Source: Escherichia coli | GTDB lineage: Bacteria; Pseudomonadota; Gammaproteobacteria; Enterobacterales; Enterobacteriaceae | Reading direction: 5' to 3' (one strand) | DNA length: 64,000 nucleotides | NCBI RefSeq assembly: GCF_013315695.1 | Contig: NZ_CP054353.1 | Translations under genes and position numbers: made by a program | The notes under the pieces: model-generated | Told to the model about the DNA's origin: nothing | Database searches by the model: none | The model's input: the letters and a program-made list of their open reading frames with translations, nothing else | Shown: piece by piece, positions 1 through 64,000 of the stretch | How positions within the stretch are numbered: position 1 is the first letter of the stretch | Layout of the letters: each line of letters begins with the position of its first letter

Positions 1-843
1 TTGCATCCGATTACGCGCGGCGTATCGAAGCAACTGTTGCCGATTTACGATAAGCCAATGATTTACTATCCGCTGTCGGTGCTGATGCTGGCCGGTATCC
101 GCGAAATTCTCATCATTACTACGCCGGAAGATAAAGGTTATTTCCAGCGCCTGCTGGGTGACGGCAGTGAGTTCGGTATCCAGCTGGAATATGCCGAACA
201 GCCCAGTCCGGACGGTCTGGCGCAGGCCTTTATCATCGGTGAAACCTTCCTCAACGGTGAACCTTCTTGTCTGGTGCTGGGCGATAACATTTTCTTCGGT
301 CAGGGCTTCAGTCCGAAGCTGCGTCATGTTGCGGCGCGCACGGAAGGGGCGACGGTATTTGGCTATCAGGTAATGGATCCGGAACGCTTTGGCGTCGTGG
401 AGTTTGACGACAATTTCCGTGCGATCTCGCTGGAAGAAAAGCCAAAACAACCGAAATCAAACTGGGCGGTGACCGGGCTTTATTTCTACGACAGTAAAGT
501 CGTGGAGTACGCAAAGCAGGTGACGCCGTCGGAGCGTGGTGAACTGGAGATTACCTCCATCAACCAGATGTACCTCGAGGCGGGTAACCTGACCGTTGAA
601 CTGCTCGGGCGCGGATTTGCCTGGCTGGACACCGGTACTCACGACAGCCTGATTGAAGCCAGTACCTTTGTACAGACGGTAGAAAAACGCCAGGGCTTTA
701 AGATTGCCTGCCTGGAAGAGATCGCCTGGCGTAACGGCTGGCTCGATGACGAGGGTGTGAAGCGTGCTGCCAGTTCATTAGCGAAAACTGGCTACGGCCA
801 ATATCTGCTGGAGTTACTTCGTGCCCGTCCGCGCCAGTATTGA
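1..843 (+). CDS. rffH: glucose-1-phosphate thymidylyltransferase (5' end lies outside window)
   Basis: ORF runs from window edge; translation [24 protein letters not shown]... is RmlA/RffH nucleotidyltransferase family; first gene of the ECA cluster. Confidence 0.9.
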
Positions 844-1495
844 GCCACTAACCTGGGAAAACGCCTTCTTTGGTGTTAACAGCGCCATTGTGCGTATTAG
901 TCCTGACGCGGCACTCCTGACGCCAGACGCCTTAGCGCCGTGGTCACGGGTGCAGGCCAAAATTGCGGCATCAAATACGGGTGAACTGGATGCCCTGCAA
1001 CAGCTGGGATTCTCCCTGGTAGAAGGTGAAGTTGATTTGGCACTACCCGTGAACAATGTCAGTGATAGTGGTGCAGTAGTGGCACAAGAGACCGATATTC
1101 CCGCATTACGTCAGTTAGCCAGCGCCGCATTTGCGCAAAGCCGTTTTCGTGCGCCGTGGTATGCGCCTGACGCCAGCGGTCGCTTTTATGCACAGTGGAT
1201 TGAAAATGCCGTGCGCGGCACCTTTGATCATCAATGTCTGATTTTACGTGCGGCGTCCGGCGATATTCGCGGTTATGTCTCTTTACGGGAACTCAATGCG
1301 ACAGATGCGCGAATTGGCCTGCTGGCTGGACGCGGTGCAGGTGCTGAGCTAATGCAAACGGCGCTAAACTGGGCGTATGCTCGCGGTAAAACAACTTTGC
1401 GGGTGGCGACCCAGATGGGCAACACCGCCGCGCTTAAACGATACATACAAAGTGGTGCGAATGTAGAAAGCACCGCGTACTGGTTATACAGGTGA
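821..1495 (+). CDS. wecD: dTDP-fucosamine acetyltransferase
   Basis: 224-codon ORF overlapping rffH 3' end, position and size as in rff cluster; true start may be internal. Confidence 0.8.
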
Positions 1496-1499
1496 TCAC

Positions 1500-2630
1500 A
1501 TGATTCCATTTAACGCACCGCCGGTGGTGGGAACCGAGCTCGACTATATGCAGTCGGCAATGGGTAGCGGCAAACTGTGCGGCGATGGTGGTTTTACCCG
1601 TCGCTGCCAGCAGTGGCTGGAGCAACGTTTTGGCAGCGCCAAAGTGTTACTGACGCCATCCTGCACCGCTTCGCTGGAGATGGCGGCGCTGCTGCTCGAT
1701 ATCCAGCCTGGCGATGAAGTGATCATGCCGAGCTACACCTTTGTCTCCACCGCCAATGCCTTTGTGCTGCGTGGCGCGAAAATCGTCTTTGTGGATGTTC
1801 GCCCGGACACCATGAACATCGACGAAACGCTGATTGAAGCGGCGATCACCGACAAAACGCGCGTTATCGTGCCGGTCCATTACGCGGGTGTGGCCTGCGA
1901 AATGGACACTATTATGGCGTTGGCGAAGAAGCATAATCTATTTGTGGTGGAAGATGCCGCTCAGGGCGTGATGTCCACTTACAAAGGGCGTGCGCTGGGA
2001 ACCATTGGTCATATTGGCTGCTTTAGCTTCCATGAAACCAAAAACTACACGGCGGGTGGTGAAGGCGGCGCGACGCTGATTAACGATAAAGCGTTGATCG
2101 AACGAGCCGAGATCATCCGTGAAAAAGGCACAAACCGCAGCCAGTTCTTCCGTGGTCAGGTCGATAAATATACCTGGCGCGATATTGGCTCCAGCTATTT
2201 GATGTCCGATCTGCAAGCAGCGTACCTTTGGGCGCAACTGGAAGCCGCTGAACGTATCAATCAGCAGCGTCTGGCGCTGTGGCAAAACTACTACGATGCA
2301 CTGGCGCCTCTGGCAAAAAATGGGCGTATCGAGCTGCCGTCGATTCCCGATGGCTGCGTGCAGAACGCGCATATGTTCTACATTAAACTGCGGGATATTG
2401 ATGACCGGAGCGCGTTGATTAACTTTCTGAAAGAAGCGGAAATCATGGCGGTGTTCCATTACATTCCGCTGCACGGTTGCCCTGCGGGGGAGCGCTTTGG
2501 TGAGTTCCACGGTGAAGATCGCTACACCACCAAAGAGAGCGAGCGCCTGCTGCGCCTGCCGTTGTTCTACAACCTGTCGCCCGTCAATCAGCGTACGGTA
2601 ATTGCGACCTTGTTGAACTACTTCTCCTGA
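1500..2630 (+). CDS. wecE: dTDP-4-amino-4,6-dideoxygalactose transaminase (DegT/aminotransferase family)
   Basis: 376 aa; aminotransferase motifs; position in ECA cluster. Confidence 0.9.
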   Translation: MIPFNAPPVVGTELDYMQSAMGSGKLCGDGGFTRRCQQWLEQRFGSAKVLLTPSCTASLEMAALLLDIQPGDEVIMPSYTFVSTANAFVLRGAKIVFVDVRPDTMNIDETLIEAAITDKTRVIVPVHYAGVACEMDTIMALAKKHNLFVVEDAAQGVMSTYKGRALGTIGHIGCFSFHETKNYTAGGEGGATLINDKALIERAEIIREKGTNRSQFFRGQVDKYTWRDIGSSYLMSDLQAAYLWAQLEAAERINQQRLALWQNYYDALAPLAKNGRIELPSIPDGCVQNAHMFYIKLRDIDDRSALINFLKEAEIMAVFHYIPLHGCPAGERFGEFHGEDRYTTKESERLLRLPLFYNLSPVNQRTVIATLLNYFS

Positions 2631-2631
2631 T

Positions 2632-3882
2632 ATGTCGTTGGCAAAAGCGTCCTTGTGGACGGCGGCCAGTACACTGGTCAAGATTGGTGCCGGGTTACTG
2701 GTCGGTAAGTTGCTGGCAGTGTCATTTGGTCCGGCGGGGCTTGGGCTGGCGGCAAATTTCCGCCAGTTGATTACCGTGCTCGGCGTGCTTGCCGGGGCAG
2801 GCATCTTTAACGGCGTAACCAAATACGTTGCCCAGTACCATGATAATCCCCAACAATTGCGCCGCGTGGTCGGCACTTCATCAGCGATGGTACTTGGCTT
2901 CTCTATGCTAATGGCGCTGGTTTTTGTGCTGGCAGCTGCGCCAATCAGCCAGGGATTGTTCGGTAATACCGACTATCAGGGGCTGGTGCGTTTAGTGGCG
3001 TTGGTGCAAATGGGGATCGCCTGGGGCAACCTGTTACTGGCGTTGATGAAAGGCTTTCGCGATGCCGCAGGTAATGCGTTATCCCTGATTGTTGGCAGCT
3101 TGATTGGCGTTCTTGCGTACTACGTCAGTTACCGTTTGGGCGATTATGAAGGAGCGTTGCTGGGGCTGGCGTTGATTCCCGCGCTGGTGGTGATTCCTGC
3201 CGCCGTCATGCTAATTAAGCGTGGTGCAATCCCGTTAAGCTATCTGAAACCCAGCTGGGATAACGGCCTGGCAGGGCAGTTGAGCAAATTTACGCTCATG
3301 GCGTTGATTACGTCGGTAACCTTGCCCGTTGCTTACATCATGATGCGTAAACTGCTGGCGGCGCAGTATAGCTGGGATGAAGTGGGGATCTGGCAAGGGG
3401 TGAGCAGTATTTCCGATGCCTACCTGCAATTTATTACGGCATCGTTCAGCGTATATTTGCTGCCCACGTTGTCGCGGCTAACGGAAAAGCGCGATATCAC
3501 CCGGGAAGTGGTTAAATCGCTGAAATTCGTCTTACCGGCAGTGGCGGCGGCGAGTTTTACCGTCTGGTTGCTGCGTGATTTTGCTATCTGGCTGCTGTTG
3601 TCGAATAAATTTACCGCTATGCGCGATCTCTTTGCCTGGCAGTTAGTGGGTGATGTGTTAAAAGTGGGCGCTTATGTCTTTGGTTATCTGGTGATCGCCA
3701 AAGCGTCACTGCGGTTTTATATTCTGGCGGAAATCAGCCAGTTCACTTTATTGATGGTATTTGCCCACTGGCTAATCCCTGCGCATGGCGCACTGGGCGC
3801 AGCACAGGCCTATATGGCAACCTATATCGTCTATTTTTCTCTTTGTTGTGGCGTGTTTTTACTCTGGCGTAGGCGGGCATGA
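2632..3882 (+). CDS. wzxE: ECA lipid III flippase (polytopic membrane protein)
   Basis: 416 aa, highly hydrophobic multi-TM ORF 2 bp after wecE. Confidence 0.9.
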
Positions 3883-4958
3883 CTGTACTGATTCACGTAC
3901 TGGGATCGGATATCCCTCACCATAACCGAACCGTTCTGCGGTTTTTCAACGACGCGCTGGCCGCGACGAGCGAGCACGCGCGCGAGTTTATGGTTGTTGG
4001 CAAGGACGACGGCTTAAGTGATAGCTGTCCGGCGCTTTCTGTGCAATTTTTCCCTGGGAAAAAATCGCTGGCGGAAGCGGTCATCGCGAAAGCAAAAGCT
4101 AACCGTCAGCAGCGATTTTTTTTCCACGGTCAGTTCAATCCCACACTGTGGCTGGCTCTGCTGAGTGGTGGCATTAAGCCCAGCCAGTTTTACTGGCATA
4201 TCTGGGGGGCAGACCTGTACGAACTTTCCAGTGGCTTGAGATATAAGCTTTTTTACCCGCTACGTCGCCTGGCGCAAAAGCGAGTCGGCTGTGTATTTGC
4301 CACCCGCGGCGATTTGAGCTTTTTTGCCAAAACGCACCCAAAGGTGCGGGGCGAACTGCTGTACTTCCCGACGCGGATGGACCCTTCTCTCAATACGATG
4401 GCGAACGATCGGCAACGTGAAGGGAAAATGACCATTCTGGTGGGCAACTCCGGCGACCGCAGTAATGAGCATATTGCTGCCTTGCGCGCCGTTCATCAGC
4501 AATTTGGCGATACGGTAAAAGTGGTGGTGCCGATGGGATATCCGCCTAATAACGAAGCGTACATCGAGGAAGTTCGTCAGGCGGGGCTGGAGTTATTCAG
4601 CGAAGAAAATCTACAAATTCTGAACGAAAAACTGGAATTTGACGCCTATCTGGCACTACTTCGCCAGTGCGATCTCGGCTACTTTATTTTTGCCCGCCAG
4701 CAGGGCATTGGTACGCTGTGCTTGCTGATTCAGGCGGGCATTCCTTGTGTGCTTAACCGGGAAAATCCGTTCTGGCAGGATATGACAGAGCAACATTTGC
4801 CGGTGCTGTTTACCACAGACGATCTCAACGAAGATATTGTGCGTGAAGCGCAGCGCCAGTTGGCTTCGGTGGATAAAAACACTATTGCCTTCTTTAGCCC
4901 TAACTATCTACAAGGCTGGCAGCGGGCGTTGGCGATTGCCGCCGGGGAGGTCGCATGA
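3879..4958 (+). CDS. wecF: TDP-Fuc4NAc:lipid II Fuc4NAc transferase
   Basis: 359 aa; 4-bp start/stop overlap with wzxE; gene order. Confidence 0.9.
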
Positions 4959-6307
4959 GTCTGCTGCAATTCAGTGGCCTGTTTGTTGTCTGGCTGCTCT
5001 GCACGCTGTTTATTGCCACGCTGACCTGGTTTGAGTTTCGCCGTGTGCGCTTTAACTTCAATGTCTTCTTTTCATTGCTGTTTTTGCTCACCTTTTTCTT
5101 CGGCTTTCCGCTGACCAGCGTGCTGGTATTTCGCTTTGATGTTGGTGTCGCGCCGCCAGAAATCTTGTTGCAGGCGTTGCTTTCTGCAGGCTGCTTCTAC
5201 GCGGTTTACTACGTCACCTACAAAACCCGCCTACGCAAACGCGTTGCTGATGTACCGCGCCGTCCGCTGTTTACCATGAACCGCGTGGAAACCAATCTCA
5301 CGTGGGTGATCCTGATGGGCATCGCGCTGGTAAGCGTCGGCATCTTCTTCATGCACAACGGCTTTTTGCTGTTCCGGCTTAATTCTTACAGTCAGATCTT
5401 TTCCAGCGAAGTCTCCGGCGTGGCATTAAAACGCTTCTTTTACTTTTTCATCCCGGCGATGCTGGTGGTTTATTTTCTGCGCCAGGACAGTAAAGCGTGG
5501 CTGTTTTTCCTCGTCAGCACGGTCGCCTTTGGCTTGCTGACTTATATGATTGTCGGCGGCACTCGCGCCAATATCATCATCGCATTCGCTATCTTCCTGT
5601 TTATTGGCATTATTCGCGGCTGGATTTCGTTGTGGATGCTGGCGGCGGCGGGTGTGCTGGGGATTGTGGGCATGTTCTGGCTGGCGTTAAAACGCTATGG
5701 AATGAATGTGAGCGGCGATGAAGCGTTCTATACGTTTCTCTATCTCACCCGCGATACCTTTTCGCCGTGGGAGAATCTGGCATTGCTGCTGCAGAACTAC
5801 GACAACATCGACTTCCAGGGCCTGGCTCCCATTGTCCGCGATTTCTATGTCTTTATCCCTTCCTGGCTGTGGCCGGGTCGCCCGAGTATGGTACTGAACT
5901 CCGCCAACTACTTTACCTGGGAAGTGCTGAATAACCACTCCGGACTGGCGATCTCGCCTACGCTTATAGGCTCACTGGTGGTGATGGGCGGCGCGTTGTT
6001 CATCCCGCTCGGGGCGATTGTTGTTGGACTGATCATCAAATGGTTCGACTGGCTGTATGAGCTGGGCAACCGCGAGACTAATCGCTATAAGGCTGCGATA
6101 TTGCACAGTTTCTGCTTCGGGGCGATCTTCAATATGATCGTGCTGGCGCGTGAAGGGCTGGATTCGTTTGTCTCACGCGTGGTCTTTTTTATCGTGGTCT
6201 TCGGCGCATGTCTGATGATCGCAAAACTGTTGTACTGGCTTTTTGAAAGCGCCGGACTCATTCATAAACGTACAAAATCATCGCTCCGGACGCAGGTTGA
6301 AGGATAA
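4955..6307 (+). CDS. wzyE: ECA polymerase (polytopic membrane protein)
   Basis: 450 aa hydrophobic ORF, 4-bp overlap with wecF. Confidence 0.9.
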
Positions 6308-6309
6308 CA

Positions 6310-7050
6310 ATGAATAACAACACCACGGCACCGACCTATACGCTGCGTGGCTTACAGTTGATTGGTTGGCGTGATATGCAGCACGCCCTCGATTATCTGT
6401 TTGCTGACGGGCAGCTTAAGCAGGGAACGCTGGTTGCCATTAATGCCGAAAAAATGCTGACCATTGAAGATAATGCTGAGGTCAGGGAGCTAATTAACGC
6501 TGCCGAATTTAAATATGCGGATGGCATCAGCGTTGTACGTTCAGTACGTAAAAAGTACCCGCAGGCGCAGGTTTCCCGCGTTGCCGGTGCCGATCTCTGG
6601 GAAGAGCTGATGGCGCGCGCAGGCAAAGAAGGGACGCCGGTATTTCTTGTGGGCGGTAAACCTGAAGTGCTGGCGCAAACTGAAGCTAAACTGCGCAACC
6701 AGTGGAATGTGAATATCGTTGGCAGTCAGGATGGTTATTTTAAACCCGAGCAGCGTCAGGCGCTGTTTGAACGCATTCATGCCAGCGGAGCGCAAATCGT
6801 CACCGTTGCGATGGGATCGCCAAAGCAGGAGATCTTCATGCGCGACTGCCGTCTGGTGCATCCGGATGCGCTGTATATGGGCGTTGGCGGGACTTACGAT
6901 GTTTTCACCGGTCACGTAAAACGTGCACCGAAAATCTGGCAAACGCTGGGACTGGAGTGGCTCTACCGCCTGCTTTCGCAGCCGAGCCGCATTAAGCGTC
7001 AGCTTCGTTTGCTGCGTTATTTACGCTGGCACTACACCGGCAACCTCTGA
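6310..7050 (+). CDS. wecG: UDP-ManNAcA:lipid I transferase (WecB/TagA/CpsF family)
   Basis: 246 aa; last gene of the ECA cluster. Confidence 0.9.
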
Positions 7051-7068
7051 TTTTCCTCTCTTTGTAAA

Positions 7069-7106
7069 GCGACGGAGTGGTCACTTCGTCGCCTTCCTGC
7101 TTTTTT
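7069..7106 (+). terminator. putative intrinsic terminator of the rff operon
   Basis: imperfect GC-rich inverted repeat GCGACGGAGTG/CACTTCGTCGC followed by a T-run TTTTTT ~20 nt after wecG stop. Confidence 0.5.
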
Positions 7107-7240
7107 ATTACACAAAGCATTCAAATTTTTAATGCTTTATTTGCCATTTCTCCTGAATTACGAAAACATTCGCAACACTCGATGTACCCATAACGATAAC
7201 CGGTAACACCGGAAAGCATGCAAACACAACACGAGGATTT

Positions 7241-8626
7241 ATGGCAGATAACAAACCAGAGCTACAGCGTGGGCTGGAAGCTCGACATATCGAACTCATC
7301 GCCCTGGGGGGCACCATTGGCGTCGGCCTGTTTATGGGGGCCGCCAGTACCCTGAAATGGGCCGGGCCATCTGTATTGTTGGCCTATATCATCGCCGGGC
7401 TGTTCGTCTTTTTCATCATGCGTTCAATGGGCGAAATGTTGTTCCTCGAACCGGTTACCGGTTCGTTCGCCGTTTACGCGCATCGTTATATGAGCCCGTT
7501 CTTTGGTTATCTCACCGCCTGGTCTTACTGGTTTATGTGGATGGCGGTGGGGATCTCAGAAATCACCGCCATTGGCGTTTATGTCCAGTTCTGGTTCCCG
7601 GAGATGGCGCAGTGGATACCCGCATTGATCGCAGTGGCGCTGGTGGCGTTGGCGAATCTGGCGGCGGTGAGATTGTACGGCGAAATCGAGTTCTGGTTCG
7701 CGATGATCAAAGTCACCACGATTATCGTGATGATTGTCATTGGCCTGGGCGTGATTTTCTTTGGCTTTGGCAATGGCGGGCAGTCGATTGGTTTTAGCAA
7801 TCTCACAGAGCATGGCGGTTTCTTTGCTGGTGGCTGGAAAGGGTTCCTGACCGCGCTGTGTATTGTGGTGGCGTCCTACCAGGGCGTGGAGCTGATTGGC
7901 ATTACTGCCGGTGAAGCGAAGAATCCGCAGGTGACGCTGCGCAGTGCCGTAGGCAAGGTGCTGTGGCGAATCCTGATTTTCTACGTAGGCGCGATTTTCG
8001 TTATCGTCACCATCTTCCCGTGGAATGAAATAGGCAGCAACGGCAGCCCGTTCGTACTGACTTTCGCCAAAATCGGCATTACCGCAGCGGCGGGTATTAT
8101 CAACTTTGTGGTGCTGACGGCTGCGCTCTCTGGCTGTAACAGCGGCATGTACAGTTGCGGACGTATGCTCTACGCACTGGCGAAAAACCGTCAGTTACCG
8201 GCGGCAATGGCGAAAGTTTCCCGTCACGGCGTACCGGTTGCGGGTGTGGCAGTATCTATTGCTATTCTGCTAATTGGCTCATGCCTGAACTACATCATTC
8301 CCAATCCGCAGCGTGTGTTTGTCTACGTCTACAGTGCCAGCGTGCTTCCGGGGATGGTGCCATGGTTTGTGATATTGATTAGCCAGTTGCGTTTTCGTCG
8401 TGCGCATAAAGCGGCAATTGCCAGCCATCCGTTCCGCTCAATCCTGTTCCCGTGGGCCAACTACGTAACAATGGCATTCCTGATTTGCGTTTTGATCGGC
8501 ATGTACTTTAATGAAGATACGCGTATGTCGCTGTTTGTCGGCATCATCTTTATGCTGACGGTGACGGCGATTTATAAAGTTTTTGGGCTTAATCGCCACG
8601 GTAAAGCGCATAAACTGGAGGAATAA
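7241..8626 (+). CDS. yifK: amino-acid permease (APC family)
   Basis: 461 aa polytopic ORF with APC permease signatures. Confidence 0.9.
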
Positions 8627-8678
8627 GCAGCAAAATGCACAAACCGTAACCAAACGCGCAATTTATTTAAAAAGGGAC

Positions 8679-8707
8679 TAGACAGAGGGGTGGGAAGTCC
8701 GTATTAT
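8679..8707 (+). promoter_or_regulatory. sigma70-type promoter of the tRNA operon
   Basis: TAGACA-17 bp-TATTAT followed by GC-rich discriminator CCACCCCC, upstream A/T-rich tract; ~20 nt before tRNA-Arg. Confidence 0.5.
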
Positions 8708-8728
8708 CCACCCCCGCAACGGCGCTAA

Positions 8729-8805
<77 letters not shown>

Positions 8806-8862
8806 TTTAGTCCCGGCGCTTGAGCTGCGGTGGTAGTAATACCGCGTAACAAGATTTGTAGT

Positions 8863-8939
8863 GGTGGCTATAGCTCAGTTGGTAGAGCCCTGGATTGTGA
8901 TTCCAGTTGTCGTGGGTTCGAATCCCATTAGCCACCCCA
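8863..8939 (+). tRNA. hisR: tRNA-His (anticodon GTG)
   Basis: GGTGGCTATAGCTCAGTTGG...GGTTCGAATCC...CCA with extra 5' G typical of tRNA-His. Confidence 0.9.
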
Positions 8940-8959
8940 TTATTAGAAGTTGTGACAAT

Positions 8960-9046
8960 GCGAGGGTGGCGGAATTGGTAGACGCGCTAGCTTCAGGTGT
9001 TAGTGTCCTTACGGACGTGGGGGTTCAAGTCCCCCCCCTCGCACCA
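8960..9046 (+). tRNA. leuT: tRNA-Leu (anticodon CAG), long variable arm
   Basis: 87-nt GCGAGGGTGGCGGAATTGGTAGAC...GTTCAAGTCC...CACCA. Confidence 0.9.
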
Positions 9047-9088
9047 CGACTTTAAAGAATTGAACTAAAAATTCAAAAAGCAGTATTT

Positions 9089-9165
9089 CGGCGAGTAGCG
9101 CAGCTTGGTAGCGCAACTGGTTTGGGACCAGTGGGTCGGAGGTTCGAATCCTCTCTCGCCGACCA
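9089..9165 (+). tRNA. proM: tRNA-Pro (anticodon TGG)
   Basis: CGGCGAGTAGCGCAGCTTGGTAGCGCAACTGGTTTGGGACCAGTGGGTCGGAGGTTCGAATCC...GACCA. Confidence 0.9.
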
Positions 9166-9173
9166 ATTTTGAA

Positions 9174-9200
9174 CCCCGCTTCGGCGGGGTTTTTTGTTTT
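9174..9200 (+). terminator. intrinsic terminator of tRNA operon
   Basis: CCCCGC-TTCG-GCGGGG hairpin followed by TTTTTTGTTTT. Confidence 0.8.
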
Positions 9201-9311
9201 CTGTGCATTTCGTCACTTTCCCTTCGCAATAAACGCCCGTAATAACGCATTGCGCCACGGTATGATTTCGCCCTTAACTTATTGAAGGATGACTTCAGGC
9301 AAGGAGCGACC

Positions 9312-10547
9312 ATGCTGCAACAGGTTCCAACGCGTGCTTTTCATGTGATGGCGAAACCGAGCGGTTCCGATTGTAATCTGAACTGTGACTACTGTTTTTA
9401 TCTCGAAAAACAATCCCTTTACCGCGAAAAGCCAGTCACGCATATGGACGATGACACGCTGGAAGCGTATGTCCGTCACTATATCGCTGCCAGCGAAACC
9501 CAAAACGAAGTGGCTTTTACCTGGCAGGGCGGCGAACCAACGTTACTCGGGCTGGATTTTTACCGCCGTGCCGTGGCGCTACAGGCGAAATATGGTGCTG
9601 ACAGGAAGATAAGTAACAGCTTCCAGACTAATGGCGTGCTGCTTGATGACGAATGGTGTGCATTTCTGGCAGAAAATCATTTTCTTGTTGGGTTATCGCT
9701 GGATGGTCCGGCTGAGATCCACAATCAATATCGCGTGACCAAAGGCGGCAGACCAACGCATAAGCTGGTGATGCGTGCCCTGACGCTCCTGCAAAAACAT
9801 CATGTCGACTATAACGTGCTGGTCTGCGTAAATCGCACCAGTGCGTTACAACCTTTGCAAATCTATGATTTTCTGTGTGATGCAGGTGTTGAGTTCATCC
9901 AGTTTATTCCTGTGGTCGAGCGCCTGGCTGATGAAACGGCTGCTCATGCTGGACTTAAGCTACATGCTCCCGGCGATATTCAGGGCGAACTGACGGAATG
10001 GTCGGTGTGCCCGCAAGAGTTCGGTGAGTTTCTGGTGGCGATTTTCGACCACTGGATTAGGCGCGACGTCGGTAAGATTTTCGTAATGAATATCGAATGG
10101 GCGTTCGCCAATTTTGTCGGCGCACCGGGCGCGGTTTGCCATCATCAGCCAACCTGTGGGCGCTCGGTGATTGTTGAGCACAACGGTGACGTTTACGCCT
10201 GCGATCACTATGTTTATCCGCAATATCGGCTGGGGAATATGCACCAGCAAACAATCGCAGAAATGGTAGATTCCCCGCAACAGCAGGCGTTTGGTGAAGA
10301 TAAATTTAAGCAGTTACCGGCGCAGTGTCGCAGTTGTAACGTGCTAAAAGCATGTTGGGGAGGCTGCCCGAAACACCGCTTTATGCTCGATGCCAGCGGC
10401 AAACCGGGGCTGAATTATTTGTGTGCCGGGTATCAGCGTTATTTCCGCCATCTACCGCCATATCTTAAAGCAATGGTTGATCTGCTGGCGCACGGTCGTC
10501 CGGCCAGCGACATTATGCAGGCGCATTTGCTGGTGGTGAAGAAGTAA
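9312..10547 (+). CDS. aslB: anaerobic sulfatase-maturating enzyme homolog (radical SAM, SPASM domain)
   Basis: CxxxCxxC motif (CNLNCDYCFY) near N-terminus, Cys-rich C-terminus; AAGGAG RBS before ATG at 9312. Confidence 0.85.
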   Translation: MLQQVPTRAFHVMAKPSGSDCNLNCDYCFYLEKQSLYREKPVTHMDDDTLEAYVRHYIAASETQNEVAFTWQGGEPTLLGLDFYRRAVALQAKYGADRKISNSFQTNGVLLDDEWCAFLAENHFLVGLSLDGPAEIHNQYRVTKGGRPTHKLVMRALTLLQKHHVDYNVLVCVNRTSALQPLQIYDFLCDAGVEFIQFIPVVERLADETAAHAGLKLHAPGDIQGELTEWSVCPQEFGEFLVAIFDHWIRRDVGKIFVMNIEWAFANFVGAPGAVCHHQPTCGRSVIVEHNGDVYACDHYVYPQYRLGNMHQQTIAEMVDSPQQQAFGEDKFKQLPAQCRSCNVLKACWGGCPKHRFMLDASGKPGLNYLCAGYQRYFRHLPPYLKAMVDLLAHGRPASDIMQAHLLVVKK

Positions 10548-10582
10548 AAAAGCGGCCATTTTGTTGCCGCCTGCGGTTGATT

Positions 10583-10613
10583 GCCGGATAAGGCGTTCAC
10601 GCCGCATCCGGCA
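10583..10613. repeat. REP (repetitive extragenic palindrome) element
   Basis: GCCGGATAAGGCGTTCACGCCGCATCCGGCA between convergent aslB and aslA. Confidence 0.6.
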
Positions 10614-10648
10614 AGGTCAGTGTGGCCCGATGTAGCGATAGCGCCGGC

Positions 10649-12304
10649 TTAATCAGATTTAATCTGCGCGCGCGGCGGATATTTTTTCAGGATCTCCATA
10701 TACGCGTGCATTTCGGTCTGTAGCGGTACACCCATTGGGATATGGCGCACGCCGATAGAGTCGCTTTCCTGCGGATCGGTGTACAGGTTAAACACCGACG
10801 ATCCCGCCGTTTGCATTACTGTGCCGGTGAATCCACCCTGATACCCGCTCTGGGTATACGCGTACGGTTGCTGGATCAGGACGTGATACTTGAACTCATC
10901 CATACGCACAGCAGAAAGTTTACCGTTGAGGAAGTAGTGCTCGGCCTTACGGTTAGACTGACCATTTGTTCCCAGGAAGAAAGATGTCTGGTCCACACCA
11001 TCGATAAAGGTGGTTTTCGGTACTAAATTCGCTACTTTCGCCCCAGGATGCCCCGCCAGATCCAGCGCCGTAGGGAAGAGATCCGCCAGATCGACAATGC
11101 CGTCAGATTTACGCGGTTGGATCATGCCTTTCCAGTAAACGAAGGTTGGCACACGAACGCCGCCTTCCCATGTAGAACCTTTCGCACCGCGGAACGGCGT
11201 GCGACCGTGCGGCGGTACTTCCGCTTCCGGTCCGTTATCGGAGGTAAAGACGATTAGCGTGTTATCCAACTGACCATTTTTCTCCAGTGCTTTATACAGA
11301 TTGGCGAAGATATCGTTCATCTCCACCATGCAGTCGCCGTAAGAGGTGCGCGCCGGAGAGCTACCCGCATATTTCGCATTTGGGTAGTTATCGAAGTGAC
11401 AGCCGCGAGTGCCGTAGTAGAGGAAGAAAGGCTTATCGCTCTTCGCCATCTTGTCGAGGAACTTAACGCCATATTCCATCCAGCGTTGATCCAGGTCTTC
11501 CATATATTTCGGCGTAATGTCGGCAATGGCTTCCTGTTCACCGCCGCGCACGGCATGAACGTCATCTTTGCTGAATGGCAGTTTTTGGATGTATTCAGAA
11601 CGATCCGGGCTCAGGGCGACTTCCGGGTTGACGTGAACATCACGCCATTCGGTATACATATCGGATACCGAGTTAAAGCCGCGGAAATCATCAAAGCCAA
11701 CGTTCTGCGGCTGCGACTCTTTGTTTTCCCCCATATGCCATTTCCCGATGGCCTGAGTGACGTAGCCCTGATCGTGCAGCAACTGCGGCAGAGTGGTTAA
11801 CCCTTGCAGACCGCCCGGTTGCCCGTACATTGGCGGCATCAGAATGCCGTGGTGGATGGAGTATTGTCCGGTAAGAATCGTGGCGCGGGTTGGGGAAGAA
11901 CTCGGTTGAGAATACGCCGAAGTTAAAATCAGCCCCTGGCTGGCAACGGCGTCGATATCTGGTGTAGGGTTACCCACCGCCACGCCGCCGCCGTTAAAGC
12001 CAACATCCATCCAGCCCACATCATCCAGCAAGAAAACAACCACGTTCGGTTTCTTACCGGTTTTTTTCTCAAGTTCTGCCAGCTTCTGCTGGGTTTCTTT
12101 GTCTTGTGCAGGATGCTGCATCACCGGCATCATGTTGTCGGCAATAGTGGTCGCCGGTTTAACCAGATACTGGTTTGGGTGATCGTATCCGGCAAAGCCT
12201 TTGCGTGCGGTGGCGGTTGACGGGGTATCTGCTGCGTTGGCCATGAGTGGAAGAGCGGCGGCGACAGCTACAACAAGAAGTTTGGGTGAAAACGAAAATT
12301 CCAT
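10649..12304 (-). CDS. aslA: arylsulfatase-like protein with signal peptide
   Basis: 551 aa; sulfatase family features, N-terminal signal sequence. Confidence 0.9.
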
Positions 12305-12728
12305 GCAAAATGCTCCGGTTTCATGTCGTCAAAATGTTGACGTAATTAAGCATTGATAATTGAGATCCCTCTCCCTGACAGGATGATTGCATAAATAATA
12401 GTGATGAAAATAAATTATTTATTTATCCAGAAAATGAATTGGAAAATCAGGAGAGCGTTTTCAATCCTACCTCTGGCGCAGGTGATATGTAAGGCGGTGA
12501 TGTTATATCGCGTTGATTATTGATGCTGTTTTTAGTTTTAACGGCAATTAATATATATGTTATTAATTGAATGAATTTTATTATTCATTATATATATGTG
12601 TAGAATCGTGCGCAGGAGAAATATTCACTCAGGAAGTTATTACTCAGGAAGCAAAGAGGATTACAGAATTATCTCATAACAAGTGTTAAGGGATGTTATT
12701 TCCCGGTTCTCTGTGGCATAATAAACGA

Positions 12729-12935
12729 GTAGATGCTCATTCCATCTCTTATGTTCGCCTTAGTGCCTCATAAACTCCGGAATGACGCAGAGCCGTTTAC
12801 GGTGCTTATCGTCCACTGACAGATGTCGCTTATGCCTCATCAGACACCATGGACACAACGTTGAGTGAAGCACCCACTTGTTGTCATACAGACCTGTTTT
12901 AACGCCTGCTCCGTAATAAGAGCAGGCGTTTTTTT
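12729..12935 (+). ncRNA. glmZ: GlmZ small RNA (activator of glmS translation)
   Basis: sequence GTAGATGCTCATTCCATCTCTTATGTTCGCC...AACGCCTGCTCCGTAATAAGAGCAGGCGTTTTTTT matches my recollection of GlmZ including terminator hairpin; CATAAT -10 element ~7 nt upstream. Confidence 0.85.
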
Positions 12936-13533
12936 ATGACCGGATAAAGAACTGGTTACGTCGCTCCTGGGTCATCGGTTGCGCGTTTAACACTCTTACA
13001 AGAGAGCCTACCGTGACGATGGGAAGAAACGGATTCTCTTCTATTCCGCATAGATCGCGCCCGCAACGAGCAGCGGTATCTTCAACCAGCTCTTCTAACT
13101 CGACTGCGTCGCTCACCAAATCCAGATCATCGTCCAGTATATCATCGGCTTTCAGTGGCAGTGGGTAATCGATATAGCCGTTTCCTTGCAAGGTATCCCA
13201 CACCGCACGAATCACCCATGTATCTACGGTGTAGGTGTCAAATTCGCGGGCGAACTGGCAAATGGAGCGTCCCCGACGTTTATCTGCCATGATTCGGTAC
13301 TTCTTGAGGATCTTGATTTTTTCCTGCTTCGCCGCAGCTATCAGATATCCAATAAAAAGTGTTAACCAGAAGATGAATGTATTGCCCGTACGTACAAAGG
13401 AAATAATCAACCAACTTACGCCAGCCAGAGCGGCACATATCAACAAGATTAAAAAGAGCGTTGCCCGAAAAGGAGTAATTTCATGCGATGGCAAGCGGAA
13501 AAGATAGCGGGACGGCGTGCGCAATTTTGACAT
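12934..13533 (-). CDS. hypothetical small membrane protein (two predicted N-terminal TM helices, acidic C-terminal domain)
   Basis: uninterrupted 199-codon ORF lying between the glmZ terminator and the hemY terminator; weak translation-initiation context; family not recognised. Confidence 0.45.
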   Translation of the reverse strand: MSKLRTPSRYLFRLPSHEITPFRATLFLILLICAALAGVSWLIISFVRTGNTFIFWLTLFIGYLIAAAKQEKIKILKKYRIMADKRRGRSICQFAREFDTYTVDTWVIRAVWDTLQGNGYIDYPLPLKADDILDDDLDLVSDAVELEELVEDTAARCGRDLCGIEENPFLPIVTVGSLVRVLNAQPMTQERRNQFFIRS

Positions 13534-13538
13534 CCTGG

Positions 13539-13569
13539 TAAAAAAATATCGCCTCTGAACGAGGCGATA
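13539..13569 (-). terminator. intrinsic terminator downstream of hemY
   Basis: on minus strand: hairpin TATCGCCTC-GTTCA-GAGGCGATA followed by TTTTTTT. Confidence 0.65.
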
Positions 13570-13573
13570 TAGA

Positions 13574-14770
13574 TTACTGTGACGGGTTATTCTGTAAGGT
13601 CAGCATCAAACCGTCGCGGCGCATCGCTGCAGCTTCTTCTGGTTTGTGCAGTCTGTCCAGCGCGTCGGCAAGCCATGCGTAATCGTAGGCGTCCGGACGT
13701 TGTTTCAGCGCCGCGCGGAAGGCGAGCGATGCTTCCTGCCATTCGCCGTGCTTCATCAGCGACTGACCCAGTGTGCTCCACAACAACGGGCGATCGCCCA
13801 CGTTTTTGATCTGTTGGCGCAGCACTTTTTCCAGCTGTTCCGGGTTATTGGTTTTCAGACGCGGGATCGGCAGCAGCAGGCGATCGTCATACTGGCGTTT
13901 CAGGCCGTCGATGATAATTTGCTGGGCGGTGTCATGGTCATCACACTCAATAAGGTGTTCCGCCATTGCCACCTGTAACGCCACCTGATGACGCGTTTTC
14001 CGGCTTTGGTTTTTCCACCAGTTACGCAAACCTTCGCTACCGTTATCGGCACGCGCCTGATCCATCAGGCCAATCCATGCCTGTTGTTCCAGCATTGCAC
14101 GATGTTCTTCATCGCCAACGTGGGCTTTCGCCATTGATGGGATGATATCCAGCAGCGAACTCCATGCACCAGTGCGGATATACGCCTGTTCCGCCAGACG
14201 TAATACTTCCGGATGGCGTGGCGTAACTTCCAGCAGCTTATCCACGCCGTGGCGTGCAGCATGGTTTTCATTACGGGCCAGTTGCAGACGTACACGGGTG
14301 ATTTCTACCGGAATTGTGTCGTTGCCGGCCAGCTCCGCTGCGCGTTCCAGATGTTGGTTGGCGCGTGCTTCATCACCGCGTTGTTGCGCGGCTTCGGCAG
14401 CCAGCAGATAGTTCACCACCGGTTGTTCAGCGTGATCGGCATTTTTCGCCATCAGCTTTTCAACTTGCTGATAATCGCCTTCCGCTAGTTTCAGCAGCGC
14501 CTGTTCGGTCTGCTTACGGGCACGGCGACGCTTACGTCCGACAAACCACCCACGGGTGTGTGCGCCTGTGCGGAAGATCCGCCGCAGTAGCCACTCAATG
14601 GCAAACAGCACTACCATCGCCAGAATCAAAATAATCGCCAGGCCAGTGACGCTGGTTTCGATATTGTAGTTGTCGGTCTGAATCAATACGTACCCCTGAT
14701 GACCGGCAATCATCGGGCCAACCACGATCCCCGCAATCAGCAAAACAAAGAGCAATAACACTTTTAGCAT
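13574..14770 (-). CDS. hemY: HemY protein (TPR-containing inner membrane protein of heme pathway operon)
   Basis: 398 aa; operon position. Confidence 0.9.
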   Translation of the reverse strand: MLKVLLLFVLLIAGIVVGPMIAGHQGYVLIQTDNYNIETSVTGLAIILILAMVVLFAIEWLLRRIFRTGAHTRGWFVGRKRRRARKQTEQALLKLAEGDYQQVEKLMAKNADHAEQPVVNYLLAAEAAQQRGDEARANQHLERAAELAGNDTIPVEITRVRLQLARNENHAARHGVDKLLEVTPRHPEVLRLAEQAYIRTGAWSSLLDIIPSMAKAHVGDEEHRAMLEQQAWIGLMDQARADNGSEGLRNWWKNQSRKTRHQVALQVAMAEHLIECDDHDTAQQIIIDGLKRQYDDRLLLPIPRLKTNNPEQLEKVLRQQIKNVGDRPLLWSTLGQSLMKHGEWQEASLAFRAALKQRPDAYDYAWLADALDRLHKPEEAAAMRRDGLMLTLQNNPSQ

Positions 14771-14772
14771 GG

Positions 14773-15954
14773 TTATTCTCCTTGCGGCGCGGCTGCCGGA
14801 GTATCAGCTTGCGGTGCAGGTGCAGGTTTAGCTTCCGTTGCCCCCGCTGCCGGTTGTGCCAACAGGTTACGCACGCGAGTCTGCATCAGTTTTTCCAGCA
14901 TCGCCTGGCTTTGCAGGGTTTCGGGGAGATCCATCGAGATATTTTGCTGGCTTAACTGGTCCACCTCGTCGAGGAACGCTTTGGTGGTGGCATCATCAGT
15001 ATCGTAGTAAGCACGTACCCAGGTGGAGACGTTCTCCAGCGCCTGGCGATAAGTCTCTTCCTGATGACGCGGTACGGCTTGTGCCGCGACCAGCAGGCGA
15101 GAGCGAATATTTTCGCGCAGATAGATATCCTGATTTGGCGCTAACAGCGGTACGGCGGTGTCATCACGACGGCGAATCGTAATGAAGTTGTCCATAAAGT
15201 TCTGCCAGCTTTTTTGCAGATTGATACGCCATTCGCTGATGGAACTGGAAAGCTCTTCACCGTCGGAATCCATCGGCGAACCATCGCTGTCATTATCAGC
15301 CAGACGCAGGTTATCTACCTGATTTGAAAGCTGATTAAGCTTAAGGATAATGCCGTCATAATCCACCTGCGATACCGCAGAAAGGCTGGCGATATCATCG
15401 GTAATTGCCCGGCGAACGGTAATCAGACTCGGGTCATTCATATCCGCCAGGCTGGCGTCTGCACTTTTCAGCAACGCTGCAGCGGTCGTGACGTCCTGAT
15501 CGCTCCACAGCTTCCGTCCGGCGAGTTTCACCAGGAAATCAGCCTGAGCCAGCAGCCAGGTTTTAGCATCGCTGCCGGAAATAGTCGCGACCTTTTGTTG
15601 GACTTCATCCAGCTGTTTTGCCAGCGTTTCTTGCTGACGATTCGCCTGCTCAAGCTGTACAGCTTGTTGCTTGATAATGCCTTCCAGCTCGGCTTTTTGG
15701 CTCTCCTGGGCTTTTTGCAGTGCCGTAAGTTGGTTAGCCAGGGCATCGCTGGTGGCAGTCTGATTGACGGCCTGTTGTTTACCCCAGCCATACAAACCGA
15801 CGCCCGCCGCCAGAGCAATAGCGATAGCCACCGCGCTGAGAATCAATGCGGTATTGTTCTTACTCTTTTTTTCTGTTGCGACAGGTTGTGACGTGGTGTC
15901 CACGGCCTCCCTGGTCTCTTCAACCACGGCGGAGGTTTTTTCTTGTTCCGTCAT
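14773..15954 (-). CDS. hemX: HemX membrane protein
   Basis: 393 aa, Ala/Gln-rich coiled-coil; operon position. Confidence 0.9.
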
Positions 15955-15975
15955 TATGGCTTCCTGTTATGAGAG

Positions 15976-16716
15976 TTATTGTAATGCCCGTAAAAGCGCA
16001 TCGTTGTCAGCGTTATCGGCGACCTTAATGTCTTGCCAGCCCAGTTCCCGGGCGAGTTTCGCCAAACGCTCACTGACGACCAATAGTCGACAGCGTAGTA
16101 ACCAGTGCTCACGATACCATTGTGGGATCAGCGACCAGAGTTGCTGCAACATTTCACCGCTGGTAACAACGACTGTCGTCACCTCGCGGGATTGCCAGCG
16201 CATCGCTTCTTCTGCACCATCGTAATGGATTGCGCATCGTTGATAACATTCACAAAAAGTGACCTCAGCACCGCGCGCCGTCAGGGTATCCCCAATTAGC
16301 TCACGACCGCCATTGCCACATAATATCAGCGCACGTTTGCCCGCAATATTTTGTAATTCAGGTAATTGTAGCAAGACTTCGCTGATTTCCCGATCCTGCG
16401 GGTAGAGAATCTTCTGTCCGCTTACGGTATGTAATGCCAGTGCGGTGGTGCGTCCAATGGCGAAATAATCAGGTAGTCGGGGCCATTTACGATCTTGCTG
16501 ATGTAGCTGTGATTGGGCAAAAGCAACCGCGTGTTGCGAGAGGGCAAACAACAGATCGCTCTCCCCCAGCGCTGCCAGTTGATCAGCAAGTTGCGGTAAT
16601 TGTCGACCCGGAGAAAACTCAATCAGCGGAAAATGCCAGGCCACCTGCCCCAGTGTGCGCAGACGGCTCACTAACTCTTCTCCAGCGGGAGACGGGCGGG
16701 TGACCAGGATACTCAT
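15976..16716 (-). CDS. hemD: uroporphyrinogen-III synthase
   Basis: 246 aa; overlaps hemC stop. Confidence 0.9.
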
Positions 16717-17654
16717 GCCGGGGCGTCTCCGTTATAGACTTCAGCGAGGATCTCGCGCGCGCCGTTATTCAGTAGCTCTTCTGCCAGCGAAATCCCCATT
16801 TGTTCGGCATCTTGCGGCGCACCGCGGCGTTCACCGCGAATAATCTGCGAACCGTCCGGCGCGCCGACCAGCGCACGCAGCCAGATTTCGCCATCAATAA
16901 GCTCGGCGTAGCTACCAATTGGCACCTGACATCCGCCTTCGAGACGGGTATTCATGGCGCGTTCTGCGGTAACGCGCAGTGCAGTTTCGTGGTGATTCAG
17001 CGCGGCAAGCAGCTCGCGAGTGCGTGTATCATCAAGGCGGCATTCAATACCGACCGCACCTTGTCCTACCGCCGGAAGAGAAATCTCGGGTGGTAACGCG
17101 GCGCGAATACGTGACTCCAGACCTAAACGTTTTAGTCCGGCTACGGCAAGAATGATGGCATCGTATTCGCCGTTATCCAGTTTACTCAGGCGAGTGCCGA
17201 CGTTGCCGCGCAGGGAGCGGATAATCAGATCCGGGCGGCGTTCAGCCAGTTGGCACTGGCGACGTAAACTGGACGTCCCGACGATACTGCCTGCCGGTAA
17301 CGCATCCAGACTTTCATAGTTATTGGACACAAAGGCATCGCGAGGATCTTCACGCTCACAAATAGTGACCAGCCCCAGACCTTGCGGGAATTCAACCGGC
17401 ACATCTTTCATTGAATGTACGGCGATATCGGCGCGATTCTCCAGGAGCGCGACTTCCAGCTCTTTTACAAATAAGCCTTTTCCGCCTACTTTCGCCAGCG
17501 GCGTATCAAGAATCACATCGCCGCGCGTCACCATCGGTACCAGTTCAACGACCAGGCCCGGATGGCTCGCCATCAACTTGTCTTTGACATAGTGTGCCTG
17601 CCAGAGTGCAAGTGGGCTTTGGCGTGTGGCAATTCTTAAAACATTGTCTAACAT
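16713..17654 (-). CDS. hemC: porphobilinogen deaminase (hydroxymethylbilane synthase)
   Basis: 313 aa from [20 protein letters not shown]... Confidence 0.9.
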
Positions 17655-17871
17655 GCTTGTTACCGTCATTATCATCCGTGGTCCATCCTAACATCCTTGC
17701 CAGAGCGATGTCAGTGTTGTGGTGAAACGTAGACGCCTGCGCAAACCGTAAAATGAGGTCTGGCAGTGGATCCTGACAGGCGTTTCACGCCGTCGTAATA
17801 AGGAATTTACAGAGAATAAACGGTGCTACACTTGTATGTAGCGCATCTTTCTTTACGGTCAATCAGCAAGG

Positions 17872-17887
17872 TGTTAAATTGATCACG
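17872..17887. promoter_or_regulatory. CRP-like half-palindrome in hemC-cyaA divergent regulatory region
   Basis: TGTTAAATTGATCACG resembles TGTGA-N6-TCACA; location approximate, not verified. Confidence 0.25.
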
Positions 17888-18040
17888 TTTTAGACCATTT
17901 TTTCGTCGTGAAACTAAAAAAACCAGGCGCGAAAAGTGGTAACGGTTACCTTTGACATACGAAATATCCCGAATGCCGCGTGTTACCGTTGATGTTGGCG
18001 GAATCACAGTCATGACGGGTAGCAAATCAGGCGATACGTC

Positions 18041-20587
18041 TTGTACCTCTATATTGAGACTCTGAAACAGAGACTGGATGCCATAAATCAATTGCGTGTG
18101 GATCGCGCGCTTGCTGCTATGGGGCCTGCATTACAACAGGTCTACAGTCTACTGCCGACATTGTTGCACTATCACCATCCGCTAATGCCGGGTTACCTTG
18201 ATGGTAACGTTCCCAAAGGCATTTGCCTTTACACGCCTGATGAAACTCAACGCCACTACCTGAACGAGCTTGAACTGTATCGTGGAATGTCAGTACAGGA
18301 TCCGCCGAAAGGTGAGCTTCCAATTACTGGTGTATACACCATGGGCAGCACCTCGTCCGTAGGGCAAAGTTGTTCCTCTGACCTGGATATCTGGGTCTGT
18401 CATCAATCCTGGCTCGATAGCGAAGAGCGCCAGTTACTACAACGTAAATGCAGCCTGCTGGAAAGCTGGGCCGCCTCGCTGGGTGTGGAAGTCAGCTTCT
18501 TCCTGATTGATGAAAATCGCTTCCGTCATAATGAAAGCGGCAGCCTGGGGGGCGAAGATTGTGGCTCCACCCAGCATATACTGCTGCTTGACGAATTTTA
18601 TCGTACCGCCGTGCGTCTCGCCGGTAAGCGTATTCTGTGGAATATGGTGCCGTGCGACGAAGAAGAGCATTACGACGACTATGTGATGACGCTTTACGCG
18701 CAGGGCGTGCTGACGCCAAATGAATGGCTGGATCTTGGTGGCTTAAGCTCACTTTCTGCTGAAGAGTACTTTGGTGCCAGCCTTTGGCAGCTCTACAAGA
18801 GTATCGATTCCCCGTACAAAGCGGTACTGAAAACACTGCTGCTGGAAGCCTATTCCTGGGAATACCCGAACCCACGACTGCTGGCGAAAGATATCAAACA
18901 GCGTTTGCACGATGGCGAGATTGTATCGTTTGGCCTCGATCCATACTGCATGATGCTGGAGCGTGTTACGGAATACCTGACGGCGATTGAAGATTTCACC
19001 CGTCTGGATTTAGTACGCCGCTGCTTCTATTTAAAAGTGTGCGAAAAACTCAGCCGCGAACGCGCCTGCGTAGGCTGGCGTCGTGAAGTGCTAACCCAGT
19101 TAGTGAAAGAGTGGGAATGGGACGATGCGCGTCTGGCAATGCTCGATAACCGCGCTAACTGGAAGATTGATCAGGTGCGTGAGGCGCACAACGAGCTGCT
19201 CGATGCAATGATGCAGAGCTACCGTAATTTGATCCGCTTTGCGCGTCGCAATAACCTTAGCGTCTCCGCCAGTCCGCAGGATATCGGCGTACTGACACGT
19301 AAGCTGTACGCCGCGTTTGAAGCATTGCCAGGTAAAGTGACGCTGGTAAACCCGCAGATTTCGCCCGATCTCTCGGAACCGAATCTGACCTTTATTTATG
19401 TGCCGCCGGGCCGGGCTAACCGTTCAGGTTGGTATCTGTATAACCGCGCGCCAAATATTGAGTCGATCATCAGCCATCAGCCGCTGGAATATAACCGTTA
19501 CCTGAATAAACTGGTGGCGTGGGCATGGTTTAACGGCCTGCTGACCTCGCGCACCCGCTTGTATATTAAAGGCAACGGCATTGTCGATTTGCCTAAGTTG
19601 CAGGAGATGGTCGCCGACGTGTCGCACCATTTCCCGCTGCGCCTGCCTGCACCGACGCCAAAAGCGCTCTACAGCCCATGTGAGATTCGCCATCTGGCGA
19701 TTATCGTTAACCTGGAATATGACCCGACAGCTGCGTTCCGCAATCAGGTGGTGCATTTTGATTTCCGTAAGCTGGACGTCTTCAGCTTTGGCGAGAATCA
19801 AAATTGCCTGGTAGGTAGCGTGGACCTGCTGTACCGCAACTCGTGGAACGAAGTGCGTACGTTGCACTTCAACGGCGAGCAGTCGATGATCGAAGCCCTG
19901 AAAACCATTCTCGGCAAAATGCATCAGGACGCCGCACCGCCAGATAGCGTGGAAGTCTTCTGTTATAGCCAGCATCTGCGCGGGTTAATCCGTACTCGCG
20001 TGCAGCAACTGGTTTCTGAGTGTATTGAACTGCGTCTTTCCAGCACCCGCCAGGAAACCGGGCGCTTCAAGGCGCTGCGCGTCTCCGGTCAAACCTGGGG
20101 CTTGTTCTTCGAACGGCTGAATGTATCGGTACAGAAACTGGAAAACGCCATCGAGTTTTATGGCGCTATTTCGCATAACAAACTGCACGGCCTGTCAGTG
20201 CAGGTTGAAACCAATCACGTCAAATTACCGGCGGTGGTGGATGGCTTTGCCAGCGAAGGGATCATCCAGTTCTTCTTCGAAGAAACGCAAGACGAGAATG
20301 GCTTTAATATCTACATTCTCGACGAAAGCAACCGGGTTGAGGTGTATCACCACTGCGAAGGCAGCAAAGAGGAGCTGGTGCGTGACGTCAGTCGCTTCTA
20401 CTCGTCATCGCACGACCGTTTTACCTACGGCTCAAGCTTCATCAACTTCAACCTGCCGCAGTTCTATCAGATTGTGAAGGTTGATGGTCGTGAACAGGTG
20501 ATTCCGTTCCGCACCAAATCGATTGGCAACATGCCGCCTGCCAATCAGGATCACGACACGCCGCTATTACAGCAGTATTTTTCGTGA
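18041..20587 (+). CDS. cyaA: adenylate cyclase (class I)
   Basis: 848 aa; TTG initiation codon at 18041; translation [18 protein letters not shown]... Confidence 0.95.
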
Positions 20588-20626
20588 TGAGCGTGCCGGA
20601 AAGCGAGGCTTATCCGGCATGCAATC

Positions 20627-20947
20627 TTAGCGGAAACTGACTGTTTCATCCGCCTGCTGCGTTGCCGCCTGTTCCAGCAAATCCCAGAAGGTTTCGCCGC
20701 TACGATCGCAAATCCACTCATCGCCTTTCATATCAAAATGGTAGCCGCCCTGTTTGGTTGCCAGCCATACCTGGTGCAGCGGTTCCTGGCGGTTGATAAT
20801 GATTTTGCTCCCGTTTTCAAAGGTAATGGTCAGCACACCGCCGTTGATTTCGCAGTCGATATCGCTATCGCCATCCCAGTCGTCCAGACGCTCTTCAATG
20901 GTCAGCCACAGTTGATCAGCCAGGCGATGAAATTCACTGTCGTTCAT
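20627..20947 (-). CDS. cyaY: frataxin homolog (iron-sulfur cluster assembly)
   Basis: 106 aa, acidic; convergent with cyaA. Confidence 0.9.
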
Positions 20948-21416
20948 TGTTGTATCCTGTTTTTAAGTGATGGCGGCAGTATAGCGGTATGGGGTCAGGG
21001 CTTCAAAGTTTGCCCGTCTGCGGCTGCGTTACGGCATGATTCATCCGTCAACGGAATAATAATATCTCTATATAGCGAAAGATTGGTCTTTTCATAAGGG
21101 CGCAGGTACACCACGCCTTTTCCCTGTTTCTGGTAAATATTATGTTCCGGCTCATCAAGCCGACATCCCCATGCCGATGATAAAAACAACGAACAAGACA
21201 ACAAACAAACCACATTGCGATAGTGCATAAAGCCATCCTGGCGCGAGGTGCCGATCACGAAACTACCAGCAAAACATAAATCGCCACGTGTAAGCGTTAT
21301 ACTCGCAGCATTTCCTCACTTTTCAGACTTCATAAAGAGTCGCTAAACGCTTGCTTTTACGCCTTCTCCTGCGATGATAGAAAGCAGAAAGCGATGAACT
21401 TTACAGGCAATCCATA

Positions 21417-21620
21417 ATGAAAAACGTGTTTAAGGCACTCACTGTATTACTTACTCTCTTCAGCCTGACGGGCTGCGGTCTGAAAGGTCCGCTCTATTTC
21501 CCGCCTGCAGATAAAAACGCACCGCCGCCGACCAAACCGGTAGAGACGCAAACGCAATCCACAGTGCCGGATAAAAACGACCGCGCCACTGGCGATGGTC
21601 CATCCCAGGTGAATTACTAA
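21417..21620 (+). CDS. yifL: small lipoprotein
   Basis: 67 aa; lipobox LTGC after signal peptide. Confidence 0.8.
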   Translation: MKNVFKALTVLLTLFSLTGCGLKGPLYFPPADKNAPPPTKPVETQTQSTVPDKNDRATGDGPSQVNY

Positions 21621-21656
21621 AAGTCAGTTTCTGTACCCGCGTGATTGGAGTAAATG

Positions 21657-22481
21657 ATGCAGTTCTCGAAAATGCATGGCCTTGGCAACGATTTTATGGT
21701 CGTCGACGCGGTAACGCAGAATGTCTTTTTTTCACCGGAGCTGATTCGTCGCCTGGCGGATCGGCACCTGGGGGTAGGGTTTGACCAGCTGCTGGTGGTT
21801 GAGCCGCCGTATGATCCTGAACTGGATTTTCACTATCGCATTTTCAATGCTGATGGCAGTGAAGTGGCGCAGTGCGGCAACGGTGCGCGCTGCTTTGCCC
21901 GTTTTGTGCGCCTGAAAGGGCTGACTAATAAGCGCGATATCCGCGTCAGCACCGCCAACGGGCGGATGGTTCTGACCGTCACCGATGATGATCTGGTTCG
22001 CGTAAACATGGGCGAGCCCAACTTCGAACCTTCCGCTGTGCCGTTTCGCGCTAACAAAGCGGAAAAGACCTATATTATGCGCGCCGCCGAGCAGACAATC
22101 TTATGCGGCGTGGTGTCGATGGGAAATCCGCACTGCGTGATTCAGGTTGATGATGTCGATACTGCAGCGGTAGAAACGCTTGGTCCTGTTCTGGAAAGCC
22201 ACGAACGTTTCCCGGAGCGCGCCAATATCGGTTTTATGCAAGTGGTTAAGCGCGAGCATATTCGTTTACGCGTTTATGAGCGTGGGGCAGGAGAAACCCA
22301 GGCCTGCGGCAGCGGCGCGTGTGCGGCGGTGGCGGTAGGGATTCAGCAAGGTTTGCTGGCCGAAGAAGTACGCGTGGAACTCCCCGGCGGTCGTCTTGAT
22401 ATCGCCTGGAAAGGTCCGGGTCACCCGTTATATATGACTGGCCCGGCGGTACATGTCTACGACGGATTTATTCATCTATGA
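21657..22481 (+). CDS. dapF: diaminopimelate epimerase
   Basis: 274 aa [13 protein letters not shown]...; catalytic Cys motifs. Confidence 0.9.
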
Positions 22482-23185
22482 AGCAACCAGGGGAAGAACT
22501 GCAGGAAACACTCACGGAGCTTGATGACCGGGCGGTTGTCGATTATCTGATTAAAAATCCTGAGTTTTTTATCCGCAATGCGCGCGCAGTTGAAGCGATA
22601 CGTGTGCCGCATCCGGTACGCGGCACCGTTTCGTTGGTCGAATGGCACATGGCCCGTGCACGTAATCATATTCATGTTCTGGAAGAGAACATGGCGCTGT
22701 TGATGGAACAGGCTATCGCCAACGAAGGCCTGTTTTATCGCTTACTCTACTTGCAGCGTAGTCTCACCGCCGCCAGCAGTCTCGACGATATGCTGATGCG
22801 CTTTCACCGCTGGGCGCGCGATCTCGGCCTGGCGGGTGCGAGCCTGCGCCTGTTCCCGGATCGCTGGCGTTTAGGTGCGCCGTCGAACCACACTCATCTG
22901 GCATTAAGCCGTCAGTCTTTCGAACCGCTGCGTATTCAGCGTCTGGGGCAGGAACAGCACTATCTGGGGCCGCTTAACGGACCGGAGCTTCTGGTGGTGC
23001 TACCGGAAGCGAAAGCGGTGGGATCGGTGGCGATGTCGATGCTGGGAAGCGATGCTGATTTGGGTGTTGTGTTGTTTACCAGTCGCGATGCCAGTCACTA
23101 TCAACAAGGGCAGGGAACGCAGTTACTTCATGAAATTGCGCTGATGTTGCCGGAGCTTCTGGAGCGTTGGATTGAACGCGTATGA
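22478..23185 (+). CDS. yigA: DUF484 protein
   Basis: 235 aa; 4-bp overlap with dapF and xerC. Confidence 0.85.
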
Positions 23186-24078
23186 CCGATTTACACACCG
23201 ATGTAGAACGCTACCTACGTTATCTGAGCGTGGAGCGTCAGCTTAGCCCGATAACCCTACTTAACTATCAGCGTCAGCTTGAGGCGATCATCAATTTTGC
23301 CAGTGAAAACGGCCTGCAAAGCTGGCAGCAATGTGATGTGACGATGGTGCGCAATTTCGCTGTACGCAGCCGCCGTAAAGGGCTGGGAGCTGCAAGTCTG
23401 GCGTTACGGCTTTCTGCGCTACGTAGCTTTTTTGACTGGCTGGTCAGCCAGAACGAACTCAAAGCCAACCCGGCGAAAGGTGTTTCGGCACCGAAAGCGC
23501 CGCGTCATCTGCCGAAAAACATCGACGTCGATGATATGAATCGGCTGCTGGATATTGATATCAACGATCCCCTCGCTGTACGCGACCGTGCAATGCTGGA
23601 AGTGATGTACGGCGCGGGTCTGCGTCTTTCCGAGCTGGTGGGGCTGGATATCAAACACCTCGACCTGGAGTCTGGTGAAGTGTGGGTGATGGGAAAAGGC
23701 AGCAAAGAGCGCCGCCTGCCGATTGGTCGCAACGCTGTGGCGTGGATTGAGCACTGGCTTGATTTGCGCGACCTGTTTGGTAGCGAAGACGACGCGCTTT
23801 TTCTGTCGAAACTGGGCAAGCGTATCTCCGCGCGTAATGTGCAGAAACGCTTTGCCGAATGGGGCATCAAACAAGGGCTGAATAATCACGTTCACCCGCA
23901 TAAATTACGTCACTCGTTCGCTACGCATATGCTGGAGTCGAGCGGCGATCTTCGTGGTGTGCAGGAGCTGCTGGGTCATGCCAACCTCTCCACCACGCAA
24001 ATCTATACTCATCTTGATTTTCAACACCTTGCCTCGGTGTACGATGCGGCGCATCCACGTGCCAAACGGGGGAAATAA
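23182..24078 (+). CDS. xerC: tyrosine site-specific recombinase XerC (chromosome dimer resolution)
   Basis: 298 aa; R..HxxR..Y tyrosine recombinase motifs; conserved dapF-yigA-xerC-yigB operon context. Confidence 0.9.
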
Positions 24079-24794
24079 TGCGTTTTTACCGGCCTTTGGG
24101 GCGCATCTCGGCGCTCACCTTTGACCTGGATGATACCCTTTACGATAACCGTCCGGTGATTTTGCGCACTGAGCGAGAGGCGCTTACCTTTGTGCAAAAT
24201 TATCATCCGGCGCTGCGCAGCTTCCAGAATGAAGATCTGCAACGCCTGCGCCAGGCGGTACGGGAAGCGGAACCCGAGATTTATCACGACGTGACGCGCT
24301 GGCGTTTTCGTTCGATTGAACAAGCCATGCTCGACGCCGGGCTGAGTGCCGAAGAAGCCAGTGCAGGCGCACACGCAGCAATGATCAACTTTGCCAAATG
24401 GCGCAGCCGAATCGATGTCCCGCAGCAAACCCACGACACCTTAAAACAGCTGGCGAAGAAATGGCCGCTGGTGGCGATCACCAACGGTAACGCCCAGCCG
24501 GAGCTGTTTGGTTTAGGGGATTATTTTGAGTTTGTGTTGCGCGCTGGCCCGCACGGGCGCTCAAAACCGTTCAGCGATATGTACTTCCTGGCGGCGGAAA
24601 AACTCAACGTGCCGATCGGCGAGATCTTACATGTCGGGGACGATCTCACCACTGACGTGGGTGGGGCAATTCGCAGCGGAATGCAGGCCTGTTGGATCAG
24701 ACCGGAAAATGGCGATCTGATGCATACCTGGGACAGCCGTTTACTCCCGCATCTGGAAATTTCCCGGTTGGCATCTCTGACCTCGCTGATATAA
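24078..24794 (+). CDS. yigB: HAD-family phosphatase
   Basis: 238 aa; HAD motif DLDDTL near N-terminus. Confidence 0.85.
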
Positions 24795-24803
24795 TCAGCA
24801 AAT

Positions 24804-24819
24804 CTGTATATATACCCAG
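24804..24819. promoter_or_regulatory. LexA (SOS) box upstream of uvrD
   Basis: CTGTATATATACCCAG fits CTGT-N8-ACAG class, 58 bp upstream of uvrD ATG. Confidence 0.8.
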
Positions 24820-24877
24820 CTTTTTGGCGGAGGGCGTTGCGCTTCTCCGCCCAACCTATTTTTACGCGGCGGTGCCA

Positions 24878-27040
24878 ATGGACGTTTCTTACCTGCTCGA
24901 CAGCCTTAATGACAAACAGCGCGAAGCGGTGGCCGCGCCACGCAGCAACCTTCTGGTGCTGGCGGGCGCGGGCAGTGGTAAGACGCGCGTACTGGTGCAT
25001 CGTATCGCCTGGCTGATGAGCGTGGAAAACTGCTCGCCATACTCGATTATGGCGGTAACGTTTACCAACAAAGCGGCGGCGGAGATGCGTCATCGTATCG
25101 GGCAGCTGATGGGCACCAGCCAGGGCGGCATGTGGGTCGGCACCTTCCACGGGCTGGCGCACCGTCTGCTGCGTGCGCACCATATGGACGCCAATCTGCC
25201 GCAGGATTTTCAGATCCTCGACAGCGAGGACCAGCTACGCCTGCTCAAACGCCTAATCAAGGCGATGAACCTCGACGAGAAGCAGTGGCCGCCGCGCCAG
25301 GCAATGTGGTACATCAACAGCCAGAAAGATGAAGGCCTGCGTCCACATCATATTCAAAGCTACGGTAATCCGGTGGAGCAGACCTGGCAGAAGGTGTATC
25401 AGGCGTATCAGGAAGCGTGTGACCGCGCGGGCCTGGTGGACTTCGCCGAGCTGCTGCTACGTGCTCACGAGTTGTGGCTTAACAAACCGCATATCCTTCA
25501 GCACTATCGCGAACGGTTTACCAATATCCTGGTGGACGAATTCCAGGATACCAACAACATTCAGTATGCGTGGATCCGCCTGCTGGCGGGCGATACCGGC
25601 AAAGTGATGATCGTTGGCGATGACGATCAGTCAATCTACGGCTGGCGCGGAGCGCAGGTGGAGAATATTCAGCGTTTCCTCAATGATTTCCCCGGTGCTG
25701 AAACTATCCGTCTGGAGCAGAACTACCGCTCTACCAGCAATATTCTGAGCGCCGCGAACGCCCTGATTGAAAACAACAACGGGCGTTTGGGTAAAAAACT
25801 GTGGACCGATGGCGCGGATGGTGAGCCTATTTCCCTCTATTGCGCTTTTAACGAACTCGATGAAGCGCGTTTTGTGGTTAACCGTATCAAAACCTGGCAG
25901 GACAACGGCGGGGCGCTTGCCGAGTGCGCCATTCTCTACCGCAGCAACGCCCAGTCGCGTGTGCTGGAAGAAGCACTGTTACAGGCAAGTATGCCGTACC
26001 GTATTTACGGCGGGATGCGCTTCTTCGAACGCCAGGAAATCAAAGACGCGCTCTCGTATCTGCGCCTGATTGCCAACCGCAACGACGACGCGGCCTTTGA
26101 GCGTGTGGTTAATACGCCAACGCGGGGTATTGGTGACCGGACGCTGGACGTGGTACGTCAGACATCGCGTGATCGCCAGTTAACACTCTGGCAGGCATGT
26201 CGTGAACTGTTGCAGGAAAAAGCCCTCGCCGGACGTGCTGCCAGTGCCTTACAGCGGTTTATGGAACTGATCGACGCCTTAGCGCAGGAAACTGCCGATA
26301 TGCCGCTGCATGTACAGACTGACCGGGTAATTAAAGACTCCGGCTTGCGCACCATGTACGAGCAGGAGAAGGGCGAAAAAGGTCAGACGCGTATCGAAAA
26401 CCTGGAGGAACTGGTGACGGCAACGCGCCAGTTCAGCTACAACGAAGAAGACGAAGATTTAATGCCGCTGCAGGCATTCCTCTCCCATGCGGCGCTGGAA
26501 GCGGGCGAGGGGCAGGCGGATACCTGGCAGGACGCGGTGCAGTTGATGACGCTACACTCGGCGAAAGGCCTGGAGTTCCCGCAGGTGTTTATCGTTGGTA
26601 TGGAAGAGGGCATGTTCCCAAGCCAGATGTCGCTGGATGAAGGCGGACGTCTGGAAGAAGAACGCCGTCTGGCCTACGTTGGCGTAACCCGCGCGATGCA
26701 GAAACTGACGCTGACCTACGCGGAAACTCGCCGTCTGTATGGCAAAGAGGTTTACCATCGCCCGTCGCGCTTTATCGGTGAGTTGCCGGAAGAGTGTGTG
26801 GAAGAGGTGCGCCTGCGCGCTACGGTAAGCCGCCCGGTCAGCCATCAACGGATGGGTACGCCGATGGTCGAGAACGACAGCGGCTACAAGCTCGGCCAGC
26901 GCGTACGCCACGCTAAGTTTGGTGAAGGCACCATCGTCAATATGGAAGGCAGCGGCGAGCATAGCCGTTTGCAGGTGGCATTCCAGGGCCAGGGTATTAA
27001 ATGGCTGGTGGCGGCTTATGCCCGACTGGAGACGGTGTAA
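24878..27040 (+). CDS. uvrD: DNA helicase II
   Basis: 720 aa from MDVSYLLDSLNDKQREAV...; Walker A GAGSGKT. Confidence 0.95.
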   Translation: MDVSYLLDSLNDKQREAVAAPRSNLLVLAGAGSGKTRVLVHRIAWLMSVENCSPYSIMAVTFTNKAAAEMRHRIGQLMGTSQGGMWVGTFHGLAHRLLRAHHMDANLPQDFQILDSEDQLRLLKRLIKAMNLDEKQWPPRQAMWYINSQKDEGLRPHHIQSYGNPVEQTWQKVYQAYQEACDRAGLVDFAELLLRAHELWLNKPHILQHYRERFTNILVDEFQDTNNIQYAWIRLLAGDTGKVMIVGDDDQSIYGWRGAQVENIQRFLNDFPGAETIRLEQNYRSTSNILSAANALIENNNGRLGKKLWTDGADGEPISLYCAFNELDEARFVVNRIKTWQDNGGALAECAILYRSNAQSRVLEEALLQASMPYRIYGGMRFFERQEIKDALSYLRLIANRNDDAAFERVVNTPTRGIGDRTLDVVRQTSRDRQLTLWQACRELLQEKALAGRAASALQRFMELIDALAQETADMPLHVQTDRVIKDSGLRTMYEQEKGEKGQTRIENLEELVTATRQFSYNEEDEDLMPLQAFLSHAALEAGEGQADTWQDAVQLMTLHSAKGLEFPQVFIVGMEEGMFPSQMSLDEGGRLEEERRLAYVGVTRAMQKLTLTYAETRRLYGKEVYHRPSRFIGELPEECVEEVRLRATVSRPVSHQRMGTPMVENDSGYKLGQRVRHAKFGEGTIVNMEGSGEHSRLQVAFQGQGIKWLVAAYARLETV

Positions 27041-27059
27041 TTTACAACTCCGTTGCAGG

Positions 27060-27080
27060 ATGCGGTGCGCCACACCGCAT
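27060..27080. repeat. REP-like palindromic hairpin between convergent uvrD and downstream gene
   Basis: ATGCGGTG-CGCCA-CACCGCAT, 8-bp stem, no T-run. Confidence 0.35.
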
Positions 27081-27094
27081 TCGGCATCAGCACC

Positions 27095-27997
27095 TTACTT
27101 AGCGCACTTCTTCACATCAATATTCCAGTCAGCACCAGACGCAACCTGATGTTTCTGCGCAAAATTATCCATATTCAGCGCCACGGAAACATTCAATAAG
27201 CTGTTCAGATACACCATCGGCTGGCCTTCCGGCACATCGCCGAAGCTTGCGACATATGGCATTTTCCCTGCGTATTTTTGCTGGGAACCTTCGGAAATGG
27301 TCACACACAACGTGTCGTTGAGTTTGATTCCTGCCTGATTCAGCAACTCGTCGCTGATATTGCTCCAGACGTTGCCGTACTGAATATCGAGAATTGGGAT
27401 ATTGCCCTTCACTTCACCTTTTGTTGCTTTTGCTTTCTGATAAGAAAGTTCGACAACTTTTGCAGGAAGCTCTGGCCCCACCTGTTCGAACGTGATCACT
27501 CCGGAAGCCAGACGCGCACCGGTGTAGGCATATACATCGCGACCATGGAAGGTATATGACTTTTCAGAACCTTTCAGGCGGTTAGCTTTTTCGTCGATTT
27601 CCCGGACGCTATCAATACCCAGAGTTTGTGCCACCAAAGTGAGCGTACCGTTATCTGGTGAAACGAAGTATTGACCGTTTTTGGTTTTCAGCACTACCGA
27701 TTTACGGTCAGTGCCTACGCCCGGATCGACCACGCTAACCAACACCGAACCTTGCGGCCAGTAACTGGCAGTCTGATACAGGCGATAAGCGCCTTCCCAG
27801 ATGTTATACGGTGGAATTTCGTGTGTTAAATCAAAGATTTTAAGATTATGGTCAACGCCGAATGCGACCCCTTTCATCGCCGAGACGGCACCATCTTTCA
27901 GGCTAAAATCAGTTTGTAAAATCAAAGCGTTATCCGCATAGGCGGATGATGATCCCAGACACGTTAATAAAAATAACGTTGCGAGCGTTTTTTTCAT
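27095..27997 (-). CDS. DUF62 family protein (SAM hydroxide adenosyltransferase / SalL-FlA halogenase-like) with N-terminal signal peptide
   Basis: 300 aa; signal-like MKKTLATLFLLTCLGSSSAYA; family motifs LQTDFSLKDGAVSAMKGV, DLTHEIPPYNI, VVDPGVGT, SPDNG, FHGRDV, GNVWSNI; AAGGG RBS. Confidence 0.7.
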   Translation of the reverse strand: MKKTLATLFLLTCLGSSSAYADNALILQTDFSLKDGAVSAMKGVAFGVDHNLKIFDLTHEIPPYNIWEGAYRLYQTASYWPQGSVLVSVVDPGVGTDRKSVVLKTKNGQYFVSPDNGTLTLVAQTLGIDSVREIDEKANRLKGSEKSYTFHGRDVYAYTGARLASGVITFEQVGPELPAKVVELSYQKAKATKGEVKGNIPILDIQYGNVWSNISDELLNQAGIKLNDTLCVTISEGSQQKYAGKMPYVASFGDVPEGQPMVYLNSLLNVSVALNMDNFAQKHQVASGADWNIDVKKCAK

Positions 27998-28079
27998 TTT
28001 TGTTTCCCTTCATTTATCTGATGATTTTCCAGCTGTGTAGCCAGTCCCAGTTTGTCTGGCCTCCTCGAGTGTACAATGC

Positions 28080-28520
28080 TTAACCTTTCCGCTCGACGGA
28101 AATCATGGTGACAAAAGGATAGCGTTGCCACGGGATTGCCCCGCCTTTCATATACATATGTGAAATTGTGCCATCAAGATAAAGCAGCTGCTCAACGTTC
28201 AGTTTCGCTTTGGCATAGCAGGCAAAATCATAAAAATTTGTCGCCTGCTGGCTCAACAAAAACACGGCGTTCCCTTGTTTATTAATCCCTACACCGTTAC
28301 GAATTTTACGCGAGGCGACGTTGGGATGAATACGCGGATTAATTACACCGTTTTCCATCAACAATGGCCCTGACTGCACCGCAAACTGAATCTCTTTACT
28401 GGTTTTAAAGGCATCCAGACGAACGATGCCGACTTTATCTCCCGCGACATAAAACACGCCGCCAGGACGAATAAAGAAATTCCCTTCACCTGAAGCGAAA
28501 TTTAACGCCACCTTCTGCTG
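28080..28520 (-). pseudogene. yigE: yigE (DUF2233) C-terminal fragment, interrupted by IS4
   Basis: 143-codon ORF whose upstream end abuts the IS4 left end; continues the reading frame of the fragment on the other side of the IS. Confidence 0.8.
28509..28520. repeat. 12-bp target-site duplication (left copy) of IS4
   Basis: CACCTTCTGCTG immediately outside IS4 left IR; identical copy at 29947-29958. Confidence 0.85.
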
Positions 28521-29946
28521 TAATGCCAGTCAGTTAAGCAACTGACTGGCTCTTTTTCGGGGCTGTGGGGTATTTCCAGGGCCTCTCCTTTACCACTCTC
28601 GGGAAGGCCCTTTCCCTTCTTGTCGGTAATTTCACAAGTTGTCCCATACTTGCAAGATCGCGCATCAGCTCCGGTATACGTCCCGGTGAAGCGCCCTGCA
28701 ATGTCATCAGCATTCTCATCACCATTCCGCATGATTCTGAGAAACTCAGTTGATTCGGCCAGTAACCTTTCAGATGTTCCGCCATTTTAATCATCTGATA
28801 TCTCACCAGATTATAAGCCAGTAAGACACCCCACAGCTCTTGCTCCACAAGCTCCGGTTTTTTACTTCTCAGCGTCAGCCTGCTCAGTTGCATCGTCTGT
28901 TTTATCTCCCTGTATCCCAGTTCGATTTCCCAGCGATGACTGTACAGATCCGCCATTTCTCCTCCGGGGAAGCGCATGGCGTCCGTCATCGACGTCAGCA
29001 GATGGCAGACTTTTCCTTTGCGCGTCACGGTCAGCAGGCGGGCTGTCACTTCATTTCCCAGTCCCGGCCACTTTTTTCGTGCCTGCGGGCTGGTTTTCAG
29101 CTTCACCAGATGATCGCCTTTACCCAGTTTTCTGATCTCTTCATATTGCGCTCCCTTTCTGAGAGGTATCATCCAGTGGCGGTGTTCTCCCGCCAGGCTC
29201 CAGGCATTTAACAGTCCCAGTGAGTAATAACCTTTATCCATTAACGTCAGAGTGTTATCGCCGGTTTGTTCTATAAGTTGCTCAGCAAGCTCATTTTCGC
29301 TGTTCTTCATCGTGCCGAAGGCTGCAGCCGTCAGCAGATGGCTGGTCAGTTCCATCTGGCAGACCATTTTGACCTGCGGGTAGAGCGCCGGGTTCCCGGC
29401 ATGTGTCTGGCGGGGGAAGGCTGCATCGTTCTCTGGTGTATCCGGTGTGCGCCAGAACACACCATCGATGGCCAGCAGGGTCAGGCCGCACCAGTGCGGA
29501 TGCGGCGTGGCGTTATGCCAGAGCTGCGCTGTTTTCGTGAACACGCGGCGGACAGCCTCACTTCCCAGGCGCTGGCGGGCCTGAATAACGGCACTGGGGG
29601 CAACGAAGGGGCGATTGCCCGGCAGCATGATGTCCAGGCGATTCACAATCTGGTGAAGAGGTTCTTTACGCTCAAGCGCCATGCCAACAATACACCAGAC
29701 CATCATTTCGAGGGGAAGACGGCGCTTGCGTAGCGTTACAGTACCTGATTCGGCAAGGCAACGAGAGATGAGTTCGGGGTCGAGGTAATCCCCCAGAGAA
29801 GTCAGTGGGTTACGCAGAGAATCGTAACGGGATACCAGATCAAGAGCCTGTCCAATGTGCATAAAAAAATCCGGAAACAAGTGAGCGTTTCCGGATTCTT
29901 ACACAGCCACTGGATCGGTCAACTGATCCTTAACTGATCGGCATTA
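28521..29946 (-). mobile_element. IS4 insertion sequence (complete, 1426 bp)
   Basis: 18-bp terminal inverted repeats TAATGCCAGTCAGTTAAG / TAATGCCGATCAGTTAAG (16/18), single transposase ORF, flanked by 12-bp direct repeat. Confidence 0.9.
28534..29862 (-). CDS. insG: IS4 transposase (DDE)
   Basis: 442 aa from [20 protein letters not shown]...; matches my recollection of IS4 transposase. Confidence 0.9.
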
Positions 29947-29958
29947 CACCTTCTGCTG
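29947..29958. repeat. 12-bp target-site duplication (right copy) of IS4
   Basis: CACCTTCTGCTG immediately outside IS4 right IR. Confidence 0.85.
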
Positions 29959-30282
29959 ACCGTTTTCGATGTACAAACCGAGCGGCGCATAGCTTTCATC
30001 ATAGATGCCGCCGTTCATCGCCATCTGCACCTGACCCTGACTATTCATATCCGCCAGCAGAGCATGTAACGTTCCCCACGCTTCGCCATTGGCTTTTTGC
30101 CAGTACATTTTCACCCGCTCTGTTTGAGGATTAACGGTATACGCCTGTACGGTCAGCGTCGGATCTGAGAGTGCGCAATCTTCAGCGGCAACAGCAAACA
30201 AGGGAAGTAAGGTGAGGGTGAGAAAAATCCGTTTGAGATTCAAGGTGATCATTCCTTTACCAATGAGTAGCCGATGCGCCAT
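29947..30282 (-). pseudogene. yigE: yigE (DUF2233) N-terminal fragment, truncated by IS4 (stop codon supplied by IS end)
   Basis: 112-codon ORF MAHRLLIGKGMITLNLKRIFLTLTLLPLFAVA... ends at TAA formed by the terminal TTA of IS4. Confidence 0.8.
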
Positions 30283-30651
30283 TATAGGTCCTGGATGTGG
30301 GATTTTTTTATCCTGTTAGCGACCTTGACGAGTACCAAAAAGCGCGAAGTTCAACTATTGTTCTGTGGTGTTCTGTTGCGTGTTGACGGCAAAATTTTGC
30401 TGGCGTAACATGCGCGCACGATCACTCTAAGAGGACATTCGCCTTGGACACACCCAGTAGATACTGGCTCACTATCCTGTCATCCAGGATCAACTCCTAA
30501 GGCTATCCCTTTTTGCTGATAGCCTTAGCGGTTGTCAGCGACCTCAATTTTTCCCGTCGCGCTGAGTCAGGCTGTTTAATGGTCTGAAACCCAATTTGTT
30601 TCTGTGTGCCCACCGAACTGTCCGATATTTTAAGCATTGGGAGTCCCGGTC

Positions 30652-31602
30652 ATGCTGAGCGCATTTCAACTGGAAAATAACCGACTGACCCGGCTGGAAG
30701 TCGAAGAGTCACAACCCCTTGTAAATGCAGTATGGATTGATCTTGTCGAACCGGACGACGACGAGCGACTGCGCGTACAATCTGAACTTGGTCAGAGCCT
30801 GGCAACCCGCCCGGAACTGGAAGACATCGAAGCATCGGCACGTTTCTTTGAAGACGATGACGGCCTGCATATTCACTCCTTCTTCTTCTTTGAAGATGCG
30901 GAAGATCACGCCGGTAACTCCACTGTGGCATTTACCATCCGTGATGGTCGTCTGTTTACTTTGCGTGAGCGTGAACTGCCCGCTTTTCGTCTGTATCGTA
31001 TGCGTGCCCGTAGCCAGTCGATGGTAGACGGTAACGCCTACGAGCTGCTGTTGGATCTGTTCGAAACCAAAATCGAACAGCTGGCAGATGAAATTGAAAA
31101 TATCTATAGCGACTTGGAGCAGTTGAGCCGGGTGATTATGGAAGGGCATCAGGGCGATGAGTATGACGAAGCGCTCTCTACGCTGGCGGAACTGGAAGAT
31201 ATCGGCTGGAAAGTTCGCCTGTGTCTGATGGATACCCAGCGTGCGCTCAACTTCCTGGTACGCAAGGCGCGTTTACCGGGTGGGCAACTGGAGCAGGCGC
31301 GTGAAATCCTGCGAGATATCGAATCCCTGCTGCCGCATAACGAATCCCTGTTCCAGAAGGTGAACTTCCTGATGCAGGCGGCGATGGGCTTTATCAATAT
31401 CGAGCAGAACCGCATCATCAAAATCTTCTCGGTGGTATCCGTGGTGTTCCTGCCGCCAACGCTGGTTGCTTCCAGCTACGGGATGAACTTTGAGTTTATG
31501 CCAGAACTGAAGTGGAGTTTCGGCTACCCAGGCGCGATTATCTTTATGATCCTCGCGGGCCTGGCACCGTATCTGTACTTTAAGCGGAAGAACTGGTTGT
31601 AA
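30652..31602 (+). CDS. corA: magnesium/cobalt transporter CorA
   Basis: 316 aa from [15 protein letters not shown]...; GMN motif (YGMNF) before C-terminal TM helices. Confidence 0.95.
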
Positions 31603-31626
31603 CTTTACGATGTCGCTGTGAGTAAG

Positions 31627-32013
31627 TTAGTGTGCTGACAGCGACATTTTAGCCGAGGGAATCGCAGATAACATAATTGTTGTGAATAATATCCATGCTA
31701 CGTTGAGTTGGACGCTTAATGAATCACATCTCACCCCTTCAATTACTGCCGAGATAATAGAAAAAAGTGTCAAACCCAATGAAATCAATACAAAATAGAT
31801 TGCCTTACATCCAGTATCTCTTATTCTTTTAGCTCCGATATTGATATTCGCATACGTATTAGTGATGACCAGAATGAAACTCAAAGCCAGGTTGATATCA
31901 TTCAAAGTTATTAATATTGTCCATGATGTTAATGTGTAGATTATAAACTGCAAACGTGATAAATGCTCAAGCCTGGATGGGTATAATATATTTCTAATAG
32001 ATGATTTAAACAT
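31627..32013 (-). CDS. yigF: small inner membrane protein
   Basis: 128 aa hydrophobic ORF in AT-rich segment downstream of corA. Confidence 0.7.
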   Translation of the reverse strand: MFKSSIRNILYPSRLEHLSRLQFIIYTLTSWTILITLNDINLALSFILVITNTYANINIGAKRIRDTGCKAIYFVLISLGLTLFSIISAVIEGVRCDSLSVQLNVAWILFTTIMLSAIPSAKMSLSAH

Positions 32014-32200
32014 TTTTATATTGTTTTGTATATGATTGGTTTAAGTGTATATACATTATTTAGAACATATAGCTTGTTATATCCATGCAATATGACAGCC
32101 TTTGTATTGATAACTATACAGTAGTAATTTAGAGTGTGTAAGTTTTTATTGAGGGGAACTATATTTAATTAAATAATATTTGTTTCTATGAATAATATTT

Positions 32201-32518
32201 TTGGTGAATGTATTCTATATGGAAAATAGTAACTTTTGGCAGTTGTTCTTGGGTAAAGAACCTTACAGCAAAAAATCTGATTTTGTTAAGGCGTGGTTAT
32301 TGTGGTGGGCTATTACCATCCTTGTTCTATTTATTTTAAGCCTGACTACGACATTAAATTTAAGAAGTATAGGTATAGGGTTAAGTTTTGGGTTTTGTCA
32401 AATCCTTGGTAGATATACGATGTCTCTAGGATGGAGTAAGTACTGGGGAGTTTTGGGGGTATTTCCTGTAACAAATATTGTTCTTTTTCTTATCTTAATT
32501 TTTTTCAAAAAAAGATAA
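32201..32518 (+). CDS. yigG: small inner membrane protein
   Basis: 105-codon hydrophobic ORF in AT-rich segment; start uncertain. Confidence 0.6.
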   Translation: MVNVFYMENSNFWQLFLGKEPYSKKSDFVKAWLLWWAITILVLFILSLTTTLNLRSIGIGLSFGFCQILGRYTMSLGWSKYWGVLGVFPVTNIVLFLILIFFKKR

Positions 32519-32563
32519 ATAAGTCAGTGGGTAGGCTTTTAAACGGCCTACCCATGTTAATGC

Positions 32564-33451
32564 CTAACTTTTTCTACGCTGCGTATAAATCGCATCCATC
32601 ACAAAAATTGCCAGCGCCACCCAAATAAAGGCGAAGGTCACCATCTTATCGGCACCCGGTTTTTCACCATAAAACGTCACAGCCAGCAGGAACATCAGCG
32701 TCGGGCCAATGTACTGAAAAAAGCCTAACGTTGAGAGACGCAGGCGTGTCGCAGCCGCAGTAAAACACAACAGCGGTACTGTAGTGACAATCCCGGCGGC
32801 GATCAGCAGTAAATTCAGTGACATCGGGTTTTGCCCCATATGGCTGGTTGAGCTGTCGGCAATAGCAAACAGGTAAATCGCCGCCACGGGCAGCAACCAC
32901 ATAGTTTCGATTAACATGCCGGTTTGCGCTTCAACAGCAATCTTCTTGCGTACCAGGCCGTAGAAGGCAAAACTAAACGCCAGCCCCAGCGCGATAATCG
33001 GCAGTGAACCAAAAGTCCACAACTGAACCAACACGCCACATATCGCCAGAATCACCGCCAGCCATTGCATCCGGCGGAATCGCTCGCCGAGGAAAATCAT
33101 CCCCAGCACAATGTTCACCAGTGGGTTAATAAAGTAACCAAGGCTCGCTTCCAGCATATGGTGATTGTTCACCGCCCAGATAAACAGTAGCCAGTTGCCA
33201 CCAATCAGCACGGCAGAGACTGCCAGCATAAAAATTTTCTGTGGCGTCTGAATCAGCGTTTTTAAATAGGACCACTGGCGGCAAATGCTCATCAGCACCA
33301 CCATAAAGAAAAACGACCAGATCACGCGATGCGTCAGGATCTCATCGGCGGGCACGTAGTAAATCAGCTTGAAGTACGCTGGCGCAATACCCCAAATAAA
33401 ATAAGCGGCAAGAGCGAGTAATACGCCCTGCCGCGTTTGTTTTGCATCCAT
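32564..33451 (-). CDS. rarD: DMT-superfamily transporter RarD
   Basis: 295 aa, 10-TM EamA-type. Confidence 0.9.
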   Translation of the reverse strand: MDAKQTRQGVLLALAAYFIWGIAPAYFKLIYYVPADEILTHRVIWSFFFMVVLMSICRQWSYLKTLIQTPQKIFMLAVSAVLIGGNWLLFIWAVNNHHMLEASLGYFINPLVNIVLGMIFLGERFRRMQWLAVILAICGVLVQLWTFGSLPIIALGLAFSFAFYGLVRKKIAVEAQTGMLIETMWLLPVAAIYLFAIADSSTSHMGQNPMSLNLLLIAAGIVTTVPLLCFTAAATRLRLSTLGFFQYIGPTLMFLLAVTFYGEKPGADKMVTFAFIWVALAIFVMDAIYTQRRKS

Positions 33452-33502
33452 CGGGAATACTCATTTTTAATTGGTAACAGCAGTTTACCTGCTTTTATGT
33501 CT

Positions 33503-33970
33503 TCAACCTACCATATAGGTGGCGGTGGCACTGGCAATATAAAGCTGTTCTTCATTGTGTAATTCAACGCGGGCGACGGCGACTTTATTGCCTGCACGTA
33601 ACAGGCTACTGGTAGCAGTAAAACGCTCGCCTCTGCCTGGGCGCAGATAATCGACGCGAAGATCAATGGTCCCCATCCGCGATAGCCGCTGGCGTAGTTC
33701 ATCTTCACTGATGGTTTCGTGGCGGGTTAAGGTACTTCCCACGCACACCAGACCGGCGGCGACATCCAGCGCCGACGCAATGACCCCGCCGTGCAAAATG
33801 CTTTGCGCCCAGTTACCCACCATCATTGGCTGATTTTTAAAGGCCAGCTGTGCGAACTCTTTTTCGTAACGCTCCAGTTCCATCCCCAATGCGCGGTTAA
33901 ATGGCATGTGATAAACAAACATCTCACCCACTAATTTCAGGGCTTGTTCAGCGGTCAGTACGGCAGACAT
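33503..33970 (-). CDS. yigI: hotdog-fold acyl-CoA thioesterase
   Basis: 155 aa from [18 protein letters not shown]... Confidence 0.85.
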
Positions 33971-34134
33971 ATCATCCTTACACTTCATTGGTTAATGAAA
34001 TGTTGATTTTATGCTTCTTTGTTGTTGGTTTCTACTTTAGGAAGGGATAACTAACGGCTATGGAGTTAAGTATGTAAAATAGCCCGCAGAAAAATATTCA
34101 CCTTATCAATAATTCGTTACGGAGAACACGAGCG

Positions 34135-35004
34135 ATGCGGACTCTGCAGGGCTGGTTGTTGCCGGTGTTTATGTTGCCTATGGCTGTATATGCACAAGAG
34201 GCAACGGTGAAAGAGGTGCATGACGCGCCAGCGGTGCGTGGCAGTATTATCGCCAATATGCTGCAGGAGCATGACAATCCGTTCACCCTTTATCCTTATG
34301 ACACCAACTACATCATCTACACCCAAACCAGCGATCTGAATAAAGAAGCGATTGCCAGTTACGACTGGGCGGAAAATGCGCGTAAGGATGAAGTAAAGTT
34401 TCAGTTGAGCCTGGCATTTCCGCTGTGGCGTGGGATTTTAGGCCCGAACTCGGTGTTGGGTGCGTCTTATACGCAAAAATCCTGGTGGCAACTGTCCAAT
34501 AGCGATGAGTCTTCACCGTTTCGTGAAACCAACTACGAACCGCAATTGTTCCTCGGTTTTGCCACGGATTACAACTTTGCTGGCTGGACGCTGCGCGATG
34601 TGGAAATGGGCTACAACCACGACTCAAACGGGCGTTCAGACCCGACTTCCCGCAGCTGGAACCGCCTTTATACCCGCCTGATGGCAGAAAACGGTAACTG
34701 GCTGGTAGAGGTGAAGCCGTGGTATGTGGTGGGGAATACGGACGATAACCCGGACATCACCAAATATATGGGCTATTACCAGCTTAAAATCGGCTATCAC
34801 CTCGGTGATGCGGTACTGAGCGCGAAAGGGCAGTACAACTGGAACACCGGTTACGGTGGTGCGGAGTTAGGTTTAAGTTACCCGATCACCAAACATGTGC
34901 GCCTTTATACTCAGGTTTACAGTGGTTACGGCGAATCGCTCATCGACTATAACTTCAACCAGACCCGCGTTGGTGTGGGAGTTATGCTAAACGACCTGTT
35001 TTGA
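34135..35004 (+). CDS. pldA: outer membrane phospholipase A
   Basis: 289 aa with signal peptide; beta-barrel; catalytic HDSNG motif. Confidence 0.9.
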   Translation: MRTLQGWLLPVFMLPMAVYAQEATVKEVHDAPAVRGSIIANMLQEHDNPFTLYPYDTNYIIYTQTSDLNKEAIASYDWAENARKDEVKFQLSLAFPLWRGILGPNSVLGASYTQKSWWQLSNSDESSPFRETNYEPQLFLGFATDYNFAGWTLRDVEMGYNHDSNGRSDPTSRSWNRLYTRLMAENGNWLVEVKPWYVVGNTDDNPDITKYMGYYQLKIGYHLGDAVLSAKGQYNWNTGYGGAELGLSYPITKHVRLYTQVYSGYGESLIDYNFNQTRVGVGVMLNDLF

Positions 35005-35080
35005 TGAATGGTTGTCAAATCTGGAATCCAGCATCCAGGATTACCCTCTCAGAGACTAAAAGCATTGCAGTTTCTCGCGC

Positions 35081-35107
35081 AGGCGCTGAAAATAGCGCCT
35101 GTTTTTA
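35081..35107 (+). terminator. intrinsic terminator after pldA
   Basis: AGGCGCT-GAAAAT-AGCGCCT hairpin followed by GTTTTTATTT. Confidence 0.7.
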
Positions 35108-35128
35108 TTTCAGGCAATCGGGGTGAAT

Positions 35129-36958
35129 GTGGCGCAGGCGGAAGTGTTGAATCTGGAGTTCGGAGCTAAACAGGTTTTACAAGAAACCTTTGGCTACCAA
35201 CAGTTTCGCCCCGGCCAGGAAGAAATTATCGACACTGTGCTTTCCGGCCGCGATTGCCTCGTCGTCATGCCCACTGGTGGCGGAAAATCCCTTTGCTATC
35301 AAATCCCTGCCTTATTGCTAAACGGCCTTACCGTGGTTGTTTCACCGCTGATTTCCTTGATGAAAGATCAGGTGGATCAACTGCAAGCCAACGGCGTGGC
35401 GGCGGCGTGCCTTAACTCGACGCAAACCCGCGAGCAGCAACTTGAAGTGATGACAGGCTGTCGCACCGGGCAAATCCGCCTGCTTTATATCGCGCCGGAA
35501 CGCCTGATGCTGGATAACTTTCTTGAGCATCTGGCGCACTGGAATCCGGTGTTATTAGCCGTTGATGAAGCGCACTGTATCTCCCAATGGGGTCACGATT
35601 TCCGCCCGGAATACGCTGCCCTCGGTCAGCTGCGTCAGCGGTTCCCGACGCTGCCGTTTATGGCGCTGACTGCCACCGCCGACGATACCACGCGGCAGGA
35701 TATCGTGCGCCTGCTGGGGCTGAACGATCCGCTGATTCAAATCAGCAGTTTTGACCGTCCGAATATTCGCTACATGCTGATGGAGAAATTCAAACCGCTC
35801 GATCAGTTGATGCGCTACGTGCAGGAACAGCGCGGTAAGTCCGGCATTATCTACTGCAACAGCCGGGCGAAAGCAGAAGACACCGCTGCGCGCCTGCAAA
35901 GCAAGGGTATTAGCGCGGCGGCCTATCATGCCGGGCTGGAAAATAATGTCCGCGCCGACGTGCAGGAAAAATTTCAGCGCGATGACCTGCAAATTGTGGT
36001 GGCGACCGTGGCGTTTGGCATGGGTATCAACAAGCCTAACGTCCGCTTCGTGGTCCACTTTGATATTCCGCGCAATATCGAATCCTATTATCAGGAAACC
36101 GGTCGCGCCGGGCGTGATGGCCTGCCCGCGGAAGCGATGCTGTTTTACGATCCGGCCGATATGGCGTGGCTACGCCGTTGTCTGGAAGAGAAGCCGCAGG
36201 GGCAATTGCAGGATATCGAGCGCCATAAACTCAATGCGATGGGCGCGTTTGCCGAAGCGCAAACTTGCCGTCGTCTGGTGCTGCTGAACTACTTTGGCGA
36301 AGGGCGGCAGGAGCCGTGCGGGAACTGCGATATCTGCCTCGATCCGCCGAAACAATACGATGGTTCAACCGATGCTCAGATTGCCCTTTCCACCATTGGT
36401 CGTGTGAATCAGCGGTTTGGGATGGGTTATGTGGTGGAAGTGATTCGTGGCGCTAATAACCAGCGTATCCGCGACTATGGTCATGACAAACTGAAAGTCT
36501 ATGGCATGGGCCGTGATAAAAGCCATGAACATTGGGTGAGCGTGATCCGCCAGCTGATTCACCTCGGCCTGGTGACGCAAAATATTGCCCAGCATTCTGC
36601 CCTACAATTGACAGAGGCTGCGCGTCCGGTGCTGCGCGGCGAATCCTCTTTGCAACTTGCCGTGCCGCGTATCGTGGCGCTCAAACCGAAAGCGATGCAG
36701 AAATCGTTCGGCGGCAACTATGATCGCAAACTGTTCGCCAAATTACGCAAACTGCGTAAATCGATTGCCGATGAAAGCAATGTCCCGCCGTACGTGGTAT
36801 TTAACGACGCAACCTTGATTGAGATGGCGGAACAGATGCCGATCACTGCCAGCGAAATGCTCAGCGTTAACGGCGTTGGGATGCGCAAGCTGGAACGCTT
36901 TGGCAAACCGTTTATGGCGCTGATTCGTGCGCATGTCGATGGCGATGACGAAGAGTAG
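35129..36958 (+). CDS. recQ: ATP-dependent DNA helicase RecQ
   Basis: 609 aa; GTG start; DEAH box (VDEAH), zinc-binding and HRDC regions. Confidence 0.95.
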
Positions 36959-37021
36959 TCAGCAGGATAAAAAAGTGCCAGGATGAAGACTCCGTAAACG
37001 TTTCCCCCGCGAGTCTAATGT

Positions 37022-37642
37022 ATGTTGATGTTATTCCTCACCGTCGCCATGGTGCACATTGTGGCGCTTATGAGCCCCGGTCCCGATTTCTTTTTTGTCT
37101 CTCAGACCGCTGTCAGTCGTTCCCGTAAAGAAGCGATGATGGGCATGCTGGGCATTACCTGCGGCGTAATGGTTTGGGCTGGGATTGCGTTGCTTGGCCT
37201 ACATTTGATTATCGAAAAAATGGCCTGGCTGCATACGCTGATTATGGTGGGCGGTGGCCTGTATCTCTGCTGGATGGGTTACCAGATGCTACGCGGTGCA
37301 CTGAAAAAAGAGGCTGTATCTGCGCCTGCACCACAGGTTGAGCTGGCGAAAAGCGGGCGCAGTTTCCTGAAAGGCTTACTGACCAATCTCGCCAATCCGA
37401 AAGCGATTATCTACTTTGGTTCGGTATTCTCGCTGTTTGTCGGCGATAACGTCGGCACCACCGAGCGCTGGGGCATTTTCGCGTTGATTATTGTAGAAAC
37501 ACTGGCGTGGTTTACCGTCGTTGCCAGCCTGTTTGCCCTGCCGCAAATGCGCCGTGGTTATCAACGTCTGGCGAAGTGGATTGATGGTTTTGCCGGGGCA
37601 TTATTTGCCGGATTTGGCATTCATTTGATTATTTCGCGTTGA
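37022..37642 (+). CDS. rhtC: threonine efflux protein (LysE/RhtB family)
   Basis: 206 aa 6-TM LysE-type. Confidence 0.9.
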   Translation: MLMLFLTVAMVHIVALMSPGPDFFFVSQTAVSRSRKEAMMGMLGITCGVMVWAGIALLGLHLIIEKMAWLHTLIMVGGGLYLCWMGYQMLRGALKKEAVSAPAPQVELAKSGRSFLKGLLTNLANPKAIIYFGSVFSLFVGDNVGTTERWGIFALIIVETLAWFTVVASLFALPQMRRGYQRLAKWIDGFAGALFAGFGIHLIISR

Positions 37643-37665
37643 TGCCAGACGCGTCATCAGAGTAA

Positions 37666-37695
37666 GTCGGATAAGGCGTTTACGCCGCATCCGAC
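37666..37695. repeat. REP element
   Basis: GTCGGATAAGGCGTTTACGCCGCATCCGAC between convergent rhtC and rhtB. Confidence 0.6.
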
Positions 37696-37703
37696 ATTAT
37701 TTT

Positions 37704-38324
37704 TCACGCATGCCTCGCCGATGCTAACAGCGCTCCCACCAGCATAAACAACGAGCCGAAAATCTTATTCAGCGCCTTCATCTGCTTTGGTCCTTTAATC
37801 CATAGAGCAATCCGTTGAGCAAGGGTGGCGTAACCGATCATCACAATAATATCGACCACAATAGTGGTGACGCCGAGCACGATATACTGCATCAGTTGTG
37901 GCTGCTGCGGCATGATGAATTGCGGAAATAGCGCCGCCAGAAACACAATACTTTTGGGATTGGTAAGATTCACAAAAACTGCGCGCTGGAACAAATGTCG
38001 GCGCGATTGAGTAGAGGCTAGCGATTTAAGGTCAATTGCACCAGCGGCGCGCCATTGCTGTATTCCCAGCCAAATCAAGTAAGCTGCGCCTGCCCACTTC
38101 AACACTTCAAACGCAATCACTGAGCGGGAAAATAGCGTCCCCAACCCCACGCCAACCAGCACAATATGAATCGCCAGTCCGGTCTGAAGCCCAGCAATAG
38201 ACGCCACCGCGCCGCGATAACCGTGGTTGAGCGAGGTGGTCATGGTGTTGATTGCGCCAGAGCCTGGCGACAGGCTTAAAATGATCGATGTCAGCAGGTA
38301 GGCAAACCACCATTCTAAGGTCAT
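37704..38324 (-). CDS. rhtB: homoserine/homoserine-lactone efflux protein (LysE/RhtB family)
   Basis: 206 aa LysE-type paralog of rhtC. Confidence 0.9.
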
Positions 38325-38434
38325 GATGAACTCCCGGTGTGTCTATTTTTGTGCCACAATACGCTACTGTCGCAGCGTTGTGTCAGGCACGCTTAAAAAA
38401 ACGATTTTACGTGGTTTAAGAGGCAGATTACCCG

Positions 38435-39457
38435 ATGTTTCAGCAGCAAAAAGACTGGGAAACAAGAGAAAACGCGTTTGCTGCTTTTACCATGGGACCG
38501 CTGACTGATTTCTGGCGTCAGCGTGATGAAGCAGAATTTACTGGTGTGGATGACATTCCGGTGCGCTTTGTCCGTTTTCGCGCACAGCACCATGACCGGG
38601 TGGTAGTCATCTGCCCGGGGCGTATTGAGAGCTACGTAAAATATGCGGAACTGGCCTATGACCTGTTCCATTTGGGGTTTGATGTCTTAATCATCGACCA
38701 TCGCGGGCAGGGACGTTCCGGTCGCCTGTTAGCCGATCCGCATCTCGGGCATGTTAATCGCTTTAATGATTATGTTGATGATCTGGCGGCATTCTGGCAG
38801 CAGGAGGTTCAGCCCGGTCCGTGGCGTAAACGCTATATACTGGCACATTCAATGGGCGGTGCGATCTCCACATTATTTCTGCAACGCCATCCAGGTGTAT
38901 GTGACGCCATTGCGCTAACTGCGCCAATGTTTGGCATCGTGATTCGTATGCCGTCATTTATGGCACGGCAGATCCTCAACTGGGCCGAAGCGCATCCACG
39001 TTTCCGTGATGGCTATGCAATAGGCACCGGGCGCTGGCGCGCGTTGCCGTTTGCTATCAACGTACTGACCCACAGCAGACAGCGATATCGACGTAACTTA
39101 CGCTTTTATGCTGATGACCCAACGATTCGCGTCGGTGGGCCGACCTACCATTGGGTACGCGAAAGTATTCTGGCTGGCGAACAGGTGTTAGCCGGTGCGG
39201 GTGATGACGCCACGCCAACGCTTCTCTTACAAGCTGAAGAGGAACGCGTGGTGGATAACCGCATGCATGACCGTTTTTGTGAACTCCGCACCGCTGCGGG
39301 CCATCCTGTCGAAGGAGGACGGCCGTTGGTAATTAAAGGTGCGTACCATGAGATCCTTTTTGAAAAGGACGCAATGCGCTCAGTCGCGCTCCACGCCATC
39401 GTTGATTTTTTCAACAGGCATAACTCACCCAGCGGAAACCGCTCTACAGAGGTTTAA
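38435..39457 (+). CDS. pldB: lysophospholipase L2 (alpha/beta hydrolase)
   Basis: 340 aa; GHSMGG nucleophile elbow. Confidence 0.9.
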   Translation: MFQQQKDWETRENAFAAFTMGPLTDFWRQRDEAEFTGVDDIPVRFVRFRAQHHDRVVVICPGRIESYVKYAELAYDLFHLGFDVLIIDHRGQGRSGRLLADPHLGHVNRFNDYVDDLAAFWQQEVQPGPWRKRYILAHSMGGAISTLFLQRHPGVCDAIALTAPMFGIVIRMPSFMARQILNWAEAHPRFRDGYAIGTGRWRALPFAINVLTHSRQRYRRNLRFYADDPTIRVGGPTYHWVRESILAGEQVLAGAGDDATPTLLLQAEEERVVDNRMHDRFCELRTAAGHPVEGGRPLVIKGAYHEILFEKDAMRSVALHAIVDFFNRHNSPSGNRSTEV

Positions 39458-39464
39458 ATTTCTT

Positions 39465-40265
39465 ATGTACCAGGTTGTTGCGTCTGATTTAGATGGCACG
39501 TTACTTTCTCCCGACCATACGTTATCCCCTTACGCCAAAGAAACTCTGAAGCTGCTCACCGCGCGCGGCATCAACTTTGTGTTTGCGACCGGTCGTCACC
39601 ACGTTGATGTGGGGCAAATTCGCGATAATCTGGAGATTAAGTCTTACATGATTACCTCCAATGGCGCGCGCGTTCACGATCTGGATGGCAATCTGATTTT
39701 TGCTCATAACCTGGATCGCGACATTGCCAGCGATCTGTTTGGCGTAGTCAACGACAATCCGGACATCATTACTAATGTTTATCGCGACGACGAATGGTTT
39801 ATGAATCGTCATCGCCCGGAAGAGATGCGCTTTTTTAAAGAAGCGGTATTCAAATATGCGCTGTATGAGCCGGGATTACTGGAGCCGGAAGGCGTCAGCA
39901 AAGTGTTCTTCACCTGCGATTCCCATGAACAACTGCTGCCGCTGGAGCAGGCGATTAATGCTCGCTGGGGCGATCGCGTCAACGTTAGTTTCTCTACCTT
40001 AACCTGTCTGGAAGTGATGGCGGGCGGCGTGTCGAAAGGCCATGCGCTGGAAGCGGTGGCGAAGAAACTGGGCTACAGCCTGCAAGATTGTATTGCCTTT
40101 GGCGATGGAATGAACGATGCCGAAATGCTGTCGATGGCGGGGAAAGGCTGCATTATGGGCAGCGCGCATCAACGGCTGAAAGATCTGCATCCAGAGCTGG
40201 AAGTGATTGGTACTAACGCCGAGGACGCAGTGCCGCATTATCTGCGTAAGCTCTATTTATCGTAA
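39465..40265 (+). CDS. yigL: HAD-family sugar phosphatase (Cof-like)
   Basis: 266 aa from MYQVVASDLDGTLL... Confidence 0.9.
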   Translation: MYQVVASDLDGTLLSPDHTLSPYAKETLKLLTARGINFVFATGRHHVDVGQIRDNLEIKSYMITSNGARVHDLDGNLIFAHNLDRDIASDLFGVVNDNPDIITNVYRDDEWFMNRHRPEEMRFFKEAVFKYALYEPGLLEPEGVSKVFFTCDSHEQLLPLEQAINARWGDRVNVSFSTLTCLEVMAGGVSKGHALEAVAKKLGYSLQDCIAFGDGMNDAEMLSMAGKGCIMGSAHQRLKDLHPELEVIGTNAEDAVPHYLRKLYLS

Positions 40266-40340
40266 TCGTTCTTTATTTGGTCAGTTGTCAACCTGATACT
40301 TCGCTACAATGGATACTCGTTAATCAAAGAGTTTTCCATT

Positions 40341-41240
40341 GTGGCGCTACTTATCATCACCACGATTCTGTGGGCCTTCTCCTTTAGCTTTTATGGCGAG
40401 TACCTTGCGGGGCACGTCGATAGCTATTTTGCGGTGCTGGTGCGCGTTGGCCTGGCGGCACTCGTTTTTCTGCCGTTTCTGCGTACCCGTGGCAATAGCC
40501 TGAAAACGGTCGGCCTGTATATGCTGGTGGGCGCGATGCAGCTCGGTGTGATGTATATGCTGAGTTTCCGCGCCTATCTCTACCTGACGGTCTCCGAATT
40601 GTTGCTGTTCACCGTACTGACGCCGCTCTACATCACGCTAATTTATGACATCATGAGTAAGCGCCGTCTGCGCTGGGGCTATGCTTTTAGCGCCTTGCTG
40701 GCGGTGATTGGTGCCGGGATTATTCGCTATGATCAGGTCACCGACCATTTCTGGACTGGCTTATTGCTGGTGCAACTCTCCAATATCACTTTTGCCATCG
40801 GCATGGTGGGTTACAAACGTCTGATGGAAACTCGCCCGATGCCGCAGCATAACGCCTTTGCGTGGTTCTATCTTGGCGCGTTCCTGGTGGCAGTGATTGC
40901 ATGGTTCTTGCTAGGAAATGCGCAGAAAATGCCGCAAACCACGTTGCAATGGGGCATTCTGGTGTTTCTTGGCGTGGTGGCTTCCGGGATTGGCTACTTT
41001 ATGTGGAACTACGGCGCGACGCAGGTGGACGCCGGAACGCTGGGCATTATGAATAATATGCACGTTCCGGCAGGGCTGCTGGTAAACCTGGCTATCTGGC
41101 ACCAACAGCCGCACTGGCCAACGTTTATTACAGGCGCGCTGGTGATCCTGGCCTCACTGTGGGTGCATCGTAAGTGGGTCGCTCCGCGCTCTTCACAAAC
41201 GGCAGATGATCGCAGGCGTGATTGCGCGCTGAACGAATAA
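40341..41240 (+). CDS. yigM: DMT/EamA-family transporter (biotin transporter)
   Basis: 299 aa 10-TM; 3' end overlaps metR 3' end. Confidence 0.85.
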
Positions 41241-42081
41241 ACGCTTCTGTAATCGGCTTACGCTGCTCGCCATCGCGCACGGCGGCGTACAGTCGGCTCC
41301 ACAAGCCTTCGCCCAGGGTTTTGGTGACCACCAGACCCTGGCGTTCAAAACTCTCCACTACCCAATGCGGTAGTGCGGCAATACCCATCCGTGCGGCAAC
41401 CATCTGAATCAACAATAAGGTGTTATCGACGCTTTTCAGTGACGGGCTGACGCCTGCTGGCTGAAGAAAATGCCGCCAGACATCCAGTCGGCTACGCTGC
41501 ACCGGATAAATCAACAGCGTCTCGCTGGCGAGATCTTCCGGTGTAATTCGCGTTTTTGCCGCCAGTGGATGGTCAGGTGCTAACACCAGACGCACTTCAT
41601 AGTCGAACATCGGCGAATAATGCAGGCCACTGCGCGGCAGAATATCGGACGTCATCACCAGATCCAGCTCGCCCTGTTGCAACGCAGGCTGCGGATCAAA
41701 CGTTACGCCCGATTTAAAATCCATCTCCACCTGCGGCCAGTTCTTATGGAAACTTTCTAATGCGGGCGTCAGCCACTGAATACAGCTATGGCACTCTATG
41801 GCAATGCGCAGGCGCGTCTGCTGCGGTTCATTGCAGGCTTGCAGTGCCTGGCTAATTTGCGGCAGCACCTGATTTGCCAGTTGCAACAGGATTTCTCCCT
41901 GCGGTGTAAAGCGAAGCGGCTGGCTTTTACGCACAAATAGCCGGAAGCCAAGGCGTTGTTCCAGATCGCTAAACTGGTGAGACAGGGCGGATTGCGTTTG
42001 ATGCAACGTCGCCGCAGCGGCTGCGAGTGAGCCGCAGTTCCGCAACGCTTGTAGCGTTTTCAGGTGTTTTACTTCGATCAT
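41128..42081 (-). CDS. metR: LysR-type regulator of methionine biosynthesis
   Basis: 317 aa; divergent from metE. Confidence 0.9.
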
Positions 42082-42152
42082 GAAAGTCCTTCACTTCGGC
42101 ATGAATAATTTGCGCTTGAGGAATATACAGTAACCGCCAATTATGGATGTGT

Positions 42153-42168
42153 AAACATCTGGACGGCT
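42153..42168. promoter_or_regulatory. tandem MetJ-box-like repeats in metR-metE control region
   Basis: AAACATCT GGACGGCT, each 6/8 to AGACGTCT consensus, ~35 bp upstream of metE ATG. Confidence 0.45.
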
Positions 42169-42198
42169 AAATACTAAAAATTCCATAAGGGGCATATA

Positions 42199-44460
42199 AT
42201 GACAATTCTTAATCACACCCTCGGTTTCCCTCGCGTTGGCCTGCGTCGCGAGCTGAAAAAAGTGCAAGAGAGTTATTGGGCGGGGAACTCCACGCGTGAA
42301 GAACTGCTGGCGGTAGGGCGTGAATTACGTGCTCGTCACTGGGATCAACAAAAGCAAGCGGGTATCGACCTGCTGCCGGTGGGCGATTTTGCCTGGTACG
42401 ATCATGTACTGACCACCAGTCTGCTGCTGGGTAATGTTCCGGCGCGTCACCAGAACAAAGATGGTTCGGTAGATATCGACACCCTGTTCCGTATTGGTCG
42501 TGGACGTGCACCGACTGGCGAACCTGCGGCGGCAGCGGAAATGACCAAATGGTTTAACACCAACTATCACTACATGGTGCCGGAGTTCGTTAAAGGCCAA
42601 CAGTTCAAACTGACCTGGACGCAGCTGCTGGAGGAAGTGGACGAGGCGCTGGCGCTGGGCCACAAGGTGAAACCTGTGCTGCTGGGGCCAGTTACCTACC
42701 TGTGGCTGGGTAAAGTGAAAGGTGAACAGTTTGATCGCCTGAGCCTGCTGAACGACATTCTGCCGGTTTATCAGCAAGTGCTGGCAGAACTGGCGAAACG
42801 CGGCATCGAGTGGGTACAGATTGATGAACCCGCGCTGGTACTGGAACTGCCGCAGGCGTGGCTGGACGCATACAAACCCGCTTACGACGCGCTCCAGGGA
42901 CAGGTGAAACTGCTGCTGACCACCTATTTTGAAGGCGTAACGCCAAATCTCGACACGATTACTGCGCTGCCTGTTCAGGGTCTGCATGTCGATCTCGTAC
43001 ATGGTAAAGATGACGTTGCTGAACTGCACAAGCGTCTGCCTTCTGACTGGCTGCTGTCTGCGGGTCTTATCAATGGTCGTAACGTCTGGCGCGCCGATCT
43101 TACCGAGAAATATGCGCAAATTAAGGACATTGTTGGCAAACGTGATTTGTGGGTGGCATCTTCCTGCTCATTGCTGCACAGCCCTATCGACCTGAGCGTG
43201 GAAACGCGTCTTGATGCAGAAGTGAAAAGCTGGTTTGCCTTCGCCCTGCAAAAATGTCATGAACTGGCATTGCTGCGCGATGCGTTGAACAGTGGTGATA
43301 CGGCAGCTCTGGCAGAGTGGAGCGCTCCGATTCAGGCGCGTCGTCACTCTACTCGTGTACATAATCCGGCAGTAGAAAAGCGTCTGGCGGCGATCACCGC
43401 TCAGGACAGTCAGCGTGCGAATGTCTATGAAGTGCGTGCTGAAGCCCAGCGTGCGCGTTTTAAACTGCCCGCGTGGCCGACCACCACGATTGGTTCCTTC
43501 CCGCAAACCACGGAGATTCGTACCCTGCGTCTGGATTTTAAAAAGGGTAATCTCGACGCCAATAACTACCGCACGGGCATTGCGGAACATATCAAGCAGG
43601 CCATTGTTGAGCAGGAACGTTTGGGACTGGATGTGCTGGTACATGGCGAGGCCGAGCGTAATGACATGGTGGAATACTTTGGCGAGCATCTGGATGGCTT
43701 TGTCTTTACGCAAAACGGTTGGGTACAGAGCTACGGTTCCCGCTGCGTGAAGCCACCGATTGTTATTGGTGACGTTAGCCGCCCGGCACCGATTACCGTG
43801 GAGTGGGCAAAATATGCGCAATCCCTGACTGATAAACCGGTGAAAGGGATGTTGACCGGCCCGGTGACTATTCTCTGCTGGTCGTTCCCGCGTGAAGATG
43901 TCAGCCGTGAAACCATCGCCAAACAAATTGCGCTGGCGCTGCGTGATGAAGTGGCGGACCTGGAAGCCGCTGGAATTGGCATCATCCAGATTGATGAACC
44001 GGCGCTGCGCGAAGGTTTACCGCTGCGTCGTAGCGACTGGGATGCATATCTCCAGTGGGGCGTAGAGGCCTTCCGTATCAATGCCGCTGTAGCGAAAGAT
44101 GACACGCAAATCCACACCCACATGTGTTATTGCGAGTTCAACGACATCATGGATTCGATTGCGGCGCTGGACGCAGACGTCATCACCATCGAAACCTCGC
44201 GTTCCGACATGGAGTTGCTGGAGTCGTTTGAAGAGTTTGATTATCCAAATGAAATTGGTCCAGGCGTCTATGACATTCACTCGCCAAACGTACCGAGCGT
44301 GGAATGGATTGAAGCCTTGCTGAAGAAAGCGGCAAAACGCATTCCGGCAGAGCGTCTGTGGGTCAACCCGGACTGTGGCCTGAAAACGCGCGGCTGGCCA
44401 GAAACCCGCGCGGCACTGGCGAACATGGTGCAGGCGGCGCAGAATTTGCGTCGGGGATGA
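42199..44460 (+). CDS. metE: cobalamin-independent methionine synthase
   Basis: 753 aa [21 protein letters not shown]... Confidence 0.95.
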
Positions 44461-44498
44461 CGAATATTAACTAGTCACTGTAAATTGCAGTACGATAA

Positions 44499-44526
44499 TG
44501 GCTTCCAGCACTGGAAGCCATTTTGC
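44499..44526 (+). terminator. intrinsic terminator after metE
   Basis: TGGCTTCCAG-CA-CTGGAAGCCA hairpin followed by TTTTGCT. Confidence 0.75.
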
Positions 44527-44553
44527 TATGTATGCCAGGTATGATGTGGATCT

Positions 44554-45450
44554 TCAGGAACAGAAAATTAATTGCGGATTTCTTAAATATTCTATGCACC
44601 ACTGACAGGCTTTGCCCATACCATCGGAACGAGCGGCAAGAAATAACTTGGTGGCGTGTTTATGTTCGCGCATTGGCTTTTTAAGCAATTTACCGCTGTT
44701 CAATAACGGCAATGCCAGATGATGTGGAATATAACCAATACCGACGTTTTGTTCTATTAAGGCGATTGCCGTAGCGAAGTCAGGAACAAAAATGGGTTTT
44801 TGTCCTTCCAACAACCAGGCTTGCATCGGGGGGAAGTTAACGGAGGTATCGCGGATACAAACCGCTGGATAATGACGCAATTCACTGTTTTCTAATGGAT
44901 GCCGCTTCGCTGCCAGTGGGTGGAGTGGGCTGACGACAAAATCCCATTCCATTTGTCCGACCGGTTCGCTAATGATGCCTTCACTGCTTGGCACTGCATG
45001 AGGAGCACCGTAGACCAGATCGGCACGCTTACTGTACAGCGCATCCCAGCAGCCGTTGTATACCTCAAGATCTACCGTCAGTGTTGTTGATGTGAATTGC
45101 CGTTCAAAATCTCGAATAAATGCCACCAGCAAATCACCAGGAATAATATTGTTCACCGCAATTGTCAGTTCACGCTCAATACCATCGTGAATCAGCACTG
45201 TGTTGCGCTTTAATGCTTCCAGGTCGCCAAGAATAGTTTTGCTATGTTCGATGAAGTAACTTCCCGCTGGCGATAATTCAATATAGCGTCCCTTACGAAT
45301 GAACAGTTCAACGCCCAGGCTCTCTTCCGCTTTCTTGATGGTGTAACTGATAGCGGAAGGGACTTTATTTAACTGCTCGGCTGCGGTGGTAATGCTCTGG
45401 TGTCTGGCGACCAGATGAATAACACGAAGCGTTTCGTCTGAGATGAACAT
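44554..45450 (-). CDS. LysR-family transcriptional regulator
   Basis: 298 aa; N-terminal wHTH (ITTAAEQLNKVPSAISYTIKKAEESLGVELF) and LysR substrate-binding domain. Confidence 0.8.
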   Translation of the reverse strand: MFISDETLRVIHLVARHQSITTAAEQLNKVPSAISYTIKKAEESLGVELFIRKGRYIELSPAGSYFIEHSKTILGDLEALKRNTVLIHDGIERELTIAVNNIIPGDLLVAFIRDFERQFTSTTLTVDLEVYNGCWDALYSKRADLVYGAPHAVPSSEGIISEPVGQMEWDFVVSPLHPLAAKRHPLENSELRHYPAVCIRDTSVNFPPMQAWLLEGQKPIFVPDFATAIALIEQNVGIGYIPHHLALPLLNSGKLLKKPMREHKHATKLFLAARSDGMGKACQWCIEYLRNPQLIFCS

Positions 45451-45527
45451 AAGGCTCCCTGGTCAGTGGTAAAGTGGCTGAATCTCTCCAGATTCAGCCG
45501 TAATCATTGCCTGAGTATACCCAGGAA

Positions 45528-46751
45528 TTAGCGGTGTTGACTTGCCTGACTGAGAATCGCATACGCGATACATGCCACCAGAATCGAGTCTACCGAAGGG
45601 ATCGTCGTCAGGGTGAATAAGCCTTTTACGGTCATAAAGCCAACCGCTGCGCCTATGATCCATGCTGCGAATGTCAGCACTTTAATCTGTGACTCCTGGG
45701 CTAACACTGACTCTTGATAGCCATTACGGCGATAAAGGAAAAAGTCAGCGATATAAATTCCGGCAACGGGTGGCGTGGCGATACCCAGGAACAGCAGAAA
45801 CGGAATAAACCACGCCATAATATCCATACTGCCTACGATGGCGGAAAGGATACCCAGCGCCACGGTAATCTGCCATTTGGGAAAGCGGGTAAGCAGTGTG
45901 GAAACCACCAGCGTGCCCTGGAACATATTGCCCGCGTTACCGGTGACGCAGGCGAAAATCAACAACAGCGCCGCAGGCAGAACCGCACCGAATACCGCCA
46001 TCGCACCCAGTAAAGATCCCTGACCACTAATGGCGCTCGGCGTTGCACCCGCCCAGTAGAGCAGAGGGTAGGCAACCAGAAACGTCACGCCTGCGGCAAT
46101 CAGCGCATGTTTGCGGTTATGTACAAAACTACCGAAATCAGGCAGTGTGGCAACCAGCACAATAATGGTGCCAACAACGGTGGAAACGGCGACACCTGTA
46201 TTCATCTCCACAATCGCCGCTGGTACTGCCACTTCGGTATGGGTTGCCACATAGAGGATGTAACACAGCACCAGCGCGATAACCGGCACGGCAACCTGGG
46301 CAATTTTTCCCAGAACGGCAAAGCCAAATGCCGTAGAGGCGACAAAAATGACACAGCCAGCCGCCACTAACAGTGCCAGTGGAACTTCCAGTCCATGTTG
46401 AGCCAGTAAGTCATGTACCGAATGACCAAACATATTGGCGGTAACGGCAATCCAGCCGAACAGACTTATCGCCATCAAAATGTTAATGGCGATGGCCCCT
46501 TTTTCGCCAAACGAATATTTCACAATGCCATACGTTGGTAGGCGGGCTTTTTCTCCCACGCTAATGGTGATGGCTGAAAGTAAGGTCAGAATGACGCCGC
46601 CTAACAATACGACGCTAATTAAACTGCCGCTGGAAAGTTGATTGCCGAGGCTTGAGGATGACAACAGCACAGGTGTGACGGCAATACCCAGCAAAATCAT
46701 GGCAATACGCAATCCTGATGCCGTATTCAGATTCTCTTCTTTTTTACGCAT
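45528..46751 (-). CDS. NCS1-family (CodB-like cytosine/nucleobase) permease
   Basis: 407 aa polytopic; resembles CodB architecture (…VGEKARLPTYGIVKYSFGEKGA…). Confidence 0.7.
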   Translation of the reverse strand: MRKKEENLNTASGLRIAMILLGIAVTPVLLSSSSLGNQLSSGSLISVVLLGGVILTLLSAITISVGEKARLPTYGIVKYSFGEKGAIAINILMAISLFGWIAVTANMFGHSVHDLLAQHGLEVPLALLVAAGCVIFVASTAFGFAVLGKIAQVAVPVIALVLCYILYVATHTEVAVPAAIVEMNTGVAVSTVVGTIIVLVATLPDFGSFVHNRKHALIAAGVTFLVAYPLLYWAGATPSAISGQGSLLGAMAVFGAVLPAALLLIFACVTGNAGNMFQGTLVVSTLLTRFPKWQITVALGILSAIVGSMDIMAWFIPFLLFLGIATPPVAGIYIADFFLYRRNGYQESVLAQESQIKVLTFAAWIIGAAVGFMTVKGLFTLTTIPSVDSILVACIAYAILSQASQHR

Positions 46752-46776
46752 AGTATGTTCCCTTTATAAATGCGCG

Positions 46777-47166
46777 TTACACAGTATGAAAATGCCCGGT
46801 GTATTTGCGCCAGCTGCCCAGTTCTGTAATTTCCCGTTGGCCTTCGGTCAGCCAGTTTTCTGCCAGTACGCCCAGCACTTCGCTACCATCGGCAAGTTTG
46901 ATTTTGCCAATTGCCAGCCCAGCGGGTTCGCTCATTAACAGAGCGGCAAAACTGGCCAGCGGTAATTGCCAAATTTCTACGTCGACGTGTGTTCCTCCTT
47001 CATTCACGCGAATCATTCCCGGATGGCGATCATTAATACTCCACAACCGGTAATGGGCGTCAGTTCGGTCTTCACGGACAAAAATACCGCCCGCTTTTTG
47101 CATATTTGGGTTGAGTTCCAGGCCGCGCATCAGCGTTCCGTTAACGGCTAAAAGCGTTGTAGTCAT
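46777..47166 (-). CDS. gamma-glutamylcyclotransferase-like (AIG2 / allophanate hydrolase C-terminal domain-like) protein
   Basis: 129 aa; N-terminal LLAVNGTLMRG motif typical of GGCT fold. Confidence 0.5.
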   Translation of the reverse strand: MTTTLLAVNGTLMRGLELNPNMQKAGGIFVREDRTDAHYRLWSINDRHPGMIRVNEGGTHVDVEIWQLPLASFAALLMSEPAGLAIGKIKLADGSEVLGVLAENWLTEGQREITELGSWRKYTGHFHTV

Positions 47167-47182
47167 TGTGTTCTCCAGAGAA

Positions 47183-48139
47183 TTAAAGGGTTATCCATGT
47201 ACCGCTCTGATGCGCCAGGGCTGCTTTTATGGTTTGCGGTGAAGTAATCAGGCCGCTGGCCTGTTTGCCTTGTTGCTGGCTGGCATTGATGAAATCAACA
47301 ATGGCTTCCACTTTGGGTTGCATACTGCCGACACCAAACTGACCTTCCCGCAACAGCGTTTGCGCTTCGGCAACGCTGATAGCGTCGAGCCACTGTTGTT
47401 GTGGTGTACCAAAGTTAATCGCCACTTTTTCTACACCGGTGGGGATCACCAGCAGATCTGCGCCTAACTGACTGGCGAGCAGCGCGGAGGCCAGATCTTT
47501 ATCGATCACGGCTTCCACACCTTTCAGTTGTTGCCCGTCTCGCACCACCGGAATACCGCCGCCGCCGCAGGCAATAACCAGATATCCCTGGCGCACCAGG
47601 TGAGCGATGGTGTCGTGCTCAATAATTTCCAGTGGTGCAGGAGAGGGAACTGTACGCCGCCAACCACGCCCGGCGTCCTCCATCAGCGTCCAGCCGAGTT
47701 GTTGTTGGCGTTGTTGGGCCGTTGCTTCATCGAGAAACGCGCCAATTGGTTTACTGGGGCTGGCGAAAGCATCGTCATGTGGGCTGACTCGCGTTTGTGT
47801 CACCAGGGCAATTACCGGTTTGTTTATGCCACGGCGAGCCAATTCGTTATGCAGTGCTTTCTGGAACATGTAGCCAATTGCACCTTGTGTATCACCCACG
47901 GCGTAATCAAGTGGAACCGGAGAAACTTCGTTACTGGCGAGTTCAGAGCGGCGCAGAATAAAGCCCACCTGCGGGCCATTACCGTGGGTTAGTACCAGGT
48001 CCCATCCGGCTTCAACCATATCAACGATATGCTGCACGCTTTCCATCACTGCAACATATTGATCGGGAATACTATTGCGTTGCTCGTCCTGAATGAGCGC
48101 ATTGCCGCCAACCGCGACGACAGCCAGTGGCTTAACCAT
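47183..48139 (-). CDS. carbamate kinase-like protein
   Basis: 318 aa from MVKPLAVVAVGGNAL...; amino-acid kinase family; start overlaps upstream stop (ATGGTTAA). Confidence 0.8.
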   Translation of the reverse strand: MVKPLAVVAVGGNALIQDEQRNSIPDQYVAVMESVQHIVDMVEAGWDLVLTHGNGPQVGFILRRSELASNEVSPVPLDYAVGDTQGAIGYMFQKALHNELARRGINKPVIALVTQTRVSPHDDAFASPSKPIGAFLDEATAQQRQQQLGWTLMEDAGRGWRRTVPSPAPLEIIEHDTIAHLVRQGYLVIACGGGGIPVVRDGQQLKGVEAVIDKDLASALLASQLGADLLVIPTGVEKVAINFGTPQQQWLDAISVAEAQTLLREGQFGVGSMQPKVEAIVDFINASQQQGKQASGLITSPQTIKAALAHQSGTWITL

Positions 48140-49556
48140 GATGGTTCTCCTTTGCGACGATCTCCGCCAGTGCACGTACAGCGGCGACAAAACAGGCCAT
48201 CGGCGCAGTGGTGATCCCGGCACCAATTTGCCCGACCCCCGCTTGTTTGTGGGCGATACCCGTATTGATGACCGGTAAAATGCCGCGATCGGTCACTTTA
48301 CGCGCATCAATCCCTGCTGCGGTGGGGGCAAAATTGAGGGCTGGAAGTGTAAATGCGGGGTTACCGCCGAGGGTGATGGCTTGCATCCGACGGCTGTTAT
48401 TGGTGGCATCGGCAGGGGTGCCTCCCACAAATTTGACGATCGCCGGAGACGACGCCATCGCGAAGCCACCCACACCTGCGGTTTCAGTAATTGCGCTATC
48501 ACCCAGGTCAGCAGCAGCGTCGTCAACGCCAAATCCGGGGAAGAACAGACCTTCAACGGCATTGGCAGGAGCCTGGAACCAGCGATCGCCAGTACCGGAA
48601 ATCCGAATACCAAAATTCACCCCGTTACGCGCCATCACCGTAACCATTGAACTGAACGGTACATTGGCGGCGGCATCCATCATTGCTTTACAGGCGGCCA
48701 TCGACAGATTGAGGAAGAAGTGATCGTTACCGGTGATAAATGCCACGACGCGCTGGATATGTTCCTGTGGAAGAGAGCAGGCCAGCAATGCCGGGAGCAG
48801 GCGCTTAATCAGCAAACCGGTAGCGGCAGCATTGCGGTTATGAACTTCATCCCCCATATGCAGCGCCTGCGCCATTAATGGCTTGAGTTCCAGCTCGCCG
48901 TGTTGTGCGATTGCTGCTTTCATTGCCGGCGCCAGTTCATCGCGCATCCAGGCCAGACGATTGAGAACTTCATCGTTATTGGCGCCAAAACGGAGAACCT
49001 TACCCAGACCTTCATTGAAATTGCTAAAAGTACGATGGCCGTTGGTTTTGTTTTCTACCACCCATAACGGCATCGACGGGCTGATGATGCCTGCCATTGG
49101 GCCAACCGCGTGATAATGATGACAAGGGGCAAGGTCGATTTCGCCTGCGTTTATTTGGTTTTCAGCGTCTTGCTGGCTGGTGGCCCAACCTTCGTACAGC
49201 ATGGCACCAATAATCGCCCCTTTTACCGGACCACACATCTCTTCCCAGGCAATCGGCGGGCCAGAGTGCAAAATACGTTTTTGTTCAGCCATTGCTGGAA
49301 TGGCCTCTTTAGCGAGCATGACATCCACCAGCACGGGCTGTGCTTCGAGATAACGTGTCATGGCGATTTGGTTGGCATTTTCTACCAGGGGATGACGTAG
49401 CAACGATGCCAGATCCAATCCAGCGTCAATATCGCCTTGTGCTGGTGGCTGCCAGTTGAGTGCAATTGCGCTTCCCCCGGCATGTTGAATATTGTCAGCA
49501 AAACTGTGTAGTCCCGCGTTCACGACCTTCAAAGGCTGATTAAATAAGGTATTCAT
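48132..49556 (-). CDS. DUF1116 protein (YlbE/YahG-like)
   Basis: 474 aa from MNTLFNQPLKVVNAG...; ATGA start/stop overlap with upstream FdrA-like gene. Confidence 0.75.
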   Translation of the reverse strand: MNTLFNQPLKVVNAGLHSFADNIQHAGGSAIALNWQPPAQGDIDAGLDLASLLRHPLVENANQIAMTRYLEAQPVLVDVMLAKEAIPAMAEQKRILHSGPPIAWEEMCGPVKGAIIGAMLYEGWATSQQDAENQINAGEIDLAPCHHYHAVGPMAGIISPSMPLWVVENKTNGHRTFSNFNEGLGKVLRFGANNDEVLNRLAWMRDELAPAMKAAIAQHGELELKPLMAQALHMGDEVHNRNAAATGLLIKRLLPALLACSLPQEHIQRVVAFITGNDHFFLNLSMAACKAMMDAAANVPFSSMVTVMARNGVNFGIRISGTGDRWFQAPANAVEGLFFPGFGVDDAAADLGDSAITETAGVGGFAMASSPAIVKFVGGTPADATNNSRRMQAITLGGNPAFTLPALNFAPTAAGIDARKVTDRGILPVINTGIAHKQAGVGQIGAGITTAPMACFVAAVRALAEIVAKENHHG

Positions 49557-51112
49557 GCGTTTAGCCCCTTTTTCTGCAACTGAGTCTGTGCAACGGTGCT
49601 GGCCCATAACGCCGCCTGTGCATTGCTGCTGGCGATGATGACCCCTGCATTTTGTAGTGCGCTTATCTGCTGACTGCGTATTTGCGGATCAGCTTCCGTT
49701 CCGCAAACGTGCGCAATCAGCAACGGTGCGTTATTCATGTCGATGTGTGAAAGTTGGTCCAGTAATTCGCTGGCAGGCGTCGTGGAAGCGCCATAACCAA
49801 GTACCAGGTCGAATAACACGACGGCAGTGTGTGAGTCGTTGAGTTCGTTGAGCAGACGTTGATTGCGCAGAGTCGGGTCGATCATTGGATGCGGTTTGCC
49901 ACGGGTGAAATCATCGTCGCCCATATCGATCAACGTGTGATCTTCGCTTTGCCAGATATTTGCCAGAGCACGATTACCCGCAACTGGCGTATTGGAGGCT
50001 GCGATGAATCCCTTTTGTTGGCAGATAAGTTGCGCTTCGTAGCAGAAGGTTCCTCCGGCGAAAACACCGCGTATCGCCTGGCGATGGGCTGGCAGGCGCT
50101 GGCAGGCGTTTTGTAACATTGTGAGATCGTCGCAGGAAATTTCGGTCTCGATAGTCGGAAGTGGTTGATCATTCAGTAACGCCACGGCGATATTTGCGGC
50201 GCTGGCAAGTGTGGTGGCCGCGGTGATATTGGGACGTGCCAGATCATGCGGATTCGCACCGAGGAAATTCACCACCACGGGTTTTCCACAAGCCTCGGCA
50301 CGCTCCAGAATAGTCCGGGCAACGATCGGTGAAGGCGGTTTTGAAATAAGCACAATCACGCGAGTTTCATCGTCTTGCGCCAGCGCATCTAAAGCGAAGA
50401 GCATCGATATTCCACCAATCTCTTCACTGAGATCATGTCCGCCTGTTCCCAACGCCTGAGAAATACCCGCTCCGAGCTGGTCGATTCGGCAAGTCACTTC
50501 CTGTAACCCGGTGCCTGACGCGCCAATAACACCAATTGCTCCGCGTTTCACCACATTAGCGAAGCCTAACGGAATGCCGTTAACAATGGCGGTTCCACAG
50601 TCAGGTCCCATTACGATGCGCTGACGTTCTCGGGCAAGCGTTTTGATGGATTTTTCCTGCACGATACTGACGTTATCGCTGAACATCATCACGTTCATTC
50701 CGAGGTTTAACGCTTTAATTGCTTCGGCGGCGGCGTAGTCTCCCGGTACAGAAATGAGTGCCAGGTTGGCTTCGGGCTCGGCTTCCAGTGCCATTTCCAG
50801 GCTGACCTTTTCCGGTGATTTAATGCCACTATCCGTTTCATCATCGGGTTTGCTGGTCAGACGTTGCTGGGCCAGTACCAGTGCTTCATTGCAAATATCT
50901 TCTTCACCCATGACTGCAATCACTAAATCATTGGGACTGGCGTTGATTTCGTTACCCAGACCCGCATCGCGCAATTGTTCGAGATTATTGGGCGTTCCCA
51001 TGACGACCGAGGCCTGTTGAATACCGGGCAACTTGCTGATTTGCGCGGAAATCTGCATCAGAGAAACTGAGTCCTGATAAAGATTACTGAAAACTTTATA
51101 TTTAACTTTCAT
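49553..51112 (-). CDS. FdrA-like protein (succinyl-CoA synthetase alpha-like CoA-binding/ligase domains)
   Basis: 519 aa; FdrA/YahF-like. Confidence 0.75.
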   Translation of the reverse strand: MKVKYKVFSNLYQDSVSLMQISAQISKLPGIQQASVVMGTPNNLEQLRDAGLGNEINASPNDLVIAVMGEEDICNEALVLAQQRLTSKPDDETDSGIKSPEKVSLEMALEAEPEANLALISVPGDYAAAEAIKALNLGMNVMMFSDNVSIVQEKSIKTLARERQRIVMGPDCGTAIVNGIPLGFANVVKRGAIGVIGASGTGLQEVTCRIDQLGAGISQALGTGGHDLSEEIGGISMLFALDALAQDDETRVIVLISKPPSPIVARTILERAEACGKPVVVNFLGANPHDLARPNITAATTLASAANIAVALLNDQPLPTIETEISCDDLTMLQNACQRLPAHRQAIRGVFAGGTFCYEAQLICQQKGFIAASNTPVAGNRALANIWQSEDHTLIDMGDDDFTRGKPHPMIDPTLRNQRLLNELNDSHTAVVLFDLVLGYGASTTPASELLDQLSHIDMNNAPLLIAHVCGTEADPQIRSQQISALQNAGVIIASSNAQAALWASTVAQTQLQKKGLNA

Positions 51113-51206
51113 GCTGTTACGCCTGTTTCATTCCGCCCGATAGCAAAATTCGGGCAAAGTATCCCCGTGTAGCCCCATAAACGGGCTACGGGAGAAAAGG
51201 TTGAAA

Positions 51207-52067
51207 TCAATTCATGGTGTTCAGGGTTCGAAAGCCATGCAGCATTCCTGCAAGGCAATCTACTCCTGACGTTGCGCCAAATTGCATGACCTGTTCTGCA
51301 CAGGATGCGATTGTCATTGCCGATGCGCTCCCAACCAGTTGTGCGAGTAACTGGCAAATCGGTTCTGAAAAATGTCCCTGAAGCGCACGCTCCAGATAAT
51401 GACGACTGATATCCGTGGTGTTGTGCGCATGTTGATCAATTGCCTGCTGCAACCGGTATTGATGATCGGCAAGTGGTGCAGGGAGTTGCCATAACCAGAG
51501 CGCTGCCAGATAGCCCAACAAATAGTCATCTCCATCGGGCGTTAAGCCTTTACCAAAGCCGATCAGTTGTGGCACCTGGCGTTCCAGCGCATCTGGATGC
51601 TCCATAATCGCTAATCCCTGGTGCGTGAGACTATCCGGCAGGTGCAATGTGCTTTGAACGTTATGTTCCAGACAAAATAAAAGCCGTTGCGATGCCATCG
51701 TTGGGTAGTGCTGGAAAACCAAAGGGAATGCCTCAAGTGTCAGCATTCCCCCCACAAATGGCGACTGCCAGAGCGTTGCGTTATCGAGCGCCACACAAAA
51801 TCGAGGTGTCCGCAGTAAGCCTGGGGTTAACTGAATGGGATCTGAATGGGCAATCTCTCTTCGCCAGTCCCAACATTCAGGTAGCCAGACTCTGGCAGCA
51901 TCAGGGAGATTCAGATACGTTTGCGCACACAACAGAGTGATGAATGTTCCCGCGTCTGAATACAGATTTACCGCATGTTTAAAAGCGCTATGCAGACGTA
52001 AATCTTGCGTTTCATTCTGCGGGAAAATATATCCCAACGACGATGCGCAAAGCGTAACCTGTACCAT
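51207..52067 (-). CDS. DUF2877 protein (YlbF/YahE-like)
   Basis: 286 aa; co-occurs with DUF1116 and FdrA-like genes. Confidence 0.65.
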   Translation of the reverse strand: MVQVTLCASSLGYIFPQNETQDLRLHSAFKHAVNLYSDAGTFITLLCAQTYLNLPDAARVWLPECWDWRREIAHSDPIQLTPGLLRTPRFCVALDNATLWQSPFVGGMLTLEAFPLVFQHYPTMASQRLLFCLEHNVQSTLHLPDSLTHQGLAIMEHPDALERQVPQLIGFGKGLTPDGDDYLLGYLAALWLWQLPAPLADHQYRLQQAIDQHAHNTTDISRHYLERALQGHFSEPICQLLAQLVGSASAMTIASCAEQVMQFGATSGVDCLAGMLHGFRTLNTMN

Positions 52068-52072
52068 CGGCG

Positions 52073-52741
52073 TTAGCCTTCCAGACCTGCAATAATGGCT
52101 TTGGAATCAGTAACCCAACCGAAAATGGCACCTTGTGCTTTGATCATCTCGAGGGCGTATTTCTGGAATTCCGGGAAATAGGAGCCGACACAATCTTCCG
52201 GGATAATGCATTCATAGCCACGATCATTTGCTTCGCGCACGGTGGTGGTTACGCAAACTTCGGTTGTAACACCACAAACTATCAGCGTCTTGATACCGTG
52301 GTTTTGCAAAATCAGATGTAAGTCGGTTTGATAAAACGCGCCTTTGCCAGGCTTATCAATCACCGGTTCGCCTGCCACCGGGTACAGTTCAGGAATGATG
52401 TCATGACCTGCTTCACCTCTGACCAGAATGCGTCCCATCGGTCCTGGTTCACCAATAAAGGTTTTTCCGCCGCGCGTCAGTTTGGCTGGCGGGCAGTCGC
52501 TTAAGTCTGCACGATGGCCTTCACGAGTATGAATAACCATAATTCCTTTTTGACGTGCGGCTGCCAGCACCTCTGTACATGGTGCGATAGCCGTGCGTAC
52601 CAGTGAAACATCATTGCCCAGTGCCTCACCGAAGCCCCCTGCTTCGACAAAGTCACGCTGCATGTCGATCATGACCAGTGCAGTTGTGCGCGGATCAAAA
52701 GGTAATTCAAAGGGTTGAGCCTGAAAAATGGATTGCGTCAT
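52073..52741 (-). CDS. isochorismatase-family cysteine amidohydrolase (RutB / N-carbamoylsarcosine amidase-like)
   Basis: 222 aa; ALVMIDMQRDF and LIVCGVTTEVCV motifs of isochorismatase-like hydrolases. Confidence 0.8.
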   Translation of the reverse strand: MTQSIFQAQPFELPFDPRTTALVMIDMQRDFVEAGGFGEALGNDVSLVRTAIAPCTEVLAAARQKGIMVIHTREGHRADLSDCPPAKLTRGGKTFIGEPGPMGRILVRGEAGHDIIPELYPVAGEPVIDKPGKGAFYQTDLHLILQNHGIKTLIVCGVTTEVCVTTTVREANDRGYECIIPEDCVGSYFPEFQKYALEMIKAQGAIFGWVTDSKAIIAGLEG

Positions 52742-52997
52742 GGTAAATCTCCTGTCTGATGTTTAAACGATCCAGTTGTTCTGAGAACGAGTATTCAGGA
52801 GAAAAGCGGCACAAAACAGGAAAAAAGTTTGCCGCACAGCAACGAAATTTTTGCATTCAGCAGGTGGTGTGATGACGAATGTGAAGGGAGTCAAAGAGTG
52901 GCATACAGCAACAAATTTTTTGATGCTGTATGGTTTTGAGATTAAAAAAATCGTTGAAATTGTGTGAGCTTAATCATCAGATTTAGCGACTATGGCG

Positions 52998-53807
52998 TTA
53001 CTTTTTAACACCATACTGTGTAAACCATTCCAACATTCGCTGCCAGCCGTCTTTCGCAGACTCGGCATGATAGCCCGGACGATAATCGGCGTTGAACGCA
53101 TGCCCGGCATCCGGGTACACGATAATCTCTGCTTTCGCGTTTGCTGCCCGCAGCGCCTGGCGCATCGTTTCAACGCTCTCTTGCGGAATGCTGTTATCCT
53201 GACCACCATATAAGCCGAGAACCGGCGCGTTAAGATCGGTTGCGATATCAACAGGTTGTTTCGGTGAATTCAGCGTCTTATCGCCGGTTAATTTGCCGTA
53301 CCATGCCACCGCTGCTTTCAGTTGTGGATTATGCGCGGCATACAGCCAGGTGATACGTCCACCCCAGCAGAATCCGGTGATCATTAAACGATGAACATCG
53401 CCGCCGTTGCGTGACGCCCAACTGGCGACATGATCGAGATCGGCCAGCACCTGCGAGTCAGGCACTTTTGCTACCAGACCGCTAAGCAGCGTAGGGATAT
53501 CGGCAAAATCATTCGGATCGCCTTCGCGGAAGTAAAGTTCAGGTGCGATAGCCAGATACCCCTCCAGCGCCAGACGGCGACAAATATCGCGGATATGTTC
53601 ATGCACGCCAAAAATTTCCTGCACTACAATGACCACTGGCAGTGGGCCATCGCTTTGCTTTGGTCTGGCATGGTAAGCAGGCATGTTATCCCCTTGTGAA
53701 GGGATAGAGGTGAAGCCCGCCACAATCGCGTCGTCCGGAGTCTGAACGATGGTCGAAGCGAGAGGCGATGCAGCAGGTGCAAATCCAGATTGTTGTGTTG
53801 TTGCCAT
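52998..53807 (-). CDS. ysgA: dienelactone hydrolase family protein
   Basis: ~269 aa from MATTQQSGFAPAASP... Confidence 0.85.
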   Translation of the reverse strand: MATTQQSGFAPAASPLASTIVQTPDDAIVAGFTSIPSQGDNMPAYHARPKQSDGPLPVVIVVQEIFGVHEHIRDICRRLALEGYLAIAPELYFREGDPNDFADIPTLLSGLVAKVPDSQVLADLDHVASWASRNGGDVHRLMITGFCWGGRITWLYAAHNPQLKAAVAWYGKLTGDKTLNSPKQPVDIATDLNAPVLGLYGGQDNSIPQESVETMRQALRAANAKAEIIVYPDAGHAFNADYRPGYHAESAKDGWQRMLEWFTQYGVKK

Positions 53808-54068
53808 GGTATTCTCCGTACCCTTATAAAAATGTTGCGCAATGTTAACTATAGTCAGCATGCAACAAATCACATTGCCTGAATCGGCTCATCTTTTATG
53901 CAGTCCTGCAGAATGAAGAGTGATTTATGTGATTTGCATCACTTTTGGCGGGTAAATTTATGCAACGCATTTTCGTCATGGTGATGAGTATCACGAAAAA
54001 ATGTTAAACCCTTCGGTAAAGTGTCTTTTTGCTTCTTCTGACTAAACCGATTTACAGAGGAGTTGTAT

Positions 54069-54833
54069 ATGTCCAAGTCTGATGTTTTTCATCTCGGCCT
54101 CACTAAAAACGATTTACAAGGGGCTACGCTTGCCATCGTCCCTGGCGACCCGGATCGTGTGGAAAAGATCGCCGCGCTGATGGATAAGCCGGTTAAGCTG
54201 GCATCTCACCGCGAATTCACCACCTGGCGTGCAGAGCTGGATGGTAAACCTGTTATCGTCTGCTCTACCGGTATCGGCGGCCCGTCTACCTCTATTGCTG
54301 TTGAAGAGCTGGCACAGCTGGGCATTCGCACCTTCCTGCGTATCGGCACAACGGGCGCTATTCAGCCGCATATTAATGTGGGTGATGTCCTGGTTACCAC
54401 GGCGTCTGTTCGTCTGGATGGTGCGAGCCTGCACTTCGCACCGCTGGAATTCCCGGCTGTCGCTGATTTCGAATGTACGACTGCGCTGGTTGAAGCTGCG
54501 AAATCCATTGGCGCGACGACTCACGTTGGCGTGACAGCTTCTTCTGATACCTTCTACCCTGGTCAGGAACGTTACGATACTTACTCTGGTCGCGTAGTCC
54601 GTCACTTTAAAGGTTCTATGGAAGAGTGGCAGGCGATGGGCGTAATGAACTATGAAATGGAATCTGCAACCCTGCTGACCATGTGTGCAAGTCAGGGCCT
54701 GCGTGCGGGTATGGTGGCGGGCGTTATCGTTAACCGCACCCAGCAAGAGATCCCGAATGCTGAGACGATGAAACAAACCGAGAGCCATGCGGTGAAAATC
54801 GTGGTGGAAGCGGCGCGTCGTCTGCTGAAATAA
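54069..54833 (+). CDS. udp: uridine phosphorylase
   Basis: 253 aa [28 protein letters not shown]... Confidence 0.95.
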
Positions 54834-54837
54834 AAAA

Positions 54838-54859
54838 CGCTCCCCAACTTCGGGGAGCG
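54838..54859. terminator. hairpin between convergent udp and tctA-like gene (possible bidirectional terminator)
   Basis: CGCTCCCC-AACTT-CGGGGAGCG flanked by A-run upstream and T-rich downstream. Confidence 0.6.
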
Positions 54860-54866
54860 ATATCAG

Positions 54867-56357
54867 TTATTGACGCCGTAAACGCATTATTTTGCGGATT
54901 ATTGGCGTCAGTAGCGTAAAGGCTGCCAGAGTCAGCAATGCCAGAGTGATCGGTCGGGTATACAGAAAGTCGAGTGAACCACCAGAAAGCGACAGCGCAC
55001 GGCGAAAATTACTTTCCGCCATTGGCCCCATAATCAATGCCAGCACTACGGGTGATGCCGGATATCCTCCTTTCTGCATGAAATAGCCCACCACGCCTGC
55101 AATCAGCATAATGCCAACATCAAACAGGCTATTGTTCAACGCATAAGTCCCGACCACACAAAGTGCGAGGATCATCGGTGTGAGAATATTGCCGGGGATC
55201 TTCACCACGTTACCGATGACTTTCAAAGAGAGCAGTCCAAGAACTAGCAGCATGAAGTAACAAAAGATCATGCCGACAAACAGTGTATAAACCATATCGC
55301 CGTGGTCGGTAAACATCAGCGGGCCTGGTTGCATTCCCTGTAACGTTAACGCGCCCAGCATGATGGCGGTTACCGCATCGCCAGGGATCCCCAGCGTCAG
55401 CATAGGTAACAATGCGCCACCGGTGCAGCCATTCGCGCCTGCCTCACAGGAGGCCACAGCTTTAATTTCACCCTTACCAAAGTTTTCTGGTGTCTTACTG
55501 AAACGACGAGTTTCGTTATAGGCAACAAAAGCTGCAATATCCGCCCCCGCACCGGGGATCATGCCGATAAAAACCCCTAATCCTGATGAGCGCAAAATGG
55601 TTAATGCAATGCGGCGTAGTGTTTGCCAGGGCAGTAACAGACTGCCGATAGCCACCTTCGCCCCCTGACGAATTTGCTGGTTTTGCTCCATAGAGCGGAA
55701 TGCATCTGAAGCAGCAAATAAACCAATCATCACCGGGATAAATGGCACATTCATCAGCTCCACAAATCCACCTGTAAACCGTGGAAAACCGCCCATTGGA
55801 TCAAGGCCTATCGTTGCGATCAGCAATCCGCCAACCCCGGCAATCAGCCCTTTAATCAGTGACTCACCGGAAATACTGGCAATAATGCTCAGTCCGAAGG
55901 TTGCCAGGGCGAAGGACTCCGAGGCACTAAATTTCAGCGCCCAACTGGCAAGTACCGGAGAGAGAAACATCAGCACGATAATGCTGAGCGTTCCGCCACT
56001 AAAGGAAGAGAACGTGGCGGCACTCAATGCCAGCCCTGCTTTTCCCTGTTTCGTCAGCTCATAACCATCAATAGCGGTGGCTGCGGCGGCAGGCGTTCCG
56101 GGAATTTTGAGCAAAATTGCGGTGATAGAACCACCGTAGACGCCACCAAAAAAGACGCCGCAAATCATCAACAAGCCAGAAACAGGCTCCATGCCGTAGG
56201 TGAAAGGCAGCAAAATCACCACACCCATGGTCGCTGTCAGACCAGGCAAAGCGCCAATCACAATACCCAGCATCACCCCAAAAGTGGCAAACAGCAGCGC
56301 CTGAGGATTATTGAGTAATGTCGAAAAACCCTGAGTTAAAAGTTCACTTTCAAACAT
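54867..56357 (-). CDS. tripartite tricarboxylate transporter large permease TctA-like
   Basis: 496 aa polytopic, TctA family. Confidence 0.8.
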   Translation of the reverse strand: MFESELLTQGFSTLLNNPQALLFATFGVMLGIVIGALPGLTATMGVVILLPFTYGMEPVSGLLMICGVFFGGVYGGSITAILLKIPGTPAAAATAIDGYELTKQGKAGLALSAATFSSFSGGTLSIIVLMFLSPVLASWALKFSASESFALATFGLSIIASISGESLIKGLIAGVGGLLIATIGLDPMGGFPRFTGGFVELMNVPFIPVMIGLFAASDAFRSMEQNQQIRQGAKVAIGSLLLPWQTLRRIALTILRSSGLGVFIGMIPGAGADIAAFVAYNETRRFSKTPENFGKGEIKAVASCEAGANGCTGGALLPMLTLGIPGDAVTAIMLGALTLQGMQPGPLMFTDHGDMVYTLFVGMIFCYFMLLVLGLLSLKVIGNVVKIPGNILTPMILALCVVGTYALNNSLFDVGIMLIAGVVGYFMQKGGYPASPVVLALIMGPMAESNFRRALSLSGGSLDFLYTRPITLALLTLAAFTLLTPIIRKIMRLRRQ

Positions 56358-56369
56358 TGCTGGCCCCTG

Positions 56370-56879
56370 TTATTCGAAAAATGTGCCGACAGGCAATGGC
56401 ACCTGTAACGCTTCGACAAACAGCAACCAGAGGATTGCCGTTAACAGCAGCGCAATACCCGGTGTGAGTACCCATCGCCTGTAGCCCATCAACGTCATAA
56501 TGACGATGAGGAAAACAGGAGTAGTAATGAGATAACCGCAGTAGCTCATCGCCACAATATAAAATGCGGTTGCCGCAATTCCTGTTGCCGTTTTCCTGAA
56601 TGCCGGTTTTTCCTGTGCGTTGGCGCAAGAGGCTGGTTTTGCCTGCAAAAGATCGCGTATCACCAGCAAGACAGCGAGCACAATCAGGGCACAGGCATAG
56701 AAGGTAGGGAAGGCACTTGCACCGGGATCCGTTTCAATGGCAGTTGCTGGAAAATCAGCGGCATTAATCATCACCGCGCCAGCAACCACACAAAGTAACA
56801 GCGCCACCACCATCGTTGATGAAAGGCGCTTGCGGTGCGGTACGGCGAGTTGAGCAACAGACTGTTTTGTGTTCATCAA
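56370..56879 (-). CDS. TctB-like small permease subunit
   Basis: 169 aa, ~4 TM, between TctC- and TctA-like genes. Confidence 0.7.
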   Translation of the reverse strand: MMNTKQSVAQLAVPHRKRLSSTMVVALLLCVVAGAVMINAADFPATAIETDPGASAFPTFYACALIVLAVLLVIRDLLQAKPASCANAQEKPAFRKTATGIAATAFYIVAMSYCGYLITTPVFLIVIMTLMGYRRWVLTPGIALLLTAILWLLFVEALQVPLPVGTFFE

Positions 56880-56892
56880 CCGTACCTCAGGT

Positions 56893-57867
56893 TTATTTTT
56901 TCAGGCCCAGGCGAGTCAGCAACTCGTCAAAGTACTTTTCCTGTTCGCTGATTTGGGTCTGGAAGCTGGCAGCGTCAAGCCATGCATAGTTGAGATTCAA
57001 CTTTTGCAGTGCATCCTGGAATGCAGGCTCTTCAGCCGTCTCTTTTGCTGCCTTTGCCAGAACATCCACCACATCCTGCGGCGTTTTTTGCGACACAATC
57101 AGGCCGCGCCAGGTGCCGATGGAGAGATCAACGCCTTTCTCTTTTAACGTCGGGACGTCAGGCATGGTTTTCATTCGCTCATCCGCCATCACTACCAGTG
57201 TCTTCAGCTTGCCGCCATTCACATGGTTGATAACTTCTCCTGGGCTTACGGAAACCGCTTCAATGTGCCCGCCTAACAGGCCTGTAATGGCAGGGGCTGC
57301 GCCGTCATACGGGACATGAGAAAACTTTGCGCCCGTTTTGTCTTCCAGTGCAGCTGCCGCCAGATGCCAGATAGCTCCGGTGCCTGAGTTACCAATGCGT
57401 ACTTTTCCGGGATTCGCTTTGGCGTAAGTCATAAATTCTTCATAGCTATTCCACGGCGCATCGGCACGGACTGTGATAGCAGCCGGATCCGCATTCAGAC
57501 GGGCAATGGGTTTAAAGTCGCTGGTTTTAAAACGCACCATTCCGAGGCTGGGAAGGGTGGTCAGTTCAACTGTGCCTAAACCAATTTTGTAACCGCCAGG
57601 GCGGGCAGCGGCGATTTCACTCAGGCCGATAGCACCGCCTCCGCCAGGTTTATTGATAACCCCGATGCTGACGGGTAAATGGTTTTTGGCGGCATCAGCA
57701 AAGGCACGGGCAACCAGATCCGTACCGCCTCCGGCAGCGTAGGGAACGACTAACTCGATCTGTTTGGTTGGGTAGGAGGCTGCCTGTACAGGCGCAATGC
57801 TGAGGGCAGCGCCTGCAAGAAGTACCATTGCAGCCATTTTTTTCGGTAAGGTAAGATGTTTTATCAT
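56893..57867 (-). CDS. TctC/Bug-family periplasmic substrate-binding protein
   Basis: 324 aa with signal peptide. Confidence 0.8.
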   Translation of the reverse strand: MIKHLTLPKKMAAMVLLAGAALSIAPVQAASYPTKQIELVVPYAAGGGTDLVARAFADAAKNHLPVSIGVINKPGGGGAIGLSEIAAARPGGYKIGLGTVELTTLPSLGMVRFKTSDFKPIARLNADPAAITVRADAPWNSYEEFMTYAKANPGKVRIGNSGTGAIWHLAAAALEDKTGAKFSHVPYDGAAPAITGLLGGHIEAVSVSPGEVINHVNGGKLKTLVVMADERMKTMPDVPTLKEKGVDLSIGTWRGLIVSQKTPQDVVDVLAKAAKETAEEPAFQDALQKLNLNYAWLDAASFQTQISEQEKYFDELLTRLGLKK

Positions 57868-57891
57868 TGCTTTTATATCCTTATTTATCAG

Positions 57892-58521
57892 TTAGTTGCT
57901 ATTTAAATTGTTCCATGCGTTCATAAACAGTACTGCATTTTCATAGACTTGCTCTGGCGTCATGCCGGGGTGATATAGCGCAGAACCGAGGCCAAAGCCG
58001 TTTGCGCCGTGGCTCAGATAACGCGCCATGGTTTCCGGTGTGATACCGCCAACCGGTAACATCGGAACGGATTGTGGAATAACCGCACGCCAGGCTTTGG
58101 TAACTTCTGGCGTAATTTGTTCAGCCGGGAACAGCTTGATGGCATTAGCACCATGTTCAATGGCAGCAAAGGCTTCGGTGGGCGTGGCGACGCCAGGCGC
58201 ACAATACATACCCAGCGCACGGGCGCGACGGATCACCGCAGTATCGCAATGCGGCATCACGATAATCTGGCCCCCAGCCTCTTTAACCGCAACCACCTGC
58301 TCTACCGAAAGCACAGTTCCGGCTCCGACCAGGCAGTCCTTAGGCAGGGCGTCGCGCAGTAAACTGATACTTTGCAACGCCTCCGGCGAGTTCATAGGAA
58401 TCTCAATCAGGCGGAATCCGGCGGCGTACAGTTTTTCACCGATGGCGACAATCTCATCCGGTTTCACGCCGCGTAAAATGGCGACTAACCCGGTTTTTTG
58501 CAAAAGCGTCTTAAATGGCAT
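57892..58521 (-). CDS. 2-dehydro-3-deoxy-6-phosphogalactonate/KDPG aldolase (DgoA/Eda family)
   Basis: ~209 aa from MPFKTLLQKTGLVAILRGVKPDE...; clear similarity to DgoA. Confidence 0.8.
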   Translation of the reverse strand: MPFKTLLQKTGLVAILRGVKPDEIVAIGEKLYAAGFRLIEIPMNSPEALQSISLLRDALPKDCLVGAGTVLSVEQVVAVKEAGGQIIVMPHCDTAVIRRARALGMYCAPGVATPTEAFAAIEHGANAIKLFPAEQITPEVTKAWRAVIPQSVPMLPVGGITPETMARYLSHGANGFGLGSALYHPGMTPEQVYENAVLFMNAWNNLNSN

Positions 58522-59515
58522 GGGTACATTCCCTGGCGTTGGTGGACAGTAACCCGGCAGCGTGGGCGATTCGCCATAATCCCTGTTCAGTGGCATTAGG
58601 AATGGCGTGTATCTGTCTGTCGGGAAAAACGTGGCTGAATGCTTGTGAATAGCGGCTGTTCAGATTTGCGCTACCGATTAAAGCGATCGGTGTTGTGGCG
58701 GGTAAATCACGTAGCAAACTGGATGCCAGACCACATAATTCATGGCCTATCAGTAATCCGGAAAGGTAATCCCCCTGCGAGGACGACGTAAGATTACTGG
58801 TCAGCAGGCGCGAACGGGTCGAAAACAGCGTCGATAATAATCCGGTCTGATGATGCTCTTGTGCTGCTGTCAGCCCGTGGGTGAAGGCATCCCAGTGCGG
58901 TTCATCTCCAGGATGCATGGTGGCACCGAGAATCGAATGGCGGGATAAAACATCAAATAACTCGCCCGTCATAAAGGTTCGGAAATCGGTAATGGTGTTG
59001 TTTTCAACTACTGCCCATTTCGCATGTGTGCCGGGTAAGCCTATCAGCACTGGCATACCCTGATGGATCGCGTTTTGCAGGGCCGGTTCCATCGAGATAG
59101 CACCGAAGATTTGTGTCTCTTCGCCACGCATCACTTCGGGCATTTCACCTTCTTTAATCACGCCAGGAATGATGTGCAGCATTGTCTGCTGCTGGTGGAT
59201 AACAGGCGTCAACTGCTTCGCCAGACCCTCGAGAGTGACCGGGCAAGGTAAATAAGCTGCTGGTTGCCACCCTTGCGCACTGCCGAGCATGCCGCAAGCC
59301 AGTACCGGGCATGGGGTTTGTGCCAGCCAGTCGCCGCAGACACGTAAAAACGTATCGTGGAAAGCGTCCTCACGTGTTGCTGCCTGGGAGGGTAATTTCA
59401 TGATCCCCCAGGGGAATTCACGTTTTTCTTGTGGATTTGGTGATTCGTCAAAACGCCATGCCCGAAGCGATGACGTTCCCCAGTCCAGGGCAATAAATGA
59501 GGGTGCTCCCGGCAT
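58511..59515 (-). CDS. 2-dehydro-3-deoxygalactonokinase-like (DgoK family)
   Basis: 334 aa; ALDWGTSSLRAW N-terminus as in DgoK. Confidence 0.7.
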   Translation of the reverse strand: MPGAPSFIALDWGTSSLRAWRFDESPNPQEKREFPWGIMKLPSQAATREDAFHDTFLRVCGDWLAQTPCPVLACGMLGSAQGWQPAAYLPCPVTLEGLAKQLTPVIHQQQTMLHIIPGVIKEGEMPEVMRGEETQIFGAISMEPALQNAIHQGMPVLIGLPGTHAKWAVVENNTITDFRTFMTGELFDVLSRHSILGATMHPGDEPHWDAFTHGLTAAQEHHQTGLLSTLFSTRSRLLTSNLTSSSQGDYLSGLLIGHELCGLASSLLRDLPATTPIALIGSANLNSRYSQAFSHVFPDRQIHAIPNATEQGLWRIAHAAGLLSTNARECTHAI

Positions 59516-59538
59516 TAGTCGTTTCCTTTAATCATGGT

Positions 59539-60306
59539 TTATTTATCTTTGCGGACGTGCTTACCCCAGCCCAGTTCAGCGGATATCTCTTCTGCACAGG
59601 ATTTGACGTAAGGTGCCAGTTCTTCCAGACGCGCCAGCGACATATACGTGGTGGTACTGGCGACAGAAATAGCCGCCACAATTTCATCCCGGGCGTTGTA
59701 AACCGGCGCTGCAACGCAACGGATAGTCGGCTCGTTCTCTTCCAGATCAAAAGCAAAACCACTGGTGGCATAACGACGCATGTTCTGAATAAATGCGCCC
59801 AGTTTTGTTTCATCACCACAGGTCTTAAACAGCGTGCGCCACTCTTCTTCTGTTCGGTTGAGGATCAATGCCTTGCCGATGCCGGTGATTGCCAGTGGCA
59901 TGCGATGGCCTGGGCGTGAGCGCATTTCCAGCCCGCGCTGACTGTTGATCTTCTCCAGATACAGCACTTCGTCGCCTTCAACGATCCCCAGATGCACGGT
60001 GTCCAGGGTGTAACGGGCAAGGCGTTGCAAAACGGGCTGGGCAATTTCGTACAGCGAGGTGCTTTCCAGTGCTCTGGCACCGAATTCGATCAGTTTGGCA
60101 CCCAGTTGGTAGCCCTGCGTTGGGACATGGCGCAGGTAGCGTTGTTCCACCAGAACGGTGACTAAACGATGGGTTGTGCTCCGGGTCGTGCCGGTGAACT
60201 CGCCGATACTTTTTAGGTCATGGCAGCCGTTATAAACAGCATTAAGAACCGCCAGTCCACGTAATAACGTTTGTGCGCCTGCGGTGGTTGAAGAGGTTTC
60301 TGCCAT
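59539..60306 (-). CDS. IclR-family transcriptional regulator
   Basis: 255 aa from MAETSSTTAGAQTLLRGLAVLNAV...; AGGAG RBS 6 nt before ATG. Confidence 0.8.
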   Translation of the reverse strand: MAETSSTTAGAQTLLRGLAVLNAVYNGCHDLKSIGEFTGTTRSTTHRLVTVLVEQRYLRHVPTQGYQLGAKLIEFGARALESTSLYEIAQPVLQRLARYTLDTVHLGIVEGDEVLYLEKINSQRGLEMRSRPGHRMPLAITGIGKALILNRTEEEWRTLFKTCGDETKLGAFIQNMRRYATSGFAFDLEENEPTIRCVAAPVYNARDEIVAAISVASTTTYMSLARLEELAPYVKSCAEEISAELGWGKHVRKDK

Positions 60307-60366
60307 ACGTTTCTCCTGATGATATTGCTGAAGTGTTCCACATAATGACGTGGGGAAAAGGTGATA

Positions 60367-60404
60367 TATCCCACAATATAAACTCCATCTCATATTGTGG
60401 GATA
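60367..60404. promoter_or_regulatory. candidate operator: 13-bp perfect inverted repeat with 12-bp spacer
   Basis: TATCCCACAATAT-N12-ATATTGTGGGATA located 61-98 bp upstream of the IclR start. Confidence 0.4.
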
Positions 60405-60522
60405 AAATAATGAAAATTAACGATCGTTTTGCGTAGCGCCTCGCAGGAAACTTCTTTCAAACTGGACGTTTGTACAGCACAATTCTATTTTGTGCGGGTA
60501 AGTTGTTGCGTCAGGAGGCGTT

Positions 60523-61950
60523 GTGGATTTCTCAATCATGGTTTACGCAGTTATTGCGTTGGTGGGTGTGGCAATTGGCTGGCTGTTTGCCAGTTATCAA
60601 CATGCGCAGCAAAAAGCCGAGCAATTAGCTGAACGTGAAGAGATGGTCGCGGAGTTAAGCGCGGCAAAACAACAAATTACCCAAAGCGAGCACTGGCGCG
60701 CTGAGTGCGAGTTACTCAATAACGAAGTGCGCAGCCTGCAAAGTATTAACACCTCGCTGGAGGCCGATCTGCGTGAAGTAACCACGCGGATGGAAGCTGC
60801 ACAGCAACATGCTGACGATAAAATTCGCCAGATGATTAACAGCGAGCAGCGCCTCAGTGAGCAGTTTGAAAACCTCGCCAACCGTATTTTTGAGCACAGC
60901 AATCGCCGGGTTGATGAGCAAAACCGTCAGAGCCTGAACAGCCTGTTGTCGCCGCTACGTGAACAACTGGACGGTTTCCGCCGTCAGGTCCAGGACAGCT
61001 TTGGTAAAGAAGCCCAGGAACGTCATACCCTGACTCACGAAATCCGCAACCTCCAGCAACTCAACGCCCAGATGGCCCAGGAAGCGATCAACCTGACGCG
61101 TGCGCTGAAAGGCGACAATAAAACCCAGGGCAACTGGGGCGAGGTAGTATTGACGCGGGTGCTGGAGGCTTCCGGTCTGCGTGAAGGGTATGAATATGAA
61201 ACCCAGGTCAGCATCGAAAATGACGCCCGCTCGCGGATGCAGCCGGATGTCATCGTGCGGTTGCCGCAGGGAAAAGATGTGGTGATCGACGCCAAAATGA
61301 CGCTGGTCGCCTATGAACGTTATTTCAACGCTGAAGATGACTACACCCGCGAAAGCGCGCTACAGGAACATATCGCGTCGGTGCGTAACCATATCCGTTT
61401 GCTGGGACGCAAAGATTATCAACAGCTGCCGGGGCTGCGAACCCTGGATTACGTTCTGATGTTTATTCCCGTTGAACCCGCTTTTTTACTGGCGCTTGAC
61501 CGCCAGCCGGAGCTGATCACCGAAGCGTTGAAAAACAATATCATGCTGGTTAGCCCGACTACGCTGCTGGTGGCGCTGCGCACTATCGCCAACCTGTGGC
61601 GTTATGAGCATCAAAGCCGCAACGCCCAGCAAATCGCCGATCGTGCCAGCAAGCTGTACGACAAGATGCGTTTGTTCATCGATGACATGTCCGCGATTGG
61701 TCAAAGTCTCGACAAAGCGCAGGATAACTACCGCCAGGCAATGAAAAAACTCTCTTCAGGTCGCGGAAATGTGCTGGCGCAGGCAGAAGCGTTTCGCGGT
61801 TTAGGGGTAGAAATTAAACGCGAGATTAATCCGGATTTGGCTGAACAGGCGGTGAGCCAGGATGAAGAGTATCGACTGCGGTCGGTTCCGGAGCAGCCGA
61901 ATGATGAAGCTTATCAACGCGATGATGAATATAATCAGCAGTCGCGCTAG
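60523..61950 (+). CDS. rmuC: DNA recombination protein RmuC
   Basis: 475 aa; GTG start; coiled-coil N-terminal half. Confidence 0.9.
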   Translation: MDFSIMVYAVIALVGVAIGWLFASYQHAQQKAEQLAEREEMVAELSAAKQQITQSEHWRAECELLNNEVRSLQSINTSLEADLREVTTRMEAAQQHADDKIRQMINSEQRLSEQFENLANRIFEHSNRRVDEQNRQSLNSLLSPLREQLDGFRRQVQDSFGKEAQERHTLTHEIRNLQQLNAQMAQEAINLTRALKGDNKTQGNWGEVVLTRVLEASGLREGYEYETQVSIENDARSRMQPDVIVRLPQGKDVVIDAKMTLVAYERYFNAEDDYTRESALQEHIASVRNHIRLLGRKDYQQLPGLRTLDYVLMFIPVEPAFLLALDRQPELITEALKNNIMLVSPTTLLVALRTIANLWRYEHQSRNAQQIADRASKLYDKMRLFIDDMSAIGQSLDKAQDNYRQAMKKLSSGRGNVLAQAEAFRGLGVEIKREINPDLAEQAVSQDEEYRLRSVPEQPNDEAYQRDDEYNQQSR

Positions 61951-62044
61951 CCCATTGGGGGTAGTTAAGCCGGGTAGAAATCTAGGGCATCGACGCCCAA
62001 TCTGTTACACTTCTGGAACAATTTTTTGATGAGCAGGCATTGAG

Positions 62045-62800
62045 ATGGTGGATAAGTCACAAGAAACGACGCACTTTGGTTTTCAGACCGTCGCGAAGGA
62101 ACAAAAAGCGGATATGGTCGCTCACGTTTTCCATTCCGTGGCATCAAAATACGATGTCATGAATGATTTGATGTCATTCGGTATTCATCGTTTGTGGAAG
62201 CGATTCACGATTGATTGCAGCGGCGTACGCCGTGGGCAGACCGTGCTGGATCTGGCTGGTGGCACCGGCGACCTGACAGCGAAATTCTCTCGCCTGGTCG
62301 GAGAAACTGGCAAAGTGGTCCTTGCTGATATCAATGAATCCATGCTCAAAATGGGCCGCGAGAAGCTGCGTAATATCGGTGTGATTGGCAACGTTGAGTA
62401 TGTTCAAGCGAACGCTGAGGCGCTGCCGTTCCCGGATAACACCTTTGATTGCATCACCATTTCGTTTGGTCTGCGTAACGTCACCGACAAAGATAAAGCA
62501 CTGCGTTCAATGTATCGCGTGCTGAAACCCGGCGGCCGCCTGCTGGTGCTTGAGTTCTCGAAGCCAATTATCGAGCCGCTGAGCAAAGCCTATGATGCAT
62601 ACTCCTTCCATGTGCTGCCGCGTATTGGCTCACTGGTCGCGAACGACGCCGACAGCTACCGTTATCTGGCAGAATCCATCCGTATGCATCCCGATCAGGA
62701 TACCCTGAAAGCCATGATGCAGGATGCCGGATTCGAAAGTGTCGACTACTACAATCTGACGGCAGGGGTTGTGGCGTTGCATCGTGGTTATAAGTTCTGA
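62045..62800 (+). CDS. ubiE: ubiquinone/menaquinone C-methyltransferase
   Basis: 251 aa; SAM-binding LDLAGGTGD. Confidence 0.95.
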
Positions 62801-62813
62801 CAGGAGACCGGAA

Positions 62814-64000
<1,187 letters not shown>

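Follow-up and report, generated by a model that had tools for sequence, protein, structure and literature searches.

A predicted two-box operator of an IclR-family regulator in the udp-rmuC islet of Escherichia coli

A perfect 13-nt inverted repeat in 64 kb of Escherichia coli DNA (the whole stretch analyzed, here called the window) is very likely the operator of the IclR-family regulator encoded in the same islet, built of two tandem boxes, as judged from comparison of sequences, and probably repressive. An earlier note on this DNA had suggested an operator of the adjacent IclR-family regulator in preference to a terminator, and the occurrence of the same element with orthologous regulators across gamma- and beta-proteobacteria argues in favor of this suggestion. 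Most likely, the predicted operator is an ordinary kind of site in an uncharacterized, widespread accessory islet. Since the site follows the standard pattern of the family, the understanding of regulation is left unchanged by it.

RESULTS

An inverted repeat unique in the window

The repeat lies at 60367–60404, in the 216-bp gap between the minus-strand regulator gene (59539–60306) and the plus-strand gene rmuC (60523–61950). Its left arm, TATCCCACAATAT (60367–60379), has an exact reverse complement in the right arm, ATATTGTGGGATA (60392–60404); each arm is 13 nt long, complementarity is 100%, and the 12-nt spacer reads AAACTCCATCTC. The perfect 13-bp inverted repeat with 12-nt spacing noticed on first reading is borne out by this direct comparison of the arms, as is its placement about 80 bp from the regulator ATG: the center falls at 60385.5, 80 bp from the ATG (60306, minus strand). 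Extension of the arms is not possible, 60366 and 60405 both being A. We describe the whole element as a putative composite operator (13-nt inverted repeat, 12-nt spacer) with no strand assigned, single-copy and found in islet carriers only.

No second copy of TATCCCACAATAT was detected in the 64-kb window, even with 2 mismatches allowed. No other perfect inverted repeat in the 64 kb has arms of 13 nt or more and a loop of at most 30 nt, and none is longer; such a repeat appeared in none of 40 first-order Markov simulations of the window. Being unique in 64 kb and absent from 40 simulated windows, the repeat is more than chance. For inverted repeats of at least 11 nt, 6 were observed in the window versus 0.5 expected from the Markov simulations.

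Next in length among the perfect inverted repeats of the window is AATGGCTTCCAG (44497–44522, 2-nt loop), just past the end of metE, at the edge of a tkt1-type island. A minus-strand gene block at 44554–52741, between metE (42199–44460) and ysgA (52998–53873), is absent from the K-12-type genome. It corresponds by position to the tkt1 island, described as a 16-kb genomic island of extraintestinal pathogenic E. coli (PMC3349570), and points to a B2-type strain.

The udp-rmuC islet and its operon

The repeat belongs to an islet of about 5.6 kb (54828–60426), the junctions of which were set by comparison with a K-12-type genome. Relative to that genome the islet is an insertion between udp and rmuC, and K-12-type genomes lack it. 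It is carried by 1456 of 5426 complete E. coli genomes (27%), in one copy each, and known extraintestinal pathogenic strains are among the carriers, as are APEC O1 and BL21. One of the 1456 copies of the islet intergenic region is on a record classed as plasmid. The udp-rmuC islet has been named as a 5-kb, 6-ORF islet of unknown function (PMC3349570), and a literature search for experimental work on the regulator, on an IclR-type DgoR or on the islet returned only this bare mention.

On the minus strand the islet encodes a six-gene operon, iclR-dgoK-dgoA-tctCBA, divergent from rmuC. The repeat had been placed at the head of a udp-rmuC operon, and this was mistaken: the regulator gene, transcribed from the minus strand and away from rmuC, is the first of a six-gene operon of its own. 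The five genes after the regulator are on the same strand, with gaps of at most 24 bp or overlaps. They comprise a DgoK-like 2-dehydro-3-deoxygalactonokinase (58511–59515; Pfam DGOK, E = 2.7e-89, and RefSeq annotation), a DgoA-like 2-dehydro-3-deoxy-6-phosphogalactonate aldolase (57892–58521; NCBIfam NF006600, 320 bits versus a cut-off of 207) and a tripartite tricarboxylate-type transporter, made up of tctC (56893–57867; Pfam TctC, annotation and ORF), tctB (56370–56879) and tctA (54867–56357), the last two assigned by annotation and ORF. The islet thus holds a transporter, a kinase and an aldolase, and no gene for a dehydratase (dgoD), which suggests that a keto-deoxy acid is taken up as such or that the core dgoD gene supplies this step.

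An intrinsic terminator on the minus strand (54838–54859), a stem followed by TTTTTTATTT, closes the six-gene operon and adjoins the end of udp. At this end the islet has replaced the K-12 udp terminator (54828–54866 region) and altered the end of udp from CTGCTGTAA to CTGCTGAAATAA, with one extra lysine. After udp the sole remaining hairpin is the minus-strand terminator of tctA at 54838–54859, and the plus strand has no T-run there.

Reduced forms of the islet were also seen. In E. coli HS-02 (L085, 2784–4196) about 1.4 kb of it is left, in which no gene is annotated, and the udp gene is flagged as incomplete; a decayed operator region is still there, with deletions in the distal arm. Escherichia sp. 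E1V33 (L003, 5001–8534) has a short islet in which regulator-dgoK-dgoA is followed directly by udp, without tctCBA. In E. coli SCPM-O-B-8794 (L004) the regulator gene has an internal deletion, leaving a 217-aa product (P0005).

The regulator

The first gene of the operon (59539–60306, minus strand) encodes an IclR-family transcriptional regulator of 255 aa (WP_000852398.1), identified by Pfam and RefSeq. It combines an HTH domain (HTH_IclR, PF09339) with an effector domain (IclR_C, PF01614). Against the NCBIfam equivalogs it scored below the cut-off in every case, namely 142.7 versus 350 for BhcR, 129.7 versus 275 for KdgR, 93.7 versus 380 for IclR and 74.5 versus 406 for AllR. With all four scores under the cut-offs, a named identity as KdgR, IclR, AllR or BhcR was rejected; for KdgR in particular, 129.7 bits is so far under 275 that the islet regulator is not KdgR. 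No close solved structure of the regulator was found, the nearest being Thermotoga IclR, KdgR and TtgV. The recognition-helix stretch RSTTHRL is nearly invariant (S43, T44, H46, R47, L48) in 20 diverse orthologs, which fits a DNA motif common to orthologs.

Two tandem boxes within the repeat

The element can be read as two 15-bp boxes in tandem, of the type TCCCAcATAtaGGGA. Box 1, distal to the gene, is TCCCACAATATGAGA (60388–60402, minus strand); it has a strong outer half-site, TCCCA, and a weak inner one, TGAGA, and aligns with box 1 of Phytobacter, Klebsiella and Burkholderiaceae. Box 2, proximal, is GTTTATATTGTGGGA (60369–60383, minus strand), homologous to TTTTATATTATGGTA in Phytobacter and TCTTATAAATAGGGA in Klebsiella, with a strong outer half-site, TGGGA, and a degenerate inner one (GTTTA). 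The box centers are 89 bp (box 1) and 70 bp (box 2) from the ATG, 19 bp from each other. The pair reads as a 13-bp inverted repeat because the outer halves are well kept and the inner halves are degenerate.

A matrix built from non-Escherichia, non-Burkholderiaceae sites gave its best score in the 64-kb window, 16.6 bits, at 60388–60402, that is, at box 1. Taken alone the score of box 1 is marginal window-wide, as about 5% of simulated windows reach 16.2 bits somewhere. This best match falls in the single 216-bp gap where it was expected.

The geometry had been put forward as that of a dimeric regulator operator. This stands in so far as it favors an operator over a terminator, there being no T-run, but it does not hold for a single dimer, the arm centers being 25 bp apart. 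A single-dimer operator was rejected on this distance and on the orthologs, in which the arms are seen to be the outer portions of two separate 15-bp palindromes.

Comparative genomics of the IclR family has found 94 orthologous groups with tandem palindromic sites, the centers of which are mainly 19–21 nt apart (PMC8222616). In the same work such tandem palindromes were connected with tetramer binding in which the two dimers occupy the same face of the DNA, and site centers were mostly located 20–80 nt upstream of gene starts (PMC8222616). The distance between box centers, 19 nt in Escherichia and 20 nt in other clades, lies within the 18–22 nt used there for a two-box arrangement; relative to the 20–80 nt zone, the box center at 70 nt is inside and that at 89 nt just outside. 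With the same box type, 19-nt spacing and distances of 70 and 89 nt from the ATG, the site is thus a typical IclR-family operator by prediction.

The same element in other species

Orthologs of the regulator 52–96% identical to it were used to fetch 80 loci from other species, one genome per species. The regulator adjoins dgoK in all 80 loci, and dgoA too wherever the fetched DNA reaches; tctCBA is added in enterobacteria, and the Achromobacter and Bordetella loci have the regulator and dgoK-dgoA in divergent orientation. A two-box element with centers 20 bp apart is present upstream of the regulator in almost all of the 80 loci. Exact matches to TCCC-N7-GGGA precede the regulator in Phytobacter (TCCCACATATTGGGA), Klebsiella (TCCCATATATAGGGA) and Brenneria (TCCCTATATGTGGGA), as well as in seven Achromobacter loci and Bordetella hinzii (TCCCACATAyAGGGA), and are almost absent from the rest of those 10-kb loci. 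When the 10-kb loci were scanned with the matrix, the best match was in the regulator upstream region for most of them. The second, weaker box starts 20 bp from the first (19 bp in Escherichia), and the composite is found in every clade. Among 65 Burkholderiaceae species information content is 1.6 bits per position in the arms, 0.64 in the spacer and 0.2–0.5 in the flanks. The conservation pattern is that of a site for a sequence-specific protein, one that accompanies this regulator gene from genome to genome.

A different gene order was met in Citrobacter amalonaticus (L007), where no good box was found upstream of the regulator. In that locus a 62%-identical paralog or ortholog is placed after dgoK-dgoA-tctC-tctA, not before, and the expected site upstream of dgoK would fall at the edge of the fetched DNA. 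A similar 62% protein (P0013) is found in some E. coli.

A CRP-like site and the promoter region

Pattern matching also returned a candidate CRP-like site, TGTGGgatataTCACC (60360–60375, minus strand), which overlaps the proximal arm. Its core, TGTGG-N6-TCACC, agrees with TGTGA-N6-TCACA at 8 of 10 positions, and the relaxed pattern has 4 matches in the window versus 2.0 expected. A counterpart, TGTGC-N6-TCACC, is found at the equivalent position in Phytobacter and Klebsiella, where 10 bp more separate it from box 2; in Escherichia sp. E1V33 the N6 spacer alone differs. A second CRP-like core, TGTGATTTGCATCAC (53928–53942), was seen in the ysgA-udp gap, upstream of udp, a gene controlled by CRP and CytR.

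On the minus strand, no promoter was called by a sigma-70 consensus scan. By eye, weak -10 candidates can be picked out, none of them convincing: CATTAT (60342–60347), AACACT (60332–60337) and TATATT (60375–60380).

DISCUSSION

How the predicted operator might work

In the mechanism that we propose, the regulator would occupy one face of the DNA as a dimer of dimers, the box centers being about two helical turns apart. The operator, 62–96 bp upstream of the regulator ATG, would lie over or just upstream of the operon promoter, and through it the regulator would control its own synthesis and that of the five downstream genes (KDGal kinase, KDPGal aldolase and TctCBA). Repression may be relieved by a 2-keto-3-deoxy sugar acid (e.g. 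2-keto-3-deoxygalactonate), by D-galactonate or by a relative of these, and CRP may compete with the regulator at the overlapping CRP-like site. It is binding by this protein, the tetramer stoichiometry and the effector that we infer here; repression as the mode is carried over from the sugar-acid members of the family and appears somewhat favored.

The same cognate operator could instead serve an activator that acts upstream of a weak promoter and is stimulated by the sugar acid, and we regard this as unlikely. PobR, PcaU and PcaR are IclR-family members that activate, no good -35 element was found, and a transcription start near 60326 would put the operator at about -43 to -76, a position typical of activators. 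However, the sugar-acid members of the family, KdgR, IclR, AllR and YiaJ, are generally known as repressors, and the candidate CRP-like site would already supply an activator. The AT-rich cores of the boxes, moreover, hold -10-like hexamers (TATATT at 60375–60380), so the boxes may overlap the promoter, which counts against activation as well.

It is improbable that the functional site belongs to another factor, e.g. to CRP at TGTGG-N6-TCACC, with the long repeat being incidental. The 8 of 10 core positions, the overlap with the proximal arm and the counterparts in Phytobacter and Klebsiella speak for CRP, but its binding would account for the proximal arm only, and beta-proteobacteria without this CRP-like sequence also conserve the distal arm and the box motif. 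Since box 2 stands apart from the CRP-like site in Phytobacter and Klebsiella, the two are coexisting sites, not competing explanations. The 10-bp shift in Escherichia puts half-site TTGTGGGA on the left half of the CRP-like site. Competition between the regulator and CRP at the overlapping site might then form an anti-activation switch for an uncharacterized 2-keto-3-deoxy-galactonate-type salvage with a TTT transporter, a scheme that we find doubtful but worth naming.

An operator or another kind of element

We consider it very improbable that the repeat acts through a hairpin in RNA or DNA, be it as terminator, as attenuator or in processing or stability, instead of as a protein site, even though the folded stem is 13–16 bp long at -16 to -20 kcal/mol (z-scores -3.9 and -5.3). 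Variation within Escherichia, which concerns mostly the spacer or degenerate box positions, does not respect the pairing. A C-to-T change in the distal arm (TATCCCATAATAT) is found in 609 of the 1456 carriers together with a change in the spacer, while their proximal arm stays the same; Escherichia sp. E1V33 differs in the last two bases of the proximal arm only, and E. coli SCPM-O-B-8794 in one base of the distal arm only, both uncompensated. As these arm variants are uncompensated, the repeat is not maintained as a hairpin. The boxes of other genera are each self-palindromic, and the long-range pairing is lost there. Nor does either strand have a gene upstream of the repeat to terminate. A terminator as such was rejected: besides having no gene to terminate, the repeat has no T-run, drew no terminator call and contains 4 G-C pairs of 13. 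No family of Rfam 15 reached its threshold at the repeat, the best scores being 20.3 and 18.7 bits versus 67 and 69.

More remote still is the reading that insertion of the islet left the repeat behind, as a recombination site, the end of a mobile element or a REP-like repeat, or that it is a palindrome by chance. The repeat is only 22 bp inside the right islet junction, which could be expected of a remnant, but no matching copy was found at the left junction, and the same element accompanies orthologous regulators in other chromosomal contexts (Burkholderiaceae, Achromobacter, Bordetella). Searched with a 48-bp query centered on the repeat, every one of the 1456 carriers gave a single location, and the genomes without the islet gave no match. 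The earlier note had allowed for a widespread repetitive element unrelated to the operon; being single-copy in all 1456 carriers and absent elsewhere, the repeat is not of that kind. As for a chance palindrome, its expectation is about 0.

The predicted operator of the IclR-family regulator could be of practical use. It would give a direct handle on the inducer, and hence on the substrate of the transporter-kinase-aldolase set, it could help to test the part of the islet in gut or urinary-tract nutrition, and it could serve in a sugar-acid biosensor.

Comparison with known systems

Several characterized or predicted systems resemble this one in part. In E. coli K-12 the GntR-family regulator DgoR governs dgoRKADT and is autoregulated. 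As in the islet, that operon encodes a KDGal kinase and a KDPGal aldolase, with the regulator gene first; unlike in the islet, it includes dgoD and the transporter is DgoT, whereas the islet has no dgoD and a TTT transporter, and both the family of the regulator and the operator are unrelated. The gene combination of the islet is found in a predicted D-galactonate locus of Salinivirga fredricksonii HL-109, with an IclR-family regulator, dgoK and a TTT transporter, for which uptake of a sugar acid of galactonate type was predicted (PMC5507952); this likeness is one of gene content alone to a locus that is itself a prediction.

Within the IclR family, KdgR of E. coli and Dickeya represses the uptake and catabolism of 2-keto-3-deoxygluconate (kdgT, kdgK, eda). 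Like the islet regulator as proposed here, it has an AT-rich palindromic operator, and its targets are a transporter, a kinase for a keto-deoxy sugar acid and an aldolase; it was also the second-best NCBIfam match. The islet differs in the galacto type of its enzymes (DgoK, DgoA), its TTT transporter and the sequence of its box. The TtgV-operator complex (PDB 2XRO) and the general tetramer model of the family provide a structural parallel, TtgV being a detectable homolog: two dimers join as a tetramer on a long operator, about 35–42 bp in length and with two dyads. TtgV is, however, distant from the islet regulator (E = 4e-11), controls an efflux pump and has a different operator sequence.

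By its sites, the element can be compared with an IclR-family orthologous group of alpha-proteobacteria (AZC_2272/2273, Mnod_6621/6622, M446_4911/4912), for which Suvorova and Gelfand (2021, PMC8222616) predicted ATCCCAtATatTGGGAT sites. In Supplementary Table 2 of that work these sites are given in tandem at a distance of 20 nt, e.g. gTCCCAcAaTATGGGAT. The listed regulon of this group consists of enolase-superfamily and FabG-type genes, not dgoK, dgoA and tctCBA, and the E. coli boxes differ in their 19-nt spacing and in having two weak inner half-sites. In both cases, however, the box is nearly the same, two boxes stand about 20 nt apart with one strong and one degenerate, and the sites are placed upstream of or between genes of sugar-acid type.
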